Virus record (IMG/VR): IMGVR_UViG_2778261064_000025
Direction: 5' to 3' (one strand)
Length of the DNA stretch: 18,722 nucleotides
From: a virus
Taxonomy: Duplodnaviria > Heunggongvirae > Uroviricota > Caudoviricetes
In this document: piece by piece, positions 1 through 18,722 of the stretch
Position numbering within the stretch: position 1 is the first letter of the stretch
Layout of the letters: each line of letters begins with the position of its first letter
Made by a program: the position numbers and the translations under genes
Notes under the pieces: model-generated
What the model was told of the DNA's origin: nothing
The model's input: only the letters and a program-made list of their open reading frames with translations
Databases searched by the model: none

Positions 1-170
1 ATGATGCAACAGGACTGGCATTCCGCCGACATTATTGCGGTGCTGAAAAAGCGGGGAACGCCTCTGGCGGCACAGAGAAAAACTCATTGCGGAAGCGCTG
101 TAAATATCGCCAGAAATCATCTGGTCCTCAAGGTACTTTGATAGCAAAGGCAAGCTGGCTGGTTCAGTCC
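1..170 (+). pseudogene. Ner/Nlp(SfsB)-family DNA-binding protein gene remnant, frameshifted
   Basis: Frame-1 translation MMQQDWHSADIIAVLKKRGTPLAA matches the N-terminal signature of Ner/Nlp proteins as I recall it (DWH.ADII.GL.K.G). Frame 1 stops at 139-141; further Ner-like similarity appears only in shifted frames (frame 2 PEIIWSSRYFD, frame 3 GPQGTLIAKA). No search run. Confidence 0.4.
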
Positions 171-341
171 GGAGTCTCTCTTCTTGCACTTAAAGAGATG
201 GGAGGATGGGAAACTCTCAAAAAGGTTCAGAGATACGCTCACCTTTCAGCCGGGCATCTCACCGAGCACGCAAGCAAAATCGGCACGATCATAAGTCGCA
301 ATGGCACAAATACGGCACAGGAGGAAGCGTGGTGTATTTAA
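150..341 (+). pseudogene. Tyrosine integrase 3'-terminal fragment (lambdoid-type), no N-terminal domain
   Basis: Frame-3 translation SWLVQSGVSLLALKEMGGWETLKKVQRYAHLSAGHLTEHASKIG... carries the conserved C-terminal region of lambdoid tyrosine recombinases (GGW ... RYAHL with the catalytic Tyr). Upstream in the same frame there is no integrase-like sequence; it merges into the Ner-like remnant. Stop at 339-341. Confidence 0.6.
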
Positions 342-444
342 ATATGGGGTAACTACTTGATTTAAATGGTGCGATAATAGGAAAAAAACAAACAATAAAA
401 ATACATTGATATATAAAGATATTTTCACGTTACATCTTTGGAGA

Positions 445-466
445 TACCCCCAAAAGTACCCCCAAA
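445..466. repeat. Tandem direct repeat TACCCCCAAA x2 (445-454, 457-466)
   Basis: Read directly from the sequence; function unknown. Confidence 0.5.
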
Positions 467-594
467 CAATTTTCTCTCACCACCATTTGCACATAAAGCA
501 GCCATGTACAACTGGTAGTTGAACAGGCGGGTAGACCGTTCGTTCAGTAAATACCTGATATTTCCGCCAACGAGAAATTGCGTTGGCTGGCAGA

Positions 595-608
595 GTGCAA
601 ATTTGCAC
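595..608. repeat. Perfect 14-bp palindrome GTGCAAATTTGCAC
   Basis: Read directly from the sequence, in an AT-rich intergenic stretch downstream of the integrase fragment and of the PerC-like gene. Confidence 0.5.
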
Positions 609-724
609 GATGACCTAACCCATTGATTCTTTCGAAAACCTGCAATGCAGGAAGCCGGATAACACCATTTTTATAGCTCCGATCCCTTCAAAGTGAGGGG
701 TAATTTGCCAAAACAGAGAGAGCA

Positions 725-1012
725 TTACTGTCTCTGGCAATCTTTATCACGATAACGCCTGAAGTACCCTCTCGCTTCCTCATCCATACCAAGAGCCGAA
801 TGAGTCCGCTTAACTGCCTGTCTTAAATCTCCGAATCTGTCTGTAGTTGCTGGTGGGCGTGCCGCCTTACGGATACATTCAGAGCGTCTGTTTGCTGCAT
901 GTTCACGTTCTTTATCGCCATCTGCCAGCATCATGACTTCTGCCCATCGTGCGGCAGCTCTCCGGTATAGCCCTTTTGACTCCAGTTCTTCAGCTTTCCT
1001 GTCCCTTATCAT
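725..1012 (-). CDS. PerC-family transcriptional regulator-like protein (95 aa)
   Basis: ORF track 725..1012. The N-terminus MIRDRKAEELESKGLYRRAAARWAEVM resembles the PerC-family pattern (AE.LE..GL.RRAA.RW) as I recall it from prophage/island-encoded PerC/Pch homologues. Confidence 0.5.
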   Translation of the reverse strand: MIRDRKAEELESKGLYRRAAARWAEVMMLADGDKEREHAANRRSECIRKAARPPATTDRFGDLRQAVKRTHSALGMDEEARGYFRRYRDKDCQRQ

Positions 1013-1048
1013 TTCTGCCTCTCAGATTATATAGATAAGCAAAAAGGT

Positions 1049-1169
1049 GTTGGTTCAGTTGGTTCAGTTGGTTCAATTTGTAAAGATCGTTGTTTTTATT
1101 GTGTTTTTTCTGAAATATTGAACCAACATCAACTCATTTTGAACCAACACAGCCCAGCTCTGAACCAAC
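1049..1169. repeat. Iteron array L: GTTGGTTCA x3 in tandem (1049-1075) plus inverted TGAACCAAC x3 at 1119, 1140, 1161 (21-bp phasing)
   Basis: Counted directly in the sequence. The same 9-mer family recurs in mirrored arrangement at 9509-9619. Confidence 0.75.
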
Positions 1170-1222
1170 AACACAGCGATAGCTTTGTGATTGGTCCGTT
1201 ATTTTCTGGCTGATATTTGAGC

Positions 1223-1253
1223 GTATAACAGTGTTATACAGTGGTATACTGTA
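1223..1253. promoter_or_regulatory. Adjacent palindromes GTATAACA-G-TGTTATAC (1223-1239) and TACAGT-GGTAT-ACTGTA (1237-1253), candidate operator upstream of the 1272 gene
   Basis: Inverted repeats read from the sequence, 20-50 bp upstream of the ORF start. No clean -35/-10 could be assigned. Confidence 0.35.
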
Positions 1254-1271
1254 TGGATATTACTCACTGAT

Positions 1272-1712
1272 ATGGTCTTTGCAATGAGCAAATCTAATCT
1301 GGTCGCGTTCCGCATCCCATCTGAATTGCAGGATGAGTTTAATCGGTCTGTTCTCGCTTCTGGAGGGGATAAAACCTCCTGGCTTGTTGATGCGATTCGC
1401 ATGAAGCTGGGACAGCCGGAAAAGTCTATTGATTCACGAATGCTTGGGCTGGTGGAGCGCATGGAAAAAGCCGCTGCGTCGCTTATTGCCGGAAAGCCGA
1501 ACATCCCACCAAAGCCATATAACGAAACGGCAGTTATAAAGATCATTGCCGATACCATCCGACAGGGATTTGATAATGGGCGTGTGATAGCGGAACGGCT
1601 CAATGAAGCAGGCTACCAAACAAAAGCTGGTAAAGCGTGGGATAAAGACATTTACAGCGCGTGGAAGCGTCAGGGTAACAATATTAAAAGAATCAATACG
1701 CTGCTTCAGTAA
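1272..1712 (+). CDS. Hypothetical DNA-binding protein (146 aa), possible ribbon-helix-helix N-terminus; alternative start at 1284 (MSKSNL)
   Basis: ORF track. The N-terminal segment VAFRIPSELQDEF...SWLVDAIRMKLG looks like a beta-strand plus helices of CopG/Arc-type proteins. The C-terminal IAERLNEAGYQTKAGKAWDKDIYSAWKR resembles recombinase-domain HTH segments. No obvious Shine-Dalgarno. The antisense ORF 1199..1603 looks like low-complexity junk. Confidence 0.5.
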   Translation: MVFAMSKSNLVAFRIPSELQDEFNRSVLASGGDKTSWLVDAIRMKLGQPEKSIDSRMLGLVERMEKAAASLIAGKPNIPPKPYNETAVIKIIADTIRQGFDNGRVIAERLNEAGYQTKAGKAWDKDIYSAWKRQGNNIKRINTLLQ

Positions 1713-1741
1713 TTGATCAGTGTATAAATGATATTTATCGC

Positions 1742-2764
1742 TCAATCGCTCCCTTTCCGCCCTTCAGCTACAGGGTCGTTGTCGGCGATAACAAAACCTA
1801 AGTCCTGAGAGAATCTCTCTCGTGGGAATCCTTTAGCAGGTAAACCCATTGAATCATATCCACATCCGGGAACATTTGGTTTAGAGTCAATAAGGTCTGC
1901 AATTTGCCGAAGCCATGTTGATCCCGGACCAAGTCGTTTAACTAAGTACCAGATAATACAGATCGCGCTAAAAATCCTCTCGCAACTCTCTGGATGGAGA
2001 TTAAGTCCGTCAAAGTATTCATTATCCGGTACTGGAACTCGGGGATGCTTTCTATTCCATATTCTGGAATGGTGAGCGCAACGATTCCTTATGAGATTAA
2101 GGCACTTCAACCATTTTGCAAATGTCTGCTTATTATCAATGCCAAAACGACGTATAATTTTCCCCTGCATATGACCATTAAGCATCGCATAATATTTAGA
2201 CATCTGACCAAAATCCCAGGTCTCCACCGCCACCCAAAATGGAATCTCCTTGCCTTGGCTTCGATGCCATTCAATACAGTCATCTCTGCTTTCGTCTAAT
2301 TTTACTTTTTGCTTATACACCCAATGCTCGAAGGCAGATGAGAATTTTGGATTAATGTATTTTGATGACATGTAGGCAAGTGGATCATTGCGACCAACCT
2401 CATGCGCGATGACTGAACGAACATGAATCTCTATTCTTTCGATAGCATCAATCATCAAAAGACGCAGTTTTTTGTCAAAAAGATATAGATCGTACGTCTT
2501 CTCGAAACTGGTACCAGCAAGAAATCGGTCTGTTCTGTACGAAAGACCTTTATCTGTTGTCGCAATAATTCTTGATGGGTACCAAAAACCTGACAATCGA
2601 TAATATCCAACCTGCAACAGCTTACGTATCGCACGATTTCGATCATTGATAATCATGCCACGTTCAAGTAGCAATCCTAGCAATTCGTGATAGTCCTTAT
2701 GAGGCTTTGCGGCAATCATAGTGGCAAAACAAAAGATAATAAAAGGCCCGACCGTGAAACTCAC
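1742..2764 (-). CDS. Abi_2 family (AbiD/AbiF-like) abortive-infection protein; start uncertain (GTG at 2764 or ATG at 2719)
   Basis: ORF track 340 aa. Contains KPHKDYHELLGLLLERGMII...YYRLSGFWYP and RNRCAHHSRIWNR, matching the Abi_2 family signature as I recall it. Size fits AbiD/F proteins. Confidence 0.7.
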   Translation of the reverse strand: MSFTVGPFIIFCFATMIAAKPHKDYHELLGLLLERGMIINDRNRAIRKLLQVGYYRLSGFWYPSRIIATTDKGLSYRTDRFLAGTSFEKTYDLYLFDKKLRLLMIDAIERIEIHVRSVIAHEVGRNDPLAYMSSKYINPKFSSAFEHWVYKQKVKLDESRDDCIEWHRSQGKEIPFWVAVETWDFGQMSKYYAMLNGHMQGKIIRRFGIDNKQTFAKWLKCLNLIRNRCAHHSRIWNRKHPRVPVPDNEYFDGLNLHPESCERIFSAICIIWYLVKRLGPGSTWLRQIADLIDSKPNVPGCGYDSMGLPAKGFPRERFSQDLGFVIADNDPVAEGRKGSD

Positions 2765-2828
2765 ATGCCTGAAATCGGCGGCGGAGAAACAGAGGATCGG
2801 GCTCGGTTGCCTGTAACTCTATCCGAAG

Positions 2829-2931
2829 TTATCCACATGTCAATGCACAGTTACTTAGGAAACTAACATAGGTACTATCACCACTCACGAAAAACCACTA
2901 TATGTGGTTTTTATTCATATCGTTATCCACT
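2829..2931. promoter_or_regulatory. Two DnaA-box-like 9-mers (TTATCCACA 2829-2837; TTATCCACT 2923-2931) flanking a hairpin AAAACCAC-tatat-GTGGTTTT (2893-2913)
   Basis: First 9-mer matches the DnaA-box consensus TTATCCACA exactly, second has one mismatch. The hairpin is followed by a T-run. All read from the sequence; function inferred. Confidence 0.3.
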
Positions 2932-3096
2932 ACAGGCTGTGTCAATAACTTTTACCTATTAATTGGGTAATTTCTACATTTTCCTATGCTGGCTAGTTTC
3001 TCTACTGAAAAGTTGGCACTCCTTAATCGCTTTTCGGTTAATACTATCGGTTTTCATATTGCCAGCAGCATACGCCATCCGATAATTTCTATGCTA

Positions 3097-3475
3097 CGCG
3101 CGCGTACTTGTCGCAAAATATCAGGCAAAGGCCAGATTCAGAAAGTCGTGATAACCACCAGCACAACATGAGAGGTCATGTAACGCGATTTATCACACCA
3201 GATACATGTGATTAGTGTACCCGCATAAAACATCGTCATAGCGCGTCCTGTGCGCATATACGCCGATAATCAACACATCACCACCACTCTGACTTATGTA
3301 GAGAACAGTTTTATGGTACTCCCCTCCATCGTGCGCGTACTGGTCGGACGTAGTTGCAAAATTTTTTGCAACTGATACCCCTCGCGCGCGTACTTGTCTC
3401 GAAATTGGTGTTTTGCTGTGGCAGTGATATCAGAAAAATCTTCCTGTTTCACATAAAGCGGATATGCGCGTACTG
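3097..3475. repeat. Four direct copies of GCGCGTACT (3100-3108, 3333-3341, 3386-3394, 3466-3474); copies 1 and 3 extend to ~20 nt (CGCGCGCGTACTTGTC.C.AAAT)
   Basis: Read from the sequence. The motif falls in different codon phases of the overlapping ORFs, so it is conserved at DNA level rather than protein level. Confidence 0.55.
3353..3372. repeat. 20-bp AT-rich palindrome GTTGCAAAA-TT-TTTTGCAAC
   Basis: Perfect inverted repeat read from the sequence, lying between repeat copies 2 and 3. Confidence 0.5.
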
Positions 3476-3589
3476 TAACGGCCCCATCAACTGGGAGCGG
3501 ATTTGAAATCCCGACCCAAGCTATGTACCAAATGCCATGTCTTGGATATATGATGATTGCCATTCTAAACAACGCTAAAGGGGGTTGGT

Positions 3590-4204
3590 GTGAGCAGAAA
3601 AGATACTAAAGAATTGCTAACTATCTGCATGGTGTACTTTTCAATTTATTTTTGTGCATACATGATAGTCCCAGATGAGTTTGAACATGGCAGTATTATT
3701 TATTCCATAACATTCTATTTTTTAGAGCTAACACCAATTTTGGCTATCCTTTTGGCAATACATATTTATTTTTCCTTAAAAAAAGAATCGACTAATTGGG
3801 AGAAGGTATGGAGAGACAGAGGATTTCTAACATCACCTAAAGATGATGCATATGAGAGTGATTTTTCTGACTTTATAACAAACTACTACTCCAGCGAACA
3901 ATTCAAAAATAGACTGTCTGATGTTTGGGAAACAGCAATGTATTCCATAGGGATTATATTATTGATACTTACTGGTATTGCTCAATATGTTTTTAACATT
4001 GACTTATCATTAAATCCTGAAAATTTAATATCGCCATTGATTTTTGGTGAGATATTGATCTTCTCATTCGGAATTTTCTTGAGTGTTGTTCTCTGCTCAT
4101 TATGCAAGCTACTGACTAACAGGTATCCAGGTGAAGCAAGGAGAGCAAGAAAGGCAAATCCATATTATCTTTTATTTCCTAATGGAGACAGCAGAGATAT
4201 CTAA
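3590..4204 (+). CDS. AT-rich multi-pass membrane protein (204 aa), unknown function
   Basis: ORF track. GTG start preceded by GGGGG about 6 nt upstream. Several hydrophobic helices (e.g. LLTICMVYFSIYFCAYMIV, LTPILAILLAIHIYF, AMYSIGIILLILTGIAQYVF, ILIFSFGIFLSVVLCSLC). Visibly lower GC than flanking genes. Convergent with the 701-aa gene. Confidence 0.6.
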   Translation: MSRKDTKELLTICMVYFSIYFCAYMIVPDEFEHGSIIYSITFYFLELTPILAILLAIHIYFSLKKESTNWEKVWRDRGFLTSPKDDAYESDFSDFITNYYSSEQFKNRLSDVWETAMYSIGIILLILTGIAQYVFNIDLSLNPENLISPLIFGEILIFSFGIFLSVVLCSLCKLLTNRYPGEARRARKANPYYLLFPNGDSRDI

Positions 4205-4223
4205 GCCATCCATGGCTAACCAG

Positions 4224-6329
4224 TTATTGAGCTTCTTTTTGTGATGCCTGTGCGACTCTGGTGAGCGATTGTGTGACCGTACTGATCGCTCTGTCATATG
4301 CTGTGCTACCTTTTGGCGTATTTGCCAGACGTAACAAGGCATTTCGTATAACAGGGCTTTCGTATGCCTTCGCTGCTCCGCCTACGGCACCAGCAGCAGG
4401 AACAACAAACGCAGCCGTTTTTAGCATCCCCGCTAATACTGCTGCGTTTATGATGCCACCACCAACTAACAAACCATAAAGCTGCTGACCATTTAAGTTT
4501 TGAACGTTCGCTTTTGCCGCGTGTCTTGTATCGTTGAGGTATTTAATAACGCCGTCCAGTTCCTTTCCATGTACGCCTTTAAAGAAAGTTGCTGATTGCT
4601 TCCTGTTCCGGTGTAACGCATTAATAAACTTCTCAACACTGATATTTCCAGACGGATCAGTCGCCTTATCTACAGCATTCTGAACTATGGCTGCTCGTGC
4701 GTTTTGCCTACCATTGTCATCCAGAAGCCTGTAAAGCTGAGAACGTTCTGATGGGTTTTGGCTAAAAACGAGTTTTGTTACATCCTCAGGCGTGGCCTTG
4801 CCGCTGGCTATTGCCTTTTGAACGCGCGTTCTTCCCATCATGTCATTAAATTTAGACCATGAGCGATCAACCCTTGCCATATTAATGGCTTCGTCTGCTC
4901 CAAGATTTTTGGCTACGGCTTTTTTCATATCCGCCGTATATGCCTTGTAGATAATATCGCTGGCTTTCTGGAGCGTATCTTTATCAACAGTGTCAGATGA
5001 CGCCATAAATCGCTTTCGAAGATCGGTTCTGTTTTCCCTCGCCAGACGCAGGTCATTTGGTCCGCTGGTGATATCGTCTTTAAATTGCTGCAAGACTTTT
5101 ACCGCGGCTCTATCCTGAGATTTGCCCGGGCGGCTTAACACGGCAATCTGATTGTCGATAGCTTTTACCGTGTTTGAGAGATCGACAGGGGTATCCCCCA
5201 TAGCGTCAATTATGCGGTTATATCGCTTTCCTGCTGCCTCAATGAATTTTTGTTGCCCTTTAGTCGCAGATTCATAAAGCTGTTTATCAGAAATGCCACC
5301 CAGACCATCGCTAAATGTTCTGACTAAATTTTCTCGTGCTTGTTGTTGATTCAGCCGATTCTTACCGGTTCCAAAAAAAGGAACTCTTTCGCCTAATGTC
5401 TGAGCCTGACTCTGCATAAAGGTTTTATCTTTTAGCATGTCACTGGTCATTAACGGCAGATTTCTTTCCGATGCAAAGTCGACAGCAGCCTTTGCTTCAG
5501 GCGACATATCACCACGAACAGCCCTCGAAACCGCACTCGCTGTATTTTCCAGCCCCTTACCAATACCACCAATGCCAGCAGAAATTACCGTTTGTAACGG
5601 ATCAATATCTTCTCCACCAGCAAGGCTAGTGGCTCCCTGTAGTGCTAAATCTGTAGCTGCTGATTTTCCTATGGCACCAAGCACCGTTCCAGCCCTGCCC
5701 GCTGGTGTAAACGCCAGCGCATTAGCCAGAAACGATGCCACGTCTTGCGGCGATAAACCCGGCTTGTTCAGAGCATAATCACCGGATGGCAGGGAAACGA
5801 TAGTGTTACCCTTCTCATCCTGCCTTAATTTCGCTCCCATGCTCTGAAGAATCTTTTCCTGAGATGCGTCAGAGCCGAAAAGTTGAGACCATCGAGCTTT
5901 TAGAGCATCCATGCTGAGTGAGGTTAACTCTGGGGCAAGGTCGACATTTTGCAGTCTCTCCATCTCTGGAGTCATTCGGCTTTCGCCTGTTATAGCATCG
6001 CGCATCGCAGCCCCAAGACTGGCTCCCTGTTCTGCTGAACGCTCAAGCCCCTCTCTTTGCTGAGTAGCTAACTTTGCATACCCTGACGCAAGAGAATTAT
6101 CAGATGATGTATGTTGAATATTTTGAGTTGCTGATTGGGATCGGTCTATTTCATTCGTTGATGGTAGTGGATAGGCAGCATAAAAAGCCTGCTTAGCCTG
6201 CTCTACACTTTCTCCGGCTTGCGGGGCCACGACTTCATTGAAGTATTGCTCCTGAGCCTGCGCTTTTTGTTCTGGTGCTAACGCCTGATACTGTGGAGAG
6301 GCGATAACATCTTTCCATGCTTTAGCCAT
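4224..6329 (-). CDS. Putative DNA-ejection (injection) protein, P22 gp16-like by size and position (701 aa)
   Basis: ORF track. Last gene of a four-gene translationally coupled operon (TAATG overlap at 6329). Ala/Gln-rich with a Gly-rich hydrophobic segment near the C-terminus (LYGLLVGGGIINAAVLAGML...). Assignment is by analogy to the P22 14-7-20-16 order; no search run. Confidence 0.5.
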   Translation of the reverse strand: MAKAWKDVIASPQYQALAPEQKAQAQEQYFNEVVAPQAGESVEQAKQAFYAAYPLPSTNEIDRSQSATQNIQHTSSDNSLASGYAKLATQQREGLERSAEQGASLGAAMRDAITGESRMTPEMERLQNVDLAPELTSLSMDALKARWSQLFGSDASQEKILQSMGAKLRQDEKGNTIVSLPSGDYALNKPGLSPQDVASFLANALAFTPAGRAGTVLGAIGKSAATDLALQGATSLAGGEDIDPLQTVISAGIGGIGKGLENTASAVSRAVRGDMSPEAKAAVDFASERNLPLMTSDMLKDKTFMQSQAQTLGERVPFFGTGKNRLNQQQARENLVRTFSDGLGGISDKQLYESATKGQQKFIEAAGKRYNRIIDAMGDTPVDLSNTVKAIDNQIAVLSRPGKSQDRAAVKVLQQFKDDITSGPNDLRLARENRTDLRKRFMASSDTVDKDTLQKASDIIYKAYTADMKKAVAKNLGADEAINMARVDRSWSKFNDMMGRTRVQKAIASGKATPEDVTKLVFSQNPSERSQLYRLLDDNGRQNARAAIVQNAVDKATDPSGNISVEKFINALHRNRKQSATFFKGVHGKELDGVIKYLNDTRHAAKANVQNLNGQQLYGLLVGGGIINAAVLAGMLKTAAFVVPAAGAVGGAAKAYESPVIRNALLRLANTPKGSTAYDRAISTVTQSLTRVAQASQKEAQ

Positions 6330-7750
6330 TAATCACCCCATAGTGAAGAAAAGTTACTGCTGGCTGCTGGCTGTGATACCTGCTCAGATTGCGGCAATGT
6401 CTGCGACGAAGAAGAAGTTCCTCTGTCAACTGCTGAAATAACCCGCAAAGCATCATAAGCTCGACCAGAAGCAGCTTTCAGCGAATTGAACTGGTTTTCC
6501 ATCTTCCGGCGCTTGGTATCAATGGTTTTTGTGGAATCACCAGGCTGAGGGAAATACATTTGATAATATTTGGACATTTCAGCTGGTACGATGGCTGCCC
6601 CTGTTTCCTGACGGAGTATTGCCATTATTGCGTCATTAGCATTAACAACGTATTGCTGTTCTGTTGGGCTGAGCGTTAAGTTAGCCAGCGTCCCATTACC
6701 CAAAGCATTATTAATGATCGCCACTCGCTGTGGGCTAAGCTGGTCTTTCAGTGTATCTATTGAATCAAGAGCATCCCTAACCCTGTATGCAAATCCAGCA
6801 GCTTTTTTAGCCCCTTCTGGCGACTTTTCCATGATCTTTTGGGCTGTTGGCAAAGCTATTGGACGAAACCCATCTCCAGATATTGGCTGGTTTAGTTTTC
6901 CCTGCTCTTCACTTCCGTCTGTGTAGTATTTTGTGACAGTGCCATCATCGTTTTCTCTAACACTCATTAATTTTTTGGCGTTTGTATTAATTCCAGCCGC
7001 TGCCGCAAATGCCGCCGCCCCCTCTGGATCCGCCTTTAACATTTGAGCGTACTGATTGTAATTCTGCATTGCTGCTGTTGGTGCATATGCTGACGTTAAC
7101 GCATTTGCTCGGCTAATATCCTGCCCTCTCGCCTGAAGTGCTTCGCCAGCCTGATTGCTGCGGATTGTTTCTGCCAACTTGCCACGCTCAATATCCCGAC
7201 CTTCCATTTGATCTTTGATATCGAAATACTTCTCATGACCGAGAGAAAACAGTGCCATACTACCAGCAAGCCGCTGGAACCCCTGTGGATCATTAACATG
7301 CATTTCGGCAACAGACTCAGGAGAAATTCCCAAGCGACGCATTTCATCTTCGTTATCTGCTATGAATTTTCCAAATGCCCCAGTTCCGAGCGAAGATGCG
7401 ATTTGAGCACTAGTCGCAAGATGACCAATAGAATTTCTCTGGTCGTCATCAATAAAGCCCATCCCTTTCTGAACGCTTTCAAATTCTTCTGGATACTCAG
7501 AAATAAGACTGCGCATTTTGTTTCTGTCTCCAGACTCAAAAGCCCCGGCATATGCTTTCTGAAACTCTGCTTTACGCTGTTGTTGACGTGCCGGCTGATT
7601 AATCTCAGCAACGCCTCTTAGCCCCTGTAGCGCCATTAAACCTACGTTTGGCTGCTGCTGATACTGCACAGGCTGAGGAACGGAAGAACGAGGAGCATTA
7701 TCATTTTGCGGTGCCATGCTAGGCAGCCCGCCAAGTTGCCATGTCGCCAT
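6329..7750 (-). CDS. Putative DNA-ejection protein, P22 gp20-like by size and position (473 aa)
   Basis: ORF track. TAATG start/stop overlaps at both ends. 473 aa compared with ~471 aa for P22 gp20 as I recall it. Gln-rich N-terminus. Confidence 0.5.
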   Translation of the reverse strand: MATWQLGGLPSMAPQNDNAPRSSVPQPVQYQQQPNVGLMALQGLRGVAEINQPARQQQRKAEFQKAYAGAFESGDRNKMRSLISEYPEEFESVQKGMGFIDDDQRNSIGHLATSAQIASSLGTGAFGKFIADNEDEMRRLGISPESVAEMHVNDPQGFQRLAGSMALFSLGHEKYFDIKDQMEGRDIERGKLAETIRSNQAGEALQARGQDISRANALTSAYAPTAAMQNYNQYAQMLKADPEGAAAFAAAAGINTNAKKLMSVRENDDGTVTKYYTDGSEEQGKLNQPISGDGFRPIALPTAQKIMEKSPEGAKKAAGFAYRVRDALDSIDTLKDQLSPQRVAIINNALGNGTLANLTLSPTEQQYVVNANDAIMAILRQETGAAIVPAEMSKYYQMYFPQPGDSTKTIDTKRRKMENQFNSLKAASGRAYDALRVISAVDRGTSSSSQTLPQSEQVSQPAASSNFSSLWGD

Positions 7751-8427
7751 TAGAATCCAAGCCCCCCAACAAGACCAATAAGCCCACCACCAATAGCGCC
7801 GGCCGCAGTTCCTATTCCAGGAACAACGGAACCAAGTTGCGCACCCGCTAAAGCGCCTGATGCTGCCCCACCAATACCACGCGCAAGACTGGATGGCTGC
7901 TGCGCCTGACCTGCACGAATAGCGCCAAGCCCCTGCAAGAGTTGTCCGGTATTATTGGCGTAGTTTTGCCCTGCCGTTGCCTGCCCTGATGCCGCATTCA
8001 TCCCGACATTTAGCAGGTTTCCATAATTTTGCATTTGCCCACTAAGCCAATTGTTATAAAGCATGGGCGCAATGGAAGATAACTGGTTACTGGTAGCTGT
8101 TGAGCCAAGCCCCCCGGTAGCTTCTGCTGAGACAAGGTTCTGATAACGGGCCTGATCTGCCTGTGTTTTATATAAACCAGAACCAAAGAAATCATTCGCG
8201 GCTTTATTCTGCCCTTCCAGAGTCATCAGTCCTTGTAGTTGTTGTAAAGCAGGCAATCCGACTTCTGCATACGGCTTGAGATTATTCATCACCGTATTCC
8301 ACTGCTCGCGCTGCAAATCAATTGCCTGCTGCTGGGCCTTCGCCTGAGCTTTAGAGGCACCACCATCACCGCCTTTTTCGTATACGGCACGATTGAGATG
8401 TTTATGAGCTATATGGGTAATTAACAT
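7750..8427 (-). CDS. Putative DNA-ejection protein, P22 gp7-like (225 aa)
   Basis: ORF track. N-terminal ...NRAVYEKGGDGGASKAQAKAQ resembles the P22 gp7 leader region (...PEKGGKGG...) as I recall it. C-terminal Gly-rich hydrophobic tail GIGTAAGAIGGGLIGLVGGLGF. 225 aa compared with 229 aa for gp7. Confidence 0.55.
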   Translation of the reverse strand: MLITHIAHKHLNRAVYEKGGDGGASKAQAKAQQQAIDLQREQWNTVMNNLKPYAEVGLPALQQLQGLMTLEGQNKAANDFFGSGLYKTQADQARYQNLVSAEATGGLGSTATSNQLSSIAPMLYNNWLSGQMQNYGNLLNVGMNAASGQATAGQNYANNTGQLLQGLGAIRAGQAQQPSSLARGIGGAASGALAGAQLGSVVPGIGTAAGAIGGGLIGLVGGLGF

Positions 8428-8882
8428 TCGCTGAATTCCTTATATTGTTGCCGAGTTAACTGATAAAGCGTTACGCCGACGGGTTTACCACATCTGATAT
8501 AAGCATCATCAAGGTGACCAACACGGGTAGCGCCAAGCAAACGGATAATTGCCCGTCCGTATTTCGTGGTGTCAGGAACCATAGTGATGCTGTTAAGGAA
8601 TGGTGAGTTTTCGAGAAGCCATTTGCAGAATAATCGATGTCCTTGCAGTGCATATTCACCACGGAATCCGGGGTCGTACACCGCATGGCATTCAACAACG
8701 CTATGCCAGAAGTTACGCACTTCATGAACGCCAGCCAGCACTAATCCTTCGTAGATGCCGAGATATACCGCATCAGGCTTGATGTAGTACGTGTGCCCCG
8801 GCTCAACAATATTTTCGGTATTGCCTGGCTCGTTAAGAAAGGCCTGTAATCGCACAGGGTTATCAATAAATTTTAGTTCCAT
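8421..8882 (-). CDS. Hypothetical protein (153 aa), position and size consistent with P22 gp14-like / DUF2824-type protein
   Basis: ORF track. First large gene of the operon; its stop overlaps the start of the next gene (ATGTTAA). Family assignment is from memory only. Confidence 0.45.
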   Translation of the reverse strand: MELKFIDNPVRLQAFLNEPGNTENIVEPGHTYYIKPDAVYLGIYEGLVLAGVHEVRNFWHSVVECHAVYDPGFRGEYALQGHRLFCKWLLENSPFLNSITMVPDTTKYGRAIIRLLGATRVGHLDDAYIRCGKPVGVTLYQLTRQQYKEFSEC

Positions 8883-8898
8883 GCGATGCCATCCATTT

Positions 8899-9060
8899 TC
8901 ACATACAGCCTGCCAGCGCCTTATCTATTAACCCTCGTGCAATTTCATGCAGAGTTGGCGCTACTCCAATTCCTGATTTTTTACGCTGCTCTTCCTGAAT
9001 TTTCTTTATCGCTTCCATTTGCTTCTCACTTATCAATACCGGCTTTACTGAAATAGCCAT
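8899..9060 (-). CDS. Small ORF (53 aa) MAISVKPVLISEKQMEAIKKIQEEQRKKSGIGVAPTLHEIARGLIDKALAGCM, possible small DNA-binding protein
   Basis: Hand-translated; below the 60-aa cutoff of the ORF track. ATG at 9058-9060 on the minus strand, preceded by GGGGG (plus-strand CCCCC 9065-9069). Ends 16 nt before the 153-aa gene. Confidence 0.45.
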   Translation of the reverse strand: MAISVKPVLISEKQMEAIKKIQEEQRKKSGIGVAPTLHEIARGLIDKALAGCM

Positions 9061-9073
9061 AACGCCCCCTTAG

Positions 9074-9099
9074 AACTGTATAAAACAACAGTTATTATA
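9074..9099 (-). promoter_or_regulatory. LexA-box-like CTGT-ATAAAACA-ACAG (9076-9091) immediately downstream of a perfect minus-strand -10 TATAAT (9094-9099)
   Basis: Read from the sequence. Matches the CTGT-N8-ACAG SOS-box pattern with an AT-rich spacer. The -35 is weak (TGAATA-like), so the promoter call is tentative. Confidence 0.4.
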
Positions 9100-9155
9100 G
9101 TTTCACAAATCGCAATATTCATCATCGTAATTGCAAAATATGAAACAAATAGCAC

Positions 9156-9187
9156 AAAAAAATGCCACCGCTCAGTAGCTGGTGGCA
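9156..9187 (-). terminator. Rho-independent terminator on the minus strand (stem TGCCACC/GGTGGCA with inner GCT/AGC pairs, followed by a 7-nt U-run)
   Basis: Plus-strand 9156-9187 reads AAAAAAA-TGCCACC-GCTCAGTAGCT-GGTGGCA. On the minus strand this is a hairpin followed by TTTTTTT. Lies downstream of the primase gene and iteron array, upstream of the 9094-9099 promoter. Confidence 0.55.
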
Positions 9188-9508
9188 TCGTTCTGTGTGT
9201 CAGGTTTTGACAGGTTTTTTATGGACTCTAAAAACTATATTTATGGTGTCGCATTACTCTTCACGGCAGGCGCTTTTCAGTTCTGCCCTTGCTTCTGGCT
9301 CCATTGGTAATTTGATTCGCGATCAGCTATGCGGATGGTTTGCTGAACAGGCATAACAACTTCTCAGAGGCTGTTTTCTGAACTACGAAAATTTCGTAGT
9401 GCTCACTTTCAAAAACGTCACGCCCTTGTACACAGGATTTTACGAAAGTCTCGTAAAACACTCTCTGATGCCAGCCAGGTGTTGTGCGCATCAATTCAGT
9501 CACATTGT

Positions 9509-9619
9509 GTTGGTTCAAAATACCGTGTTGTTGGTTCAGTGTTGGTTCAATAAAAAGAATAAAATCCTTATAAAACAATACTCTTTACAAATTGAACCAA
9601 CTGAACCAACTGAACCAAC
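9509..9619. repeat. Iteron array R: GTTGGTTCA at 9509, 9530, 9541 plus TGAACCAAC x3 in tandem (9593-9619); mirror image of array L
   Basis: Counted directly in the sequence. Immediately downstream of the primase-helicase stop (9645). Confidence 0.75.
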
Positions 9620-9644
9620 ACCTTTTCTACGCACATGAAGAAGC

Positions 9645-12404
9645 TCATTCTTCAGATGAGTTATAATCTCCTGGCTGGTAATTGAGTACATAAACGTTTA
9701 TTTGTCGTCCCTGAATACGTGGTGATTTTCTTTGGTATCCACGACCGCTGTTTGGTGGGGTTAGCATCCCGGCTTTTTTCAACACTTCAGCAAACTGTTT
9801 TGCGTTGAAACCACATGCGATCTCCTTTTCAAATGTGGCCGGGAATGTGTAGAAAATCATTGGGCTTTCGTCATGTTCTCCACGCTGACGGTATCCGGCT
9901 AAATCTTTGATGGGCAAATCTGCCGGGCTGTATGGAAATGGTGCAAAACGGCTAAGCCCATAGGCATTAAGAAATGCCTCCGTTTGTTCAATAATCTGCT
10001 GATGCTCTTTGTTACCTGTGCCGAACTCGCGCAACCATGCGTTATAGCTGTGCTGTATCGCATCACGGCATGTCTGAGCATCCCAGCCTGTTACAACCTC
10101 GCCTAACAACAATGCGGCCTCCAGAATGGCAAATCGCGCGGCTACACGGTGAACCTGCTCACCATAATCGGATGGGATCAGGCTTCTCCATCTGCTTTCG
10201 CAGTCGCGAACGGTTTTAATAGCCTGTTGCTGGTGGTCTGCCAGCCATTTAATCCACTCACGCCCGGACGCGCCGTGGTGATGCTGGTAAGCGTCTTTCA
10301 GTGCGTCTGCGTGCTGTTTTCCGTTCTGGTAATCGTGAAAGCGTACTGCTTTACTCAACGGAATATTCAGCAGTCGCACCAGTTGCCCGGCTTTGGTTTT
10401 TCGCCCGGAAGTAGCGATAAATGTTTCTAAATCCATTTCTCCGGTGCTGATTGCCACTGTACGCCAGCGTTTTAGATCCCGGTTTCCACCATCTTTAGCG
10501 CCTTGCAGTTTCCCTACACCGTTAAATAACGCATAGGCAGACTGTGAAACGCTGACAGGATCAGCGCCCTGACCAACTTCATCAAGCGGCATTAGTCCGT
10601 CATTGTGGGCGGCGGCCTCATTTGCCAGCCCCAGCGCGGTTCCGTACCACGTCAGCCGCAGTAAATCAGGGTTGCCGTATAAGCTGCTCGCCACGTTTGC
10701 CGTGGTGGTCTTACCTGCGCTCGACTGCTCATAGAAATGAATGCCGAACCCGTCAGCGCCCACCAGCCCAATCAATGGCGCTGCCAGTGCTGCGCCGATC
10801 CCGGTCATCATTGAATAGTTACCAAAGGCCAGACGCGCCACGTTATCACGCCAGCTTTTCGCGCTCCCTGAGACGGTATATCCGGCTGCGGCTGAGCTTC
10901 TCCCGCTGAACAGCACAGGATTTTCAGGTGTTCCGATGATTTCCCCATCAGGCATGATGTACGCTCCGCATTGCCAGCCAGTGGCATGAGCAACACGCCA
11001 CAATTCACGAGAGCCACTGCGTTGTAGCCAGTCTGCCAGTATTGCTCTGAGGCTGCTTTTGGTCGTGACATTTACCCCACCAGCTTTAAGTGTGCGCCAT
11101 CCTTCACGTTCACCAATATCAGCCAGTGGAATGGCAGCGGTTGTCGGCGTTTCAGAACCAAACGACAGCCAGCGAAGAATGAGATACTGGTCTTTATCGT
11201 CTCTGCCAGTACCGATAACGCTTAACGGAGAACATAACCAGCTTTCGTTATTGATGATTTCTCCACTCTGGCTGTCAGCTCTCGGAGATACCCAATAAAT
11301 ACCATCCTCGCGGCTTTCTATTCTTGGTTTCAGTGGGTCGGTATCCATAACCTTAAAATCGCTTCCCTCAATGGTCTGTGGCTCCTGTTTCACGCCATTA
11401 CCCTGTGGTTGGTACATTGACTTATTGAACGCTTCTGTGGCGCATTTAATGCCGTGTTTTTGGTGGTAATCATTCCAGTCTGCTTTGTGATCTGTCGGGG
11501 GTAATGCCACCCATCCAGAAACAGATAAAGCTGCTTTTTCTGCTGCTATTCTCCCCGTGTTTTGTCTTCCTTCGCTGTGGTCGTTATCCGCAGCAATGAT
11601 GATTTGTGCTGAAGGAAATTTATCCCGCAGTACCTGGGCGACATATAACAGGTTCCCGGCATCAATCGCCGCCACTGTCAGCGCCTCTGGACGAATTAAA
11701 TGGGCAGATAATGCCGTTGCCAGCCCTTCTGCGATTAAGATGCTCTGTGTTGTTTCTGGTGCGTTTATGGCGTGATATGCCCCCCGCTTTGCTGAACCTG
11801 TCAGGAGTCTTTTTTCACCATGTGAGGTAATAGTCTGTGCTGCTGTGACTGCGCCGGATTTATCCACCAGCGCCAGCAACAGAGATCCATCGGGCAACAC
11901 GGGGAATGTAAAATCACCTACCCCTTTCGCAACCAGATAATCAGATTTGCCGTTTACAGCCTTTCTGCGCATGTCATCAAACTGACGGGAAAACGTATCC
12001 CGTCTTTGTTGTTCGTCCTTCTCTGCCCTTTTCAGGCGCTCCTGTTCGCGTCGCTGGCGCTCGGTTTCCAGTTGTTCCCGTTTCTGGCTGGTGGCTTCTG
12101 GTGTTTCCGTTGTCCGGTAATCAATACCCAGAACATCAGCGGCAAGAAGCGCCGCCTCTGTTGTGTCGCAGTTATTTACGCGTTTAATTAAATCCAGCCC
12201 ATCACCAGCGCCGCACTGATTACAGATGAAGCTACCGCGCCCGTTGTCATCGAACCGGAATCGATCTTTGCCCCCACATGCAGGGCAGGGAGCATGACGG
12301 CGCGGAGAGTCAGGGACATTTATGTTCAGGCAGCCCAGCACATGAGGCCAGTTGTTTTCAGACGCACTGATAACCTGACGGATAAGATCAATGTTTCGCA
12401 TCAC
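9645..12404 (-). CDS. Primase-helicase, P4 alpha-like (zinc-binding primase N-terminus + TOPRIM + P-loop NTPase), 919 aa
   Basis: ORF track. N-terminal CPACGG...FICNQCGAG zinc-finger pairs, TOPRIM-like ILIAEGLATALS ... IIIAADNDHSEG, Walker-A-like SSAGKTT in the C-terminal half. Domain order typical of P4 alpha / D5-type island primases. Confidence 0.85.
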   Translation of the reverse strand: MMRNIDLIRQVISASENNWPHVLGCLNINVPDSPRRHAPCPACGGKDRFRFDDNGRGSFICNQCGAGDGLDLIKRVNNCDTTEAALLAADVLGIDYRTTETPEATSQKREQLETERQRREQERLKRAEKDEQQRRDTFSRQFDDMRRKAVNGKSDYLVAKGVGDFTFPVLPDGSLLLALVDKSGAVTAAQTITSHGEKRLLTGSAKRGAYHAINAPETTQSILIAEGLATALSAHLIRPEALTVAAIDAGNLLYVAQVLRDKFPSAQIIIAADNDHSEGRQNTGRIAAEKAALSVSGWVALPPTDHKADWNDYHQKHGIKCATEAFNKSMYQPQGNGVKQEPQTIEGSDFKVMDTDPLKPRIESREDGIYWVSPRADSQSGEIINNESWLCSPLSVIGTGRDDKDQYLILRWLSFGSETPTTAAIPLADIGEREGWRTLKAGGVNVTTKSSLRAILADWLQRSGSRELWRVAHATGWQCGAYIMPDGEIIGTPENPVLFSGRSSAAAGYTVSGSAKSWRDNVARLAFGNYSMMTGIGAALAAPLIGLVGADGFGIHFYEQSSAGKTTTANVASSLYGNPDLLRLTWYGTALGLANEAAAHNDGLMPLDEVGQGADPVSVSQSAYALFNGVGKLQGAKDGGNRDLKRWRTVAISTGEMDLETFIATSGRKTKAGQLVRLLNIPLSKAVRFHDYQNGKQHADALKDAYQHHHGASGREWIKWLADHQQQAIKTVRDCESRWRSLIPSDYGEQVHRVAARFAILEAALLLGEVVTGWDAQTCRDAIQHSYNAWLREFGTGNKEHQQIIEQTEAFLNAYGLSRFAPFPYSPADLPIKDLAGYRQRGEHDESPMIFYTFPATFEKEIACGFNAKQFAEVLKKAGMLTPPNSGRGYQRKSPRIQGRQINVYVLNYQPGDYNSSEE

Positions 12405-12759
12405 CGTACCCCACGTGGTCTATAGCGTTTGCGATATGGCTAACCAGCATCTGCCACTTGGTTATTCCGTAATCAGTCAGCATGCCATCATTGTTTAGCC
12501 ACATATCAAATTCAGCGGTTGTCGCAAGTTTCCACTTATCGCCGTGGACAGTCCTCATTGCTGGGTACATGAATGCGCAAATCAGATCACAAACATCTGA
12601 CGGCTTCAGAGATGTAGTAATGGTGCGTCCCTCTGGCGTCTGAATTGCCATTTTCTCTTCACCAGTAGAATGAAGGTTATGAATCCACACAGCACCAGCA
12701 ATCTTTGCCACCTGCTCTCCGATTGCGGAGCTAAGCGCCATTTCTGCATTTTCACGCAT
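12388..12759 (-). CDS. Hypothetical protein (123 aa)
   Basis: ORF track. ATG at 12757-12759 preceded by GGGAGG. 8-nt overlap with the upstream gene's stop; its own stop overlaps the primase start. Confidence 0.55.
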   Translation of the reverse strand: MRENAEMALSSAIGEQVAKIAGAVWIHNLHSTGEEKMAIQTPEGRTITTSLKPSDVCDLICAFMYPAMRTVHGDKWKLATTAEFDMWLNNDGMLTDYGITKWQMLVSHIANAIDHVGYGDAKH

Positions 12760-13093
12760 GAGAACCTCCCGCTACAGTTGCGCCCATGTCATTAACCATG
12801 CTTTGCCATATCTCACGCCCGACGTCAGTCAATCCGTCCTTAGTGACGCAACGCTCAAGAAGCTCGATCCCCACGGTTTCCCACTGCGGGTAGAACACTT
12901 TCATGGCTGCCAGTGTGTAGCTATCGATCAGGCTGCGAACGCCTTTTACTCCATTGACGATTTCCACACGTACGGCCTCGCCGTCCGCATCAACCATGAA
13001 ATAGTCCCCGCCGCTGGTGGAGGTAATGTGGTTATACAGTGCCGACGCATACTTATTTGCCAGCGCATTCAGTCGGAAATTTTTAGTAATCAT
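12752..13093 (-). CDS. Hypothetical protein (113 aa)
   Basis: ORF track. ATG at 13091-13093 with an upstream GAGG/GGAG; packed in the overlapping small-gene operon. Confidence 0.55.
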   Translation of the reverse strand: MITKNFRLNALANKYASALYNHITSTSGGDYFMVDADGEAVRVEIVNGVKGVRSLIDSYTLAAMKVFYPQWETVGIELLERCVTKDGLTDVGREIWQSMVNDMGATVAGGSHA

Positions 13094-13103
13094 GGCTCCA
13101 TCC

Positions 13104-13706
13104 TCAGTGCGTCACTGGTTCCGCTGGCATGCCGTTTTCATTCAGTTCAGCTATAAAGCTGTTGTGAAGTTCAGCAAGCGTTTCACGACCAAATGGAGTC
13201 AGTGCTCCTTGTTCCACATCCATCATGGCTCTGTAGAAAATGATGGCGCGTTCTGTGCCAGACTCGATGCCAAAACGTTCTATCATCGCGCCCTCAATGT
13301 TGTTTGCCATAGCGAGGCGCTCTGCTACTGGATACAGCGGCATGGCGACGATGCCGTTGGAATAAACAGCCACTTCGGAAGGATTGCCAGTATCATCAAT
13401 GATGCTGACAGTGCCGTTTTCCTCTCTCATTTCCAGCATGAATACTGTTGCGATCAGCCATCTCCACATAATGACGTTATGCTGTGATGTGTAATCGAAA
13501 TATCCCTGGTTGCCGCCATCGGCTATAGCGAGATGTATTGACATGCCTTCATCTGGTTTATCGTCATAATCCCCGGCATCCAGACGATTTACGGCATCAA
13601 TATATGAGACGGTCTCAACGCGTTCTGTCATGCCATCGTTGCTGCGGTGCATGATGTTTACGCCGTCAGGCGTTGCTTCTGCATGGAAAGTTAAGAAATT
13701 ATTCAT
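13104..13706 (-). CDS. Hypothetical protein (~200 aa from ATG 13704-13706; ORF track extends to 13811)
   Basis: The internal ATG at 13704-13706 is preceded by AGGCGAGG and overlaps the upstream gene's stop by 8 nt, matching the coupling pattern of its neighbours. The longer 235-aa reading is possible. Confidence 0.5.
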   Translation of the reverse strand: MNNFLTFHAEATPDGVNIMHRSNDGMTERVETVSYIDAVNRLDAGDYDDKPDEGMSIHLAIADGGNQGYFDYTSQHNVIMWRWLIATVFMLEMREENGTVSIIDDTGNPSEVAVYSNGIVAMPLYPVAERLAMANNIEGAMIERFGIESGTERAIIFYRAMMDVEQGALTPFGRETLAELHNSFIAELNENGMPAEPVTH

Positions 13707-13920
13707 GTTTCGCCTCGCCTGAATGATTCTGTAACTCATATTTGCCCAACAATTCGTCTGCTTCCTGAATAGCTTCTGGTACGCCATTGAGCAGTGACAT
13801 AACCGCGCCAATCATTAACTTGTCTCTGTTGCTGGGGCTGGCCCCTTCAAGCCAGAACCCTAAAACAGTCTGAACCTGTTCGATGCGACATTGCGCTTCA
13901 ATGAGCTGGATGTTGGTCAT
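13699..13920 (-). CDS. Hypothetical small protein (73 aa)
   Basis: ORF track. ATGA start/stop overlap with the upstream gene at 13917-13920. Confidence 0.5.
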   Translation of the reverse strand: MTNIQLIEAQCRIEQVQTVLGFWLEGASPSNRDKLMIGAVMSLLNGVPEAIQEADELLGKYELQNHSGEAKHE

Positions 13921-14180
13921 TTCGCACTCTCCGCATCGATTAAACTGATATCTATCAGAGAGGTAACTTTTTGTAGCCAGCTAGTGATTACTGTCGCCTG
14001 TTCCCCTCCCACCGATGGAAGAATCTCATTCATCACATGAACCAGACCTGTGCGCGCTCTGGTAAGCCGTTCAGTCGTGCGATCTGCAAGAGTGAATGTG
14101 TCTGGATATGGCTCTTCACGGCTCAGCAATGATTCAATTTCCAGCTCACACGGATGACGATAAATTAAGTTGATATTCAT
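13917..14180 (-). CDS. Hypothetical small protein (87 aa)
   Basis: ORF track. ATG at 14178-14180 preceded by GGGGG; ATGA overlap with the upstream gene. Confidence 0.55.
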   Translation of the reverse strand: MNINLIYRHPCELEIESLLSREEPYPDTFTLADRTTERLTRARTGLVHVMNEILPSVGGEQATVITSWLQKVTSLIDISLIDAESAK

Positions 14181-14371
14181 TTTTCACCCCCAAGAATTAC
14201 CAGCTCTGCACGGGCATCGTTAACCAAAGATGAGTACGCTTTAATCGCATCCACGACATCAGTAGCGTCCATTTCTTCAGCCGAAAGACTGACAGCAACC
14301 AGGACAGCCGCTGCTTGCTCGATTAATTGAAGTGCGGACGTAAGGCGAGGGGTATTAATTGAGTTATTCAT
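14177..14371 (-). CDS. Hypothetical small protein (64 aa)
   Basis: ORF track. ATG at 14369-14371 preceded by GGGGG; 8-nt overlap with the upstream ORF's stop. Confidence 0.55.
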   Translation of the reverse strand: MNNSINTPRLTSALQLIEQAAAVLVAVSLSAEEMDATDVVDAIKAYSSLVNDARAELVILGGEK

Positions 14372-15431
14372 TGGTTTCCCCCGTTTTTACTGGCATTTCG
14401 CCACCTTCCAGCAGGAAATGAACGTCACGAACGGCGAGATCCAATATCGCGAGTAACGCCTTCAGTCTTTCGTCTCGTGAGGGAGAGTTGCTCACCAGAA
14501 TGTCGTTAATCACTTCTGTCAGTGTGATGATCTGGCTTGTGCGTTCGAGGGGATCCATATGCACATCGTAGGTTTTAATCATGTGCCACCTCCATGCGGA
14601 TACGACCAGCAAAAAAGCAGACGTGATCGCGCACCAGAGAACGGCGAGCATCGCGTTCAGACTCGGCAGCAATATGATGAATTTTGGCGGTAATTGTCGG
14701 GCAATCGCGGCGAACTGCGGCGATAATCCAGATAAATTGCGGTTTTTGGGTAGGGGTAGTAGCCAGCATGTGGCAGCCTCCATTCGATAGCATGTAACGC
14801 TACCACCGGAAACGCCAATTTCGCTGGTGGTAGCCCAGACAGGGTTGGCGTAACCGGCTCGAATGGATACCGGCGCTTCCGAAGAAGCCCCTGCCTGAGC
14901 CACCATTGATTGACAAAGGCGCTGGATTATACACCAACGCCCAAAAAATGGGTGAGTCAGACCTACGACATAAAAAAAGACGCTCGGCGCGTCATATGTC
15001 GCCATTCGATTTACCAGGACGCCAATCCCGGCACCCGTTTTATGAGGTGCCTTATAACCATAAACCGTGTTGCCGCATAACGGCAAGCTCTTTTTTATGG
15101 ACTCCGAAAACTCACTATTGGAAGAACCAGAAGCACAGTACATCGCGCTCATTTCGTTAACGTCACGCGCGTGGACGAAGGTTTTTGTGGAGTCACTACG
15201 CGAGCAGAGAAAGCCATCTACGACCAGAAATTCTCTGGCGCAGCCGCTGACCTTCTCAACGCTAACACCATCGACCGTAATTTCTGACATAGTTAAGGCA
15301 TCCGCTCCTACCACCAGCAAATGATAAACTTTGCTTGTATCTGCTGTATTAATGCCTGACTTTGCTGTCATATTGCTGGATTTTGGCGACATACCAGCCA
15401 GTGAAAATGTCTTCTTCTGGGCGGTTAGCAT
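14364..15431 (-). CDS. Long ORF (355 codons), hypothetical; may instead be two genes, with a separate 72-aa product starting at ATG 14580-14582
   Basis: Continuous stop-free frame of 1068 nt. Start at 15429-15431 preceded by GGAGG and overlapping the DUF4222-like stop (ATGCTAA). A second in-frame ATG at 14580-14582 has its own GGAGG 6-7 nt upstream. The middle section translates to unconvincing sequence. Confidence 0.35.
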
Positions 15432-15607
15432 TTGTTAACCTCCGCGAACTCCTTCATGAAACGTGCCAGCGGTTGTACGCATGGCGATTGATACCCGTCG
15501 CGATAAAACGTCACTCGGTTGTGAGACACGCTTTCGACAGTAACGAGTGCTCCGTGGGCATCTTTGTAGCGTTTTTGAGGTTGTGGTGTTCCTGTCGGCT
15601 TAAACAT
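15425..15607 (-). CDS. Small conserved prophage protein, DUF4222-like (60 aa from ATG 15605-15607; ORF track extends to 15694)
   Basis: ATG at 15605-15607 immediately follows the upstream stop (15600-15602) and is preceded by GGAGG. Sequence MFKPTGTPQPQKRYKDAHGALVTVESVSHNRVTFYRDGYQSPCVQPLARF fits my recollection of the DUF4222 pattern. Confidence 0.5.
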   Translation of the reverse strand: MFKPTGTPQPQKRYKDAHGALVTVESVSHNRVTFYRDGYQSPCVQPLARFMKEFAEVNKC

Positions 15608-16433
15608 GGACCGCCTCCAGACGCTTAGCGAGCCAGCGTTGCGACAGGCGGGTGAGTTCTCCTTTGCGCTGCTCATATTCCATGCCCATATCAATTAACG
15701 TGATATTGGTGCTTTCGAGATATGAGAGGTGCTCAAGCTGTTCTGCGTTCATATGGTCGCGAGGTTCGCCAGAATAGCCATTTATCCGCGCCCACTGCTT
15801 AGCAGTTAGCCCACCAAGAACGATACGAGAAATCATATTGATCTCGTTTGTGTAGTGGTGTTGCTGCGTCGTTTTCCCCATCTCGGCACGGGCCATATTC
15901 AGCGCATCGCACATTGGCTTAAAGTTGTTTGCGGCACTGATACGGGCTTTTAGCTGGCGACGATAGCGGGCGGCGATTTCAGGCACGCTACGCTGTAATT
16001 CTTCCTCGCACTGGATGAAATAACGGCGGATAGCGCGCCCCTGATCATTGCGTTCGATCATTGCCAGTTCTTTCGCCATTCCGACACTTAACAGATAGTC
16101 TTTGCCGGGTCTTCCAGACTGCTTAATCTTGCTGTAAGCCGCGCCATTCGGGATTTTCCCCAAATTTGGGGAAATAGTTTTATGGACTGAGTAATCGTGC
16201 CCAATGGTGAAGTCATATTCAGAGATGCGATCAGTGATCCATGTAGAGAAGTCTTTTCCCACGCCCAACGCTTTGTGTAACGCTTTTGCGCTAACAATAT
16301 TGGTTTCACGCCCACCGATATGACCAGGAATAACCGGGACAATTGCGGCAAATTCATTACCGTTAATTGTGCCCAGAGAGGCGTTCAGATGAGGGGCAGC
16401 CTCAGAAATTAATCTGCTTTTTTCGATGTTCAT
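15600..16433 (-). CDS. Phage antirepressor-like protein (AntA/AntB-type domain), 277 aa
   Basis: ORF track. Segments NIVSAKALHKALGVGKDFSTWITDRISEYDF and DYLLSVGMAKELAMIERNDQGRAIRRYFIQCEEEL match antirepressor AntA/KilA-type domains as I recall them. Confidence 0.6.
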   Translation of the reverse strand: MNIEKSRLISEAAPHLNASLGTINGNEFAAIVPVIPGHIGGRETNIVSAKALHKALGVGKDFSTWITDRISEYDFTIGHDYSVHKTISPNLGKIPNGAAYSKIKQSGRPGKDYLLSVGMAKELAMIERNDQGRAIRRYFIQCEEELQRSVPEIAARYRRQLKARISAANNFKPMCDALNMARAEMGKTTQQHHYTNEINMISRIVLGGLTAKQWARINGYSGEPRDHMNAEQLEHLSYLESTNITLIDMGMEYEQRKGELTRLSQRWLAKRLEAVHV

Positions 16434-16445
16434 TTTCAGTCTCCG

Positions 16446-16877
16446 TTAGGCGGCGTTAAACGCGTCCGGGTAGAGTTTCAGAATGTCGGCAATTTCCTGC
16501 TGAGAAAGTCCGTTGTGATCATTTATGTTCGCAAGATGGTTAATATGAGTGATCACTTTCAGAACATCACCACGGCAGGAGAAACGGTAGCGAAGGTGTG
16601 TTCCGATACCATCAGGATTCTTTTCGTCGATACGCTCCAGAGTGATTCCGAGCTGGCGTTCTAACTCTGTTGCATAGTTACGACCAGAAGACAGACGGCA
16701 GTAGCGAAGAATGTCATTTTCTGTCCATCCCTCTATACCAGTACGCAGCATATAGACTCGGGCACGATGCTTTTTCGGCGTGCGCTTTGGTGCTTGAAGG
16801 GATTTTGTCAGGGGCGTAACATCAGATACGCGAATATCTGAATTAGCCGCCTGTAATGGGCGGTTTTTCTTTTCCAT
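16446..16877 (-). CDS. Hypothetical protein (143 aa), basic N-terminus
   Basis: ORF track. Start overlaps the AlpA stop by 1 nt (coupled). No family recognised. Confidence 0.55.
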   Translation of the reverse strand: MEKKNRPLQAANSDIRVSDVTPLTKSLQAPKRTPKKHRARVYMLRTGIEGWTENDILRYCRLSSGRNYATELERQLGITLERIDEKNPDGIGTHLRYRFSCRGDVLKVITHINHLANINDHNGLSQQEIADILKLYPDAFNAA

Positions 16878-17080
16878 CAGGCCACCTCGTCTCTAGATTC
16901 TAATATACACTTCTCAATCCATTCATCTATTTCAGACTCAACAAAAGCAATTGCCCGACTTCCAATTTTTACCTGTTTAGGGAACCTCCCCTGACTAATA
17001 AGACGATAAATCCATGCTTTGCTATAACCAGTTCGCCTTTGAACTTCAGAGAGACGAATTAATGAATTGTAATTAGCCAT
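16877..17080 (-). CDS. alpA: AlpA-family phage transcriptional regulator / excisionase-like DNA-binding protein (67 aa)
   Basis: ORF track. Pattern ...RTGYSKAWIYRLISQGRFPKQVKIGSRAIAFVESEIDEWI matches the AlpA/Xis-type HTH family. Sits one gene away from the P4-type integrase, as is typical. Confidence 0.8.
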   Translation of the reverse strand: MANYNSLIRLSEVQRRTGYSKAWIYRLISQGRFPKQVKIGSRAIAFVESEIDEWIEKCILESRDEVA

Positions 17081-17165
17081 TTATTAATATCCTGTACTAA
17101 TGACGCAATAACCCCCTCCTGCAACGAATGGCGAGAGTTTTATTTGCGTCAAATGTCGAATACGC

Positions 17166-17202
17166 CAAAGACCACAATATGAAAAACATATTGCGGTCTT
17201 TT
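17166..17202. promoter_or_regulatory. Inverted repeat / hairpin CAAAGACCACAATATG-aaaaa-CATATTGCGGTCTTTT in the int-alpA intergenic region
   Basis: About 15-bp arms with one mismatch, followed by TTTT on the plus strand. Could be a plus-strand terminator or a protein-binding site. Confidence 0.3.
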
Positions 17203-17507
17203 ATAAAAGATAGTCAGATTGTTTTGGTTTGTTTGCTCCACAAGGGTAGAGCTACCCTGCATTTCGGCAGGATCACGCTATTAGGCGTGACATCCAGTAG
17301 TTTTAAAGAACAATTGCGCTTTGTCAGCGCCAAAGCCTGTTAAAGAACATTCCGCTTTTCAGCAGCGTAGAAGGCTCAATACACCTTCGTTTATAAAAGA
17401 GCGATTGCCCTTCTCCAGGGCTAACTGTTAAATAGCAATCCTCTGTGAGTTTTTATCAATCTACTCCCCTATACTTTAGTAAACCTCTGTATACTTGTCC
17501 AGTTGTT

Positions 17508-18722
17508 TCATGCGTGTTTTTCAAACACCATATGCACCACATTTCCGCCATGCTCGAGAGAATCCATATAGTCGGCATACCATTGAAGCATCTCCCGCCG
17601 TCCATCCAGATATTGCGCATGGTTGTATGTGCCACGAATTGAGTTCTTATCAACGTGAGCGAGCTGCGTTTCTATCCACGCGGTGTTATAGCCCTGCTCA
17701 TGCAAAATCGTGCTCATAGTGTGTCGGAACCCATGACCAGTTACACGTCCAGCGTAGCCAATGCGCTTAAACACTTGGTTTATGCTGGCCTCACTCATTG
17801 TTTTCCTTGGATCATTGCGCCCGGGAAACATAAGAGGGTAATTGCCTGTTATTTCTCTAATCTTCCCAATAAGCGAAAGAGCCTGCTCAGACAATGGCAC
17901 AATATGAGGCCGCCGCATTTTCATACGTGAAGCGGGTATCTCCCATATAGCCTTGTTGAAATCAATTTCATCCCATAATGCGCCACGTAGTTCGCCAGTT
18001 CGCAAGCCGGTGATAATCAGTAGACGAGCCGCCATAACAACCAATGCGCTTCCTGAGTAACTGGATAATGCCTTGAAAAAATCAGGTAATTCTTTGGTCG
18101 TAAGGAAAGGGTAATGATTAGATTCATGGCCTTGCATCGCGCTAGTAAGGTCTGGTGCAGGGTTATACTCTGCGCGACCAGTGACTATTGCATAGCGGAA
18201 AACTTCCCCGCACCGCTGCCTCACTTTTTTGGCTTTTTCTGTCGCACCGCGCCCCTCGATGCGCCGCAGCACATTCAGAAGTTCAAGTGGTTTGATTTCG
18301 GCGATTGGTTTTTTGCCAATGTAAGGGAACACATCTTTGTTGAAGGCTTCGAGGATGTCTGAAGCATAACCAGCAGACCATTTTTTTAATTTGCTGCTGT
18401 GCCACTCAAGGGCAATATCTTTGAAGGTGTTGTTTAACTGCGTTTCCCGGGCAATCTTTTCCTCTCGTTTCGCTTCCATCGGATCGATACCACCAGCGAT
18501 ACCTCTTTTCGCATCTTCACGTTTTGCCCGAGCATCGGCTAGAGTAACCTCAGGATACACACCTAGTGCCAATAGCTTCTCTTTACCAGCTACACGATAT
18601 TTAAGTCGCCAGTATTTACCTCCATTAGGTTTTACCAAGAGATACAAACCGCCACCATCGGCCAGCTTGTAAGCCTTCTCTTTTGGCTTGGCTGTGTCTA
18701 TTTGACGGGCATTGAGTTTCAC
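17508..18722 (-). CDS. P4-family tyrosine integrase; 5' end at or just beyond the window edge
   Basis: ORF track 404 aa. N-terminal KLNARQIDTAKPKEKAYKLADGGGLYLLVKPNGGKYWRLKYR is the classic P4-type integrase N-terminus. C-terminal HGFRHTMSTIL...LAH...Y catalytic motifs. The apparent start is a GTG at the very last codon of the window. Confidence 0.9.
   Translation of the reverse strand: MKLNARQIDTAKPKEKAYKLADGGGLYLLVKPNGGKYWRLKYRVAGKEKLLALGVYPEVTLADARAKREDAKRGIAGGIDPMEAKREEKIARETQLNNTFKDIALEWHSSKLKKWSAGYASDILEAFNKDVFPYIGKKPIAEIKPLELLNVLRRIEGRGATEKAKKVRQRCGEVFRYAIVTGRAEYNPAPDLTSAMQGHESNHYPFLTTKELPDFFKALSSYSGSALVVMAARLLIITGLRTGELRGALWDEIDFNKAIWEIPASRMKMRRPHIVPLSEQALSLIGKIREITGNYPLMFPGRNDPRKTMSEASINQVFKRIGYAGRVTGHGFRHTMSTILHEQGYNTAWIETQLAHVDKNSIRGTYNHAQYLDGRREMLQWYADYMDSLEHGGNVVHMVFEKHA

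Follow-up and report, generated by a model that had tools for sequence, protein, structure and literature searches.

A Probable Deletion Scar at the thrW Integration Hotspot of Escherichia coli, Joining a Ner-like Pseudogene to the 3′ Remnant of a Lambdoid Integrase

Introduction

The first 341 nt of the stretch of viral DNA analysed here (the window, 18,722 nt in full; IMG/VR record IMGVR_UViG_2778261064_000025) begin like the gene of a Ner/Nlp regulator and end like that of a lambdoid-type integrase. This raises the question of whether the window opens with a fusion gene or with the remains of a rearrangement. A sequence-only reading had favoured a deletion or recombination junction at an island boundary, flanked by the debris of a degraded prophage and, just downstream (342–720), by the att site of the truncated integrase. 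The chromosomal gene thrW is a recognised hotspot for islands and integration in E. coli (PMC7545054), and tandem integration of SfX and SfI at this gene has been demonstrated experimentally (PMC3306764). Our comparison of the window with intact homologues and complete genomes leads us to conclude, with a probability of roughly 90%, that positions 1–352 are a non-functional deletion scar at the thrW hotspot, next to proA. The features discussed are collected in Table 1.

Table 1. Features of the window, with the sequence comparisons or remarks that define them.
Feature	Position	Strand	Basis or remark
Ner/Nlp (SfsB)-like HTH_35 regulator pseudogene	1–152	+	Pfam, NCBIfam, blastx, DNA alignment
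46-codon ORF, by-product of deletion	1–141	+	frame 1; first 23 family residues only
84-codon chimeric ORF across the junction	87–341	+	TTG start; mechanical ORF
Junction, GGCAA microhomology	149–153	+	comparison with HK75 and MB53 integrases and intact Ner genes
3′ remnant of thrW-specific lambdoid tyrosine integrase, HK75/SfX/mEpX2 type	150–352	+	codons 320–386 of 386
Spacer, integrase stop to tRNA 3′ end	353–366		14 nt; same in MB53 prophage and insert-free strains
TGGTGCGATAATAGGA, 3′-terminal 17 nt of thrW (tRNA-Thr CGU) minus one C	367–382	-	alignment to thrW of E200086, ST131 and K-12 ptwF
P4-like satellite/island inserted in thrW	383–18722		~18.3 kb; outside the scar
PerC	725–1012	-	
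146-aa ORF	1272–1712	+	
Abi_2	1742–2764		
SieA-like ORF	3590–4204		
P22-type ejection genes	4224–8882		
gp16-like ejection gene	4224–6329		
gp20 ejection gene	6329–7750		
gp7 ejection gene	7750–8427		
gp14-like DUF2824 ejection gene	8421–8882		
TOPRIM/DUF927 primase	9645–12404		
355-codon ORF	14364–15431		RefSeq 'ash family protein' in related strains
C4 antisense RNA	14823–14910	-	Rfam, 79.5 bits
isrK RNA	14973–15050	-	Rfam, 67.1 bits
AntA/B	15600–16433		
P4-type integrase	17508–18722	-	

Results

The frame 1 ORF, which starts with MMQQDWHSADIIAVLKKRGT, matches the Pfam HTH_35 profile over positions 1–20 of 75 (E = 2.6e-5; its 24.5 bits lie slightly below the cut-off of 25 bits, the piece being a fragment) and the NCBIfam SfsB model (E = 5.6e-7), which bears out the proposed Ner/Nlp-like start. 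Intact 84-aa homologues occur in E. coli RM12581 and A41 (HTH_35, E = 2.2e-29), and blastx aligns the remnant to them with E = 3.4e-14; positions 1–69 correspond in frame 1 to homologue residues 1–23, and positions 59–151 correspond in frame 2 to residues 42–72, so that the C-terminal half survives. Positions 1–152 are accordingly homologous to the Ner/Nlp (SfsB) HTH_35 regulators (phage Mu Ner, E. coli SfsB), with which they share the N-terminal DWHxADIIAxLKKRGT motif and the C-terminal EKLIAxAL..PEIIWxSRY motif, and they lack an intact frame of about 75–90 aa with a helix-turn-helix. The sequence-only reading had described the gene as frameshifted and stopping after 46 codons. The 46-codon frame stands, but the lesion is an internal deletion of 65 nt, visible as a 65-column gap in the DNA alignment to the intact genes, which shifts the frame and takes out residues 24–41, the helix-turn-helix itself. 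The remnant further differs from the family in an in-frame stop within the surviving frame 2 part (TAA, 101–103) and in the loss of the final 12 codons at the junction. RefSeq names the 46-aa product a 'helix-turn-helix domain-containing protein' (WP_001424131.1); it is a gene fragment. The string IAKA, found in frame 3 just 5′ of the junction, resembles the IIAKALG motif of Nlp and was rejected as a coincidence, the true Ner C-terminal half lying in frame 2.

In RM12581 and A41 the intact Ner-like gene overlaps an ORF of about 155 aa, forming a two-gene module in which the overlap is ATGA. The ~155-aa ORF upstream of the Ner-like gene (L002, 19534–20004; L010, 3414–3875) has no Pfam, PHROG or NCBIfam match, and it is still intact beside the scar in hundreds of genomes.

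From position 150, frame 3 reads ASWLVQSGVSLLALKEMGGWETLKKVQRYAHLSAGHL... (ASWLVQSGVSLLALKEMGGWETLKKVQRYAHLSAGHLTEHASKIG...) and runs to a TAA at 339–341. This segment matches the last 34 positions of the Pfam Phage_integrase profile (137–170 of 172; E = 8.8e-5, a score slightly under the gathering threshold for what is a fragment sequence) and is 93.2% identical in amino acids to residues 320–378 of the 386-aa integrase of HK75 (blastx, E = 2.8e-35); the same identity is obtained with the integrases of SfX, mEpX2, HK542, HK446, HK75, mEp043, mEp213 and ECP1 (tblastn, E = 7e-29). Both similarities claimed for positions 1–341, to Ner-like regulators and to the C-terminal region of integrases, hence survive alignment. 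The stub is homologous to the PF00589 catalytic domain. It begins at A320, right after HDLRHTW, with 319 of the 386 codons absent, and contains neither the complete catalytic set nor the N-terminal DNA-binding domains. Assigning roles by analogy with lambda Int, we take the only active-site residues retained to be the Trp of GGW and the catalytic Tyr of RYAHL, with Arg-Lys-His-Arg, four of the six active-site residues, missing. A 1-nt deletion near 325/326 causes the premature TAA, the natural stop of the integrase being at 350–352. As the sequence-only reading had noted, the N-terminus is gone: none was found upstream of the scar in strains whose upstream DNA is visible, and in identical loci PGAP labels the integrase part a pseudogene ('frameshifted; incomplete; missing N-terminus'). 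The TTG start of the 84-aa ORF falls within out-of-frame Ner sequence, and the integrase-derived part of this ORF matches PHROG 35951, a family without an assigned function (E = 2e-34). With the helix-turn-helix deleted from the Ner remnant, and the N-terminal domains and four of six active-site residues deleted from the stub, neither product would be expected to work.

The two halves meet at GGCAA, a pentanucleotide present in both parents, the Ner-like gene (CAGGGCAAC) and the integrase gene (TGGGCAAGC). Identity of the window to the HK75 and MB53 integrase genes begins at GGCAAGCTGG, where the Ner parents read CAGGGCAAC; comparison with the intact homologous genes therefore maps the breakpoint to somewhere inside these 5 nt (149–153), and joins Ner-like codon 72 to integrase codon 320. 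The proposed deletion or recombination junction is thus located, and a 5-nt microhomology of this kind would be typical of an illegitimate deletion. A search for the exact junction (as a 37-nt pattern) in species-representative genomes, one per species, gave no matches.

Downstream of the natural integrase stop, 14 nt lead to the 3′ end of thrW. Identity to this end directly past the integrase stop marks 367–382 as the putative remnant att core of the dead integrase and, at the same time, as the left junction of the satellite, in agreement with the predicted location of the att site. Only 16 nt of the ~46-nt core are left here because the satellite inserted into thrW and displaced the rest past the right end of the window. 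For the same reason thrW is absent from the window, in which a tRNA gene search detected none. No second copy of the att core lies within the window, which ends at the start codon of the satellite integrase; in strain a15, which carries the same satellite, the second copy lies about 165 nt beyond that integrase.

The chromosomal context is provided by strains without the insert. In E200086 and eight more of the listed complete genomes, positions 1–366 recur with 100% identity, directly ahead of intact thrW-proA; diverged scar copies in ST131 (strain 81009) and ST2747 also abut intact thrW-proA. In MB53 the lambdoid prophage is complete, and 14 nt separate the end of its integrase from thrW, the position at which the window stub ends, so the suspected degraded prophage at the island boundary has an intact counterpart in the same place. 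The annotated attP sites of HK446 and mEp043 are thrW/ptwF-like, and the attP of HK75 contains 46 nt of thrW. The integrases of HK75, HK446, mEpX2, mEp043 and Shigella phage SfX (93% amino acid identity over codons 320–378) share with the stub its direction toward thrW, the 14-nt spacing and the att core sequence, whereas the stub has only the last 67 of 386 codons, carries a terminal frameshift and lacks any arm-binding or core-binding domain. On these grounds the stub belongs to the thrW-specific lambdoid type represented by HK75 and SfX.

The boundary of CP4-6 in K-12 is a relic of the same kind at the same locus: the equivalent of window positions 299–352 is kept as a 54-nt integrase tail, followed by the spacer and a 47-nt copy of the thrW 3′ part (the pseudo-tRNA ptwF) that adjoins the CP4-6 intF. 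In K-12 the cut falls at nt 299, and a yagP remnant takes the place that the Ner-like gene has in the window; the displaced tRNA piece is longer in K-12 because CP4-6 uses a longer core. The window likewise resembles tandem elements at tRNA genes, such as SfI and SfX or the vat island at thrW, where successive elements share the tRNA and each displaces the end of its predecessor together with a partial tRNA copy (PMC3306764). There is no difference in principle from such arrays; the older element has shrunk to a 200-nt integrase tail.

At least 80% of the length of the 341-nt scar was found in 801 of 5426 complete E. coli genomes, and nine complete genomes among the matches listed carry the identical 341 nt. 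An architecture this widespread could have spoken for a genuine fusion protein; what is shared, however, is a decaying pseudogene. In the ST131 allele, Ner codon 6 is a TGA and the catalytic Tyr codon is replaced by TAG; the related stubs of WP2 and CT30 show a 2-nt deletion and a TGA, with a further 29-nt deletion in WP2, so that stops and frameshifts leave no ORF conserved across the alleles. Scans of positions 1–1300 revealed no promoter-like sites or terminators and no Rfam matches. Positions 1–352 are best read as a scar and not as a gene for a conserved fusion protein, and the scar copies inspected include none away from thrW. Across species-representative loci with this integrase C-terminus, about 34 of 80 are 5′-truncated stubs (L015–L094), which mostly retain only the last 60–150 codons. 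Relics of this sort, integrase tails beside att sites, are common across Enterobacterales.

The two halves of the scar differ in their divergence. Between the window, ST131 and ST2747, at most 2 of 152 nt differ in the Ner part, whereas the integrase part differs by 0%, ~10% and ~30%, respectively (Fisher p = 2.6e-7 and 1.9e-13). Within the stub itself, WP2 and CT30 are 99% identical over 154–243 and only 48% identical over 244–352, where WP2 shares 90% identity with HK75 and CT30 shares 93% with ST2747; the two halves therefore cluster discordantly. In the stubs at thrW (154–352; loci L003, L006, L001 and L007), left halves track the left-hand context, and right halves are either HK75-like or of a second type common to ST2747 and CT30. 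Judging from these alignments, the tRNA-proximal parts of thrW stubs have evidently been exchanged for those of other integrase genes of the thrW type, most plausibly when stubs recombined with tandem prophages, a mechanism that we infer. The integrase part of ST2747 differs from nt 156 on, so homologous recombination could have replaced it only through a crossover or heteroduplex no more than ~14 nt from the junction, an unusual event.

From position 383 the window departs from the insert-free strains, and the element that starts there, ~18.3 kb in length, matches copies in other strains that adjoin other stubs. In a15 it is bounded by TGG TG(C)CGATAATAGGA repeats, reading TGGTG-CGATAATAGGA on the left and TGGTGCCGATAATAGGAGTCG... 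on the right, and the right att site and thrW belonging to the satellite of the window are predicted by analogy with that strain. The left junction (367–372) reads TGGTG-CG, with one C, in all three host backgrounds, whereas the right junction reads TGGTGCCG, which would place strand exchange within or immediately after AATGGTG. The satellite entered thrW after the scar had formed, and the two occur together in no complete E. coli genome of the collection.

Several other properties of the satellite are recorded here. The ejection-protein genes are seemingly unusual on such an element. The C4 and isrK immunity RNAs sit within the 355-codon ORF, the 5′ part of which is probably over-called. Between PerC and the 146-aa ORF, on opposite strands, positions 1047–1173 contain six copies of the 9-mer GTTGGTTCA, three direct (1049–1075) and three inverted as TGAACCAAC (1119–1169), which look like putative operator or iteron sites.

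Discussion

A history is proposed in which an old prophage at thrW would have decayed to a first stub on the yagU side, and a CP4-6-like island with ash, the 156-aa ORF and the Ner-like gene would have come to adjoin thrW. A lambdoid phage of the HK75/SfX type would then have integrated into thrW, with 14 nt separating its integrase gene from the 3′ end of the tRNA, before a single microhomology-mediated illegitimate deletion at GGCAA, running from Ner codon 72 to integrase codon 320, would have taken away virtually all of the prophage, along with the island's end and the att copy between them. A P4-like satellite would later have used the same tRNA, moving the scar and 16 nt of the tRNA 3′ end ~18.5 kb from the rest of thrW, and integrase genes of phages that came to thrW afterwards would have recombined with the stub and replaced part of it. 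Among the 5426 complete genomes none shows the state before the deletion, in which an intact Ner-like gene would lie by a thrW prophage: every inspected thrW copy of the upstream ORF and Ner-like gene in E. coli is already scarred, and intact Ner-like modules were found only at other loci, adjoining type VI secretion genes. With no pre-deletion genome found, the one-step deletion is something that we infer and do not observe.

Where the deletion took place can be argued from ST131, in which the order is yagU; a truncated small phage gene with the older integrase stub; an intF-like pseudogene; AbiE; hsdRMS; ash; the 156-aa ORF; Ner′|int′; and thrW. The island is therefore bracketed by the older stub and intF-like pseudogene on the left and by Ner′|int′, abutting intact thrW, on the right. 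As tRNA integration usually works, DNA by the 3′ end of an intact tRNA gene belongs to the most recently integrated element, and by this logic Ner′|int′ would be DNA of the newest arrival. The scar could thus have been made earlier, inside a mobile CP4-6-like island beside its attP, and been carried to thrW by IntF-type integration, which would also suit its presence in several lineages, among which the Ner part hardly varies. We consider such an origin unlikely, since no circular or elsewhere-located copy of the junction was found, species representatives contain none, and all inspected copies are at thrW; moreover, the stub is lambdoid and not of the IntF/P4 type, and would be without a role in such an island. 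Even then it is a dead scar, and the place of origin alone differs.

A further complication is a second junction, present in WP2, CT30 and ST131, in which the truncated small phage gene by yagU is joined to an integrase stub that begins at the same integrase nucleotide, 153/154 (L001, 6001; L007, 6001; L014, ~29440); ST131 carries both stubs in one genome, and blastx upstream of the yagU-side stub gave no integrase similarity. This recurrence could suggest that nt 153/154 is a mechanistic hotspot, for example through breakage where homology with an older resident stub ends, with new truncations templated at that position. We regard this as very unlikely. The partners differ: the left partner of the yagU-side stub is unrelated to the Ner-like gene. 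The left halves of the stubs at the two junctions (154–243) are only 81–85% identical, and the boundaries of the ~34 truncated stubs in the 80 species-representative loci fall at scattered positions between codons 57 and 324, without clustering at 320. At nt 153/154 the phage genomes have no mosaic boundary, and there is no exact Chi site (GCTGGCTGG is not one) or IS end at the cut. As stub lengths are skewed short, a chance match within 4 nt has a probability that we put, as a rough estimate, at ~2–3%. The analysis found no mechanism for the shared cut, and coincidence is its probable explanation. That the 84-codon or 46-codon ORF encodes a functional small protein, such as a fusion or an integrase-tail decoy, might be argued from the fact that both are open in the window, from the RefSeq CDS for the 46-aa ORF and from the PHROG 35951 match. 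The stops in ST131, the deletions and TGA in the WP2 and CT30 stubs, the deleted helix-turn-helix, the TTG start in out-of-frame Ner sequence and the lack of a promoter-like site in 1–1300 make this a highly improbable reading. An assembly or chimera artefact of the window has a negligible probability and is already refuted by the identical 341 nt in nine listed independent complete genomes and by the 801 genomes that share at least 80% of the scar.

The deletion scar at thrW is ordinary genome decay, already annotated pseudogene debris at a well-known tRNA hotspot. Its value lies mainly in annotation: it shows where the ~18.3 kb satellite truly borders the chromosome, with the left junction at 367–382, and it documents repeated integration and decay at thrW. 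We can also imagine, though we think it improbable, that a thrW stub serves as a homology anchor that recombines with incoming phage integrase genes, both curing tandem prophages and overwriting the stub. If true, the end of stub homology might set where later integrases are truncated, which would explain two unrelated junctions at nt 153/154. The mosaic stub is a small, concrete case of prophage relics trading sequence with later phages, which is expected biology.

Follow-up and report, generated by a model that had tools for sequence, protein, structure and literature searches.

Which protein occupies the short array of repeats at positions 1049–1169, and what its binding would serve, are the questions raised by this locus. 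The earlier note had proposed a replication or copy-number control array and had offered the adjacent 146-aa protein as a possible binder. In the window (the whole stretch of 18,722 nucleotides that was analyzed), sequence reading and repeat tools revealed three head-to-tail copies of the 9-mer GTTGGTTCA that are followed, across an A+T-rich spacer, by three inverted copies reading TGAACCAAC on the plus strand (Table 1). All six copies are exact, and the inverted ones start at 1119, 1140, and 1161, that is, 21 and 21 bp apart, just as the earlier note had read them. It had also placed the array correctly, in the divergent intergenic region between the PerC gene and the 146-aa ORF. The window contains 12 exact copies of the 9-mer, all within 1049–1169 and 9509–9619, compared with ~0.14 copies calculated for a random 9-mer. 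With up to one mismatch allowed, 20 matches were counted against 4.3 ± 2.2 expected, and none of 200 shuffles reached 20, which excludes a chance origin of the repeats. An RNA gene at the array was rejected as well, since no Rfam family was found at either array and the hairpin potential of the single strand (z = −4.1) follows from the inverted orientation of the iterons. Consensus scans of both intergenic regions found no sigma-70-like promoter, neither array unit contains a DnaA box, and the scan for host-factor sites returned one weak IHF-like match in array 2 and one GATC in the array 1 spacer. The lack of such sites counts against an origin at the arrays. The motif CTGGCTGGCA flanks both units but is generally enriched across the window. 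A search of the phage collection gave no match to the array region.

Table 1. Positions of the repeat units and of the genes and sites discussed with them, in window coordinates.
Feature	Position	Strand	Basis or remark
Array 1, tandem iterons, three head-to-tail GTTGGTTCA	1049..1075 (starts 1049, 1058, 1067)	+	Sequence, repeat tools
Array 1, spacer, 43 bp, A+T-rich, candidate melting region	1076..1118	.	79% A+T vs 53% in the window
Array 1, inverted iterons, TGAACCAAC on + strand	1119..1169 (starts 1119, 1140, 1161)	-	Exact copies
Array 2, three spaced iterons	9509..9549 (starts 9509, 9530, 9541)	+	Motif scan
Array 2, spacer, 43 bp, A+T-rich	9550..9592	.	84% A+T
Array 2, abutting iterons, three head-to-tail	9593..9619	-	End 25 nt from the Rep stop codon
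Rep, 919-aa primase-helicase	9645..12404	-	Zn_Ribbon_Prim, Toprim_3, DUF927 (Pfam); DNA primase (PHROG)
RKSPRI codons, Rep residues 892–897	9714..9731	-	Translation checked; putative iteron-specificity determinant
PerC-family regulator gene	725..1012	-	Pfam PerC, E = 2.6e-33
Operator-like palindrome GTATAACAGTGTTATAC (1223–1239) and -10-like TATACT, upstream of 146-aa gene	1223..1249	+	Outside the iteron system
146-aa protein gene	1272..1712	+	Neighbor of array 1, not the proposed binder
AlpA	16877–17080		Pfam
Tyrosine integrase, P4-type	17508–18722		Right end of window; Pfam, PHROG

On alignment, arrays 1 and 2 proved to be a single ~125-bp unit present twice in opposite orientation; the two copies match over 45 nucleotides in a row and have spacers of the same length. 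The unit consists of three abutting iterons, a 43-bp A+T-rich stretch, and three helically phased iterons pointing back toward it. Array 1 is separated from array 2 and the Rep stop codon by 8.3 kb of cargo genes, the 146-aa regulator gene among them. When a synthetic junction for an inversion of this cargo between the inverted arrays was searched in 5426 E. coli genomes, no record covered ≥80% of it.

By its sequence, the window is an EcCIMP1-like phage-inducible chromosomal island (PICI). Pfam identified int, alpA, and pri-rep, and ~11 kb of the window (7590–18722) are 98.2% identical to EcCIMP1 of E. coli MP1, an experimentally verified PICI of 19,963 bp that excises, circularizes, and is transduced upon induction of the P22-like phage Kapi1 (PMC11773190). 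From the right end leftward, the window encodes the integrase, AlpA, an AntA-family protein, an Ash-family protein and several small ORFs, Rep, P22-type genes, a SieA-like ORF, Abi_2, the 146-aa ORF, and PerC. In this arrangement, int, alpA, and pri-rep stand in PICI order, and the downstream PerC gene, oriented like Rep, points away from array 1. The insertion site, as determined in complete E. coli genomes, is tRNA-Thr (thrW) adjoining proA. EcCIMP1 (Pick et al. 2025, PMC11773190) has the thrW/proA site, Rep, and both arrays in common with the window, the arrays being located at equivalent positions (18393–18513 and 9853–9973), but it differs in a distal segment with alpA_1 in place of the 146-aa gene, in its PerC allele, and in its ejection-gene variant. 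The EcCIMP1 paper (PMC11773190) never uses the word iteron, and the phrase "origin of replication" is likewise absent from its text. No att-core repeat was found in locus L001 or at the left end of the window, and an apparent att-core match in locus L085 proved to be a 25-nt similarity between integrase N-termini and was discarded. Beyond the distal end of the island, positions 1–341 hold a truncated Ner-like ORF (1–141) and a C-terminal tyrosine integrase fragment (87–341), which look like remnants of a neighboring island, as described beside EcCIMP1.

The position of array 2 directly behind the rep gene points to Rep as the protein that reads the iterons. The helicase part of Rep matches PDB 8tch, a staphylococcal "Pathogenicity island protein" (E = 1.4e-11), as would be expected of a self-loading initiator of the SaPI type that has been joined to a P4-type primase. 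For comparison, we collected 80 loci with Rep relatives, one genome per species, 68 of which encode a full-length Rep ORF. In 58 of these 68 loci, the 380 bp that follow the Rep stop codon contain an iteron cluster, defined as four or more copies of one 8-mer. The repeat changes with the Rep lineage (GTTGGTTCA, GTTGTCTCA, GTCGGTTCA, GTTGTACCA, TGGGATAA, AGTGTGTC, and others), and P4-like loci (e.g. L047) show clusters of the P4 repeat TGTTCACC. Reps that are ~80% identical to that of the window, with the tail GRV-RE in place of RKSPRI, are accompanied by the iteron GTTGTCTCA, while the Morganella Rep (L028), which is 55% identical and keeps RKSPRV, is accompanied by GTTGGTTCA. Only seven of ~918 aligned columns separate GTTGGTTCA-type from GTTGTCTCA-type Reps, and five of the seven fall within the RKSPRI stretch. 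Across 436 Rep pairs that are at least 60% identical, residues 876–910 predicted a shared iteron with an AUC of 0.90, compared with 0.38–0.66 for all other 35-aa windows of the protein. The C-terminal tail of Rep therefore appears, from this covariation, to read the iterons, RKSPRI being the tail for GTTGGTTCA and GRV-RE the tail for GTTGTCTCA. The AlphaFold model of Rep (mean pLDDT 40) offered no usable model of the C-terminal domain.

Since array 1 carries the same 9-mer and the same unit design as array 2, it is most likely a Rep site too, with its iteron matched computationally to the cognate Rep allele through residues 892–897. We consider it likely that array 1 is a binding platform for the island's own Rep and one of two inverted copies of an origin unit. 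This reading is based on the occurrence of the same 9-mer in only two inverted clusters, one of which ends 25 nt 3' of the Rep stop; on the covariation of a six-residue Rep tail with the iteron, a double dissociation; and on the adjacency of both units, together with selectively conserved distal iterons, in the relatives described below. The suggestion that a protein binds these iterons is thus retained as a prediction, with the 919-aa Rep taking the place of the adjacent 146-aa protein. Likewise, the earlier proposal of a replication or copy-number locus gained support, as far as comparative sequence data go, in the form of iterons of a replication initiator: the 9-mer recurs 3' of the Rep gene, the Rep tail covaries with it, and its distal copies appear to be under purifying selection.

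One argument for the 146-aa protein is that the array lies within the divergent intergenic region in front of its gene. It could be imagined that the array is an operator or centromere-like array for this Arc/RHH-like protein, or for PerC, and controls the promoters that diverge toward PerC and the 146-aa gene; series of short repeats, with copies in either orientation, are frequent targets of RHH proteins. In five of six other split loci, moreover, the distal array abuts the operator of the 146-aa gene. The homologs of this protein form a family of ~143 aa that has no Pfam assignment, one member of which is named "Arc-like DNA binding domain protein" by one source. The N-terminus of the 146-aa protein shows a strand-helix-helix (Arc/RHH-like) pattern, and sub-threshold HTH_62/Recombinase Pfam matches were found at the C-terminus in 35 of 41 members. 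The C-terminus was confidently modeled, the N-terminus was not, no significant Foldseek match was found in the PDB, and a PDB sequence search returned nothing. Its identification as RgdR, a protein of 99 aa, was rejected. However, the family appears to possess an operator of its own. The palindrome GTATAACAGTGTTATAC, which the earlier note had also recognized upstream of the 1272 gene, is exact and unique in the window, and every locus of the 146-aa family carries one of two operator types beside a -10-like hexamer upstream of the gene. Proteins with the N-terminal strand SNLVAFR are paired with the palindrome GTATAACnnnGTTATAC (GTATAAC), as at 1223–1239, and those with SLSVTFR with GTCTTACnnnGTCTTAC (GTCTTAC direct repeats). 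The 146-aa protein thus most likely binds the 1223–1239 palindrome, judging from the covariation of this operator with its N-terminal strand. The iteron type, in contrast, is independent of the protein type: five different iteron types accompany the SNLVAFR type, and both protein types are found with the GTTGGTTCA iteron. The array design also recurs behind Rep genes where the 146-aa gene is missing from the locus, and EcCIMP1, which has no such gene, carries array 1. Taken together, a role of the array as operator or centromere for the 146-aa protein or PerC is highly improbable. As a separate observation, in the Cedecea davisae locus (L037; ~12995–13020 and 19640–19680), the 9-mer GTAAGACAG, a type-II operator half-site, lies beside the proximal and the distal unit, which hints that the 146-aa-family regulator may act at both origin units of that island.

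The earlier note had called it the second iteron array. Comparison with relatives indicates that it is no independent locus but one half of an origin, displaced here, whose two halves adjoin each other in most of them. Most relatives carry 10–12 iterons in one block of ~250–310 bp directly after rep. In the Morganella locus, for example, this block comprises two units (12801–12902 and 12972–13092) that are 70 bp apart and have the same relative orientation as those of the window, with the abutting triplets facing outward and the phased iterons inward. In unsplit relatives, the PerC gene follows the second origin unit. The two units are 6–9 kb apart in the window, EcCIMP1, E. coli SFE8, and loci from Lonsdalea, Chimaeribacter, Pantoea, Leclercia, and Cedecea. 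The split is shared by six other loci, from five to six genera, and in each of them one iteron type occupies both sites. Since gene orders differ among the split loci (PerC follows the distal unit here and the proximal unit in three others) and these loci fall in at least three Rep tail sub-types, the splitting probably happened more than once. Loci with a DUF5906, P4-like Rep (L083, L052, and L069) have their own iterons on either side of two small genes. Among the 19 informative GTTGGTTCA-type loci, three show, within 10 kb, the proximal unit alone, so that the second origin unit may be dispensable. A different arrangement was noted in Vitreoscilla stercoraria (L071, 12915–13617), where two iteron types are nested after one Rep gene, with TGGTTACA clusters outside and TGGGTACA clusters inside.

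As an inert duplicate, the distal unit would be a displaced origin half, or a leftover of island recombination, that hitch-hikes with the PerC/146-aa module and is homogenized by gene conversion. Both orphaning and conversion have left traces. In E. coli ETEC1721 (L083; 3077–3201, 11556–11660, and 12666–12770), array 1 is present in identical form alongside PerC, the 146-aa gene, and the cargo known from the window, but the Rep of this island is of another type, DUF5906. The left half of the island, from about window position 9460 onward, is replaced by a DUF5906 Rep module with different iterons (GGTACAGGT/CTGTACCAC), which are split by the two small genes. In this island, array 1 lies beside a non-cognate Rep, and the array can therefore travel with the distal module as an orphan, apparently a recent one. 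The origin region thus seems to be a recombination joint, with module exchange near window position 9460. In E. coli SFE8 (L084), all differences of the distal array (13350–13470) from the window lie outside the iterons, and its first inter-iteron tract, aacacggtattt, is the proximal-array version (compared with window 1119–1148 and 9509–9538), a swap that indicates gene conversion between the two inverted units. Relatives with only a proximal unit within 10 kb are also compatible with a useless distal copy. Nevertheless, in the distal arrays of seven genera, the iteron columns are 97% identical to the window, whereas all other columns are 59% identical, and gene conversion would even out whole tracts rather than the 9-mers alone. 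This pattern argues for selection on the 9-mers of the distal array themselves. The spacing is conserved as well: the distal arrays of relatives keep 21–22 bp, so that the phasing claimed for the window extends to them, and the spacer length is kept among the arrays of relatives while the sequence between iterons is free to vary. The proximal arrays of relatives are spaced by 11 and 21 bp, and that of EcCIMP1 by 21/21 bp; the spacing therefore changes in steps of about one helical turn. Other genera share the left part of the array 1 spacer (ATTTGTAAAGA..TTGTTTT) in their A and B arrays. Moreover, separated units are found in at least three sub-lineages of Rep, and the gene orders differ. An inert duplicate is, in our judgment, quite unlikely.

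Known replication systems offer comparisons for a Rep-bound distal origin unit. In Gram-negative PICIs, two iteron sets flank an A+T-rich region 3' of pri-rep, and Rep-driven maintenance of a plasmid depends on the EcCICFT073 origin (Fillol-Salom et al. 2018, PMC6092414). The window resembles SaPI and Gram-negative PICI origins in having two iteron sets around an A+T-rich region that are, by their covariation, probably specific to the island's Rep, and array 1 has this layout in full, with 3 + 3 exact iterons around a 43-bp, 79% A+T spacer. Only array 2 is positioned directly 3' of rep, as PICI origins are (25 nt), whereas array 1 is 8.3 kb away. Unlike the described PICI origins, the island of the window holds two units, inverted to each other, the one in array 1 lying behind cargo genes.

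The two-site layout would work like that of phage P4, whose annotated genome has crr (4291–4590) directly 3' of alpha and the ori repeats (9310–9413) 4.7 kb away, with type-1 repeats common to both. Like P4, the window is a satellite with a fused primase-helicase and two separated clusters of one iteron in cis, one of them directly 3' of the gene. In both, the units are built of abutting repeats, a spacer, and inverted repeats, and the initiator begins with an N-terminal Zn-ribbon/Toprim primase. The helicase of the window Rep, in contrast, is of the DUF927 (SaPI Rep-like) rather than the P4 type, and the C-terminal DNA-binding region of Rep has no detectable profile similarity to the origin-binding domain of P4 alpha (hhalign probability 0.5%). 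The iterons differ too (GTTGGTTCA in the window and TGTTCACC as the P4 type-1 iteron), and the sites of the window are inverted copies of one unit. With helicase, C-terminal domain, and iteron all different, the window falls outside the P4 system.

Auxiliary iteron arrays of plasmids (P1 incA; R6K gamma with alpha/beta) are distant initiator-binding repeats that act via DNA pairing or looping. Their initiator families differ from Rep, and the likeness consists in extra repeats away from the initiation site. The role of P1 incA is negative control, and R6K and RK2 use iteron pairing. By analogy with incA, which array 1 resembles in lying outside the Rep-proximal unit, the array might be a negative copy-control locus that binds Rep and restrains initiation by titration or by handcuffing with the proximal unit. 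The evidence for Rep binding serves this possibility as well as it serves a distal origin unit; array 1 lies outside the Rep-proximal position that defines PICI origins (PMC6092414), and inverted units with long identical stretches favor pairing. However, a quickly amplifying satellite has little obvious need for a brake, the homologous unit is an integral, adjacent part of the origin block in most relatives, and the second iteron site of P4 is annotated as required in cis for replication. A restraining role of array 1 is therefore unlikely.

For array 1 as a second origin unit, we propose the following mechanism. After induction by the helper phage and excision, the C-terminal tail of Rep (RKSPRI) would read the 9-bp iterons at both units. 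With the sites in helical phase, Rep would line up along a single side of the helix beside the A+T-rich stretch, which could then melt and let the DUF927 helicase load itself. The distal unit would work together with the proximal one in cis, whether by offering another place for loading or by looping through Rep, as the ori/crr pair of P4 does. Sequence comparison shows the repeats, their mirror-image partner, the covariation of Rep tail and iteron, and the selective conservation of the distal iterons; Rep binding, DNA melting, loop formation, and the direction in which replication is affected are inferences. A bolder extension, which we regard as possible but rather doubtful, is that the origin is made of two inverted units, each complete in itself, between which kilobases of cargo are tolerated or even favored, and that its center is a hotspot of cargo insertion. 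Such an origin would have been split repeatedly, in at least three DUF927 Rep sub-lineages and with the unrelated DUF5906/P4-like Rep of the three loci named above. In the excised circle, Rep might then bridge the units, linking the start of replication to the promoters of PerC and the 146-aa gene next to the distal unit.

Islands of the EcCIMP1 type occur widely in E. coli and its relatives, and at least one of them is a working satellite of a P22-like phage. The present analysis would locate the previously undescribed origin of these islands, which appears bipartite in layout, and the six named Rep residues amount to a testable protein–DNA recognition code that is open to residue swaps. Should the distal unit prove necessary in cis, the ori/crr principle of P4 would extend to PICIs with a SaPI-type helicase, and this need would also explain how accessory genes (ejection proteins, Abi, SieA-like, and PerC) can reside inside an origin that is not destroyed. 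If it is dispensable, the arrays still mark joints where islands exchange replication and cargo modules.

Several further features of the island were recorded. The cargo between the origin units (2963–8882) comprises a gp14-like DUF2824 protein, gp7, gp20, a gp16-like DNA transfer protein, a weak SieA-like ORF, and Abi_2. The gp14 (DUF2824), gp7, gp20, and gp16 proteins are P22 homologs, and a satellite of a P22-like helper here brings its own ejection-protein set; for EcCIMP1, island proteins similar to Kapi1 proteins were noted (PMC11773190). The non-coding DNA between the Abi gene and the SieA-like ORF contains direct repeats with CGCGCGCGTACTTGTC (3097–3119/3383–3405 and 3309–3398), which are also present in the ETEC1721 island. 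Two Rfam matches above the gathering score, C4 antisense RNA (14823–14910, minus strand, 79.5 bits) and isrK (14973–15050, minus strand, 67.1 bits), sit within the ORF called as Ash (14364–15431), beside the AntA-family gene, and an Icd-like gene is annotated in the corresponding region of EcCIMP1. This C4/isrK/Ash/AntA region looks like a P1/P7 c4-icd-ant-like immunity module in a PICI. Lastly, the interval between alpA and int contains a palindrome and two copies of TC(T/G)TTTATAAAAGA (17182–17225, 17197–17210, and 17387–17400), which are candidate AlpA or integrase arm-type sites.

Follow-up and report, generated by a model that had tools for sequence, protein, structure and literature searches.

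A structured leader RNA accompanies an AbiF-type gene in the variable slot of an EcCIMP1-family phage satellite of Escherichia coli and probably forms a toxin-antitoxin module with it

We analyzed an 18,722-nt stretch of viral DNA (hereafter, the window) carrying on its minus strand an abi gene of the AbiD/F group that is preceded by a structured leader RNA with its own promoter. Comparison of homologous loci shows that this RNA exists and establishes its strand, its structure, its promoter, and its linkage to the gene. We consider it likely that RNA and gene together make up an AbiF-type, type III-like toxin-antitoxin/abortive-infection module, which travels as exchangeable cargo of an EcCIMP1-family phage-inducible chromosomal island (PICI) at tRNA-Thr (thrW) in E. 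coli. In RNA-antitoxin systems of this kind, AbiF proteins act as the toxins, and the reports on two characterized members describe PbAbiF and C. difficile AbiF as neutralized by an RNA encoded upstream (PMC12373285, PMC12737573). The window gene is most likely the toxin half of such a protein/RNA module; the first-pass annotation of this DNA, which had recognized the Abi_2 gene as island cargo with a plausible defense role, was incomplete in that the RNA partner went unnoted. The features on which the argument is built are collected in Table 1.

Table 1. Location of the abi module and of associated features in the 18,722-nt window
Feature	Coordinates	Strand	Basis or remarks
Variable cargo segment (Abi cassette)	~1683..3027		Homology breaks with sister islands
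abi (AbiD/F, Abi_2; predicted HEPN RNase toxin)	1742..2719	-	325 aa from ATG 2719, stop included
Codons R211-N-R-C-A-H216, HEPN Rx4H motif	2072..2089	-	Alignment to PbAbiF, family conservation
Structured leader RNA (AbiFr-like, putative antitoxin), ~80 nt	2731..2809	-	RNAalifold, covariation, covariance model
Sigma70-like promoter, TTGACA-16 nt-TAGAGT	2816..2843	-	Promoter scan
Palindromic hairpin, AAAAACCAC-TATA(T)-GTGGTTTTT	2889..2912		Read from the sequence; upstream of the promoter, within the cassette
Iteron array 1	1049..1169		GTTGGTTCA, three on + (1049-1075), three on - (1119-1169)
Iteron array 2	9509..9619		GTTGGTTCA, three on + (9509-9549), three on - (9593-9619)

The abi gene encodes an intact member of the AbiD/F-group HEPN RNase family

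The longest open reading frame of the abi locus runs on the minus strand from a GTG at 2764 to the stop at 1742 and specifies 340 aa, including both motifs (VGYYRLSGFWYP and IRNRCAHHSRIWNR) on which the first-pass annotation had founded its assignment to the Abi_2 (AbiD/F-like) proteins. This assignment was borne out by motifs, profile HMMs, sequence, and fold alike. The Pfam search that had been proposed as a check matched Abi_2 (PF07751) over the whole domain (177.1 bits with a cut-off of 25.6, E = 5.7e-52, profile positions 2-184 of 184), and the PADLOC AbiD model also recognized the protein (E = 3.1e-57). The length given for the protein needed amendment: the open frame does comprise 340 codons, but translation probably begins at the ATG at 2719, for a product of 325 aa. 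Near-identical E. coli copies in RefSeq start at the equivalent ATG (978-nt CDS), homologues measure 320-332 aa and their alignments begin at residues 1-5, and the GTG at 2764 falls within the conserved RNA hairpin described below, for which reasons the 340-aa start was dropped. Chromosomal loci of numerous E. coli strains match the window DNA at 99% identity.

A search of the PDB by sequence retrieved 8vz6_A as the sole relative (E = 9.7e-36, residues 4-301). The same entry, entitled 'PbAbiF dimer bound to ncRNA', was the only significant match when an AlphaFold2 monomer model of the abi protein, built on 22 homologues (mean pLDDT 88.6), was compared with the PDB by Foldseek (E = 1.4e-15, TM 0.75/0.82). 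This closest solved structure shares only ~30-35% identity with the abi protein. R211 and H216 (R226 and H231 in the numbering of the 340-aa form) nonetheless align opposite PbAbiF R210 and H215, and the PbAbiF R210A+H215A variant is reported to be inactive (PMC12373285). Across 22 homologues of 50-74% identity, R211, N212, R213, A215, H216, and H217 are invariant; the 22-sequence family alignment has 86 invariant columns, all of them necessarily kept by the window protein, which is part of that alignment. The PDB match, the predicted fold, and the invariant catalytic residues therefore identify abi, by HMM, motif, and fold, as an intact member of the AbiD/F-group HEPN RNase family.

A covarying two-helix RNA is conserved upstream of abi

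For comparison of upstream sequences, we fetched 80 loci whose genes specify proteins related to that of the window, and 77 upstream regions entered the analysis. The string GGGCCTT occurred in 46 of these 77, and GGCCT at no more than 200 nt from the start codon in 53; the RNA motif is present in at least 53 of the 77 regions and is conserved 5' of ~60 proteobacterial homologues. A structure-blind MAFFT alignment of 47 non-identical elements, from which RNAalifold then derived the consensus, resolved into two nested helices (47 loci). In the window, the RNA consists, in this order, of a 5' CAACCGA tail, the outer stem P1 (2795-2802 paired with 2746-2753), a CUC internal loop, and the inner hairpin P2, and its 3' end is a U-rich tract extending to ~2726.

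Standard pairs filled 92.9% of the cells of the consensus, as compared with 28-45% when the 3' partners were slid by 1-3 columns. Compensatory double changes were found at 13 of the 16 pairs of the 47-sequence alignment, and none of 500 shuffles reached the observed pairing and covariation values. The outer stem illustrates this behavior: it reads GCCCGAUC/GGUCGGGC in the window and GCCCGGCC/GGCCGGGC, GCCCAAUC/GGUUGGGC, or GCCUAGAC/GUCUAGGC elsewhere. The unpaired CAAUCG tail at the 5' end and the likewise unpaired CCUCUG loop are conserved like the stems, with A2, A3, G6, C15, C16, and T19 being invariant. Folded on its own, the window RNA exceeds shuffled sequences in stability by only a small margin (z = -1.95).

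G-U pairs are common in the alignment (pair 21-56 is G-U in 28 sequences), and this abundance makes the fold specific to the abi sense strand, that is, an RNA and not a DNA palindrome. The opposite view, in which the conserved motif is a DNA inverted repeat serving as the operator of a regulator, is scarcely credible. It could appeal to the overlap of the element with the promoter-proximal region and to the DnaA box in the promoter spacer; however, on the opposite strand the abundant G-U pairs would become A-C mismatches, the element is situated downstream of the promoter and does not cover it, and the inner helix shows covariation at a freely varying sequence.

A covariance model whose training set includes the window sequence recovered, upon scanning of the whole window, the leader RNA at 53.8 bits (E = 3.4e-14), with the next best match at E ~1; with filters off, the model revealed no extra copies of the RNA in the window. 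Loci that did not contribute to training scored 37-75 bits. In six of them (L007, L048, L056, L063, L064, and L087) the match lies directly 5' of abi, and in another, L040, it is placed ~3 kb upstream of the matched gene.

RF03085, the abiF motif curated in Rfam, was absent from the window (gathering score, E<=10) and had no match in 16 homologous loci, nor did any other Rfam family match the leader RNA at the same thresholds (gathering score, E<=10). Identity of the leader RNA with RF03085 was rejected accordingly, the structure found here being different and longer. Upstream of a Bacteroidales relative of PbAbiF (E = 2e-72 to 8vz6), on the other hand, CAAC, an 8-bp stem, CUUUU, and the ATG follow one another, and our covariance model matched this Bacteroidales RNA weakly (E = 0.14), which suggests that the leader RNA may be homologous to AbiFr. 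Since RF03085 is unmatched, homology to the characterized antitoxin RNAs rests on position, layout, and this one weak match.

Promoter, termination, and translation signals of the module

The -10 hexamer of the sigma70-like promoter ends 6 nt before the first RNA base in the window, and in 60 of 60 loci a similar promoter ends 5-7 nt ahead of the conserved RNA 5' end. This fixed spacing therefore marks the conserved 5' CAAYNG as the predicted 5' end of the transcript. A perfect DnaA box lies within the promoter spacer.

At the other end of the RNA, CUUUUAUUAUCUUUUGUUUU comes directly after the outer stem; the ATG of abi is reached 12 nt past the end of the model match (2731) and ~6 nt past the last U, with no Shine-Dalgarno sequence visible ahead of it upon reading of the sequence. 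The outer stem encloses ~42 nt, so that action as an intrinsic terminator is not assured; a simple consensus terminator scan did not call the stem/U-tract. The same scan did not call the palindromic hairpin located upstream of the promoter either. This hairpin may insulate the cassette as a putative bidirectional terminator; it was rejected as the terminator of the leader RNA because it precedes the promoter.

A stem and U-tract placed directly before a start codon that lacks a Shine-Dalgarno sequence could alternatively be read as a cis-acting attenuator or translational control element and nothing else, with Abi working as a single protein. This reading would accommodate the reported action of RCd22 in cis by premature termination (PMC12373285). 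Lactococcal AbiD1 is reportedly regulated at translation, and in many Pseudomonas loci the CUUCUC tail could pair with a downstream GGAG. We nevertheless regard an exclusively cis-acting leader as improbable. The single-stranded 5' tail and the CCUCUG loop are conserved even though a terminator has no need of them, and they fit a protein-contact surface; furthermore, the RNAs of both experimentally tested relatives are reported to bind the protein and neutralize it in trans (PMC12373285, PMC12737573). By analogy with these relatives, PbAbiF/AbiFr and C. difficile AbiF/RCd22, whose modules are arranged in the order promoter, ncRNA, terminator, abiF, the leader RNA is most likely the abi antitoxin. 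Cis-acting and antitoxin roles of the RNA are mutually compatible.

The carrier is an EcCIMP1-family phage satellite

The first-pass annotation had taken the carrier for an island, and comparison with annotated elements substantiates this view. Positions 7590-18722 of the window are collinear with, and 98.1% identical to, EcCIMP1 of E. coli MP1 (11,151 nt), with which they have in common the order int, alpA, antA (antirepressor), ash, primase, DUF2824, ejection genes, and PerC. EcCIMP1 is a PICI inserted at tRNA-Thr that is excised and transduced only with the P22-like helper Kapi1, and neither a PADLOC nor a DefenseFinder system was detected in it by its authors (PMC11773190). The element hosting abi is thus an EcCIMP1-family phage-inducible chromosomal island, a phage satellite, on the grounds of this identity and the matching annotation. 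A partial tRNA-Thr 3' end at 368-382 (exact 11-nt match at 372-382), read as a partial tRNA copy, probably marks the far end of the island, and the window stops before the tRNA side; a 21-nt arm repeat occupies 444-464, and a near-identical E. coli locus (L001) has a matching tRNA-Thr end. Some copies of the island are degraded: one strain carries an IS1 insertion, and in L001 the primase is truncated.

Exactly 12 copies of the 9-mer GTTGGTTCA are present in the window, arranged in two mirror-image blocks. Allowing one mismatch, we counted 20 matches versus 4.3 expected, and 0 of 200 shuffles equaled this number. The second array lies directly downstream of the primase gene (9645-12404). As originally described, abi (1742-2764 in its longest frame) is flanked by the two iteron arrays.

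The Abi cassette occupies an exchangeable slot

Blastn comparison of the window with four sister islands (L082-L085), taking homology breakpoints as boundaries, delimited the segment that contains abi: the match ends at 1682 (or at 1149/1170) and picks up again at 3027-3088. The sister islands compared sit at thrW, yicG-ligB, and dinD. The slot holds an ImmA/IrrE peptidase gene plus an unknown gene in L082, unknown genes in L083 and L084, and a small HTH gene in L085 and EcCIMP1. In L087, it holds a second Abi_2 allele, 50% identical to that of the window and equipped with its own RNA (61.6 bits). Four related islands have unrelated genes in place of the Abi cassette, and a fifth has another Abi allele. 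The two E. coli alleles share 94% identity in the promoter and the 5' end of the RNA and 50% in their proteins. The RNA model matches the two Abi-carrying islands, and the RNA is absent from five Abi-less sister islands. Only the Abi alleles among the slot contents match a full PADLOC defense model; the ImmA/IrrE peptidase of L082 gave partial matches to accessory models (capP, E = 8e-25, and RmrA). The earlier proposal that abi is island cargo in a variable hotspot holds: conserved flanks enclose exchangeable content at ~1683-3027, which makes this a defense-type accessory slot.

Two further candidates for a partner of abi were discarded. The AGTACGCGCG repeats together with a 92-aa ORF (3294-3572) were considered as a ToxI-like array or a partner gene. 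The block 3032-3593 is conserved in all sister islands, Abi-less ones included, and the 92-aa ORF shows indels and no third-position bias; a block that is kept without Abi and lacks coding signal is neither part of the Abi module nor a gene. The second candidate, orf146 (1272-1712), has no Pfam or PADLOC match, and only part of the Abi-less islands contain it, a scattered occurrence that leaves it unlinked to Abi.

Of 5,426 complete E. coli genomes, 73 contained the full cassette, with 99.6-99.8% identity; strains 2011EL-1370-2 and 99-3165 are examples of carriers. Phage records contained no close relative of abi, all matches being below 36% identity, and most of those naming a host came from phages of Gram-positive bacteria. 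Plasmid relatives reached at most 45% identity among the matches listed, and the summary counts one at 80-90%.

Two alternative views of the cassette were weighed. That abi is a decaying or inactive remnant is very improbable: degradation does affect neighboring island copies (the IS1 insertion and the truncated primase mentioned above), but the frame is full-length, the 86 invariant columns and the catalytic R and H are kept, promoter and RNA are intact, and near-identical intact copies reside in the 73 genomes. It is also conceivable, if unlikely, that the module mainly serves addiction, stabilizing the island by post-segregational killing, and not phage defense. Toxin-antitoxin modules commonly stabilize mobile elements, Saunier et al. 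raised this role for prophage-borne AbiF (PMC12373285), and the cassette is conserved throughout the genomes that carry it. Against a predominant addiction function stand the anti-phage phenotypes of lactococcal AbiD, AbiD1, and AbiF, the behavior of the slot as a defense hotspot in which alleles and unrelated genes swap, and the persistence without the cassette of many sister islands, the mobilizable EcCIMP1 among them. Addiction and defense functions can coexist.

Proposed mode of action and implications

The toxin-antitoxin/abortive-infection reading that we favor for the module would operate as follows. The characterized relatives serve as the model for termination with read-through, for binding of the RNA by the protein, for toxicity of the RNase, and for the trigger and the phage-resistance phenotype. 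The sigma70 promoter would initiate transcription at ~2809, and the first ~80 nt would fold into the two-helix RNA. Most transcripts would stop at the U-tract, giving rise to an abundant small RNA, and a minority would read through into abi, whose product is expected to be made at a low level given that no Shine-Dalgarno sequence is visible. By analogy with PbAbiF, the 325-aa HEPN RNase (RNRCAH) would dimerize and stay inactive with one RNA bound per monomer, the bound RNA blocking the active site; in 8VZ6, C32 and U38 of AbiFr are located in the corresponding groove. A phage that upsets the RNA:protein balance, either by shutting off host transcription or through a phage factor, would free the RNase, which could then cleave cellular and phage RNA, leading to growth arrest and aborted infection.

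We also put forward, tentatively and as a possibility that we hold to be rather doubtful in its entirety, that the leader RNA represents a distinct, uncurated family, defined by the 5' CAAUCG tail, an 8-bp outer stem, the CCUCUG loop, a variable inner hairpin, and the GGGCCUUCU tail, which partners proteobacterial AbiF. Toxin-RNA pairs would be exchanged as units in the slot of P22-dependent satellites, and the RNA could sense the helper or a foreign phage, coupling this recognition to release of the RNase. If true, the RNA sensor would give the satellite family a defense function; such defense has been seen as a phenotype in its founding member, EcCIMP1, which has no known system.

In practical terms, the analysis turns a bare 'Abi family protein' annotation into a two-part module with coordinates for promoter, RNA, and toxin, as needed for correct cloning, and, for the proteobacterial branch of AbiF, it provides an RNA model that is supported by covariation and missing from Rfam. 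The analysis also reveals, in the EcCIMP1 family of P22-type satellites, an accessory slot for defense-type cargo, and it offers a tractable E. coli system for the behavior of an AbiF module whose carrier depends on a helper phage. Defense genes on satellites and RNA antitoxins for AbiF were both already established, and these concepts remain unchanged.

Comparison with known systems

The nearest characterized counterpart of the module is PbAbiF-AbiFr from a Prevotellaceae bacterium (8VZ6; Zilberzwige-Tal et al. 2025, summarized in PMC12737573 and PMC12373285), with which it shares protein family, fold, aligned R and H residues, and an ncRNA immediately upstream of the gene. The two differ in protein sequence (~30-35% identity), in RNA sequence, and in their hosts, that of the window copy being an enterobacterial satellite; the window module, moreover, is known from its sequence.

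AbiFCd-RCd22 of the C. difficile prophage phi027 (PMC12373285) resembles the window module in its RNxCAH Abi_2 protein, in the promoter shared by RNA and gene, and in its carriage by a mobile element; there, a terminator separates the RNA from the gene, both being served by a single promoter (Saunier et al. 2025, PMC12373285). With the phiC2/CD2301 copies, the window protein shares 28.9% identity. RCd22, however, contains two RF03085 copies and belongs to a prophage lysis module, whereas the window RNA is one two-helix unit without a match to RF03085 and lies in the accessory slot of a PICI.

Lactococcal AbiD, AbiD1, and AbiF belong to the same Pfam/PADLOC family and have measured anti-phage phenotypes. 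There, conservation is higher upstream than within the gene, the upstream region is required for function, and cloning of AbiD/F genes minus the leader makes them toxic or inactive; the conservation of upstream sequence over gene is echoed in the two E. coli alleles. The lactococcal systems are distant in sequence, Gram-positive, and plasmid-borne, and their phage phenotypes have been measured, whereas the window copy has been described at the level of DNA.

ToxIN/AbiQ parallels the proposed module in having an RNA antitoxin 5' of an RNase toxin, a terminator between them, and a mobile element as carrier. Its toxin fold is nevertheless unrelated (ToxN versus HEPN), and ToxI consists of tandem repeats processed by the toxin, unlike the single unit of the window RNA.

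As regards the carrier, EcCIMP1 (Pick et al. 2025, PMC11773190) is the closest known element, being near-identical over 7590-18722, with the same gene order and probably the same tRNA-Thr site. It differs from the island in the window in its gp20/gp16-like genes and PerC, and above all in its slot, where the small HTH gene takes the place that abi and its leader RNA occupy here.

Regulatory end of the Abi cassette

The region at 2798-2850, where the sigma70-like promoter meets the 5' start of the conserved structured leader RNA, recurs at 94% identity in a set of 55 E. coli genomes lacking the window's abi allele. L087, a sister island and the sole genome inspected among these 55, has the corresponding region at 3443-3560 and carries the other abi allele, the protein of which is only 50% identical. 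As judged from these sequence identities, the regulatory end of the cassette is thus more strongly conserved than the toxin gene, or else is subject to recombination. The spacer of this promoter, which drives both the RNA and abi, further contains a perfect DnaA box, TTATCCACA (2829-2837, + strand), the only perfect one in the window, where we calculated that ~0.14 perfect boxes would be expected; a second box with an 8/9 match (2923-2931, + strand) lies ~90 nt upstream, adjoining another TTGACA. This arrangement may be a chance occurrence.

The covariance model built from the leader-RNA alignment also returned extra matches at a distance from the matched abi gene in two other loci. That in L040 (Candidatus Electronema; 985-1049, 75 bits) is placed ~3 kb upstream of the matched abi gene, and that in L034 (Pseudomonas; 5163-5239, 18 bits) downstream of it. 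These off-gene matches may be signs of tandem or second abi copies.

Conserved and variable segments of the island

A block of ~560 nt (3032-3593) is 95-97% conserved in all sister islands, EcCIMP1 included, and RefSeq annotates no feature within it. Within the block, a ~23-nt repeat whose core is GTACGCGC occurs three times (3097-3119, 3330-3352, and 3383-3405), the middle copy being 70% identical to the first. Indels and absence of third-position bias ruled out a 92-aa ORF (3294-3572) as a coding gene. The block may serve in packaging or regulation, or may encode an RNA. It is followed by a second variable slot of the island (3594-4203), with a predicted membrane protein that had no match in the family search; in some sister islands, an unrelated 129-aa protein takes its place.

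Positions 1-720 hold the island's far end. Here the 3' end of tRNA-Thr is partially duplicated (368-382), 11 nt of it exactly (CGATAATAGGA, 372-382), and the integrase-side arm is repeated over 21 nt (444-464); to their left, the C-terminal remnant of another tyrosine recombinase spans 87-341. As for the PerC-family regulator, its EcCIMP1 homologue represses, rather than activates, LEE expression (PMC11773190).

Features of the island
Feature	Position	Strand	Evidence or remark
PerC-family regulator gene	725-1012	-	Pfam PerC, E=2.6e-33
204-aa predicted membrane protein	3590-4204		occupant of second variable slot
701-aa protein	4224-6329	-	RefSeq: P22-gp16 family or injection protein
P22 gp20 homologue	6329-7750	-	Inj_translocase
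P22 gp7 homologue	7750-8427	-	
P22 gp14 homologue	8421-8882	-	DUF2824
C4 antisense RNA	14823-14910	-	Rfam, 79.5 bits
isrK	14973-15050	-	Rfam, 67.1 bits
antA antirepressor gene	15600-16433		

Likeness to known phage systems

Both the C4 and isrK matches fall inside a 355-aa ORF (14364-15431) that RefSeq labels 'ash family protein'. This locus is a P1/P7-type immunity RNA, adjoining the antirepressor gene antA. The P22-type gene block of the satellite spans 4224-8882 (- strand), its 701-aa protein having no Pfam match. It is unusual for a PICI with a P22-like helper to carry ejection proteins, and the EcCIMP1 paper gives the products of these genes as candidate packaging proteins only (PMC11773190).

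Follow-up and report, generated by a model that had tools for sequence, protein, structure and literature searches.

The gene at positions 3590-4204 (+ strand) of the window, by which we mean the whole 18,722-nt stretch of DNA that was analysed, probably encodes a divergent superinfection-exclusion protein of the SieA family that would block P22-like DNA delivery at the inner membrane. We put the probability of this functional reading, which draws on the experimentally studied SieA proteins of P22 (type A) and E. coli HS1 (type B), at roughly 0.7. As judged by sequence comparison, the product is a distant, so far unannotated SieA homologue, and the relationship is statistically solid. The first-pass annotation had thought a Sie-like role plausible from the position after gene 16 and the membrane topology, and had added that there was no sequence evidence for it. 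The SieA-like reading is supported beyond what that annotation expected, both by homology and by the canonical sieA slot in which the relatives lie. The remark on sequence evidence was wrong: BLASTP, hhalign, PHROG and precomputed Pfam all point to SieA.

About 2% of complete E. coli genomes, Shiga-toxin-type lineages included, carry the sieA-like gene. The gene is labelled ‘hypothetical protein’ in all records seen, among them the RefSeq annotation of the same CDS (WP_000087355.1), and only the SieA-like PHROG family and the weak precomputed PF26849 match detect it. Recognizing the gene as SieA-like predicts that the strains carrying it resist P22-like coliphages, and such resistance would bear on phage typing, therapy cocktails and transduction.

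Sequence comparison with the SieA family

In BLASTP comparisons, the sieA-like protein aligned with SieA of E. coli HS1 at 34% identity over 118 aa (E=2e-9) and with P22 SieA at 29% identity over 108 aa (E=8e-8). With hhalign, the comparison with SieA reached a probability of 96.2% (E=2.5e-9), and of 97.4% (E=1.1e-11) when a 15-sequence profile was used. The sole PHROG match was phrog_7745, ‘superinfection exclusion SieA-like’ (E=4.4e-4), a family that also takes in relatives from Citrobacter, Providencia and Morganella as well as the SieA proteins of P22 and HS1. Precomputed Pfam results for the exact window protein list PF26849:SIEA as a weak match. Overall, identity with the tested SieA proteins of P22 and HS1 is low (25-27%), and the similarity is limited to the C-terminal ~100 residues.

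Two further searches speak to the specificity of this signal. A type-A-only HMM, run against the 140 ORFs of the window, matched the sieA-like ORF alone at 24.2 bits, a score reached by 0/2000 composition shuffles and 0/2000 hydropathy-preserving shuffles. A profile of the target clade, searched against 1.84 billion proteins, returned 43 proteins at E<=1e-3. Three of these were sampled: two (P0022 and P0050) carry PF26849:SIEA and the third (P0023) has a faint match.

Other searches returned nothing for the protein. Scans of local Pfam and NCBIfam sets assigned it to no family even at E<=10, a null result that is uninformative because those sets do not include PF26849 and P22 SieA itself gets no match there. 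PADLOC, which has no SieA model, reported neither the sieA-like protein nor bona fide SieA. No match was obtained by tblastn against 50,697 phage records, no confirmed relative emerged from two scans of GTDB species-representative genomes, and no solved structure of any relative was found in the PDB. The AlphaFold2 model, compared by Foldseek with the viral models of BFVD, had no match below E=0.85, so the SieA assignment lacks independent structural support.

Coding potential, start signals and base composition

The AT-rich membrane-protein ORF noticed in the first-pass annotation is a real gene of 204 aa, with a GTG start, a TAA stop, 33% GC and a product predicted to cross the inner membrane four times. 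At its composition, stop codons would be expected by chance at roughly 7.5% of codons, and the chance of a 204-codon open frame at that rate is, by simple arithmetic, about 1e-7 per start. Full-length homologues in other genera, at 31-49% identity, keep its length and motifs, as expected of a real gene. A Shine-Dalgarno-like run, AAAGGGGG (3577-3584, + strand), can be read from the sequence 5 nt before the GTG. The GTG start is shared with the Citrobacter homologue (with AAAGGTAAG upstream) and with P22 sieA.

The sieA-like gene stands out by its composition, at 33.0% GC compared with 47.3% for gp16, 46.9% for gp20 and 46.8% for the whole window, and the lowest 400-nt GC value of the entire window (0.315) falls within it. 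This had been taken to indicate recent acquisition. The same contrast is seen elsewhere, between sieA and gene 16 of P22 (33.7% and 49.9%) and between their HS1 counterparts (36.3% and 47.1%), and gp20, gp16 and sieA vary together as one unit. Low GC is thus a family-wide trait of sieA genes, and it does not show that this one was acquired recently.

The 0.5 kb upstream of the gene (3088-3589) is conserved in all island variants compared, as defined by blastn block boundaries. Searching this stretch by tblastn with mnt and the upstream ORFs revealed no remnants of mnt, arc or orf. A promoter scan found no sigma-70 consensus promoter directly upstream of the gene. The closest promoter-like site lies at 3059-3086, about 500 nt away, with counts not above those in shuffled sequence, and nothing in the promoter and terminator scan around the gene exceeded the shuffle expectation.

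Predicted topology and conserved residues

Kyte-Doolittle analysis of the sieA-like protein gives four hydrophobic segments (about aa 9-27, 39-57, 112-135 and 150-168), and the AlphaFold2 model (pLDDT 77.8) places long helices at residues 3-30, 36-65, 105-133 and 149-176. K/R residues are concentrated at the N-terminus, in the 54-aa middle loop and in the C-tail, which by the positive-inside rule indicates an N-in/C-in orientation. The first-pass annotation had proposed a topology prediction as a check, and hydropathy and the model together bear out its membrane protein, with four helices in this orientation.

The N-terminal helical hairpin (3614-3760, + strand) comprises TM1 (~aa 9-27) and TM2 (~aa 39-57), as placed by hydropathy, charge and the AlphaFold2 model, joined by a short acidic loop without K/R that is predicted to be periplasmic. 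TM1 is a helix that P22 SieA does not have, and TM2 corresponds to TM1 of P22 SieA; in the Citrobacter homologue P0003, the match to the PHROG SieA profile begins at aa 47. An extra N-terminal TM helix is known for SieA types B and C (PMC10883804).

Between the hairpins lies a basic 54-aa loop (aa 58-111; 3761-3922, + strand), predicted to be cytoplasmic from charge counts and alignments. Alignment columns show W74, R77-G78, Y88, F92, F95, Y100-S101 and N107-R108-x-S110-D111 to be invariant in the clade, and the F-x-N-R-[LI]-[ST]-D block of the loop also occurs in P22 and HS1 SieA in pairwise and profile alignments. The C-terminal helical hairpin (3923-4099, + strand), placed by hydropathy and the AlphaFold2 model, consists of TM3 (~aa 112-135) and TM4 (~aa 150-170) with a short, predicted periplasmic loop without K/R between them, and it aligns with TM2/TM3 of P22 SieA.

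A juxtamembrane motif, CKLLTNRYPGEARRARK (aa 172-188; 4103-4153, + strand), follows the last helix and is predicted from sequence and alignments to be cytoplasmic. The best-conserved SieA motif has been published as FxRYPxEAxxFNK, on the cytoplasmic side after the last TM helix (PMC10883804). Residues 176-188 of the sieA-like protein, TNRYPGEARRARK, keep R, Y, P, E, A and K of this motif, with the first F replaced by T and FN by AR. The variant form TNRYPGEARRAR is present across the whole Providencia/Morganella clade, as it is in the sieA-like protein. Divergent yet alignable sequences of this kind single out a few invariant residues, mostly cytoplasmic, that could be mutated in studies of the SieA mechanism.

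Relatives in other genera

The closest relatives, at 31-49% identity over the full length, lie in complete P22-like prophages of Citrobacter, Morganella and Providencia, in the sieA slot. The arrangement mnt-orf-sieA followed by a convergent gene 16 holds relatives in Citrobacter (49% identity), in the metagenome locus L013 (P0060, 37%), in Morganella and Providencia (31-33%) and in two IMG/VR prophages. The complete slot of a P22-like prophage, from gene 16 to gene 9, was found around the Citrobacter, Morganella, Providencia and L013 homologues. Two further relatives lie directly 3' of a CI-type repressor gene. The site just downstream of such a repressor is a classic position for prophage-expressed genes. 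Together with the window, these loci indicate that sieA genes move out of P22-like prophages and are then carried as cargo by small integrative islands and in lambdoid immunity regions.

Leavitt et al. (2024, mBio) describe a type C SieA only in Providencia, Morganella and Proteus, and from E. coli no types other than A and B (PMC10883804). On the basis of genus, position and architecture, the Providencia and Morganella relatives appear to be this published type C. They align with the sieA-like protein along the entire length, with 31-33% identity (195-201 aa compared with 204), have the same two N-terminal and two C-terminal TM helices, and share the signature motifs W-[RK]-[DE]-R-G, YYSS-x4-NR-x-SD and TNRYPGEARRAR; their genes occupy the sieA slot beside gene 16. 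Clustering at a 30% identity cut groups the sieA-like protein with these relatives and separates it from types A and B.

The E. coli/Citrobacter branch is nevertheless distinct, with identity of about a third to the type C relatives and about 10 extra C-terminal residues, and it is hosted by Escherichia and Citrobacter, in contrast to the three Morganellaceae genera of the published type C (PMC10883804). A SieA lineage thought to be confined to Providencia, Morganella and Proteus would thus reach Escherichia and Citrobacter.

The thrW island and its ejection-protein genes

The element is a small chromosomal int-AlpA-primase island of E. coli at thrW and not a complete prophage. Its backbone genes are int, AlpA, an antirepressor, Ash and a TOPRIM/DUF927 primase, and from a P22-like phage it retains only gp14-gp7-gp20-gp16-sieA. 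Genes for head, tail or tailspike proteins were not found in the element, nor was an mnt/arc/ant region. The P22-like setting to which the first-pass annotation had appealed does not, therefore, extend to a P22-like prophage, since the ejection-protein module is all that accompanies the int-AlpA-primase genes. Every sieA gene examined by Leavitt et al. lies in a P22-like prophage (PMC10883804), unlike the gene studied here, and its role in the island could for this reason differ.

Convergence with the gp16-like gene was borne out. The stops of the two genes are separated by a 19-bp spacer (4205-4223), in which no terminator hairpin was found, and the arrangement in P22 is the same with 22 bp. 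The gp16-type ejection protein (4224-6329, - strand) is intact at 701 aa; it matches phrog_770/29117, identical copies carry PF26808 (Phage_P22_gp16), and it is 76% identical to the gp16 next to the Citrobacter homologue. It is followed by an intact gp20-type ejection protein of 473 aa (6329-7750, - strand; PF16928, E=1.8e-57; phrog_917), which is 45-47% identical over its full length to Providencia and Morganella gp20. The module is completed by a gp7-type ejection protein (7750-8427, - strand) and a gp14-type DUF2824 protein (8421-8882, - strand), the gp7+gp14 block (7750-8882) giving PF25688/PF11039 matches.

In blastn comparisons of the region, phage homology is restricted to the ejection-protein genes and ends at window position 8882, the gp14 start codon. 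Some island copies do not have the gp14/gp7 block and retain gp20 and gp16, and one IMG/VR variant has losses beyond gp14/gp7. Between lineages, gp20, gp16 and sieA co-vary.

Among 5426 complete E. coli genomes, 103 carry the sieA-like gene, within the thrW island; 102 of these carriers, which come from diverse hosts, have an intact ORF with identity of 99% or more. The window is covered to at least 80% in 123/5426 genomes, with the block ~99% identical, and public assemblies list the exact sieA-like protein in 5749 blocks. HS1, a P22-like prophage, is likewise integrated at thrW and is followed by a second integrase gene.

On the other side of the conserved upstream stretch, and outside the SieA unit, lies a swappable cargo cassette (1683-3087) that is absent or replaced in some island copies, with replacement in NZ_CP062910 and in locus L022. 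In the window, it holds an Abi_2/AbiD gene (1742-2764, - strand; PF07751; AbiD in PADLOC).

Proposed mode of action

[quoted passage not shown] In P22, gp16 is a component of the inner-membrane conduit, and SieA-escape mutations map to gp16 and gp20 (PMC10883804). By analogy, the sieA-like protein would reside in the inner membrane of cells that carry the island. A P22-like podophage would adsorb and release its ejection proteins gp7, gp20 and gp16, and the sieA-like protein may then keep the trans-envelope conduit of gp20 and gp16 from assembling or functioning at the inner membrane; with the conduit blocked, the phage DNA would be kept out of the cytoplasm. The block could act through direct contact with gp16/gp20, or through occlusion of a host inner-membrane factor such as YajC, and phages that are not P22-like would escape it. 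The gene would then be one layer of the island's anti-phage cargo, adjoining a variable slot (here occupied by AbiD).

Alternative explanations

The content of the island invites another reading, which we consider unlikely: it could be an undescribed thrW satellite of P22-like helpers that loads its own gp14, gp7, gp20 and gp16 into helper capsids, together with a matched SieA variant. Such a matched SieA might tolerate particles with the island's gp20 and gp16 and exclude foreign P22-like phages or the helper, a self/non-self discrimination at DNA entry that seems similarly improbable. The int, AlpA, antirepressor and primase backbone is indeed satellite-like, and other satellite-like islands also hold SieA-family genes. 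The sole phage-derived DNA is the intact gp14-gp7-gp20-gp16-sieA block, with phage-record homology stopping at the gp14 start codon; the block is about 99% identical in the 123 complete genomes given above, and the exact sieA-like protein recurs in the 5749 assembly blocks. The SieA-escape loci gp20 and gp16 are kept even where gp14 and gp7 are gone. Natural fusions of an N-terminal gp16 segment with a SieA domain (P0050 and P0038) would fit direct contact between SieA and the conduit, and the co-variation of gp20, gp16 and sieA between lineages would be expected of matched partners.

Plain linkage, however, could account for this co-variation, and no packaging, capsid-remodelling or cos/pac functions occur in the window. 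SieA types A and B show no specificity difference towards divergent ejection proteins (PMC10883804), which counts against matched pairs. The block of ejection-protein genes could also be a relic of tandem thrW integration, as HS1 likewise sits at thrW with a second integrase gene after it. A literature search for satellites or islands with P22 ejection-protein genes or sieA returned nothing relevant.

Equally doubtful is the possibility that the sieA-like gene and its ejection-protein neighbours are non-functional, unexpressed leftovers of a decayed P22-like prophage that became fused to the adjacent thrW island. The missing virion genes and mnt/arc/ant region, the use of thrW by P22-like prophages, the loss of gp14/gp7 in some copies and of more in one IMG/VR variant, and the failure to find a clear promoter for the gene would all agree with decay. 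They are countered by an ORF found intact, at 99% identity or more, in 102/103 carrier genomes and recurring in thousands of assemblies, by the conservation of the 0.5 kb upstream in the island variants compared, and by gp16 and gp20, which are also full length. Moreover, P22 SieA works without other phage proteins (PMC10883804).

A role of the sieA-like protein as membrane partner or effector of the Abi_2/AbiD gene nearby, which the first-pass annotation had also suggested, is very improbable: the two genes lie only 0.8 kb apart and occur together in 6/8 sampled island copies, but they are on opposite strands, the Abi_2 cassette is exchanged for small ORFs (NZ_CP062910) or a 318+145-aa pair (L022) while the sieA-like gene remains, and none of the Citrobacter, Morganella, Providencia or IMG/VR homologues has an Abi_2 neighbour, so that the co-occurrence check leaves Abi_2 in a separate, replaceable cassette and the partner role unsupported.

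Comparison with tested SieA proteins and other entry blockers

The reading as a SieA-family exclusion protein can be set against the two tested members. HS1 SieA (EcHS_A0321, type B) excludes P22, L, MG40, MG178, LP7 and P22 hybrids (PMC10883804). Like the sieA-like protein, it has four TM helices, including the extra N-terminal one, and an NRYPGEAR motif; both genes are AT-rich (33.0% GC here and 36.3% in HS1), are convergent with gene 16 and lie at thrW in E. coli. In contrast, overall identity is 27%, with the N-terminal 80 residues unalignable, and HS1 sieA lies between gene 16 and the tailspike gene of a complete P22-like prophage, whereas the island has no virion genes other than those for the ejection proteins.

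SieA of Salmonella phage P22, the type A founding member, shares ERF-x-NR-[IL]-[ST]-D and RYPGEA with the sieA-like protein. Both genes lie tail-to-tail with gene 16 (spacers of 22 bp in P22 and 19 bp here), have low GC (33.7% and 33.0%, respectively) and start with GTG. P22 SieA is, however, a protein of 164 aa with three TM helices; the sieA-like protein is 40 residues longer, with a fourth helix at the N-terminus, and overall identity is 25%.

HK97 gp15, Tuc2009 Sie2009, TP-J34 Ltp and T4 Imm/Sp, prophage- or phage-encoded proteins of the cell envelope that halt DNA entry once a phage has adsorbed, resemble the proposed function by analogy only (PMC10883804). Pfam, PHROG, NCBIfam and PADLOC searches gave the sieA-like protein no match to families of these types. 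These proteins act on other tail types. As for the SieA-escape sites of P22, the P546 region of island gp16 is not reliably alignable, and the equivalent of G532 is conserved.

The sieA-like gene and its product

An open reading frame of 204 codons occupies 3590-4204 (+), with a GTG start, a TAA stop and a AAAGGGGG run 5 nt before the start (read from the sequence). By our own arithmetic, the chance of such a frame at this composition is about 1e-7, and the identical CDS in RefSeq is listed as a 'hypothetical protein'. As the first-pass annotation had noted, it lies next to a gp16-like gene: the two are convergent across 19 bp. This gp16-type gene is full-length (4224-6329, -) and is preceded by the genes for gp20 (6329-7750), gp7 (7750-8427) and gp14/DUF2824 (8421-8882). 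P22 sieA (164 aa, GTG start) is also convergent with gene 16, with a gap of 22 bp in the P22 record. GTG starts are common to our gene (3590), P22 sieA (3831 in the P22 locus, L002) and a homologue in a Citrobacter P22-like prophage (10001 in L004), consistent with the reported low expression of P22 sieA.

The description of the product as a multi-pass membrane protein of 204 aa is borne out by hydropathy, which predicts four membrane segments (about aa 9-27, 39-57, 112-135 and 150-168). K/R residues are abundant in the N-terminus, the 54-aa central loop and the C-tail but absent from the two short loops, which predicts an N-in/C-in topology. An AlphaFold2 model (15 homologues, pLDDT 77.8) reproduces these four as long helices and adds two short ones within the central loop.

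The gene's GC content is indeed below that of its neighbours (33.0% versus 47.3% for gp16, 46.9% for gp20 and 46.8% for the whole window), and the minimum-GC 400-nt stretch of the window lies inside it. This had been read as recent acquisition, but sieA is equally AT-rich in P22 (33.7% versus 49.9% for gene 16) and in the E. coli prophage HS1 (36.3% versus 47.1%). Low GC is a trait of the SieA family; it marks a moron, not a recent local acquisition.

Homology to SieA

A Sie-like role had been suggested from position and membrane topology, and it was held that no sequence evidence existed. Such evidence comes from several sources. Among PHROG families, phrog_7745 ('superinfection exclusion SieA-like') alone is matched (E=4.4e-4). 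BLASTP aligns the protein with P22 SieA (E=8e-8, 29% identity, 108 residues), the two having the blocks ERF-x-NR-[IL]-[ST]-D and RYPGEA in common, and with SieA of HS1 (E=2e-9, 34% identity, 118 residues), for which exclusion of P22-like phages has been demonstrated experimentally (Leavitt et al. 2024, PMC10883804). In profile-profile comparison with SieA, the probability is 96.2% (E=2.5e-9) for a profile of four sequences and 97.4% (E=1.1e-11) for one of 15. Moreover, a type-A-only SieA profile matches this protein alone among 140 window ORFs (24.2 bits; runner-up 1.3 bits). That score was reached by 0/2000 composition-preserving shuffles (maximum 10.5 bits) and 0/2000 shuffles preserving hydropathy segments (maximum 16.9 bits), so the match is not an artefact of membrane-protein composition.

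When 1.84 billion representative proteins were searched exhaustively (HMMER) with a profile of our protein, 43 were returned at E<=1e-3, most of them 160-200 aa long and aligned over the same C-terminal region. Three were looked up, and PF26849 ('SIEA') is present in P0022 and P0050 and faintly in P0023. The exact window protein has a weak precomputed PF26849 match; our Pfam and NCBIfam scans gave no family because the copies scanned were without that model. Taken together, the sequence comparisons show that the gene is real and that its product is a true, though divergent, member of the SieA family, at present unannotated and missed by defence-finding profiles.

Placement among SieA types

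Three SieA sequence types with a mutual identity of about 25% have been described: type A (P22), type B (HS1), whose N-terminus is extended by about 30 aa that hold an extra TM helix, and type C, found only in Providencia, Morganella and Proteus, which is longer by about 40 aa at the N-terminus and by about 10 at the C-terminus. E. coli and Salmonella prophages are stated to carry type A or B (PMC10883804). Our protein shares 25% identity with type A and 27% with type B. A profile search of a 5.8-billion-protein collection for full-length relatives found a Citrobacter freundii protein (49% identity), two metagenomic proteins (37-39%) and a Providencia/Morganella/Proteus clade (31-33% over 94% of the length). 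All form one cluster with our protein at a 30% identity cut, apart from types A and B, and have the motifs W-[RK]-[DE]-R-G, Y-x3-F-x2-F, YYSS-x4-NR-x-SD and C-[KR]-x2-TNRYPGEARRAR. We infer that our protein belongs to the type C lineage, in a branch made up of Escherichia and Citrobacter; the Providencia and Morganella relatives were matched to the paper's type C by genus, position and architecture.

Genomic setting of the relatives

The Citrobacter homologue lies in a P22-like prophage with a full gene complement (coat, gp4, gp10, gp7, gp20, gp16, SieA-like, orf105, mnt, arc, ant, tailspike, int). Its gp20 is split by an IS21-family element (rve and IstB; L004 13512-15313), so that the prophage is probably defective; the sieA-like gene is intact despite this. 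The Morganella and Providencia homologues, a metagenome homologue (P0060) and two IMG/VR prophages have the same arrangement. Two further IMG/VR homologues (L028 574-1173 and L030 9995-10594; 199 aa, 35-37% identity) lie in lambdoid early regions directly downstream of a CI-type repressor (HTH_3 and Peptidase_S24), which indicates that the lineage also occupies the immunity-region moron slot; a SieB homologue lies nearby in L028 (1864-2493). Family members at greater distance occur as cargo of int-AlpA islands or stand beside a primase and small terminase. Such positions are typical of host-protecting genes expressed from a resident element.

Two proteins, P0050 and P0038, are natural fusions in which a gp16-like segment precedes a TM region and, after it, a SieA domain (PF26849). 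The segment is 54% identical to residues 1-69 of the window gp16 (E=1e-19). P0050 (L015 10001-11293; L016 1337-2629) is cargo of small int-AlpA-Rep islands without phage structural genes.

The E. coli thrW island

The gene is carried by 103/5426 complete E. coli genomes, chromosomal each time, at least 99% identical in 102 and annotated hypothetical in all 103; public assemblies list the exact protein in 5749 blocks. At least 80% of the window is covered in 123/5426 genomes. All inspected copies lie in an island of about 18 kb adjoining tRNA-Thr (thrW), not in a P22-like prophage. The island runs int, AlpA, antirepressor, Ash, small ORFs, TOPRIM/DUF927 primase, then gp14-gp7-gp20-gp16, the sieA-like gene, a variable cassette and PerC. 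We found no paper describing it, and this unusual setting is worth study in its own right.

Similarity of the window to sequenced phages is confined to the ejection-protein genes and ends at the gp14 start codon; searches of the phage database found no phage record with the sieA-like gene. The window gp16 shares 76% identity with that of the Citrobacter prophage, 36-38% with the Morganella and Providencia proteins, and about 30%, in partial alignment, with gp16 of P22 and HS1. Identities of gp20 follow a similar pattern, which indicates joint inheritance of the gp20-gp16-sieA block from a phage of that lineage.

The only phage-derived DNA of the island (299-18722) is the gp14-gp7-gp20-gp16-sieA module (3590-8882), all of it intact; no head, tail or packaging genes were found there. 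The island may be a satellite equipped with ejection proteins of its own, or else the remnant of a tandem integration at thrW. Some copies are without gp14 and gp7 (window 7382-8911 compared with island copies L001, L008 and L024); their gp20, of 488 aa, differs in the N-terminal part and they also carry a 57-aa ORF, but neither gp16 nor the sieA-like gene is altered. An IMG/VR variant (L026) keeps sieA and gp16, with about 1.3 kb unmatched between gp16 and the int gene.

Proposed action and alternatives

P22 SieA resides exclusively in the inner membrane and halts DNA injection and K+ release for P22-like phages only. It is both required and sufficient for this block. Phages escape through alterations towards the C-termini of gp16 and gp20, the block is partly overcome at high MOI, and type B action is identical (PMC10883804). 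Judging from homology, predicted topology and position, documented here with synteny and distribution, our protein would be expressed and act likewise, blocking DNA injection by P22-like phages. Two modes are considered for P22 SieA: direct binding of the gp20/gp16 conduit, or masking of a host factor (e.g. YajC) (PMC10883804). Most of the conserved residues of our protein are placed by prediction on the cytoplasmic side or at the edge of the membrane. This favours action at the inner membrane or inside it, the presumed site of gp16 action. The P0050/P0038 fusions hint that SieA-type domains physically touch the ejection-protein conduit.

Were the island a satellite, the protein might instead be paired with the island's own ejection proteins as matched entry and exclusion functions. 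This would be new; we consider it improbable, as types A and B are without specificity differences (PMC10883804) and the window has no packaging functions. Equally doubtful is that the gene and its ejection-protein neighbours are carried as a dead relic without current function: the ORFs, predicted to be expressed, are intact and highly conserved.

The variable cassette

Between the sieA-like gene and PerC, the cassette at 1683-3087 holds an Abi_2/AbiD gene (1742-2764, -) here and in most island copies, small ORFs in NZ_CP062910 and a pair of proteins (318+145 aa) in island copy L022, the block from 3088 onward, sieA-like gene included, being unchanged where it is swapped. No homologue outside the E. 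coli island (Citrobacter, Morganella, Providencia, P0060, IMG/VR loci) has an Abi_2 neighbour. A partnership with Abi_2/AbiD, for which the first-pass annotation had proposed co-occurrence analysis, is contradicted by this distribution and very improbable; we reject it. The slot resembles a hotspot for variable (defence) cargo, next to which the SieA gene stays constant. Further towards the far island end are a PerC-family transcriptional activator (725-1012, -) and, at the window edge, a C-terminal fragment of a second tyrosine integrase (87-341, +); sequence left of about 299-930 differs from strain to strain.

Follow-up and report, generated by a model that had tools for sequence, protein, structure and literature searches.

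Why would a phage satellite that builds no head or tail of its own carry genes for the proteins with which a P22-like virion delivers its DNA? The question is raised by an operon at 4224-9060 (minus strand) of the window, by which we mean the whole 18,722-nucleotide stretch of viral DNA analyzed here (IMG/VR record IMGVR_UViG_2778261064_000025). In this operon, a 53-aa leader gene is followed by homologues of gp14, gp7, gp20 and gp16 in the order found in P22.

The operon encodes a P22-type ejection module

Five ORFs of 53, 153, 225, 473 and 701 aa lie on the minus strand where a sequence-only reading had placed them, and its assignment of the last four to gp14, gp7, gp20 and gp16, in that order, agrees with both profile searches and BLASTP against the P22 proteins. 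That reading had treated all five genes as translationally coupled. Overlaps of 7, 1 and 1 nt show that the last four are coupled, but the 53-aa gene is separated from the gp14 homologue by 16 nt, close to it without overlapping.

The gp14 homologue (153 aa, 8421-8882, minus strand) matches Pfam DUF2824 (1.5e-61) and phrog_651, the P22 gp14 family (1e-66), and is 23% identical to P22 gp14 (BLASTP, 2e-8) and 84% identical to gp14 of the P22-like phage Kapi1. In P22, gp14 is a head-morphogenesis factor whose gene adjoins those of the ejection proteins. The three genes that follow on the same strand encode predicted ejection proteins. The gp7 homologue (225 aa, 7750-8427) matches Pfam P22_gp7 (PF25688, 6.6e-73) and is 56% identical to P22 gp7 (BLASTP, 5e-54). 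The gp20 homologue (473 aa, 6329-7750) matches Pfam Inj_translocase (PF16928, 1.8e-57) and, over its full length, phrog_917 (5e-111); it is 37% identical to P22 gp20 over the N-terminal half (BLASTP, 5e-44), and among phages the APSE phages come closest to it, at 53%. The gp16 homologue (701 aa, 4224-6329) matches phrog_770, "DNA transfer protein", across residues 19-700 (1.2e-161) and is 30% identical to P22 gp16 over 482 aa (BLASTP, 5e-53). It is 67% identical to its counterparts in phages N7 and HZ41, and 95% identical over 604 aa to the product of a frameshifted gp16 gene in a P22-like argW prophage that has a full set of virion genes. The hydrophobic regions noted earlier, a Gly-rich C-terminus in the gp7 homologue and a Gly/Ala-rich segment at about residues 617-655 of the gp16 homologue, are both visible in the translations. 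With a DUF2824 gene directly upstream and gp7, gp20 and gp16 in order, the arrangement is that of a P22-type ejection module.

The 53-aa leader gene (8899-9060, minus strand) is the first gene of the matching operon in at least 52 related islands, at 45-100% identity, and its dN/dS is 0.031 against Leclercia. Searches of Pfam, PDB and Foldseek with the leader returned no match. A single-sequence AlphaFold2 model (pLDDT 78) has an extended N-terminus and two helices, and we suspect a ribbon-helix-helix-like regulator.

Convergent with the gp16 gene and directly beside it, as in P22, is a gene at 3590-4204 (plus strand) that was missing from the earlier inventory. Its product is 29% identical to P22 SieA (8e-8) and 34% identical to SieA of prophage HS1 (2e-9) by BLASTP, with a weak phrog_7745 match; both alignments include an RYPGEA motif, aligned as NRYPGEA. 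Inner-membrane superinfection-exclusion proteins of the SieA family share a conserved cytoplasmic FxRYPxEAxxFNK motif and are encoded between the gene 16 and gene 9 homologues (PMC10883804). By similarity, motif and position, the product is a predicted SieA-family protein. The targets of SieA are gp20 and gp16.

The four module genes and the SieA homologue resemble the 14-7-20-16 block of P22 and its convergent sieA in order, orientation, size and homology. Unlike the P22 block, this one is detached from gp26/gp10 upstream and from immI/tailspike downstream, has its own promoter and 53-aa leader, lies in a satellite, and encodes proteins only 23-56% identical to those of P22.

The island is a PICI of the EcCIMP1 type

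The att core TCCTATTATC (373-382, minus strand) marks the island boundary distal to thrW. In one complete genome it is found at both ends of the island, at a distance of about 18.5 kb, with thrW-proA on one side and pao/yagU on the other, so the island is not a piece of a larger prophage. Within these limits are a P4-type, thrW-specific tyrosine integrase (17508-18722, minus strand; the window stops at its start codon), AlpA (16877-17080, minus strand; Pfam, 7.4e-20) and a primase/replicase (9645-12404, minus strand; Pfam and PHROG) that combines a zinc ribbon with TOPRIM and DUF927 domains. Directly 3' of the primase gene lies a replication origin (9505-9621, minus strand) in which GTTGGTTCA iterons, three in direct and three in inverted orientation, surround an AT-rich spacer. 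An 18.5-kb element with att repeats at both ends, int, AlpA, and pri-rep with an adjacent origin has the makeup of a Gram-negative phage-inducible chromosomal island (PICI). Its accessory end (725-2764, minus strand) differs in cargo from island to island and here holds AbiD/Abi_2 (1742-2764), a 146-aa protein without assignment (1272-1712, plus strand) and a PerC-family regulator (725-1012).

The ORFs outside the operon were scanned against Pfam and PHROG, which returned integrase, AlpA, AntA, Ash, the TOPRIM/DUF927 primase, Abi_2, PerC and unknowns. Neither capsid, portal, terminase nor tail genes were found in the island by these scans, nor were lysis genes, which bears out the earlier view that this complete, bounded element has no virion genes beyond the operon. 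Because the P22 virion contains gp7, gp20 and gp16, the usual definition of a PICI as free of structural genes does not hold for it on this point. A complete or defective P22-like prophage was rejected, as portal, coat, scaffold, terminase, gp4/gp10/gp26 and tailspike are absent from both the island and its flanks; real prophages (L005, L008 and L013-L018) served for comparison. The element had also been called P4-type. It does resemble P4 in its integrase beside a tRNA gene, AlpA/Vis-like regulator, Ash domain, large primase and accessory defense cargo, but the P4-like parts proper are limited to Int, AlpA, Ash and primase, and no match to Psu, Sid, Delta or Epsilon was found among the 20 ORFs (Pfam and PHROG). 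It is therefore a PICI rather than a P4-like satellite, and its helper type is a P22-like podovirus where that of P4 is P2.

The closest described element is EcCIMP1, a PICI of E. coli MP1 (Pick, Stadel and Raivio, ISME J 2025; PMC11773190), which has the thrW site, an identical reported att core and the operon position in common with the window island. Comparison with island L004 of strain NC101, whose protein accessions are those of EcCIMP1, gave identities of 99.8% for Int, 100% for AlpA, 99.6% for primase, 100% for the 53-aa gene, 98% for gp14 and 98.7% for gp7. The two differ elsewhere: the PerC-family genes are only 54% identical, the gp20 alleles share 48% identity at the N-terminus only, and in EcCIMP1 the place of the 701-aa gp16 homologue is taken by an unrelated protein of 906 aa that contains a lytic transglycosylase domain. 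The window island also has the SieA homologue and AbiD beyond the EcCIMP1 content, and tblastn with window and P22 SieA queries found no sieA in EcCIMP1. The window island, likewise an E. coli element, is an allelic variant of EcCIMP1 and not new as a kind.

EcCIMP1 was excised only upon induction of Kapi1, required AlpA, its demonstrated master activator, and was transduced by Kapi1 (PMC11773190), which agrees with the satellite nature proposed for the window from its backbone. The same study labeled the operon genes "DNA transfer" and DUF2824, stated that structural genes were absent, and proposed a packaging role (PMC11773190). With this family and its "DNA transfer" genes already in the literature, the finding is less unprecedented than the sequence-only reading assumed in calling it unusual. 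New here are the complete ejection set under purifying selection, the gp20/gp16 swaps, the pac mimic, and the parallel cargo behind a shared leader and promoter.

The operon has its own control region

The operon has its own terminator-insulated promoter, in a control region at 9061-9200 (minus strand). An intrinsic terminator (9153-9197, minus strand) follows the primase/origin region, and a TATAAT -10 element (9094-9099, minus strand) lacking a good -35 is followed just downstream by an SOS-box-like palindrome, CTGTTGTTTTATACAG (9076-9091, minus strand), of the form CTGT-N8-ACAG. This form has one exact match in the window; of 200 shuffles, 42 are expected to contain a match. With the palindrome overlapping it and a TATAAT that has no -35, the predicted promoter looks repressed rather than constitutive. 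The control region is alignable in 48 related loci regardless of cargo and the position of the box is conserved, but the canonical spacing is present only in E. coli-type islands and a few others; in most relatives the box is CTG-N9-CAG, one base shorter in spacing.

The module is conserved while its alleles are exchanged

The leader and all four module genes are intact in the window. Between E. coli and Leclercia islands dN/dS was 0.03-0.08, with dS of at least 1, and across the four genes two E. coli islands differed by 7 nonsynonymous and 37 synonymous changes. These values indicate that the full ejection set is under strong purifying selection. Alleles of gp20 and gp16 are evidently swapped among near-identical islands, as backbones 99% identical to one another carry unrelated versions. 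The alleles are also remote from those of the helper: island-encoded gp7, gp20 and gp16 are only 24-57% identical to the Kapi1 proteins, and EcCIMP1 gp20 and gp16 only 24-26%. Identity to phages at the DNA level is limited to conserved junction segments between the ejection genes, which are 86-97% identical to many phages. Taken at the sequence level, the module alleles look functional and exchanged with phages. Partial or complete losses do occur (gp14 and gp7 are missing from L025 and L027, and only a gp20 fragment survives in L103, a circular copy of 12 kb), so the module is dispensable for island maintenance.

A pac-site mimic accompanies the module

A second feature missing from the earlier inventory lies at 15177-15283 (plus strand), antisense within the N-terminal part of the Ash ORF. 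This 107-nt segment is a copy of nt 268-374 of P22 gene 3 (terS), at 88% identity (E 8e-36), and its start coincides exactly with the first base of the 22-bp pac site annotated in P22. A core of about 30 nt recurs in diverged ejection-module islands and in no other island type. The exact core pattern was found in 9 of 104 loci, eight of them ejection-module islands; in the ninth (L021), which shares the backbone, the contig stops after the primase. In three diverged islands the core occupies non-homologous positions. The mimic supports for the window island the helper dependence and transfer shown for EcCIMP1 with Kapi1.

The same slot holds other virion genes in related islands

Downstream of the shared leader gene and promoter region, 52 related loci carry varied virion-gene cargo. 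The slot is occupied in relatives by tape-measure proteins belonging to three or more PHROG families, by baseplate hubs, or by a triad resembling epsilon15 gp15-16-17, in which the largest product shares 92% identity with epsilon15 gp17 and the other two correspond to gp15 and gp16 by size, order and PHROG family. In one related island type, a TerS homologue lies in the same operon. From this pattern of gene content, the slot is a predicted hijack operon and not random cargo.

Possible roles of the operon

The explanation we favor, at about an even chance, is that an EcCIMP1-type PICI here parasitizes P22-like phages, with the operon as its module for helper exploitation (its virion module). 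The operon would be turned on at helper induction via AlpA, possibly also by LexA cleavage at the SOS-like box, and the gp14-like factor and three ejection proteins would enter helper procapsids, which in P22 load ejection proteins ahead of DNA packaging. Island concatemers would be packaged by the headful, with the helper terminase starting at the pac mimic, and the particles would inject island DNA through a trans-envelope conduit encoded wholly or partly by the island. The least certain step is the benefit, which would be control over entry: evasion of SieA and other exclusion proteins that block injection into recipient lysogens, a broader recipient range, or co-injection of ready-made satellite proteins are possible forms. 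That EcCIMP1 leaves the titer of its helper undiminished (PMC11773190) argues against poisoning of the helper. Several points count against this virion role. The helper already provides ejection proteins, which leaves the benefit to the island unexplained, and since these are loaded before DNA, an island could not reserve its own for its own particles. In most of the island-bearing genomes listed, DNA comparison shows no P22-type ejection module besides that of the island, and most relatives lack the canonical SOS-box spacing.

The main rival, about half as probable, is immunity: island ejection proteins, or tape-measure and hub proteins in relatives, would be directed against P22-like phages from within the resident cell, either blocking the incoming conduit or being mis-incorporated into the invader's progeny, which would be non-infectious or sensitive to the island's SieA. 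Sister cells would be protected either way. PICIs have a published hotspot of immune genes downstream of pri, where Tai (tail assembly inhibition) systems hit virion assembly (PMC11364771), and the SieA homologue and AbiD adjoin the operon, with sieA next to one particular allele pair of its targets, gp20 and gp16. EcCIMP1 raises the superinfection immunity of Kapi1 lysogens, sieA was not found there by tblastn, and a resident P22-like prophage is missing from most carriers: among 21 carriers of EcCIMP1, just 2 had a Kapi1-like prophage (PMC11773190). These points, like the dispensability of the module for maintenance, count against a virion role. Against immunity in turn stand the unreduced Kapi1 titer and a promoter that looks repressed, and no PADLOC model matched. 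A decoy would need neither a complete set of co-adapted proteins with the gp14 factor among them nor an allele 95% identical to that of a prophage with a full virion gene set, and the pac mimic that accompanies the module, and the TerS homologue that shares one conserved operon in relatives, also count against it. Reaching the periplasm from inside the cell would require signal peptides, which P22 E-proteins are not known to have.

It is improbable that the main role of the module is to act as an allele reservoir, with alternative ejection alleles recombining into or complementing co-resident P22-like phages in mutualism rather than piracy. EcCIMP1 is reported to help helper replication via an excisionase, P22 hybrids work with foreign ejection proteins, and the junction segments suit recombination, but the dedicated promoter and leader and the pac association would be left unaccounted for. 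Such a role is compatible with the virion module and not exclusive of it. Slightly less probable still is a passenger, a 14-7-20-16-sieA fragment captured from a P22-like prophage with only sieA or nothing under selection: capture by recombination is plausible, since P22 and prophage HS1 integrate at the same thrW site, the P22 order is exact down to sieA, and certain copies are truncated or annotated as pseudogenes, but purifying selection is strong among island copies too, the module and its island-specific leader are kept in Leclercia and in two diverged lineages (primase only 68-75% identical), whole alleles are replaced with the module still complete, many islands keep the ejection genes without sieA, and the slot holds parallel modules for other virion types.

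Other satellite systems invite comparison with the operon. Capsid-forming PICIs (cf-PICIs) encode part of the virion and obtain the remainder from a helper, making capsids and connectors and borrowing helper tails. The window family would do the converse, taking capsids and tails and bringing only the ejected DNA-delivery proteins. SaPI operon I, which is LexA-controlled, and the PICI packaging modules (TerS, Rpp, Cpm) likewise form a dedicated operon downstream of pri/ori that is induced with the helper. Unlike them, the window operon has no terminase or capsid-size gene, and packaging specificity seems to come from the cis-acting pac mimic elsewhere in the island. Tai immune genes share with it both the PICI region downstream of pri and a concern with helper virion components; Tai proteins block tail assembly, with escape mutations mapping to tail proteins (PMC11364771), whereas the window proteins are full-length homologues of the virion components themselves. 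The operon and the related cargo suggest that these satellites equip helper virions with their own DNA-delivery proteins. As tape-measure, baseplate-hub and epsilon15-type genes occupy the same slot in relatives, a strategy of supplying the part of the virion that delivers DNA and borrowing the rest from the helper appears to be general.

A P22-type ejection operon in an att-bounded island

The genes of 153, 225, 473 and 701 aa, which the sequence-only reading had equated in order with the P22 gp14-gp7-gp20-gp16 module, do represent that module, as profile searches and pairwise BLASTP concur. All lie on the minus strand, and comprise a gp14-family gene at 8421-8882 (DUF2824, 1.5e-61), a gp7 homologue at 7750-8427 (PF25688, 6.6e-73), a gp20 homologue at 6329-7750 (PF16928, 1.8e-57; phrog_917 over its full length, 5e-111) and a gp16 homologue at 4224-6329 (phrog_770, 1.2e-161). 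When compared to the P22 proteins by BLASTP, they are 23% (gp14), 56% (gp7), 37% (gp20) and 30% (gp16) identical, with E values from 2e-8 to 5e-54, and the gene order is that of P22. Coupling had been proposed for five genes, and the four homologues do overlap successively by 7, 1 and 1 nt, but the first gene, a 53-aa leader ORF (8899-9060, minus strand), stands apart, 16 nt upstream of the gp14 homologue.

A 204-aa membrane ORF overlooked in the first reading (3590-4204, plus strand) is convergent with gp16 and occupies exactly the position of sieA, the superinfection-exclusion gene, in P22. It shares 29% identity with P22 SieA and 34% with that of HS1, which has been tested experimentally; each alignment contains the conserved RYPGEA motif, a SieA motif described previously (PMC10883804). 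All sieA-like genes examined in detail in that study were in P22-like prophages; the SieA-family gene of the window sits in an island and not in such a prophage. PADLOC matched AbiD alone; neither the ejection genes nor the SieA homologue nor one tape-measure protein from a related island had a match, and the ejection genes were rejected as a known defence system.

The remaining window genes are island-like (integrase, AlpA, AntA, Ash, a TOPRIM/DUF927 primase, AbiD and PerC), with GTTGGTTCA iterons directly 3' of the primase gene. The same 18.5-kb element is found in complete E. coli genomes between thrW-proA and pao/yagU, with the direct repeat TCCTATTATC on both flanks, one copy being at window 373-382. 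In other strains the same backbone with a different integrase is found between yicC and dinD, indicating that the element moves. A piece of a larger P22-like prophage was rejected as an explanation, since the att cores delimit 18.5 kb with host genes outside, and such host-gene flanks are seen at two chromosomal sites with two different integrases. Inspection of the complete island, att-bounded and flanked by host genes, therefore bears out the earlier view that the module is not part of a complete P22-like prophage. Assignment to the family of P4-like satellites was likewise rejected, as searches for Psu, Sid, Delta and Epsilon found none of them.

At least 80% of the window is covered in 123 of 5426 complete E. 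coli genomes and at least 80% of the ejection module in 181, while the junction of origin and leader gene is held by 329; a scan of GTDB with gp7 yielded at least 14 loci. In most E. coli genomes the match to the window starts no earlier than position 299 or 365. Window 1-372, beyond the att core, holds remnants of another element, namely a truncated Ner/Nlp-like HTH ORF (1-141) and a tyrosine integrase reduced to its C-terminal part (about 87-341). The stretch from gp16 to PerC is variable cargo (window 1272-2764, compared with 15369-17982 in the related locus L003 and 7564-11974 in the NC101 island, L004), with AbiD in the window, an ImmA/IrrE pair or other unknowns elsewhere, and a second AlpA-like gene in EcCIMP1, the published PICI of E. 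coli MP1. The thrW tRNA-Thr att site is common to the island and to P22-like prophages, including HS1 (L105, E. coli HS 291741-333340) and P22 itself (attP at about 21293-21344 of L006); island and P22-like helper would therefore compete for this site or sit there in tandem. A circular sequence of 12,152 bp deposited as a plasmid (L103, NZ_CP148430.1) is a family island with int, AlpA, primase, leader gene and PerC, in which only an N-terminal fragment of gp20 is left of the ejection module, and it resembles an island copy that has been excised or replicates on its own.

One leader and control region precede alternative modules

Between the origin and the leader gene lies a strong intrinsic terminator (9153-9197), followed by a TATAAT at 9094-9099 that has no usable -35 and, immediately downstream of it, an SOS-box-like palindrome, CTGTTGTTTTATACAG (9076-9091), which is the sole CTGT-N8-ACAG in the window. 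This control region can be aligned across 48 related loci, whatever genes come after it. The position of the palindrome is kept across the family, and the canonical SOS-like box is limited to E. coli-type islands and a few others. We only hypothesize LexA control of the operon, because in most relatives the palindrome is one base shorter (CTG-N9-CAG). The 53-aa protein is conserved as the operon leader, and no relatives of known function were detected by Pfam, PDB profile search or Foldseek. Its strand-helix-helix pattern would allow the guess of a ribbon-helix-helix-like protein, a fold unsupported by Pfam (E up to 10, 14 homologues), by PDB profile search and by Foldseek queried with a single-sequence AlphaFold2 model. 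In many relatives, one to four extra conserved genes, at times together with a PerC-like gene, lie between primase/origin and leader gene (L007, a diverged island with the ejection module, 6719-9106, and many IMG/VR loci; clusters Lec_152, Lec_179 and Lec_331); E. coli islands have none.

Among 80 IMG/VR loci whose primases are 52-100% identical to that of the window, the leader gene heads an operon with alternative cargo in at least 52. P22-type gp14/7/20/16 is present in six loci, and gp20 and gp16 alone in two. The largest class, about 18 loci, encodes a 109-aa protein and a full-length tape-measure protein, then a tail-completion-like protein; the tape-measure protein matches Pfam TMP_3 (2.7e-51) and phrog_1107 (6e-174), and is 38% identical over its whole length to tape-measure proteins of Klebsiella siphophages. 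In eight to nine loci the cargo is a triad of 837, 632 and 925 aa resembling epsilon15 gp15-gp16-gp17. Its 925-aa member shares 92% identity with epsilon15 gp17, and the size, order and PHROG family of the other two correspond to gp15 (a transglycosylase) and gp16; a related triad includes an SLT-domain protein. Other loci carry a tape-measure/lytic tail protein with a baseplate hub and a TerS homologue (eight loci), a tape-measure protein (phrog_2276) with a phrog_817 protein and a hub (four to five), two small proteins with a 1046-aa phrog_24 tape-measure protein (three), or hub or phrog_817 (tail-fibre-like) variants (four). Examples of alternative cargo are found at L028 10947-15990, L038 8837-16244, L050 15062-22643, L060 11908-16905, L062 from 10176, L074 11722-15657 and L095 15212-19493. 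All identified cargo is an envelope-penetrating or DNA-co-ejected part of the virion, together with a small terminase in one type.

Small island genes (clusters C1, C4 and C16) are common downstream of different modules, and the contigs of many relatives span 14-20 kb starting at the integrase, which argues that the modules are internal to islands and do not belong to adjacent prophages. The tape-measure-type island had no match in complete E. coli genomes, so islands of this type come from other Enterobacterales.

Selection, allele exchange and decay

When E. coli islands are compared with Leclercia islands, with which they share just 68% primase identity, dN/dS is 0.031 for the leader gene, 0.073 for gp14 and 0.067 for gp7, and between EcCIMP1-type alleles it is 0.067 for gp20 and 0.084 for gp16, with dS of at least 1 throughout and with deeper divergence that may partly predate transfer from phages to islands. 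Two E. coli islands differ over the four module genes by 7 nonsynonymous versus 37 synonymous changes. Judged from these substitution patterns, the ejection module is under purifying selection and is maintained.

Over 604 aa, gp16 of the window shares 95% identity with gp16 of a P22-like prophage at argW, which has a full virion gene set and whose own gp16 is annotated as frameshifted; the window allele is 67% identical to gp16 of phages N7 and HZ41. At the DNA level, only gp14 and the gp20/gp16 junction show identity to phages, a pattern that mosaic exchange would be expected to leave. The module also decays: some copies have no gp14 and gp7, and one gp16 is annotated as a pseudogene. In loci L025 and L027 the leader gene (87% identical, about 13342) is directly followed by gp20 and gp16, with gp14 and gp7 missing.

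A copy of the P22 pac region

Window 15177-15283 (plus strand) is 88% identical (94/107 nt, E 8e-36) to nt 268-374 of P22 gene 3 (terS). The homology of this pac mimic starts at base 1 of the annotated 22-bp P22 pac site, and it lies antisense inside the N-terminal part of the Ash ORF. EcCIMP1 and other E. coli islands have the same segment, and a further copy is at 24071-24177 of locus L101. Three diverged islands with the ejection module retain just a core of about 30 nt, GAAGATTTTTGTGGRGTCACTACGCGAG, downstream of gp16 and at an unrelated position in each (L007 15726-15753; L051 21168-21195; L053 18227-18254). The exact core pattern, which is within the range of sequences that pac regions of P22-type terS naturally show, occurs in nine of the 104 fetched loci; eight are ejection-module islands, and the ninth (L021) has the same backbone on a contig that ends after the primase. 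Among these 104 loci the pattern was not found in tape-measure-type islands, hub-type islands or prophages.

The pac mimic matches P22-type terS and not that of Kapi1, the P22-like helper of EcCIMP1, whose TerS has a different N-terminal domain; a search of Kapi1 DNA for the mimic gave no match. These two observations may explain the low transfer with Kapi1, and the pac mimic predicts that efficient helpers would be phages with P22-type TerS rather than Kapi1. A 25-nt stretch at window 15090-15114 exactly matches terS (29571-29595) in L005, a P22-like prophage with a TerS type other than that of P22. This segment adjoins the pac mimic in opposite orientation relative to terS sense, and might serve a different type of helper as a second pac-like site.

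Comparison with EcCIMP1

Identity to the NC101 island, whose protein accessions are the same as those of EcCIMP1, is 98-100% for the window integrase, AlpA, primase, 53-aa gene, gp14 and gp7, and the att core is common to the window island and EcCIMP1. EcCIMP1 is a PICI that is excised only upon induction of Kapi1 and requires AlpA; Kapi1 transduces it at low frequency, and EcCIMP1 increases superinfection immunity without lowering the Kapi1 titre (PMC11773190). That study described EcCIMP1 as lacking structural genes, coloured the genes discussed here as 'DNA transfer' and suggested a role in packaging (PMC11773190). The published annotation of 'no structural genes' needs correction. Although the backbones are 99% identical, the gp20 and gp16 alleles are unrelated, with proteins of 473 and 701 aa in the window and of 439 and 906 aa in EcCIMP1/NC101, the 906-aa protein having a transglycosylase domain. 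Island alleles were expected to resemble those of the proven helper, which is not so: EcCIMP1 and Kapi1 are 83% identical in gp14 and 57% in gp7, but 26% in gp20 and 24% in gp16.

A proposed role in helper exploitation

The evidence best supports reading the operon as the module by which the island exploits its helper. Once the helper is induced, the operon would supply the gp14-like factor and three ejection proteins, which helper procapsids would incorporate; island concatemers would be packaged by the helper terminase starting from the pac mimic, and the resulting particles would deliver their DNA via a conduit that consists, at least in part, of island proteins. That the element is a satellite, and which type of helper it uses, is based on experiments published for its sibling EcCIMP1 and on the pac mimic, whereas we infer that island ejection proteins are incorporated into virions, along with any benefit thereof. 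P22 injects about 12 gp7, 12 gp16 and 30 gp20 molecules, which form the trans-periplasmic conduit (PMC8402733). SieA blocks injection, with escape mutations in gp16 and gp20; P22 ejection proteins can be replaced by very different ones; and in HK97-type exclusion the analogous targets are reported to be tape-measure proteins. Taken together, these properties make it plausible that the benefit is control of entry, especially into lysogens expressing injection blockers. Co-injection of pre-made satellite proteins is a plausible alternative benefit.

For the enterobacterial PICI family as a whole, we tentatively raise the possibility, which we hold to be somewhat short of probable, that ejected DNA-delivery proteins matched to the helper morphotype enter helper virions, such that the satellite and not the helper sets the mode of injection and the recipients. 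Capsids would not be remodelled nor the terminase redirected. Instead, one conserved leader and promoter would express P22-type gp14/7/20/16, an epsilon15-type gp15/16/17 triad, a siphovirus tape-measure protein with small upstream partners, or a tape-measure protein with a baseplate hub. Exclusion proteins such as SieA or HK97 gp15-like proteins could in this way be bypassed in helper lysogens.

The main rival is an immunity function, in which the operon would exclude invading phages or cause their mis-assembly. The region downstream of pri is a known immune hotspot, the SieA and AbiD genes adjoin the ejection module, and EcCIMP1 contributes to superinfection immunity, yet helper titre is unchanged, the ejection set is complete and phage-like, it is linked with pac and TerS, and its promoter looks repressed. 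That the module is a passive remnant is unlikely because of the selection acting on it and the parallel modules in relatives.

Phage satellites hijack capsid size, terminase specificity and late transcription, and cf-PICIs build their own heads; to our knowledge, no described satellite supplies the proteins ejected with DNA. Already published are the kind of island (an EcCIMP1-like PICI) and the presence of 'DNA transfer'-like genes. In a full-text literature search the EcCIMP1 paper was the only precedent, and satellites were not linked with ejection or tape-measure proteins; nor were descriptions found of the complete P22 14-7-20-16(-sieA) block, its selection or its allele swapping, of the pac mimic, or of family-wide ejection, tape-measure and hub cargo behind one conserved promoter.

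If helper exploitation through ejection proteins is correct, EcCIMP1 with Kapi1, or P22 with the window island, would offer a tractable system for the recruitment of foreign ejection proteins to procapsids. The supply of such proteins by satellites could also help explain why few phage genes are as mosaic as those for ejection and tape-measure proteins. DNA entry would become a satellite-controlled trait, affecting which recipients acquire satellite-borne defence, virulence and resistance genes, and would bear on gene flow as shaped by superinfection exclusion through SieA, which acts on gp20 and gp16.

Follow-up and report, generated by a model that had tools for sequence, protein, structure and literature searches.

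[quoted passage not shown] Genes 017 to 019 of the island are viewed as candidate packaging genes, and EcCIMP1 provides a helper-dependent superinfection immunity against Kapi1, which is unexplained (PMC11773190). LexA is not mentioned in the EcCIMP1 study (PMC11773190). Transcriptome data for MP1, which do not include an SOS condition, revealed that some EcCIMP1 and colicin-plasmid genes, which are not named, are upregulated in lysogens (PMC12922286). Mitomycin C triggers the induction of Kapi1, and this effect depends on recA. Gram-negative PICIs are described as helper-dependent via the master regulator AlpA, whose gene is not SOS-responsive; in EcCIMP1, a response of alpA is elicited by the helper but not by mitomycin C on its own (PMC11773190). 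Likewise, alpA of EcCICFT073 answers the helper phage and not DNA damage itself.

Staphylococcus aureus is a Gram-positive bacterium whose LexA motif differs from the E. coli type. Operon I of the SaPIs found in this species lies behind the satellite replicon and is regulated by LexA (Ubeda et al. 2007, as described in PMC3152322 and PMC6092414). Host LexA is also used by other mobile elements; LexA was shown to bind the promoters of the ExPEC prophage endolysin genes Epel1 and Epel2 by EMSA (PMC9621596). The latter paper was considered as a source on the promoter described here, but was set aside since it concerns other loci.

The DNA analysed here is a stretch of 18,722 nucleotides (the window) from a Caudoviricetes record, IMGVR_UViG_2778261064_000025. 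Judged by its gene content, the window is a PICI of the EcCIMP1 type: it carries an integrase, an AlpA-type regulator and a primase with an iteron origin, the island has a size of around 15 to 20 kb, and a capsid or tail module is absent. The gene order of integrase, alpA, antirepressor, icd-like gene, TOPRIM/DUF927 primase, a 53-amino-acid ORF, a DUF2824 gene and ejection protein genes is shared with EcCIMP1. The 53-amino-acid protein is identical in both islands, and the promoter in front of it agrees in 154 of 156 nucleotides, including the box described below. In contrast, the gp16-like gene is another variant, and the integration sites differ: EcCIMP1 is found at a tRNA-Thr gene by proA in MP1, whereas the closest relatives of the window occupy the yicC-dinD interval. 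The 1.3 kb around the box are 100% identical to many E. coli chromosomes. In one of the E. coli strains, CRE1540, the island between yicC and dinD encodes a tyrosine integrase, an AlpA-like HTH protein, an AntA/AntB antirepressor, Ash, an icd-like protein, the TOPRIM/DUF927 primase and the 53-amino-acid ORF, followed by the DUF2824 protein, two ejection proteins, a transglycosylase-domain protein and, further on, a PerC-family regulator. Of 5,426 complete E. coli genomes, 499 contain the promoter.

Five genes on the minus strand of the window form one operon, as indicated by their starts and stops, which overlap or nearly abut; their translation is probably coupled. The first of these is the 53-amino-acid ORF (8899..9060), whose product is identical to WP_001018524.1 of EcCIMP1. 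It is followed by a gene for a P22 gp14-like DUF2824 protein (8421..8882; Pfam PF11039, E = 1.5e-61), whose end overlaps the start of a gene for a P22 gp7-type ejection protein (7750..8427; Pfam PF25688, E = 6.6e-73). The gp7 stop in turn overlaps the start of a gene encoding a gp20-type ejection protein (Inj_translocase; 6329..7750; Pfam PF16928, E = 1.8e-57). The last gene (4224..6329) encodes a gp16-like DNA-transfer/transglycosylase protein, which matches PHROG 770 ('DNA transfer protein', E = 1e-161) and PHROG 29864 ('transglycosylase').

The 53-amino-acid ORF is annotated in RefSeq relatives and shows a dN/dS of 0.03 in comparison to Leclercia; by this measure, it is a genuine gene that is subject to strong purifying selection. 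A protein search yielded 266 homologous clusters across the Enterobacterales, but no match was obtained in Pfam, PHROG or the PDB or at the level of the fold. In a single-sequence AF2 model of moderate confidence (pLDDT 78, pTM 0.36), the protein is predicted to consist of an extended N-terminus and two helices. A role as a ribbon-helix-helix autoregulator was considered but found no support: besides the missing Pfam, PHROG and PDB sequence matches, Foldseek returned nothing at E < 7, and hhalign probabilities against Arc, Mnt, CopG, ParD, RelB and CcdA, which served as approximate references, ranged from 0.1 to 9.5%.

Upstream of this ORF, the minus strand reads, in this order, TTGCGATTTGTGAAAC, TATAAT, AA, CTGTTGTTTTATACAG, TTCTAA, GGGGG, CGTT and the ATG (9060-9058). 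CTGTTGTTTTATACAG (9091-9076) corresponds to a CTGT-N8-ACAG core, in which the CTG and CAG triplets are intact, and is part of a predicted 20-bp LexA (SOS) box at 9074..9093, whose minus strand reads AACTGTTGTTTTATACAGTT. The first-pass annotation of this DNA had reported the perfect TATAAT, the CTGT-N8-ACAG pattern, the GGGGG and the start codon on this strand, all of which were recovered by direct reading. It had placed the box directly behind the -10 hexamer (9094..9099, minus strand); the box is indeed found there, but two nucleotides (AA, 9093-9092) lie between the hexamer and the core. Furthermore, the string quoted for the minus strand, CTGTATAAAACAACAG, denotes the same box but is its plus-strand reading. 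The -35 region had been called weak, which agrees with the best candidate, ATGAAT (9117..9122, minus strand): it matches the consensus at three of six positions with a 17-nt spacer to the -10 hexamer, and it is not kept in the promoter alignment of the other lineages. A generic sigma-70 consensus scan called no promoter at the TATAAT/box region, and the promoter is predicted solely from the -10 hexamer and its conservation. In most of the aligned homologous promoters, a -10-like hexamer (TATAAT, TATTAT or TACAAT) is found with the same spacing to the box. Transcription is predicted to start at around 9086-9089, which would fall within the left half of the box. A Shine-Dalgarno-like GGGGG (9065..9069, minus strand) precedes the ATG by four nucleotides (CGTT), and the end of the box is 13 to 15 nucleotides away from the start codon. 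This distance is comparable to the 13 to 21 bp listed for the boxes of Salmonella yebG, umuD, sulA, dinI and nlhH, and the geometry would fit a LexA box, as had been proposed from the sequence at first sight.

The promoter is surrounded by further putative control elements. An imperfect dyad, GTTTCATATTTTGCAAT-N13-ATTGCGATTTGTGAAAC (9100..9146, minus strand), adjoins the -10 hexamer and covers the -35 region. Its two arms of 17 nucleotides (9100-9116 and 9130-9146) are 76% complementary and span 47 bp overall, and the blocks TTTCAT..TTGCAAT and TTGCG.TTT.TGAAA are kept across genera in the alignment. No further copy of the dyad arm, which was sought in order to link the dyad with AlpA-controlled promoters, was found in the window. 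The dyad is presumably a further operator, at which an activator or another repressor would act. Further upstream, a GC-rich hairpin followed by a T-run (9155..9185, minus strand; stem 9179-9164) constitutes a predicted intrinsic terminator, and a hairpin with a T-run occurs at the matching position in most homologous loci. Due to this terminator, the operon would be a separate transcription unit, which is insulated from the primase and origin region. The primase gene (9645-12404) is adjacent to the iteron origin (9507..9621), which consists of three plus three inverted copies of GTTGGTTCA around an AT-rich spacer. The operon starts around 585 nucleotides past the primase stop and around 400 nucleotides past the origin; the iteron origin and the terminator occupy most of the 585 nt that separate this stop from the ATG. 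A structured leader RNA was also considered and rejected: the hairpin that could form is weak (-4.5 kcal/mol, z = -0.42), and its left arm lies at or before the predicted transcription start. Rfam gave no match in or near the box.

How well the site resembles a LexA operator depends on the description that is used. CTGT-N8-ACAG occurs once in the whole window; 0.26 occurrences are expected by chance, and at least one was found in 42 of 200 shuffled windows (around 21%). The bare pattern alone is not significant, but the full 20-mer AACTGTATAAAACAACAGTT is. A consensus search allowing up to three mismatches missed the site, which has six mismatches to the idealised 20-mer, so that a matrix derived from real operators was required. 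Count matrices were built from 18 experimentally proven E. coli LexA operators (Table 4, PMC3009722), a set that is small, and sites were scored using a heterology index (HI) in the Berg-von Hippel/Lewis form. Using the symmetrised matrix, AACTGTATAAAACAACAGTT (9074-9093) has an HI of 7.94 (19.4 bits), and the unsymmetrised matrix yields 5.14 (22.1 bits). The 18 proven operators range from 1.8 to 12.2 with the same symmetrised matrix and from 2.0 to 17.0 in a leave-one-out test, in which the window site ranks at around position 11 of 19, between the lexA/ruvA and uvrD operators. The dinD operator, taken as a positive control from an identical E. coli locus where it flanks the island, scored 3.09. 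According to the exact score distribution, 0.004 sites with an HI of 7.94 or less are expected per 18.7 kb at the composition of the window and 0.014 at 35% GC, corresponding to a chance probability per position of about 2e-7 to 7e-7. The window spacer, TGTTTTAT, is farther from the ATATATAT consensus than the spacers of the best operators. The first-pass annotation had named a poor matrix score as a result that would speak against LexA; the score obtained lies in the middle of the range of the proven operators.

The box has been retained in related islands. A scan of species genomes with the DUF2824 protein, with one genome per species, returned nine loci. Three of these are island-type loci with a small ORF upstream, from Escherichia, Leclercia and Buttiauxella, each of which has preserved CTGT-N8-ACAG immediately behind the -10 hexamer; the spacers differ, being TGTTTTAT in Escherichia, ATCGTTAT in Leclercia and ATAAACAT in Buttiauxella. 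The other six are phage-type loci, in which the gp14 gene follows a tail-needle gene, and none of these has a LexA-like site upstream. Thirty loci were obtained in a metagenome scan with the small protein, which gives no host assignment; all 28 loci that include upstream sequence carry the site, with HI values of 7.9 to 11.9, 12 to 26 nt ahead of the point at which the match to the small ORF was mapped to begin. Comparison of the window with Leclercia-type loci revealed that 26 of 36 synonymous sites of the adjacent 53-amino-acid ORF differ and are thus saturated. CTGT and TTATACAGT remained unchanged in the same comparison, while the flanking bases and the left-hand portion of the spacer have diverged, which argues that the box is under selection.

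Ten further loci were fetched from the family search with the small protein and scanned for the box. A canonical box is found in a Serratia-type locus (L045, HI 6.4), in the Erwiniaceae (L047, HI 7.2), in an E. coli variant (L052, HI 7.8) and in Serratia (L051, HI 10.0). Cedecea and K. pneumoniae (L048 and L049) have ATGT-N8-CCAG with an HI of 10 to 11, and Rosenbergiella (L046) has CTGT-N8-ACAA with an HI of 8.7. The spacer is one base shorter in two lineages, namely the most abundant Klebsiella cluster (L043/L044) and Mixta (L050), where the shortened palindrome CTG-N9-CAG reaches an HI of about 18. The ATGT...CCAG form, in which the normally invariant C is lost, occurs in four loci in total (L035, L039, L048 and L049), and the CTGT...ACAA variant is common to two (L038 and L046). 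Taking all lineages together, which are non-independent samples, 8 of the 15 distinct box variants match the canonical form, and an HI of at most 12 at the same position is reached by 13 of the 15; these span Escherichia, Leclercia, Buttiauxella, Serratia, Erwiniaceae, Cedecea, Klebsiella and Rosenbergiella. The change from ACAG to CCAG is present in many of the proven LexA operators (PMC3009722 set), and two of 20 positions separate the L035 box from the dinI operator of E. coli. By comparison with these operators, the substitutions found in the box are those that LexA tolerates. However, the degenerate or shortened boxes of some lineages imply that not every member of the family is under LexA control, or that another protein could read the palindrome.

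Compared to the SOS boxes of E. coli, the window site has the same 20-bp architecture and the same CTGT-N8-ACAG core. Three of its 20 positions deviate from the uvrB operator, AACTGTTTTTTTATCCAGTA, and one of these changes is toward the consensus. Like the boxes of yebG, umuD, sulA and dinI, it would overlap the core promoter and start region, which are predicted in the case of the window, and it lies at a short distance from the ATG. In contrast to these chromosomal boxes, the site is carried by a mobile phage satellite, has a further conserved dyad beside it and precedes genes for virion DNA-ejection proteins and not for DNA repair.

Taken together, it is likely, with a probability of roughly 0.7, that 9074-9093 is a genuine LexA operator that represses the promoter of the ejection operon, and the operon is probably SOS-inducible via this box. 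In an undamaged cell, a LexA dimer on the box would cover positions of roughly -6 to +14 and block open-complex formation or promoter escape. Upon DNA damage, RecA* would trigger the self-cleavage of LexA, thereby derepressing the operon. Derepression would coincide with the start of procapsid assembly by an SOS-inducible P22-like helper prophage. The E-proteins of P22 are loaded into procapsids, and the ejection proteins of the island would thus be on hand while the procapsids of the helper assemble. A link to the signal that induces the helper makes sense in light of the recA-dependent induction of Kapi1, the helper of the characterised relative. The dyad over the weak -35 region probably adds a second, island- or helper-specific input. 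The poor -35 region and the lack of a promoter call in the consensus scan suggest that an activator may be needed, and the loss of LexA alone might not be sufficient.

Other explanations for the palindrome have to be considered. It could be the operator of a regulator encoded by the island or the helper, for instance of the 53-amino-acid protein regulating its own synthesis, in which case the similarity to a LexA box would be incidental. The small ORF and the promoter invariably occur as one module in front of differing cargo, the modelled topology of the small protein would be compatible with a ribbon-helix-helix fold, and some lineages keep a palindrome that is poor for LexA, either as ATGT...CCAG or one base shorter. 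However, the 53-amino-acid protein is without homology to DNA-binding families in Pfam, a PDB sequence search and Foldseek, with hhalign values below 10%, while the match to LexA is quantitative (HI 7.9) and the variation of the box follows the tolerances of LexA. Moreover, the separate dyad (9100-9146) suggests itself more readily as the binding site of an element-specific regulator, and this explanation is regarded as unlikely.

It was also considered that LexA binds the box but has a minor or vestigial role, with transcription of the operon depending on an activator at the dyad (a factor of the helper, or AlpA of the island) or on polymerases reading through from the replication module, so that SOS alone would be insufficient. 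The weak -35 region, the position of the conserved 47-bp dyad, which is where a class II activator would sit, the degenerated boxes of some lineages and the response of alpA in EcCIMP1 and EcCICFT073 to the helper phage, not to DNA damage itself, are consistent with such a scenario. On the other hand, most lineages have kept the box against saturated neutral divergence, a strong intrinsic terminator lies directly upstream, and the -10 hexamer is perfect. A perfect -10 hexamer can sustain activator-independent transcription, and a merely accessory role of LexA is judged improbable. Even less is to be said for a functionless AT-rich palindrome that arose by chance or for a hairpin in the 5' leader RNA, both of which are very improbable. 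The region is AT-rich and the bare CTGT-N8-ACAG pattern turned up in about 21% of the shuffled windows, but the score of the full 20-mer is expected only 0.004 to 0.014 times per window, and the conservation of position and core across genera largely refutes a chance origin. The low stability of the hairpin (-4.5 kcal/mol, z = -0.42) and the location of its left arm at or before the predicted start argue against a function in the RNA.

If the site at 9074-9093 is a LexA operator, the arrangement resembles operon I of the SaPIs. In both cases, an operon of a satellite follows the primase and origin, its products act on the virion of the helper, and host LexA exerts direct control, which is predicted for the window, so that the signal is shared with the induction of the helper prophage. 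There is no sequence homology between the two, and the cargo of SaPI operon I comprises terS as well as capsid-size and interference genes and not ejection or tape-measure proteins. A search of the window operon for counterparts of the SaPI operon I genes (terS, cpmA/B, ppi, ptiA/M) with Pfam and PHROG revealed no terS or capsid-morphogenesis family and only P22 ejection-protein families. Since the genes and the LexA motif differ, the window operon would be a functional analogue of SaPI operon I and not a homologue, and the similarity is probably convergent. LexA-repressed genes are also known from other mobile elements, among them the antirepressor genes of the Gifsy prophages, tum of coliphage 186 and the colicin operons. 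These elements, like the prophages encoding Epel1 and Epel2, use host LexA directly to tie a module to the SOS response, as proposed for the window; however, their targets are induction switches, toxins and lysis genes, whereas the target in the window would be virion proteins for genome delivery that the satellite itself encodes.

The promoter region of the window is part of a layout that is shared among islands of the Enterobacterales and consists of a terminator, a dyad with 17-nt arms, a -10 hexamer, a LexA-like box and a small ORF. The promoter and the small ORF are always located downstream of a DUF927- or DUF5906-type primase gene, often together with genes for SSB, ProQ-like and PerC proteins. 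The genes that follow vary between islands. P22-type ejection proteins of the gp14/7/20/16 group are found in the window, L004, L006, L035 and L045, with the full set in loci such as the window and with gp20 and gp16 only in L021, L037 and L045. Tail-length tape-measure proteins are present in L039, L047, L048 and L051, as well as in L049, where TMP_3 is followed by a Dit-like protein. L043 and L052 carry SLT-domain internal-virion or lytic-tail proteins, and other cargo is occasional, such as a HEAGH-motif protein together with PerC in L026 and L032. According to these annotations, almost all of the cargo corresponds to proteins that phage particles use for the passage of DNA across the cell envelope. 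It is tempting to speculate, though only tentatively, that the terminator, the 47-bp dyad, the -10 hexamer, the LexA box and an ORF of 53 to 61 amino acids constitute a portable, SOS-gated delivery-protein module heading a swappable slot in a large satellite family of the Enterobacterales, in which the delivery proteins match the type of the helper. If this holds true, satellites would supply their own DNA-injection machinery and sense the SOS response of the host directly, thereby bypassing the helper-dependent AlpA circuit. The purpose of such a module may be the entry of satellite DNA into cells that exclude helper-type injection, or the module may underlie the helper-dependent superinfection immunity of EcCIMP1.

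A literature search yielded no report of a LexA-controlled operon in a Gram-negative PICI. If the proposed LexA control is correct, a direct LexA input on the operon behind the origin would provide Gram-negative PICIs with a second, host-derived trigger and constitute a convergent parallel to the LexA-controlled operon I of the SaPIs. The box would also give a handle on two questions concerning EcCIMP1, namely the role of genes 017 to 019 and the added superinfection immunity against Kapi1. Considering the presence of the promoter in 499 of 5,426 E. coli genomes and of related modules across the Enterobacterales, antibiotics that induce the SOS response would switch on the ejection or tape-measure proteins of satellites in many clinical strains.

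The LexA box predicted between the -10 hexamer and the 53-aa small ORF (window 9074-9093, minus strand) is altered or disrupted in several relatives. In the K. pneumoniae loci L043 and L044, which belong to the Klebsiella cluster of highest abundance, and in the Mixta island L050, the palindrome (2476-2495 in each locus) is shortened by one base to CTG-N9-CAG. Its heterology index (HI), based on a matrix of 18 proven E. coli LexA operators that score 1.8-12.2, is approximately 18, and these islands may have lost LexA control or retain it in altered form. In E. coli UPEC129 (L042, 715-2500), the LexA box is the insertion site of ISEc53, an ISL3-family element with a gene of the ClbS/DfsB colibactin-resistance type; homology to the window ends at position 9080, and the promoter is parted from the small ORF by the insertion. 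The promoter also carries an imperfect dyad of 47 bp, GTTTCATATTTTGCAAT-N13-ATTGCGATTTGTGAAAC (window 9100-9146, minus strand), which abuts the -10 element and spans the weak -35. This dyad is kept in several genera with unchanged spacing and is probably a second operator.

Further LexA-like sites were found elsewhere in the window and in related islands. One of them, CCCTGTATGCAAATCCAGCA (window 6781-6800, HI 10.6), lies within the gp20-like gene and is also present in most related loci; approximately 0.03-0.08 sites of this kind are expected per window, and it could be either a chance occurrence or a putative intragenic LexA site. Two weak sites are associated with int or alpA: CTGG-N8-ACAG is located in the int-alpA region just past the integrase stop codon (window 17485-17504, HI 12.5), and E. 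coli CRE1540 has AGCTGTATAGATATACAATG (L001, 20731-20750, HI 8.5) 50 nt upstream of its AlpA-like gene. No LexA-like site was found in the int-alpA region of EcCIMP1, the PICI of E. coli MP1, whose alpA was reported to be unresponsive to mitomycin C without a helper (PMC11773190). Good CTGT-N8-ACAG boxes adjoin the origin in two variant islands, upstream of an SSB-like gene in L025 (1681-1700, HI 10.4) and of a small ORF preceding the SSB gene in L052 (399-418, HI 7.4), an arrangement which resembles that of the chromosomal ssb gene, itself controlled by LexA.

In the window, an origin-like iteron array of 3 + 3 inverted GTTGGTTCA repeats with an AT-rich spacer between them (9507-9621) is located directly 3' of the TOPRIM/DUF927 primase gene. 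The motif GAGTCCATAAAAAA (9215-9228, minus strand), which lies between origin and terminator, is kept in duplicate in Leclercia (L004, approximately 3640-3700) and may serve as a site for packaging or for protein binding.

Rfam matches to the C4 antisense RNA (14823-14910, 79.5 bits) and the Hfq-binding sRNA isrK (14973-15050, 67.1 bits), both on the minus strand in the ash/icd-like region, constitute a predicted RNA immunity module of the P1/P7/P4 type within the island. Just past the gp16-like gene, a 204-aa ORF (3590-4204, plus strand) weakly matches SieA-like superinfection-exclusion proteins (PHROG 7745, E = 4e-4), an order reminiscent of 16-sieA in P22; farther along lies a 340-aa ORF with a match to an abortive-infection family (1742-2764, minus strand; PHROG 2158, E = 4.5e-56). 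Both ORFs may be relevant to the unexplained superinfection immunity of EcCIMP1.

Of 5,426 complete E. coli genomes, 499 contain the promoter region (window 9030-9215) at ≥90% identity, in at most three copies each, which makes the module a common one among natural and clinical isolates. In other Enterobacterales islands (L039, L043, L045-L049, L051 and L052; approximately 2470-5170 per locus), the promoter and small ORF precede differing cargo. Some carry tail tape-measure proteins and others internal-virion proteins with an SLT domain; further arrangements are a TMP_3 protein with a Dit-like protein after it, and gp20 with gp16 only. This variety suggests that the satellite family has an exchangeable slot in which genes for 'genome-delivery proteins' are placed.

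Follow-up and report, generated by a model that had tools for sequence, protein, structure and literature searches.

The origins of SaPIs and Gram-negative PICIs are a closer precedent for the repeat arrays described here than the ori/crr pair of P4, to which a preliminary description of this DNA had compared them. In Gram-negative PICIs, the origin is found downstream of pri, and its AT-rich region is always flanked by two sets of iterons (PMC6092414). SaPI origins have 6–12 iterons directly behind rep, divided equally between the two sides of an AT-rich centre and pointing in opposite directions; these iterons are bound by a winged helix in the CTD of the self-loading Rep helicase (PMC9371898). 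In published descriptions, such origins consist of one iteron/AT-rich unit following pri-rep, whereas the family analysed here usually doubles this unit head-to-head, and the copies can be separated by 1–10 kb with accessory (late or defence) genes between them, even in the experimentally mobile EcCIMP1. For this island, excision, circularisation and transduction by the P22-like phage Kapi1 have been reported (PMC11773190). A term search of that paper found no iterons and no 'ori' in the sense of a replication origin, and neither a full-text term search nor the examined passages of the PICI literature (PMC6092414, PMC9371898, PMC11773190, PMC10111431) contained a mention of the doubling or the split. 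The arrays are a known kind of element, the PICI origin, in a new arrangement, and not a new kind of system.

The window analysed here, the whole stretch of 18,722 nucleotides, is a Gram-negative PICI of the EcCIMP1 type, ~18.5 kb long. It is inserted at the tRNA-Thr gene thrW, between proA and the pao/yagU region. A tyrosine integrase is located at one end of the island (domains at 17508–18722), with thrW 165 bp beyond the integrase in locus L001. Phage_AlpA is found at 16877–17080, and AntA, Ash and the primase are all on the minus strand, in a co-oriented operon ending in pri-rep. The gene set of the island comprises integrase, AlpA, AntA, Ash, Pri-Rep and PerC plus small ORFs, and it shares the int-alpA-...-pri backbone of the EcCICFT073 island, as given in PMC6092414. 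Positions 7590–18722 align with the EcCIMP1 island in E. coli MP1 at 98.2% identity over 11.1 kb, and at least 80% of the window was found in 123 of 5,426 complete E. coli genomes. In a phage collection, matches to the window were confined to the ejection genes and an att/int fragment, and the array region returned essentially no match apart from a weak one to a Klebsiella phage.

Compared with EcCIMP1 (Pick, Stadel and Raivio 2025; PMC11773190), the island belongs to the same family and has the same integration site, primase, ejection genes and perC. The core is 98% identical, and EcCIMP1 carries both arrays in the same split form, 8.5 kb apart. The two islands differ in their distal accessory genes, the window having Abi_2, a SieA-like ORF and another gp16-like variant. 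At the left boundary of the island, positions 87–382 contain an integrase C-terminal fragment and an att-like sequence, ~91% identical to the int/attP end of the thrW-integrating lambdoid phages HK542, mEp043 and mEp213; this fragment was probably left behind by an element that previously occupied the att site. Rfam C4 antisense RNA (79.5 bits) and isrK (67.1 bits) match at 14823–15050 on the minus strand, inside the called ash ORF, in a layout resembling the P4-type CI/seqA immunity RNAs that PMC10111431 describes for some Gram-negative PICIs.

The preliminary description had placed two arrays of a 9-mer at 9509–9619 and 1049–1169, and an exact-match search reproduced all coordinates and copies. 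The window contains twelve exact copies of GTTGGTTCA, six in array A (starts 1049, 1058 and 1067 on the plus strand; 1119, 1140 and 1161 on the minus strand) and six in array B (starts 9509, 9530 and 9541 on the plus strand; 9593, 9602 and 9611 on the minus strand), and a search of the whole window found no further exact copy outside the arrays. The chance expectation is ~0.14 exact copies. With up to one mismatch allowed, 20 matches were found, versus 4.3 ± 2.2 in shuffled sequences, and none of 200 shuffles reached 20. Both arrays share one build: three copies abut each other, and beyond a 43-bp spacer three further copies follow at intervals on the opposite strand. The A+T content of the spacer is 79% in A and 84% in B, versus 53% for the window, and the spaced copies are separated by 21 + 21 bp in A and 11 + 21 bp in B.

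That the two arrays form a large inverted pair 8.4 kb apart also held. The plus strand of A aligns with the minus strand of B, with outer arms of 55 nt (1042–1096 and 9572–9626) that are 95% complementary and inner arms of 38 nt (1114–1151 and 9506–9543) that are 82% complementary. Domain searches agreed with the cargo proposed earlier to lie between them (an ejection-like operon, a membrane protein, an Abi gene and a small DNA-binding gene). The features of this region are as follows.

725–1012, minus strand: perC-family gene whose transcription points away from the tandem side of A, start codon 37 bp from the nearest iteron
1042–1174, plus strand: putative origin unit A, an inverted copy of B (repeat anatomy)
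1175–9505, no strand: accessory module enclosed by the units (domain searches), variable in content among relatives
1272–1712, plus strand: orf146, 146 aa, with an RHH-like N-terminus (domain searches)
1742–2764, minus strand: Abi_2 gene (domain searches)
3590–4204, plus strand: weakly SieA-like ORF (domain searches)
4224–6329, minus strand: gp16-like gene with a transglycosylase region, P22-type ejection (domain searches)
6329–7750, minus strand: gp20, P22-type ejection (domain searches)
7750–8427, minus strand: gp7, P22-type ejection (domain searches)
8421–8882, minus strand: gp14-like gene, DUF2824, P22-type ejection (domain searches)
9506–9626, minus strand: putative origin unit B (repeat anatomy; layout as in the PICI/SaPI origins of PMC6092414 and PMC9371898)
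9509–9549, plus strand: three spaced GTTGGTTCA copies of B at 9509, 9530 and 9541 (exact matches)
9550–9592, no strand: AT-rich spacer of B, 84% A+T, presumed DNA-unwinding element by analogy with SaPI/PICI origins
9593–9619, minus strand: tandem block of B, three abutting GTTGGTTCA copies, 26 bp downstream of the primase stop

With 4224–8882 (minus strand), the PICI carries a complete P22-type DNA-ejection gene set, which matches the P22-like helper Kapi1, and positions 8394–8789 are ~91% identical to this phage.

Read in the direction of the primase gene, unit B consists of the tandem iterons (9619–9593), the spacer (9592–9550) and the spaced iterons in opposite orientation (9549–9509), and 26 bp separate it from the primase stop codon (9645–9647). 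Unit A has the same parts, with tandem iterons at 1049–1075, a spacer at 1076–1118 and oppositely oriented spaced iterons at 1119, 1140 and 1161. Its location, 8.4 kb from the primase gene, is flanked by the start codons of perC (1012) and orf146 (1272). Folding of single-stranded DNA indicated a possible hairpin in each unit (z = −7.1 and −4.1), a trivial consequence of the inversion of the iterons within the unit. A remnant of a second primase gene beside A was considered and rejected, as the similarity between A and B stops ~7 nt past the tandem block.

The gene upstream of unit B encodes a primase-helicase fusion with the following coordinates.

9645–12404, minus strand: Pri-Rep fusion protein, 919 aa (Pfam, BLASTP, PDB sequence matches, AF2 and Foldseek)
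9684–9794, minus strand: predicted recognition helix and wing, residues 871–907 (FAEVLKKAGML...RGYQRKSPRI...INVYVL), whose sequence tracks the iteron type

Pri-Rep comprises a Zn-ribbon and TOPRIM primase (residues ~8–340), a DUF927 helicase (residues 366–644, Pfam) and a C-terminal domain (residues ~720–919). Residues 8–340 share 33% identity with the primase domain of P4 alpha (BLASTP), and homology to alpha is limited to this N-terminal domain. Residues 403–814 match PDB 8TCH ('Pathogenicity island protein', E = 1e-11) and also PDB 5DGK, the SCCmec Cch helicase; by sequence homology, the DUF927 helicase is of the SaPI Rep/Cch type. An AF2 model of residues 720–919 (pLDDT 87.5) predicts a helical and winged-helix-like C-terminal domain. 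Foldseek matched this model to the C-terminal part of Cch (5DGK) with a probability of 1.00, and its last ~100 residues, with a probability of 0.97, to the wHTH protein TcpK on oriT DNA.

By its sequence, array B has the canonical layout of a PICI/SaPI origin: it lies directly after pri-rep, carries 3 + 3 iterons around an AT-rich spacer and is associated with an initiator of the DUF927/Cch type. Array A shows the same iteron/AT-rich layout but is not immediately downstream of pri-rep. In the account of the EcCICFT073 pri-rep-ori region (Fillol-Salom et al. 2018, PMC6092414), the origin is likewise directly 3' of pri(-rep), with two iteron sets and an AT-rich region; here, however, the unit is doubled and inverted, and its copies are parted by a whole accessory module. 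The descriptions of SaPI Rep and SCCmec Cch (PMC9371898; 5DGK, 8TCH) show a similar combination of a DUF927-type helicase with a C-terminal DNA-binding domain, and those of the SaPI origin show iterons just after the rep ORF, with the halves flanking an AT-rich centre in opposite directions (PMC9371898). The fusion of primase and helicase is also found in SaPI5 PriRep. Unlike SaPIs, which have penta- or hexamer iterons, the island has 9-mers, its primase is P4-alpha-like (Zn-ribbon plus TOPRIM), its unit is duplicated and split, and its host belongs to the Enterobacterales. The arrays are likely to be inverted duplicate origin units of the PICI/SaPI type, read by the C-terminus of Pri-Rep and split by an accessory module.

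Relatives were collected by a primase scan with one genome per species, which gave 60 usable loci across Enterobacterales. About 28 of these species-level loci are compact, 11 are split, and about 21 are without a partner unit in the available flank (up to 10 kb, and <6 kb in 5 of these ~21); a second unit is present in ~39 of the 60. Among these loci, the units are 120–700 bp apart in the compact ones and 1–9 kb apart in the split ones; overall, the measured distances were 118–375 bp between the tandem blocks of compact forms and 1.1–10.5 kb in split forms. An IMG/VR sample contained 26 compact loci and 4 split by 7.4–10.5 kb; this sample was picked by the iteron itself, so that conservation estimates drawn from it are biased. 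In the compact form, the primase gene is followed by a tandem block, an AT-rich spacer, spaced iterons, an interval of ~60–90 bp, spaced iterons, an AT-rich spacer and a tandem block, and the tandem blocks are outermost in every two-unit relative. The family typically carries two units head-to-head directly after pri-rep, with the tandem blocks outside. By comparison, the layout of the window is this double origin with an accessory module between its inner (spaced-iteron) sides.

Three gene orders were seen, namely pri-B-A-perC-cargo, pri-B-cargo-A-perC (the window and EcCIMP1) and pri-B-perC-cargo-A, and PerC homologues adjoin the distal origin unit in many relatives. Comparison of homologous islands, suggested at the outset as a check on cargo variation, revealed that the genes between the arrays differ widely. 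Split units enclose 86 protein families in 15 loci, which fits the earlier suggestion of an exchangeable cargo module. The sole recurring family between the units is the RHH-like orf146 (7 of 15 split loci, beside the distal unit). In many genera, a member of the orf146 family is the marker of the distal accessory end. This arrangement points to where PICI accessory modules are exchanged, and it bears on the spread of defence and virulence cargo.

Inverted repeats of ~120 bp that bracket variable cargo might also be the ends of an invertible or transposable cassette, that is, an inversion switch or a TIR-bounded element. We consider this exceedingly improbable, since the repeats are adjacent and without cargo in ~28 of the 60 relatives and the ORFs scanned include no invertase, resolvase or transposase. 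A chimeric query representing the inverted junction found no record with at least 80% coverage in the 5,426 complete E. coli genomes, and inspection of the outer ends revealed no target-site duplication. Both a site-specific invertible segment, for which an inverted isomer and an invertase or resolvase domain were looked for, and a transposon-like cassette, for which transposase or invertase domains and a target-site duplication at the outer ends were looked for, were rejected on these grounds.

The arrangements in relatives also bear on the comparison with P4, in which one array would be the origin, the other a crr-like cis enhancer, and Pri-Rep would loop out the cargo, both arrays being needed. 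In the P4 record (NC_001609), crr lies directly 3' of alpha and consists of a pair of direct 120-bp repeats, each holding five type-1 octamers, and ori, which also has type-1 octamers, is 4.7 kb away with a different layout that includes type-2 repeats. The window resembles P4 in having one short repeat clustered at two separate places, immediately downstream of the primase-helicase gene and kilobases away from it, as well as in its homologous primase domain and the C4/isrK immunity RNAs of the island, and the cognate iteron is present in both arrays of all two-array relatives. However, the helicase and origin-binding parts of Pri-Rep are not homologous to those of alpha, and each site already has the full PICI origin layout, the two being inverted copies of one complete unit and not direct crr repeats plus a different ori. 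The P4 octamer TGTTCACC is absent from the window by sequence search. An obligatory distant partner in cis is argued against by the ~21 of 60 relatives without a partner within up to 10 kb (with the five short flanks noted above) and by the ~28 with adjacent units. The analogy with P4 ori/crr, as judged from these sequences, holds for position only: the location of the arrays and the homology of the primase stood, the helicase, the DNA-binding parts and the layout of the units did not, and the need for a distant partner found no support in the relatives. Filing the arrays as a P4-type ori/crr pair is wrong: the helicase is not of the alpha type, the units are inverted and complete, and those of many relatives are adjacent or, within the flank covered, single. 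A bipartite system of the P4 kind is therefore quite unlikely.

The repeats found after the primase stop in the 60 loci fall into discrete types: GTTGGTTCA, GTTGTCTCA, GTCGGTTCA, (A/G)(C/T)GGGTTAY, ACTTATCCC and a few others. Across these loci, a motif in the C-terminus of Pri-Rep matches the iteron type one-to-one. RG[YF]QRKSPR[IV] accompanies GTTGGTTCA in 45 of 45 loci (44 relatives and the window), and RGYQGRV-RE accompanies GTTGTCTCA in five of five. KGVTRK[ST]LRI goes with GTCGGTTCA, one locus of this type having RGYQRKTPRI; DR[LY]K[KR]KAL goes with the GGGTTAY types (GRYKKKAL in L116), and GK[NG]WQIRTPRLKH with ACTTATCCC. Where the iteron differs, divergence of Pri-Rep is concentrated in the last ~80 residues. 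In L092, which has a different iteron, identity is 98% at residues 551–650 and 27% at residues 881–919. In L098, overall identity is ~60%, yet it is 71–80% in the last ~80 residues, and the iteron is still GTTGGTTCA. The second array, wherever it is present with its Pri-Rep, has the iteron type of the first array (all types in the compact form), and in the split Citrobacter locus L125 two ACTTRTCCC units of the same type lie 7.9 kb apart.

Given the match between C-terminal motif and iteron in 60 relatives, with the cognate iteron in both arrays, the 9-mers are very probably binding sites of Pri-Rep, in line with the original assignment of the repeats to the primase-helicase. The match constitutes a testable recognition code, in which the iteron can be predicted from a short motif in the initiator C-terminus (for example, QRKSPRI for GTTGGTTCA and QGRV-RE for GTTGTCTCA), and such a code could help to predict incompatibility or cross-replication of co-resident satellites. 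Two neighbouring genes were rejected as the source of the specificity. The unit on the perC side tracks the primase and not perC, carrying the iteron that matches the primase C-terminus (GTTGTCTCA in L070, L073, L074 and L080), and a perC-specific operator was dismissed on this basis; the position of perC itself varies in relatives, beside B, beside A or after both units. The orf146 product was dismissed as a binder of the 9-mers because its gene has palindromic operator-like sequences of its own at 1223–1249 and occurs without an adjoining array, being located ~8 kb from the origin in L027 and L064. The orf146 protein begins with the RHH-like motif MSKSNLVAFRIPSELQDEF..., and the palindromic operator-like sequences TATAACAGTGTTATA and ACAGTGGTATACTGT lie upstream of its gene, within 1223–1252.

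In some islands, a unit is found without its cognate protein. In the E. coli islands L003 and L144, the N-terminal 340 aa of the replicase are 86% identical to the window primase and the C-terminal part is DUF5906, as identified by domain search.

L003, 1518–4040: hybrid DUF5906 replicase
L144, 2203–4730: hybrid DUF5906 replicase

Both islands have their own, different iteron unit (CCTGTACCACCTATACC type) after the replicase gene and have kept an orphan GTTGGTTCA unit beside perC, with one of the six iterons mutated in each. L002 is a degraded island without a primase, in which six iterons are intact and the spacers have diverged. These orphan units indicate that unit A can persist without its cognate protein, and they seem to leave room for a control role toward perC and orf146, or just for recent module exchange. 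They also favour, together with the mutated iteron in each DUF5906 case, the view of unit A as a functionless relic of module shuffling, whose intactness would reflect only recent ancestry. This is very improbable, as the second unit tracks the specificity of the primase over at least five iteron types in many genera, its iterons stay exact while the spacers diverge, and it is retained in about two thirds of the species-level loci (~39/60).

In iteron plasmids, additional clusters of iterons exert negative control. Unit A could in the same way be mainly a control element, which would titrate or handcuff Pri-Rep to limit copy number, or Pri-Rep bound at its tandem iterons could regulate the outward perC promoter and the divergent orf146 promoter. 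The unit overlaps the divergent perC/orf146 control region and may thus have a regulatory role beside that of an origin or in its place. Its tandem iterons end 37 bp from the perC start codon with a TATAAT-like element between, and relatives with other iteron types also have an outward 'TTTTGCTTATCTATA'-like flank behind the distal unit. On the other hand, a sigma-70 consensus scan found no promoter in 900–1400, and such scans around both arrays gave no match. Moreover, unit A has the full structure of B including the AT-rich spacer, and the units are equivalent mirror images in compact relatives, which makes a mainly regulatory role unlikely.

The reading of the arrays as duplicate origin units suggests the following course of events, in which Pri-Rep binding, melting of the spacer, firing of one or both units and any cooperation between them are deduced from sequence, covariation and homology. 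After helper induction, Pri-Rep would use its C-terminal winged-helix-like domain to bind the GTTGGTTCA iterons of either unit and presumably self-load as hexamers on both sides of the AT-rich spacer. It would then melt the spacer and prime with its N-terminal TOPRIM domain. With the 8.4-kb accessory module between the units, B would stay at the primase stop and A would end up beside perC. Either unit is probably sufficient for replication, as about one third of the relatives show only one, and the range of distances between units, from 118 bp to ~10 kb, suggests no need for close phasing. The doubling may raise the efficiency of firing or give redundancy, and the inverted orientation would guard the cargo against deletion by recombination between the repeats. 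Together with the flanking core genes, the units are likely homology anchors for swaps of accessory modules between islands.

A more elaborate form of the duplicate-origin reading, which we regard as doubtful, has Pri-Rep pairing the inverted units across the module, through looping or cis-handcuffing. Replication would thereby be tied to copy control and to the expression of the enclosed and adjacent genes, perC and orf146 among them, and the units, as recombination anchors, would turn the accessory region into an exchangeable cassette. More speculative still, by analogy with the yeast 2-micron plasmid, recombination between the inverted units during replication might flip one fork and generate concatemers for headful packaging by a P22-like helper.

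Several further observations concern the origin units and their surroundings. In L096 from Yersinia pekkanenii (8154–14214), the compact double origin is present three times in direct order, and the primase match spans 3.9 kb versus the usual ~2.75 kb. An HNH-domain protein (P0093) from the same species was found among homologues of the primase C-terminal domain, and L096 may represent a duplication associated with a homing endonuclease. Origin units of several iteron types have a (T)TCTGGCTGG / CTGGCTG(G) motif at their inner edge; sites of the TCTGGCTGG motif in the window are 9472–9478 (minus strand), 1206–1212 (plus strand) and 9671–9677 (plus strand). Many relatives have CTGGCTG(G) between +150 and +190, counted from the primase stop, often with its complement where the primase ORF ends. 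Several split junctions lack the motif, and other parts of the window contain it frequently.

Other short repeats are located in the accessory module and near the ash gene. A repeated CGCGCGCGTACTTGTC motif is present upstream of the SieA-like ORF (3097–3119 and 3309–3405, direct repeats D3 and D11) and also beside the distal origin unit of a Serratia island (L123). Palindromes of the type TACGAAA...TTTCGTA at 9380–9460 resemble operator sites. Two short sequences downstream of unit B (9215–9441), TTTTTTATGGACTC(T/C)(A/G)AAAACT and TTTC...AACGTCACGC..., recur in the ash/C4 region (15091–15186), and these repeats could be shared regulator sites of the two operons.

What the first reader, a model, noticed from the sequence alone, without database searches (positions are those of the whole stretch)
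12388..14582. Operon of seven tightly overlapping small ORFs of unknown function upstream of the primase
Seven consecutive minus-strand ORFs (64-200 aa) have ATGA or 8-nt start/stop overlaps and good Shine-Dalgarno sequences, which strongly supports real, translationally coupled genes. None matches a family I recognise. In satellites and islands this position commonly holds helper-interference, anti-defence or regulatory genes.
Basis: seen in the sequence. Interest (0 to 1): 0.45.

Follow-up and report, generated by a model that had tools for sequence, protein, structure and literature searches.

The report
Satellite early operon of small genes
The seven small overlapping ORFs are real genes in the RNA-switched early operon of an E. 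coli phage satellite (an EcCIMP1-type PICI); what their small acidic proteins do is untested, and the best lead is that the conserved pair works with antirepressor-type regulators.

Summary
Seven consecutive minus-strand ORFs (72, 64, 87, 73, 200, 113 and 123 aa) are joined by 4- or 8-nt start/stop overlaps, except one 10-nt gap between o3 and o2. The chain continues upstream into an Icd/Kil-like gene and downstream into the primase gene.

All seven are under purifying selection and recur in other Enterobacterales. The element is an EcCIMP1-type Gram-negative PICI.

It holds a P4/P1-type RNA immunity switch: an isrK-like site, a C4 RNA, and a target on the icd ribosome-binding site. The C4 loop and its two targets covary across five related islands. 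ORF 7 is nested in frame at the end of the 355-aa "ash family" ORF.

None of the seven matches Pfam, NCBIfam, PADLOC or PDB. All are acidic.
- o3-o2 is the conserved core pair (42 of 55 loci). It sits beside ORF6N, Rha or Bro-N antirepressor-type genes in prophages.
- o1 is a rare paralogue of o2. It is modelled as a three-helix bundle with a beta-hairpin, not ubiquitin-like.
- o4 belongs to a varied set of ~65-aa helical cassettes.
- o5 and o7 have no detectable relatives outside their own small families; o6 links only weakly to the o4 set.

Function remains inferred. This is a new member of a known kind, of moderate interest.

The parts
16877..17080 (-). alpA (AlpA-family regulator), first gene of the co-directional alpA-to-primase gene string
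   Evidence: Pfam Phage_AlpA 7e-20. Its stop overlaps the next start by 1 nt.
15600..16433 (-). AntA-domain antirepressor-type (Bro-network) gene
   Evidence: Pfam AntA 1e-21. 8-nt overlap with the DUF4222 gene.
15425..15607 (-). DUF4222 gene
   Evidence: Pfam DUF4222 6e-25. Its stop overlaps the start of the long Ash ORF by 7 nt.
14364..15431 (-). Long 'ash family' ORF (355 codons). It reads across the isrK and C4 RNA genes, crosses icd out of frame, and ends in frame with o7. Proposed analogue of P4 eta.
   Evidence: Pfam Phage_ASH 3e-30 over aa 124-232, which is the RNA-gene region. GGAGG lies 7 nt before its ATG. The same layout is seen in L005, L009, L012, L014 and L020.
14973..15050 (-). 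isrK-like RNA element (counterpart of P4 seqA) ending in a hairpin plus U7 terminator (14979-14993)
   Evidence: Rfam RF01394 67.1 bits against a gathering score of 50. Terminator scan. Carries the C4 target TCGAATGG at 15002-15009.
14823..14910 (-). C4/CI-type immunity RNA. The loop of its second hairpin (UCCAUUCGA) is the antisense element.
   Evidence: Rfam RF01695 79.5 bits against a gathering score of 45. The loop is complementary to the sites at 14780-14787 and 15002-15009. Loop and targets covary in related islands.
14779..14787 (-). C4 target site overlapping the Shine-Dalgarno sequence of icd (UCGAAUGGAgg, ending 10 nt before the ATG)
14575..14769 (-). icd/kil-like gene (64 aa), first gene translated after the immunity RNA
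   Evidence: NCBIfam phage_ICD_like 5e-20. 43% identical to the C-terminal 65 aa of the P4 ORF annotated 'cI', which is the Kil region.
14364..14582 (-). o7 (72 aa, pI 4.7). Has its own GGAGG and ATG overlapping the icd stop, and is also the in-frame 3' end of the Ash ORF.
   Evidence: Orthologues in L014, L020 and L022 at 39-48% identity; dN/dS 0.19 (L020) and 0.39 (L022), dS saturated for L014.
14177..14371 (-). o6 (64 aa, pI 4.2), a rare cassette
   Evidence: Found in only 2 of the 55 related loci. dN/dS 0.22 against L018. Weak profile link to the o4 group (E 1.4e-3).
13917..14180 (-). o5 (87 aa, pI 4.9), a family with no detectable relatives
   Evidence: In 9 of 55 loci. dN/dS 0.29 against L018, but 0.58-0.75 among close E. 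coli variants. RefSeq sometimes names it 'nicotinic acetylcholine receptor subunit beta'.
13699..13920 (-). o4 (73 aa, pI 4.7), member of a varied set of ~65-aa ORFs that look two-helical from sequence (no structure was predicted) and form tandem arrays in these operons
   Evidence: phrog_20558 3e-9. In 14 of 55 loci. Profile links to other small-ORF clusters at 83%, 38% and 32% probability.
13104..13706 (-). o3 (200 aa, pI 4.35), upstream member of the conserved o3-o2 pair. N-terminal beta-rich part plus a C-terminal domain that also occurs as a stand-alone 94-123-aa protein.
   Evidence: phrog_1515 1e-47. 550 homologues. Lies next to o2 in 42 of 55 loci. Present in phage early-left operons. 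The stand-alone form matches the C-terminal domain at E 8e-8. The AF2 model is poor, pLDDT 54.
12752..13093 (-). o2 (113 aa, pI 5.2), downstream member of the core pair. In most related islands it is the gene directly before the primase gene.
   Evidence: phrog_37628 1e-49. 130 homologues. 55 loci, 33 of them followed by a primase gene. Lies beside ORF6N, Rha or Bro-N genes and is fused to ORF6N in P0291.
12388..12759 (-). o1 (123 aa, pI 5.6), a lineage-restricted paralogue of o2 inserted between o2 and the primase gene
   Evidence: Only 21 homologues. hhalign against the o2 family: 86.7% probability, E 4e-6, full length. Reciprocal HMM hits. AF2 pLDDT 89.4.
9645..12401 (-). Primase gene (Zn-ribbon + Toprim + DUF927), last gene of the coupled chain
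   Evidence: Pfam. 14-nt overlap with o1.

Best explanation
The seven ORFs are real, translationally coupled early genes of an EcCIMP1-type Gram-negative PICI, a phage satellite. They lie between a P4/P1-type RNA-immunity leader and the primase gene, inside one co-directional gene string running from alpA to the primase gene.

When they are made (partly shown, partly inferred). In the resting island, the loop of the C4 RNA pairs with a site in the isrK-like leader and with a site covering the icd ribosome-binding site. Each gene start overlaps the previous stop from icd through o3 and again from o2 to the primase gene; the one exception is the 10-nt o3/o2 gap, where o2 has its own SD-like motif. 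Blocking icd translation is therefore expected to silence the whole chain by loss of coupling and by polarity.

When a helper phage switches on alpA, ribosomes arriving from upstream translate the long Ash ORF. That ORF runs across the RNA genes and icd and ends at the o7 stop, which overlaps the o6 start. This would bypass the block, as eta does in P4.

What the products are. They are small acidic proteins (pI 4.2-5.6), so they are unlikely to bind DNA. They come from the mosaic pool of accessory genes that satellites share with the early-left operons of temperate phages.
- The conserved core is the o3-o2 pair; o1 is a duplicate of o2.
- o4 to o7 are exchangeable cassettes.

What they do (inference, about one chance in three). 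o3 and o2 act together as protein-binding partners of Bro-network antirepressor-type regulators (ORF6N, Rha, Bro-N, AntA). They would act on helper or host proteins, as epsilon does at the same position in P4.
For: Shown:
- ORF structure, overlaps and Shine-Dalgarno motifs.
- Purifying selection and orthologues across genera.
- C4 and isrK hits above the Rfam gathering scores.
- The icd gene is homologous to P4 Kil.
- TCGAATGG occurs only three times in the window: in the C4 loop (as its complement), in isrK, and on the icd SD.
- The C4 loop covaries with the icd-SD site in six loci, using four different loop sequences, and with the isrK site in five loci.
- No terminator-like site lies on the minus strand between 14582 and 12388.
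- The Ash ORF has its own SD, overlaps the DUF4222 stop, and in six loci reads through icd to the end of the next gene.
- The element has AlpA, AntA, a primase and P22-type ejection-protein genes. It matches EcCIMP1, which was shown by experiment to need alpA and to be mobilised by the P22-like phage Kapi1 (PMC11773190). It also fits the four-zone PICI plan, in which C4 and isrK hit the Bro zone (PMC10111431).

For the functional lead:
- o3 and o2 are adjacent in 42 of 55 loci.
- In prophages and phages they sit directly beside ORF6N, Rha or Bro-N genes.
- One ORF6N + o2-like fusion and one o3 + o2 fusion exist.
- All seven proteins are acidic, while the upstream regulators are basic.
Against: - No experiment or expression data bear on any of the seven genes. 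The EcCIMP1 paper does not characterise them.
- The bypass by Ash-ORF translation is transferred from P4 (summarised in PMC10111431, plus my own knowledge of Forti et al. 1999). It is not demonstrated here.
- The open alternative frame across icd has a 10-26% chance per sequence, and the loci are related by descent.
- C4 and isrK were detected in only 5 of 12 related islands scanned, so the array does not depend on this switch.
- The fusions may be read-through or frameshift artefacts. Clearly degenerate deletion fusions exist in the same databases.
- Bro-network genes are common in these regions anyway, so adjacency is weak evidence.
Confidence: 0.55

Rival explanations
1. The small acidic proteins are anti-defence or host-takeover factors, for example inhibitors of restriction, RecBCD or other host immunity. 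They would be made early to protect the replicating satellite and helper DNA, as Ral, Gam, Abc and Ocr do in phage early operons.
For: - All seven are small and acidic (pI 4.2-5.6).
- They sit in the early operon and have homologues in the early-left operons of temperate phages.
- The cassettes are swapped between islands, as expected for genes in an arms race.
- o5 shows dN/dS of 0.58-0.75 among close variants.
Against: - No similarity to any known anti-defence protein or to PADLOC models. No PDB or BFVD match.
- o3 in the plasmid collection occurs only on non-mobilisable 20-40-kb circles, not in conjugative leading regions.
- The o3-o2 pair is strongly conserved (dN/dS 0.1-0.25), not fast-evolving.
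Confidence: 0.2
2. o2 and o1 (perhaps with o3) are replication accessory factors for the primase-helicase, for example loaders or origin-recognition partners. That would explain why they are translationally coupled to it.
For: - The o2 stop overlaps the primase start in most islands; a primase gene follows o2 in 33 of 55 loci.
- o1 overlaps the primase start by 14 nt.
- Iterons lie just after the primase gene.
Against: - o3 and o2 also occur in prophages and phages with no such primase, just before xis/int.
- The EcCIMP1-like island in strain M10 lacks o1 and o2 altogether, and its primase gene follows o3 directly.
- The same array occurs with three different primase types: DUF927, DUF5906 and P4-family.
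- Acidic proteins are poor candidates for origin binding.
Confidence: 0.1
3. The proteins interfere with the helper phage, redirecting capsid assembly, packaging or late gene expression, as Sid and Psu do in P4 or Ppi and Rpp do in other PICIs.
For: - Satellites commonly carry such genes.
- EcCIMP1 affects superinfection by its helper Kapi1 through genes that have not been identified (PMC11773190).
Against: - In known PICIs the interference genes lie downstream of the primase gene, in the 'Late zone' (PMC10111431). Here that zone holds P22-type ejection-protein genes.
- Homologues of o3 and o2 sit in ordinary temperate phages, which have no helper to interfere with.
- EcCIMP1 was reported not to restrict its helper.
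Confidence: 0.1
4. Some of the ORFs, especially o7, are not independent genes. They would be by-products of other constraints: o7 would simply be the tail of the Ash ORF, whose translation matters rather than its product.
For: - o7 is in frame with the 355-codon ORF in every C4/icd-bearing locus that has it.
- RefSeq never annotates o7 separately.
- The part of the Ash ORF that crosses icd translates to an implausible hydrophobic peptide.
Against: - o7 has its own GGAGG and an ATG overlapping the icd stop, conserved in L014 and L020.
- An o7 homologue occurs in L022, where neither icd nor C4 was detected.
- dN/dS is 0.19-0.39.
- The other six ORFs each have independent orthologues under purifying selection.
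Confidence: 0.05

Closest known systems
EcCIMP1, a PICI of E. coli MP1 mobilised by the P22-like phage Kapi1 (Pick et al., ISME J 2025, PMC11773190)
   Same: - Same backbone: integrase, alpA, antirepressor, 'Ash family' ORF, small hypothetical genes, DUF927 primase, DUF2824 and DNA-transfer (ejection) proteins, PerC.
- The island in mouse strain M10 sits at the same tRNA-Thr/proA site as EcCIMP1. It shares o3-o7, icd and C4 with the window at about 95% nucleotide identity.
   Different: - The window's island sits next to yicC, not at tRNA-Thr.
- It carries o1 and o2, which the M10 island lacks.
- It carries an Abi_2 gene.
- The paper does not mention the C4/isrK leader or characterise the small ORFs.
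Left (early) operon of satellite phage P4: PLE/PLL, seqA, CI RNA, seqC, eta/kil, epsilon, orf151, orf106, alpha
   Same: - Same order: AlpA-like gene, a long ORF over the immunity RNA, a Kil/Icd homologue (43% identity), a few small overlapping ORFs, then the primase gene.
- C4/CI-type RNA with two complementary target sites.
- P4 also uses 8-nt overlaps: cI-ORF/epsilon and epsilon/orf151.
   Different: - epsilon, orf151 and orf106 show no detectable similarity to o1-o7.
- The nested short gene in frame with the long ORF is o7 here, not Kil/Icd.
- There are no sid, delta or psu genes.
- The primase is a DUF927 type.
Phage P1/P7 immI region (c4 RNA, icd, ant)
   Same: A C4 antisense RNA targets the ribosome-binding site of icd, and the genes downstream depend on icd translation. 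That rests on established knowledge of P1. Here the C4 target ends inside the icd SD.
   Different: - Downstream of icd in P1 is the antirepressor gene ant. Here it is seven unrelated small genes and a primase gene.
- The Ant-type gene lies upstream of the RNA instead.
Bro network of domain-shuffling phage regulators (Bro-N, KilA-N, ORF6N, Rha, AntA); the 'Bro zone' of Gram-negative PICIs (PMC10111431)
   Same: - The o2-type domain is found fused behind an ORF6N domain in P0291.
- o3 and o2 are direct neighbours of ORF6N, Rha or Bro-N genes in prophages and phages.
- The cassettes are exchanged in a mosaic fashion.
   Different: - o1, o2 and o3 carry no recognised Bro-network domain themselves.
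- They are acidic stand-alone proteins with no predicted DNA-binding domain.

Membership tests
Gram-negative PICI (EcCIMP1 type) | Tyrosine integrase followed, in the same orientation, by an AlpA-family regulator | tested here: met
   The integrase ORF at 17508-18722 is cut by the window end; the match in strain cq9 is annotated as a tyrosine recombinase. AlpA at 16877-17080, Pfam 7e-20.
Gram-negative PICI (EcCIMP1 type) | Bro zone, then a replication zone (primase), then a late zone with a few captured phage late genes but no complete structural or lysis module | tested here: met
   AntA, DUF4222, Ash ORF; Zn-ribbon/Toprim/DUF927 primase; DUF2824, P22 gp7, gp20-type translocase and a 701-aa ORF. 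Layout as described in PMC10111431.
Gram-negative PICI (EcCIMP1 type) | Flanking att repeats, and helper-dependent excision, replication and transfer | not testable with these tools
   The window ends inside the integrase gene. In strain cq9 a 12-nt direct repeat (ATTATGTACACC) flanks the island, but it is absent from the window. Induction was shown only for the relative EcCIMP1.
P4/P1-type RNA immunity (C4/CI RNA) | An RNA matching the C4 covariance model | tested here: met
   RF01695, 79.5 bits against a gathering score of 45, full length, at 14823-14910.
P4/P1-type RNA immunity (C4/CI RNA) | Target sites complementary to the RNA's loop, upstream (seqA-like) and at the start of the first translated gene (seqC or RBS) | tested here: met
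   An 8-nt site within isrK and a 9-nt site ending in the icd SD. Compensatory covariation with four loop variants across six loci.
P4/P1-type RNA immunity (C4/CI RNA) | An Icd/Kil-type first gene, and a longer ORF spanning the RNA gene (P4 eta) | tested here: met
   NCBIfam phage_ICD_like 5e-20. 43% identity to the P4 Kil region. The Ash ORF spans the RNAs, but here it is in frame with o7 rather than with icd.
P4/P1-type RNA immunity (C4/CI RNA) | Repression of the downstream genes by the RNA, through premature termination or a translation block | not testable with these tools
   Needs expression measurements.
P4-like satellite in the strict sense | The hallmark genes sid, delta and psu, and an epsilon homologue | tested here: not met
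   No similarity of o1-o7 to epsilon, orf151 or orf106. The late zone holds P22-type ejection-protein genes, with no Psu, Sid or Delta family among the late-zone ORFs scanned; sid, delta and psu were not searched for directly.
Ubiquitin-like (beta-grasp) proteins, considered for o1 | A beta-grasp fold: a mixed sheet wrapped round one helix | tested here: not met
Bro network (for o2, o1, o3) | Carries, or is fused or exchanged with, Bro-N, KilA-N, ORF6N, Rha or Ant modules | tested here: inconclusive
   One ORF6N + o2-like fusion (P0291; ORF6N 1e-13). Direct adjacency in at least 15 prophage or phage loci. But no Bro-network domain in o1-o3 themselves, and fusions can be artefacts.
Known anti-phage defence or anti-defence proteins | A match to a PADLOC model or to a solved anti-defence protein | tested here: not met
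   PADLOC gave only chance-level hits, E at least 0.016. PDB searches gave nothing.

The most novel reading that the evidence does not exclude
The o3-o2 pair, with its duplicate o1, is a new family of satellite- and phage-encoded antirepressor partners. In this reading a two-protein complex, sometimes fused to an ORF6N DNA-binding module, binds and inactivates the repressor or another early regulator of a resident helper prophage. It would be a functional analogue of P4 epsilon built on an unrelated three-helix-plus-hairpin fold. The exchangeable o4-o7 cassettes would then set helper or host specificity.
Probability: 0.25. Interest if true: 0.6.

Novelty: new member of a known kind. Interest (0 to 1): 0.35.

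Why it matters
The type of element and its RNA switch are already known, so the main result is a correct placement. This is the early, immunity-controlled operon of an EcCIMP1-type satellite carried by several per cent of E. coli genomes, including O26 STEC strains.

Three things make it useful:
- It gives a concrete, testable picture of how a PICI might combine AlpA activation with P4-type RNA immunity. Four natural loop/target variants are ready-made specificity mutants.
- It corrects public annotation. The 'ash family protein' CDS overlaps two RNA genes and hides both icd and o7. Names such as 'nicotinic acetylcholine receptor subunit beta' are spurious.
- It reduces seven unknowns to one conserved pair (o3-o2) with a clear lead, its association with antirepressor-type genes. 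That makes a small set of experiments worthwhile. These genes are candidates for how such satellites sense or manipulate their helpers.

Tried and rejected
- **Ubiquitin-like o1.** phmmer against PDB gave E 1e-15 to polyubiquitin. This is a repeat-summation artefact, with single ubiquitin at E about 1. The confident AF2 model is a helical bundle with one hairpin. Rejected.
- **o3 structure.** The AF2 model had pLDDT 54 from a shallow alignment and was not used for fold search.
- **o3 C-terminal domain homologous to o1/o2.** Three profile comparisons were colinear and share a G-x-LT-x-x-G motif and the same order of secondary structure. None is significant (probability 1.6-7%, E 0.005-0.03). 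Left open.
- **o4-o7 as four paralogues**, my first impression by eye. Only o4 links to other small-ORF clusters, o6 links weakly, and o5 and o7 do not link at all.
- **DUF5375 (P4 orf106) link to o3.** This was hinted by precomputed Pfam tags on three homologues but not reproduced. Dropped.
- **Other searches.** Pfam, NCBIfam and PADLOC on all seven gave nothing. PHROGs on ten neighbouring cassette families returned nine of unknown function and one PerC-like.
- **o4 in phage genomes.** No tblastn hit.
- **int-alpA RNA motif.** Present in related loci but not found in the window.
- **Forti et al. 1999 on P4 eta/kil.** The paper could not be retrieved.

Full report
**1. The observation**

The window carries, on the minus strand, seven consecutive ATG-initiated ORFs:
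- o7 14364-14582 (72 aa)
- o6 14177-14371 (64 aa)
- o5 13917-14180 (87 aa)
- o4 13699-13920 (73 aa)
- o3 13104-13706 (200 aa)
- o2 12752-13093 (113 aa)
- o1 12388-12759 (123 aa)

The junctions are 8, 4, 4 and 8 nt of overlap, then a 10-nt gap between o3 and o2, then 8 nt of overlap. Every start has a Shine-Dalgarno-like motif 5-8 nt upstream. So the description is right apart from that one gap.

The stated limits are too narrow. An Icd-like gene (14575-14769) overlaps the o7 start by 8 nt, and o1 overlaps the primase start (12401) by 14 nt. Further upstream, alpA, a 143-aa ORF, an AntA gene, a DUF4222 gene and a 355-codon 'ash' ORF are joined in the same tight way.

**2. Are they genes?**

Yes.
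- 254 of 5426 complete E. coli genomes hold at least 80% of the array, and 561 hold part of it.
- Orthologues with intact frames exist in other genera. For o2-o7, dN/dS against them is 0.1-0.4 wherever dS is not saturated; for o1 the only diverged orthologue found was saturated, so no ratio could be computed.
- Only o5 looks relaxed among close variants (0.58-0.75), and that rests on few substitutions.

RefSeq calls o1-o6 hypothetical proteins. o7 is never annotated on its own.

**3. What the element is**

In strain cq9 the 12388-14582 array is 100% identical and lies in an island between yicC and dinD. The cargo end of that island differs from the window; the closest full-length match is 99.3%, in O26 STEC strains.

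Pfam gives AlpA, AntA, DUF4222, a Zn-ribbon/Toprim/DUF927 primase, then DUF2824, P22 gp7, a gp20-type translocase and an Abi_2 protein. This is the four-zone plan of Gram-negative PICIs (PMC10111431).

It is specifically the backbone of EcCIMP1. That island was shown by experiment to excise and transfer only with the P22-like helper Kapi1, and to need alpA (PMC11773190). The paper does not characterise the small ORFs.

**4.

Rfam finds an isrK-type element (14973-15050, 67 bits) and a C4 antisense RNA (14823-14910, 79.5 bits) just upstream of icd.
- The Icd-like protein is 43% identical to the Kil part of the old 'cI' ORF of P4.
- The Pfam 'Phage_ASH' match of the 355-aa ORF covers exactly the RNA-gene region.

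The octamer TCGAATGG occurs three times in the 18.7-kb window, all here:
- as its complement in the loop of the second C4 hairpin;
- inside isrK, just before a hairpin plus U7 terminator;
- directly on the icd Shine-Dalgarno sequence (TCGAATGGAGGctgccacATG).

In related islands the loop sequence differs (UCCAUUCGA, UCCGAUAAC, UCCGAUGAG, UCUAUGUC). The site on the icd SD changes to match each time. The isrK site follows too, with 7-8 pairs including G-U.

That compensatory pattern is strong evidence for a working P4/P1-type immunity switch with several specificities. No terminator-like site lies on this strand within the array.

**5. The nested ORF**

The long Ash ORF starts with its own GGAGG, overlapping the DUF4222 stop. 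It reads across the RNA genes, crosses icd in another frame, and ends at the o7 stop. So o7 is its in-frame tail.

Related islands fall into two layouts:
- In eight loci the long ORF is in frame with icd and stops with it, as eta and kil do in P4.
- In six loci, including the window, it is out of frame with icd and always continues 172-211 nt to the end of the next small gene.

Given each Icd protein sequence, the alternative frame would stay open by chance in 10-26% of synonymous recodings. This is suggestive, not proof, because the loci share ancestry.

By analogy with P4, translation of this ORF from an upstream, AlpA-dependent promoter would carry ribosomes past the C4 block into the coupled chain. 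P4 eta translation makes late transcription insensitive to immunity (summarised in PMC10111431, plus my own knowledge). This step is inferred.

**6. The proteins**

None matches Pfam, NCBIfam, PADLOC or PDB sequences. o2, o3 and o4 fall in PHROG families of unknown function. All seven are acidic (pI 4.2-5.6), whereas the upstream regulators are basic.

*o1 and o2*
- o1 is a narrow family of 21 proteins; o2 has 130.
- They are distant paralogues. hhalign gives 86.7% probability, E 4e-6, over the full length. The o1 HMM finds about 50 o2 proteins as essentially its only hits among 5557 local ORFs, and the reverse search also works.
- An exhaustive profile search of 1.84 billion representatives found only 62 clusters, so the family is rare.
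- AlphaFold2 models o1 confidently (pLDDT 89.4) as three long helices with one beta-hairpin.
- An initial resemblance to ubiquitin is an artefact.

*o3*
- It has 550 homologues.
- It also occurs in the early-left operons of temperate phages: phiP27, Stx phages and Klebsiella phages.
- Its C-terminal half exists as a stand-alone 94-123-aa protein.
- Its model is poor.
- A relationship of that half to o1/o2 is hinted by colinear weak alignments and a shared G-x-LT-x-x-G motif, but it is not significant.

**7. Conservation is uneven**

Across 55 loci found with the o2 profile in Enterobacterales:
- o3 sits directly before o2 in 42;
- a primase gene follows in 33;
- o4 is present in 14, o5 in 9, o7 in 4, o6 in 2 and o1 in 2.

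E. coli islands swap modules. The M10 (EcCIMP1-like) island has o7-o3 and then the primase gene, without o2 or o1. Other islands keep o2 with different small cassettes and different primase types. o4 links by profile to several other ~65-aa clusters that look helical from sequence and fill these arrays. o6 links weakly. o5 and o7 do not link.

**8. The functional lead**

In prophages and phages, o3 and o2 lie directly beside ORF6N, Rha or Bro-N genes, often with overlapping stops and starts.

One database protein is ORF6N followed by an o2-like domain. Another is a full o3 joined to a full o2. Degenerate deletion fusions also exist, so these fusions count only as hints.

Together with the acidic character and the position equivalent to P4 epsilon, the most likely role is that of protein-binding partners of antirepressor-type regulators, acting on helper or host proteins. 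I put this at about one in three.

The rivals:
- **Anti-defence.** Fits small acidic early proteins and cassette turnover, but nothing specific supports it.
- **Primase accessory factors.** Contradicted by prophage contexts and by islands that lack o1 and o2.
- **Helper interference.** Wrong zone, and homologues occur in ordinary phages.

**9. Verdict**

The finding is real and is now placed precisely. It belongs to a known kind of element with a known kind of switch, and the seven proteins remain uncharacterised. Interest is moderate. The value lies in the testable regulatory model, the annotation corrections, and the reduction of the problem to the o3-o2 pair.

Noticed in passing
window 14364-15431 (-): The RefSeq 'ash family protein' CDS (355 aa) overlaps two RNA genes (isrK-like and C4) and the Icd-like gene. 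The Pfam Phage_ASH match covers the RNA-gene region. Different RefSeq genomes annotate either this ORF or the Icd-like gene, and never o7.
   Followed up: yes
window 9507-9621: Six copies of a 9-10-nt iteron (GTTGGTTCA / TGAACCAAC), three direct and three inverted, lie in the ~760-nt non-coding stretch just 3' of the primase stop. This is a likely replication origin.
   Followed up: partly
window 4224-8882 (-): The satellite carries its own P22-type ejection-protein genes (DUF2824, gp7, gp20-type translocase, and a 701-aa ORF in the gp16 position). EcCIMP1, whose helper is a P22-like phage, has the same. Why a satellite needs its own ejection proteins is unexplained.
   Followed up: partly
window 1742-2764 (-): A 340-aa Abi_2-domain (abortive infection) protein lies in the cargo end of the island. 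Strain cq9 has different cargo in this region, including an ImmA/IrrE peptidase gene. This looks like a variable defence hotspot.
   Followed up: no
window 13917-14180 and related loci L007, L006: Spurious product names have propagated in RefSeq for these small ORFs: 'nicotinic acetylcholine receptor subunit beta' for o5-type genes and 'ubiquinol-cytochrome C reductase' for a 315-nt cassette. Phage records name o3 homologues '2-polyprenylphenol hydrolase'.
   Followed up: partly
L010, L015, L018, L019, L020, L022, L034, L041 (between int and alpA): The Rfam int-alpA RNA motif (RF02996) is present in eight of twelve related islands. It is not detectable between int and alpA in the window, even at E 0.1.
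   Followed up: partly
plasmid records CP031371.2 (21.8 kb) and NZ_CP033626.1 (22.9 kb), Klebsiella pneumoniae: Non-mobilisable 'plasmids' of 21-23 kb carry o3 homologues at 58-64% identity. They may be circular, excised satellites assembled as plasmids.
   Followed up: no
window 14796-14804 (-) and equivalents in L010-L020: A second complementarity covaries between loci. The 3' strand of the C4 closing stem (model positions 77-85) pairs with GGTGGTAGC about 20 nt upstream of the icd-SD target. It could be a second antisense contact or an alternative fold of the precursor.
   Followed up: no
proteins P0141, P0258, P0305, P0219 (database relatives): Natural deletion or frameshift variants fuse o2 to o1, the 143-aa ORF to o2, o3 to o2, and o2 to the primase N-terminus. 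These show that the islands decay by internal deletion in some genomes.
   Followed up: partly
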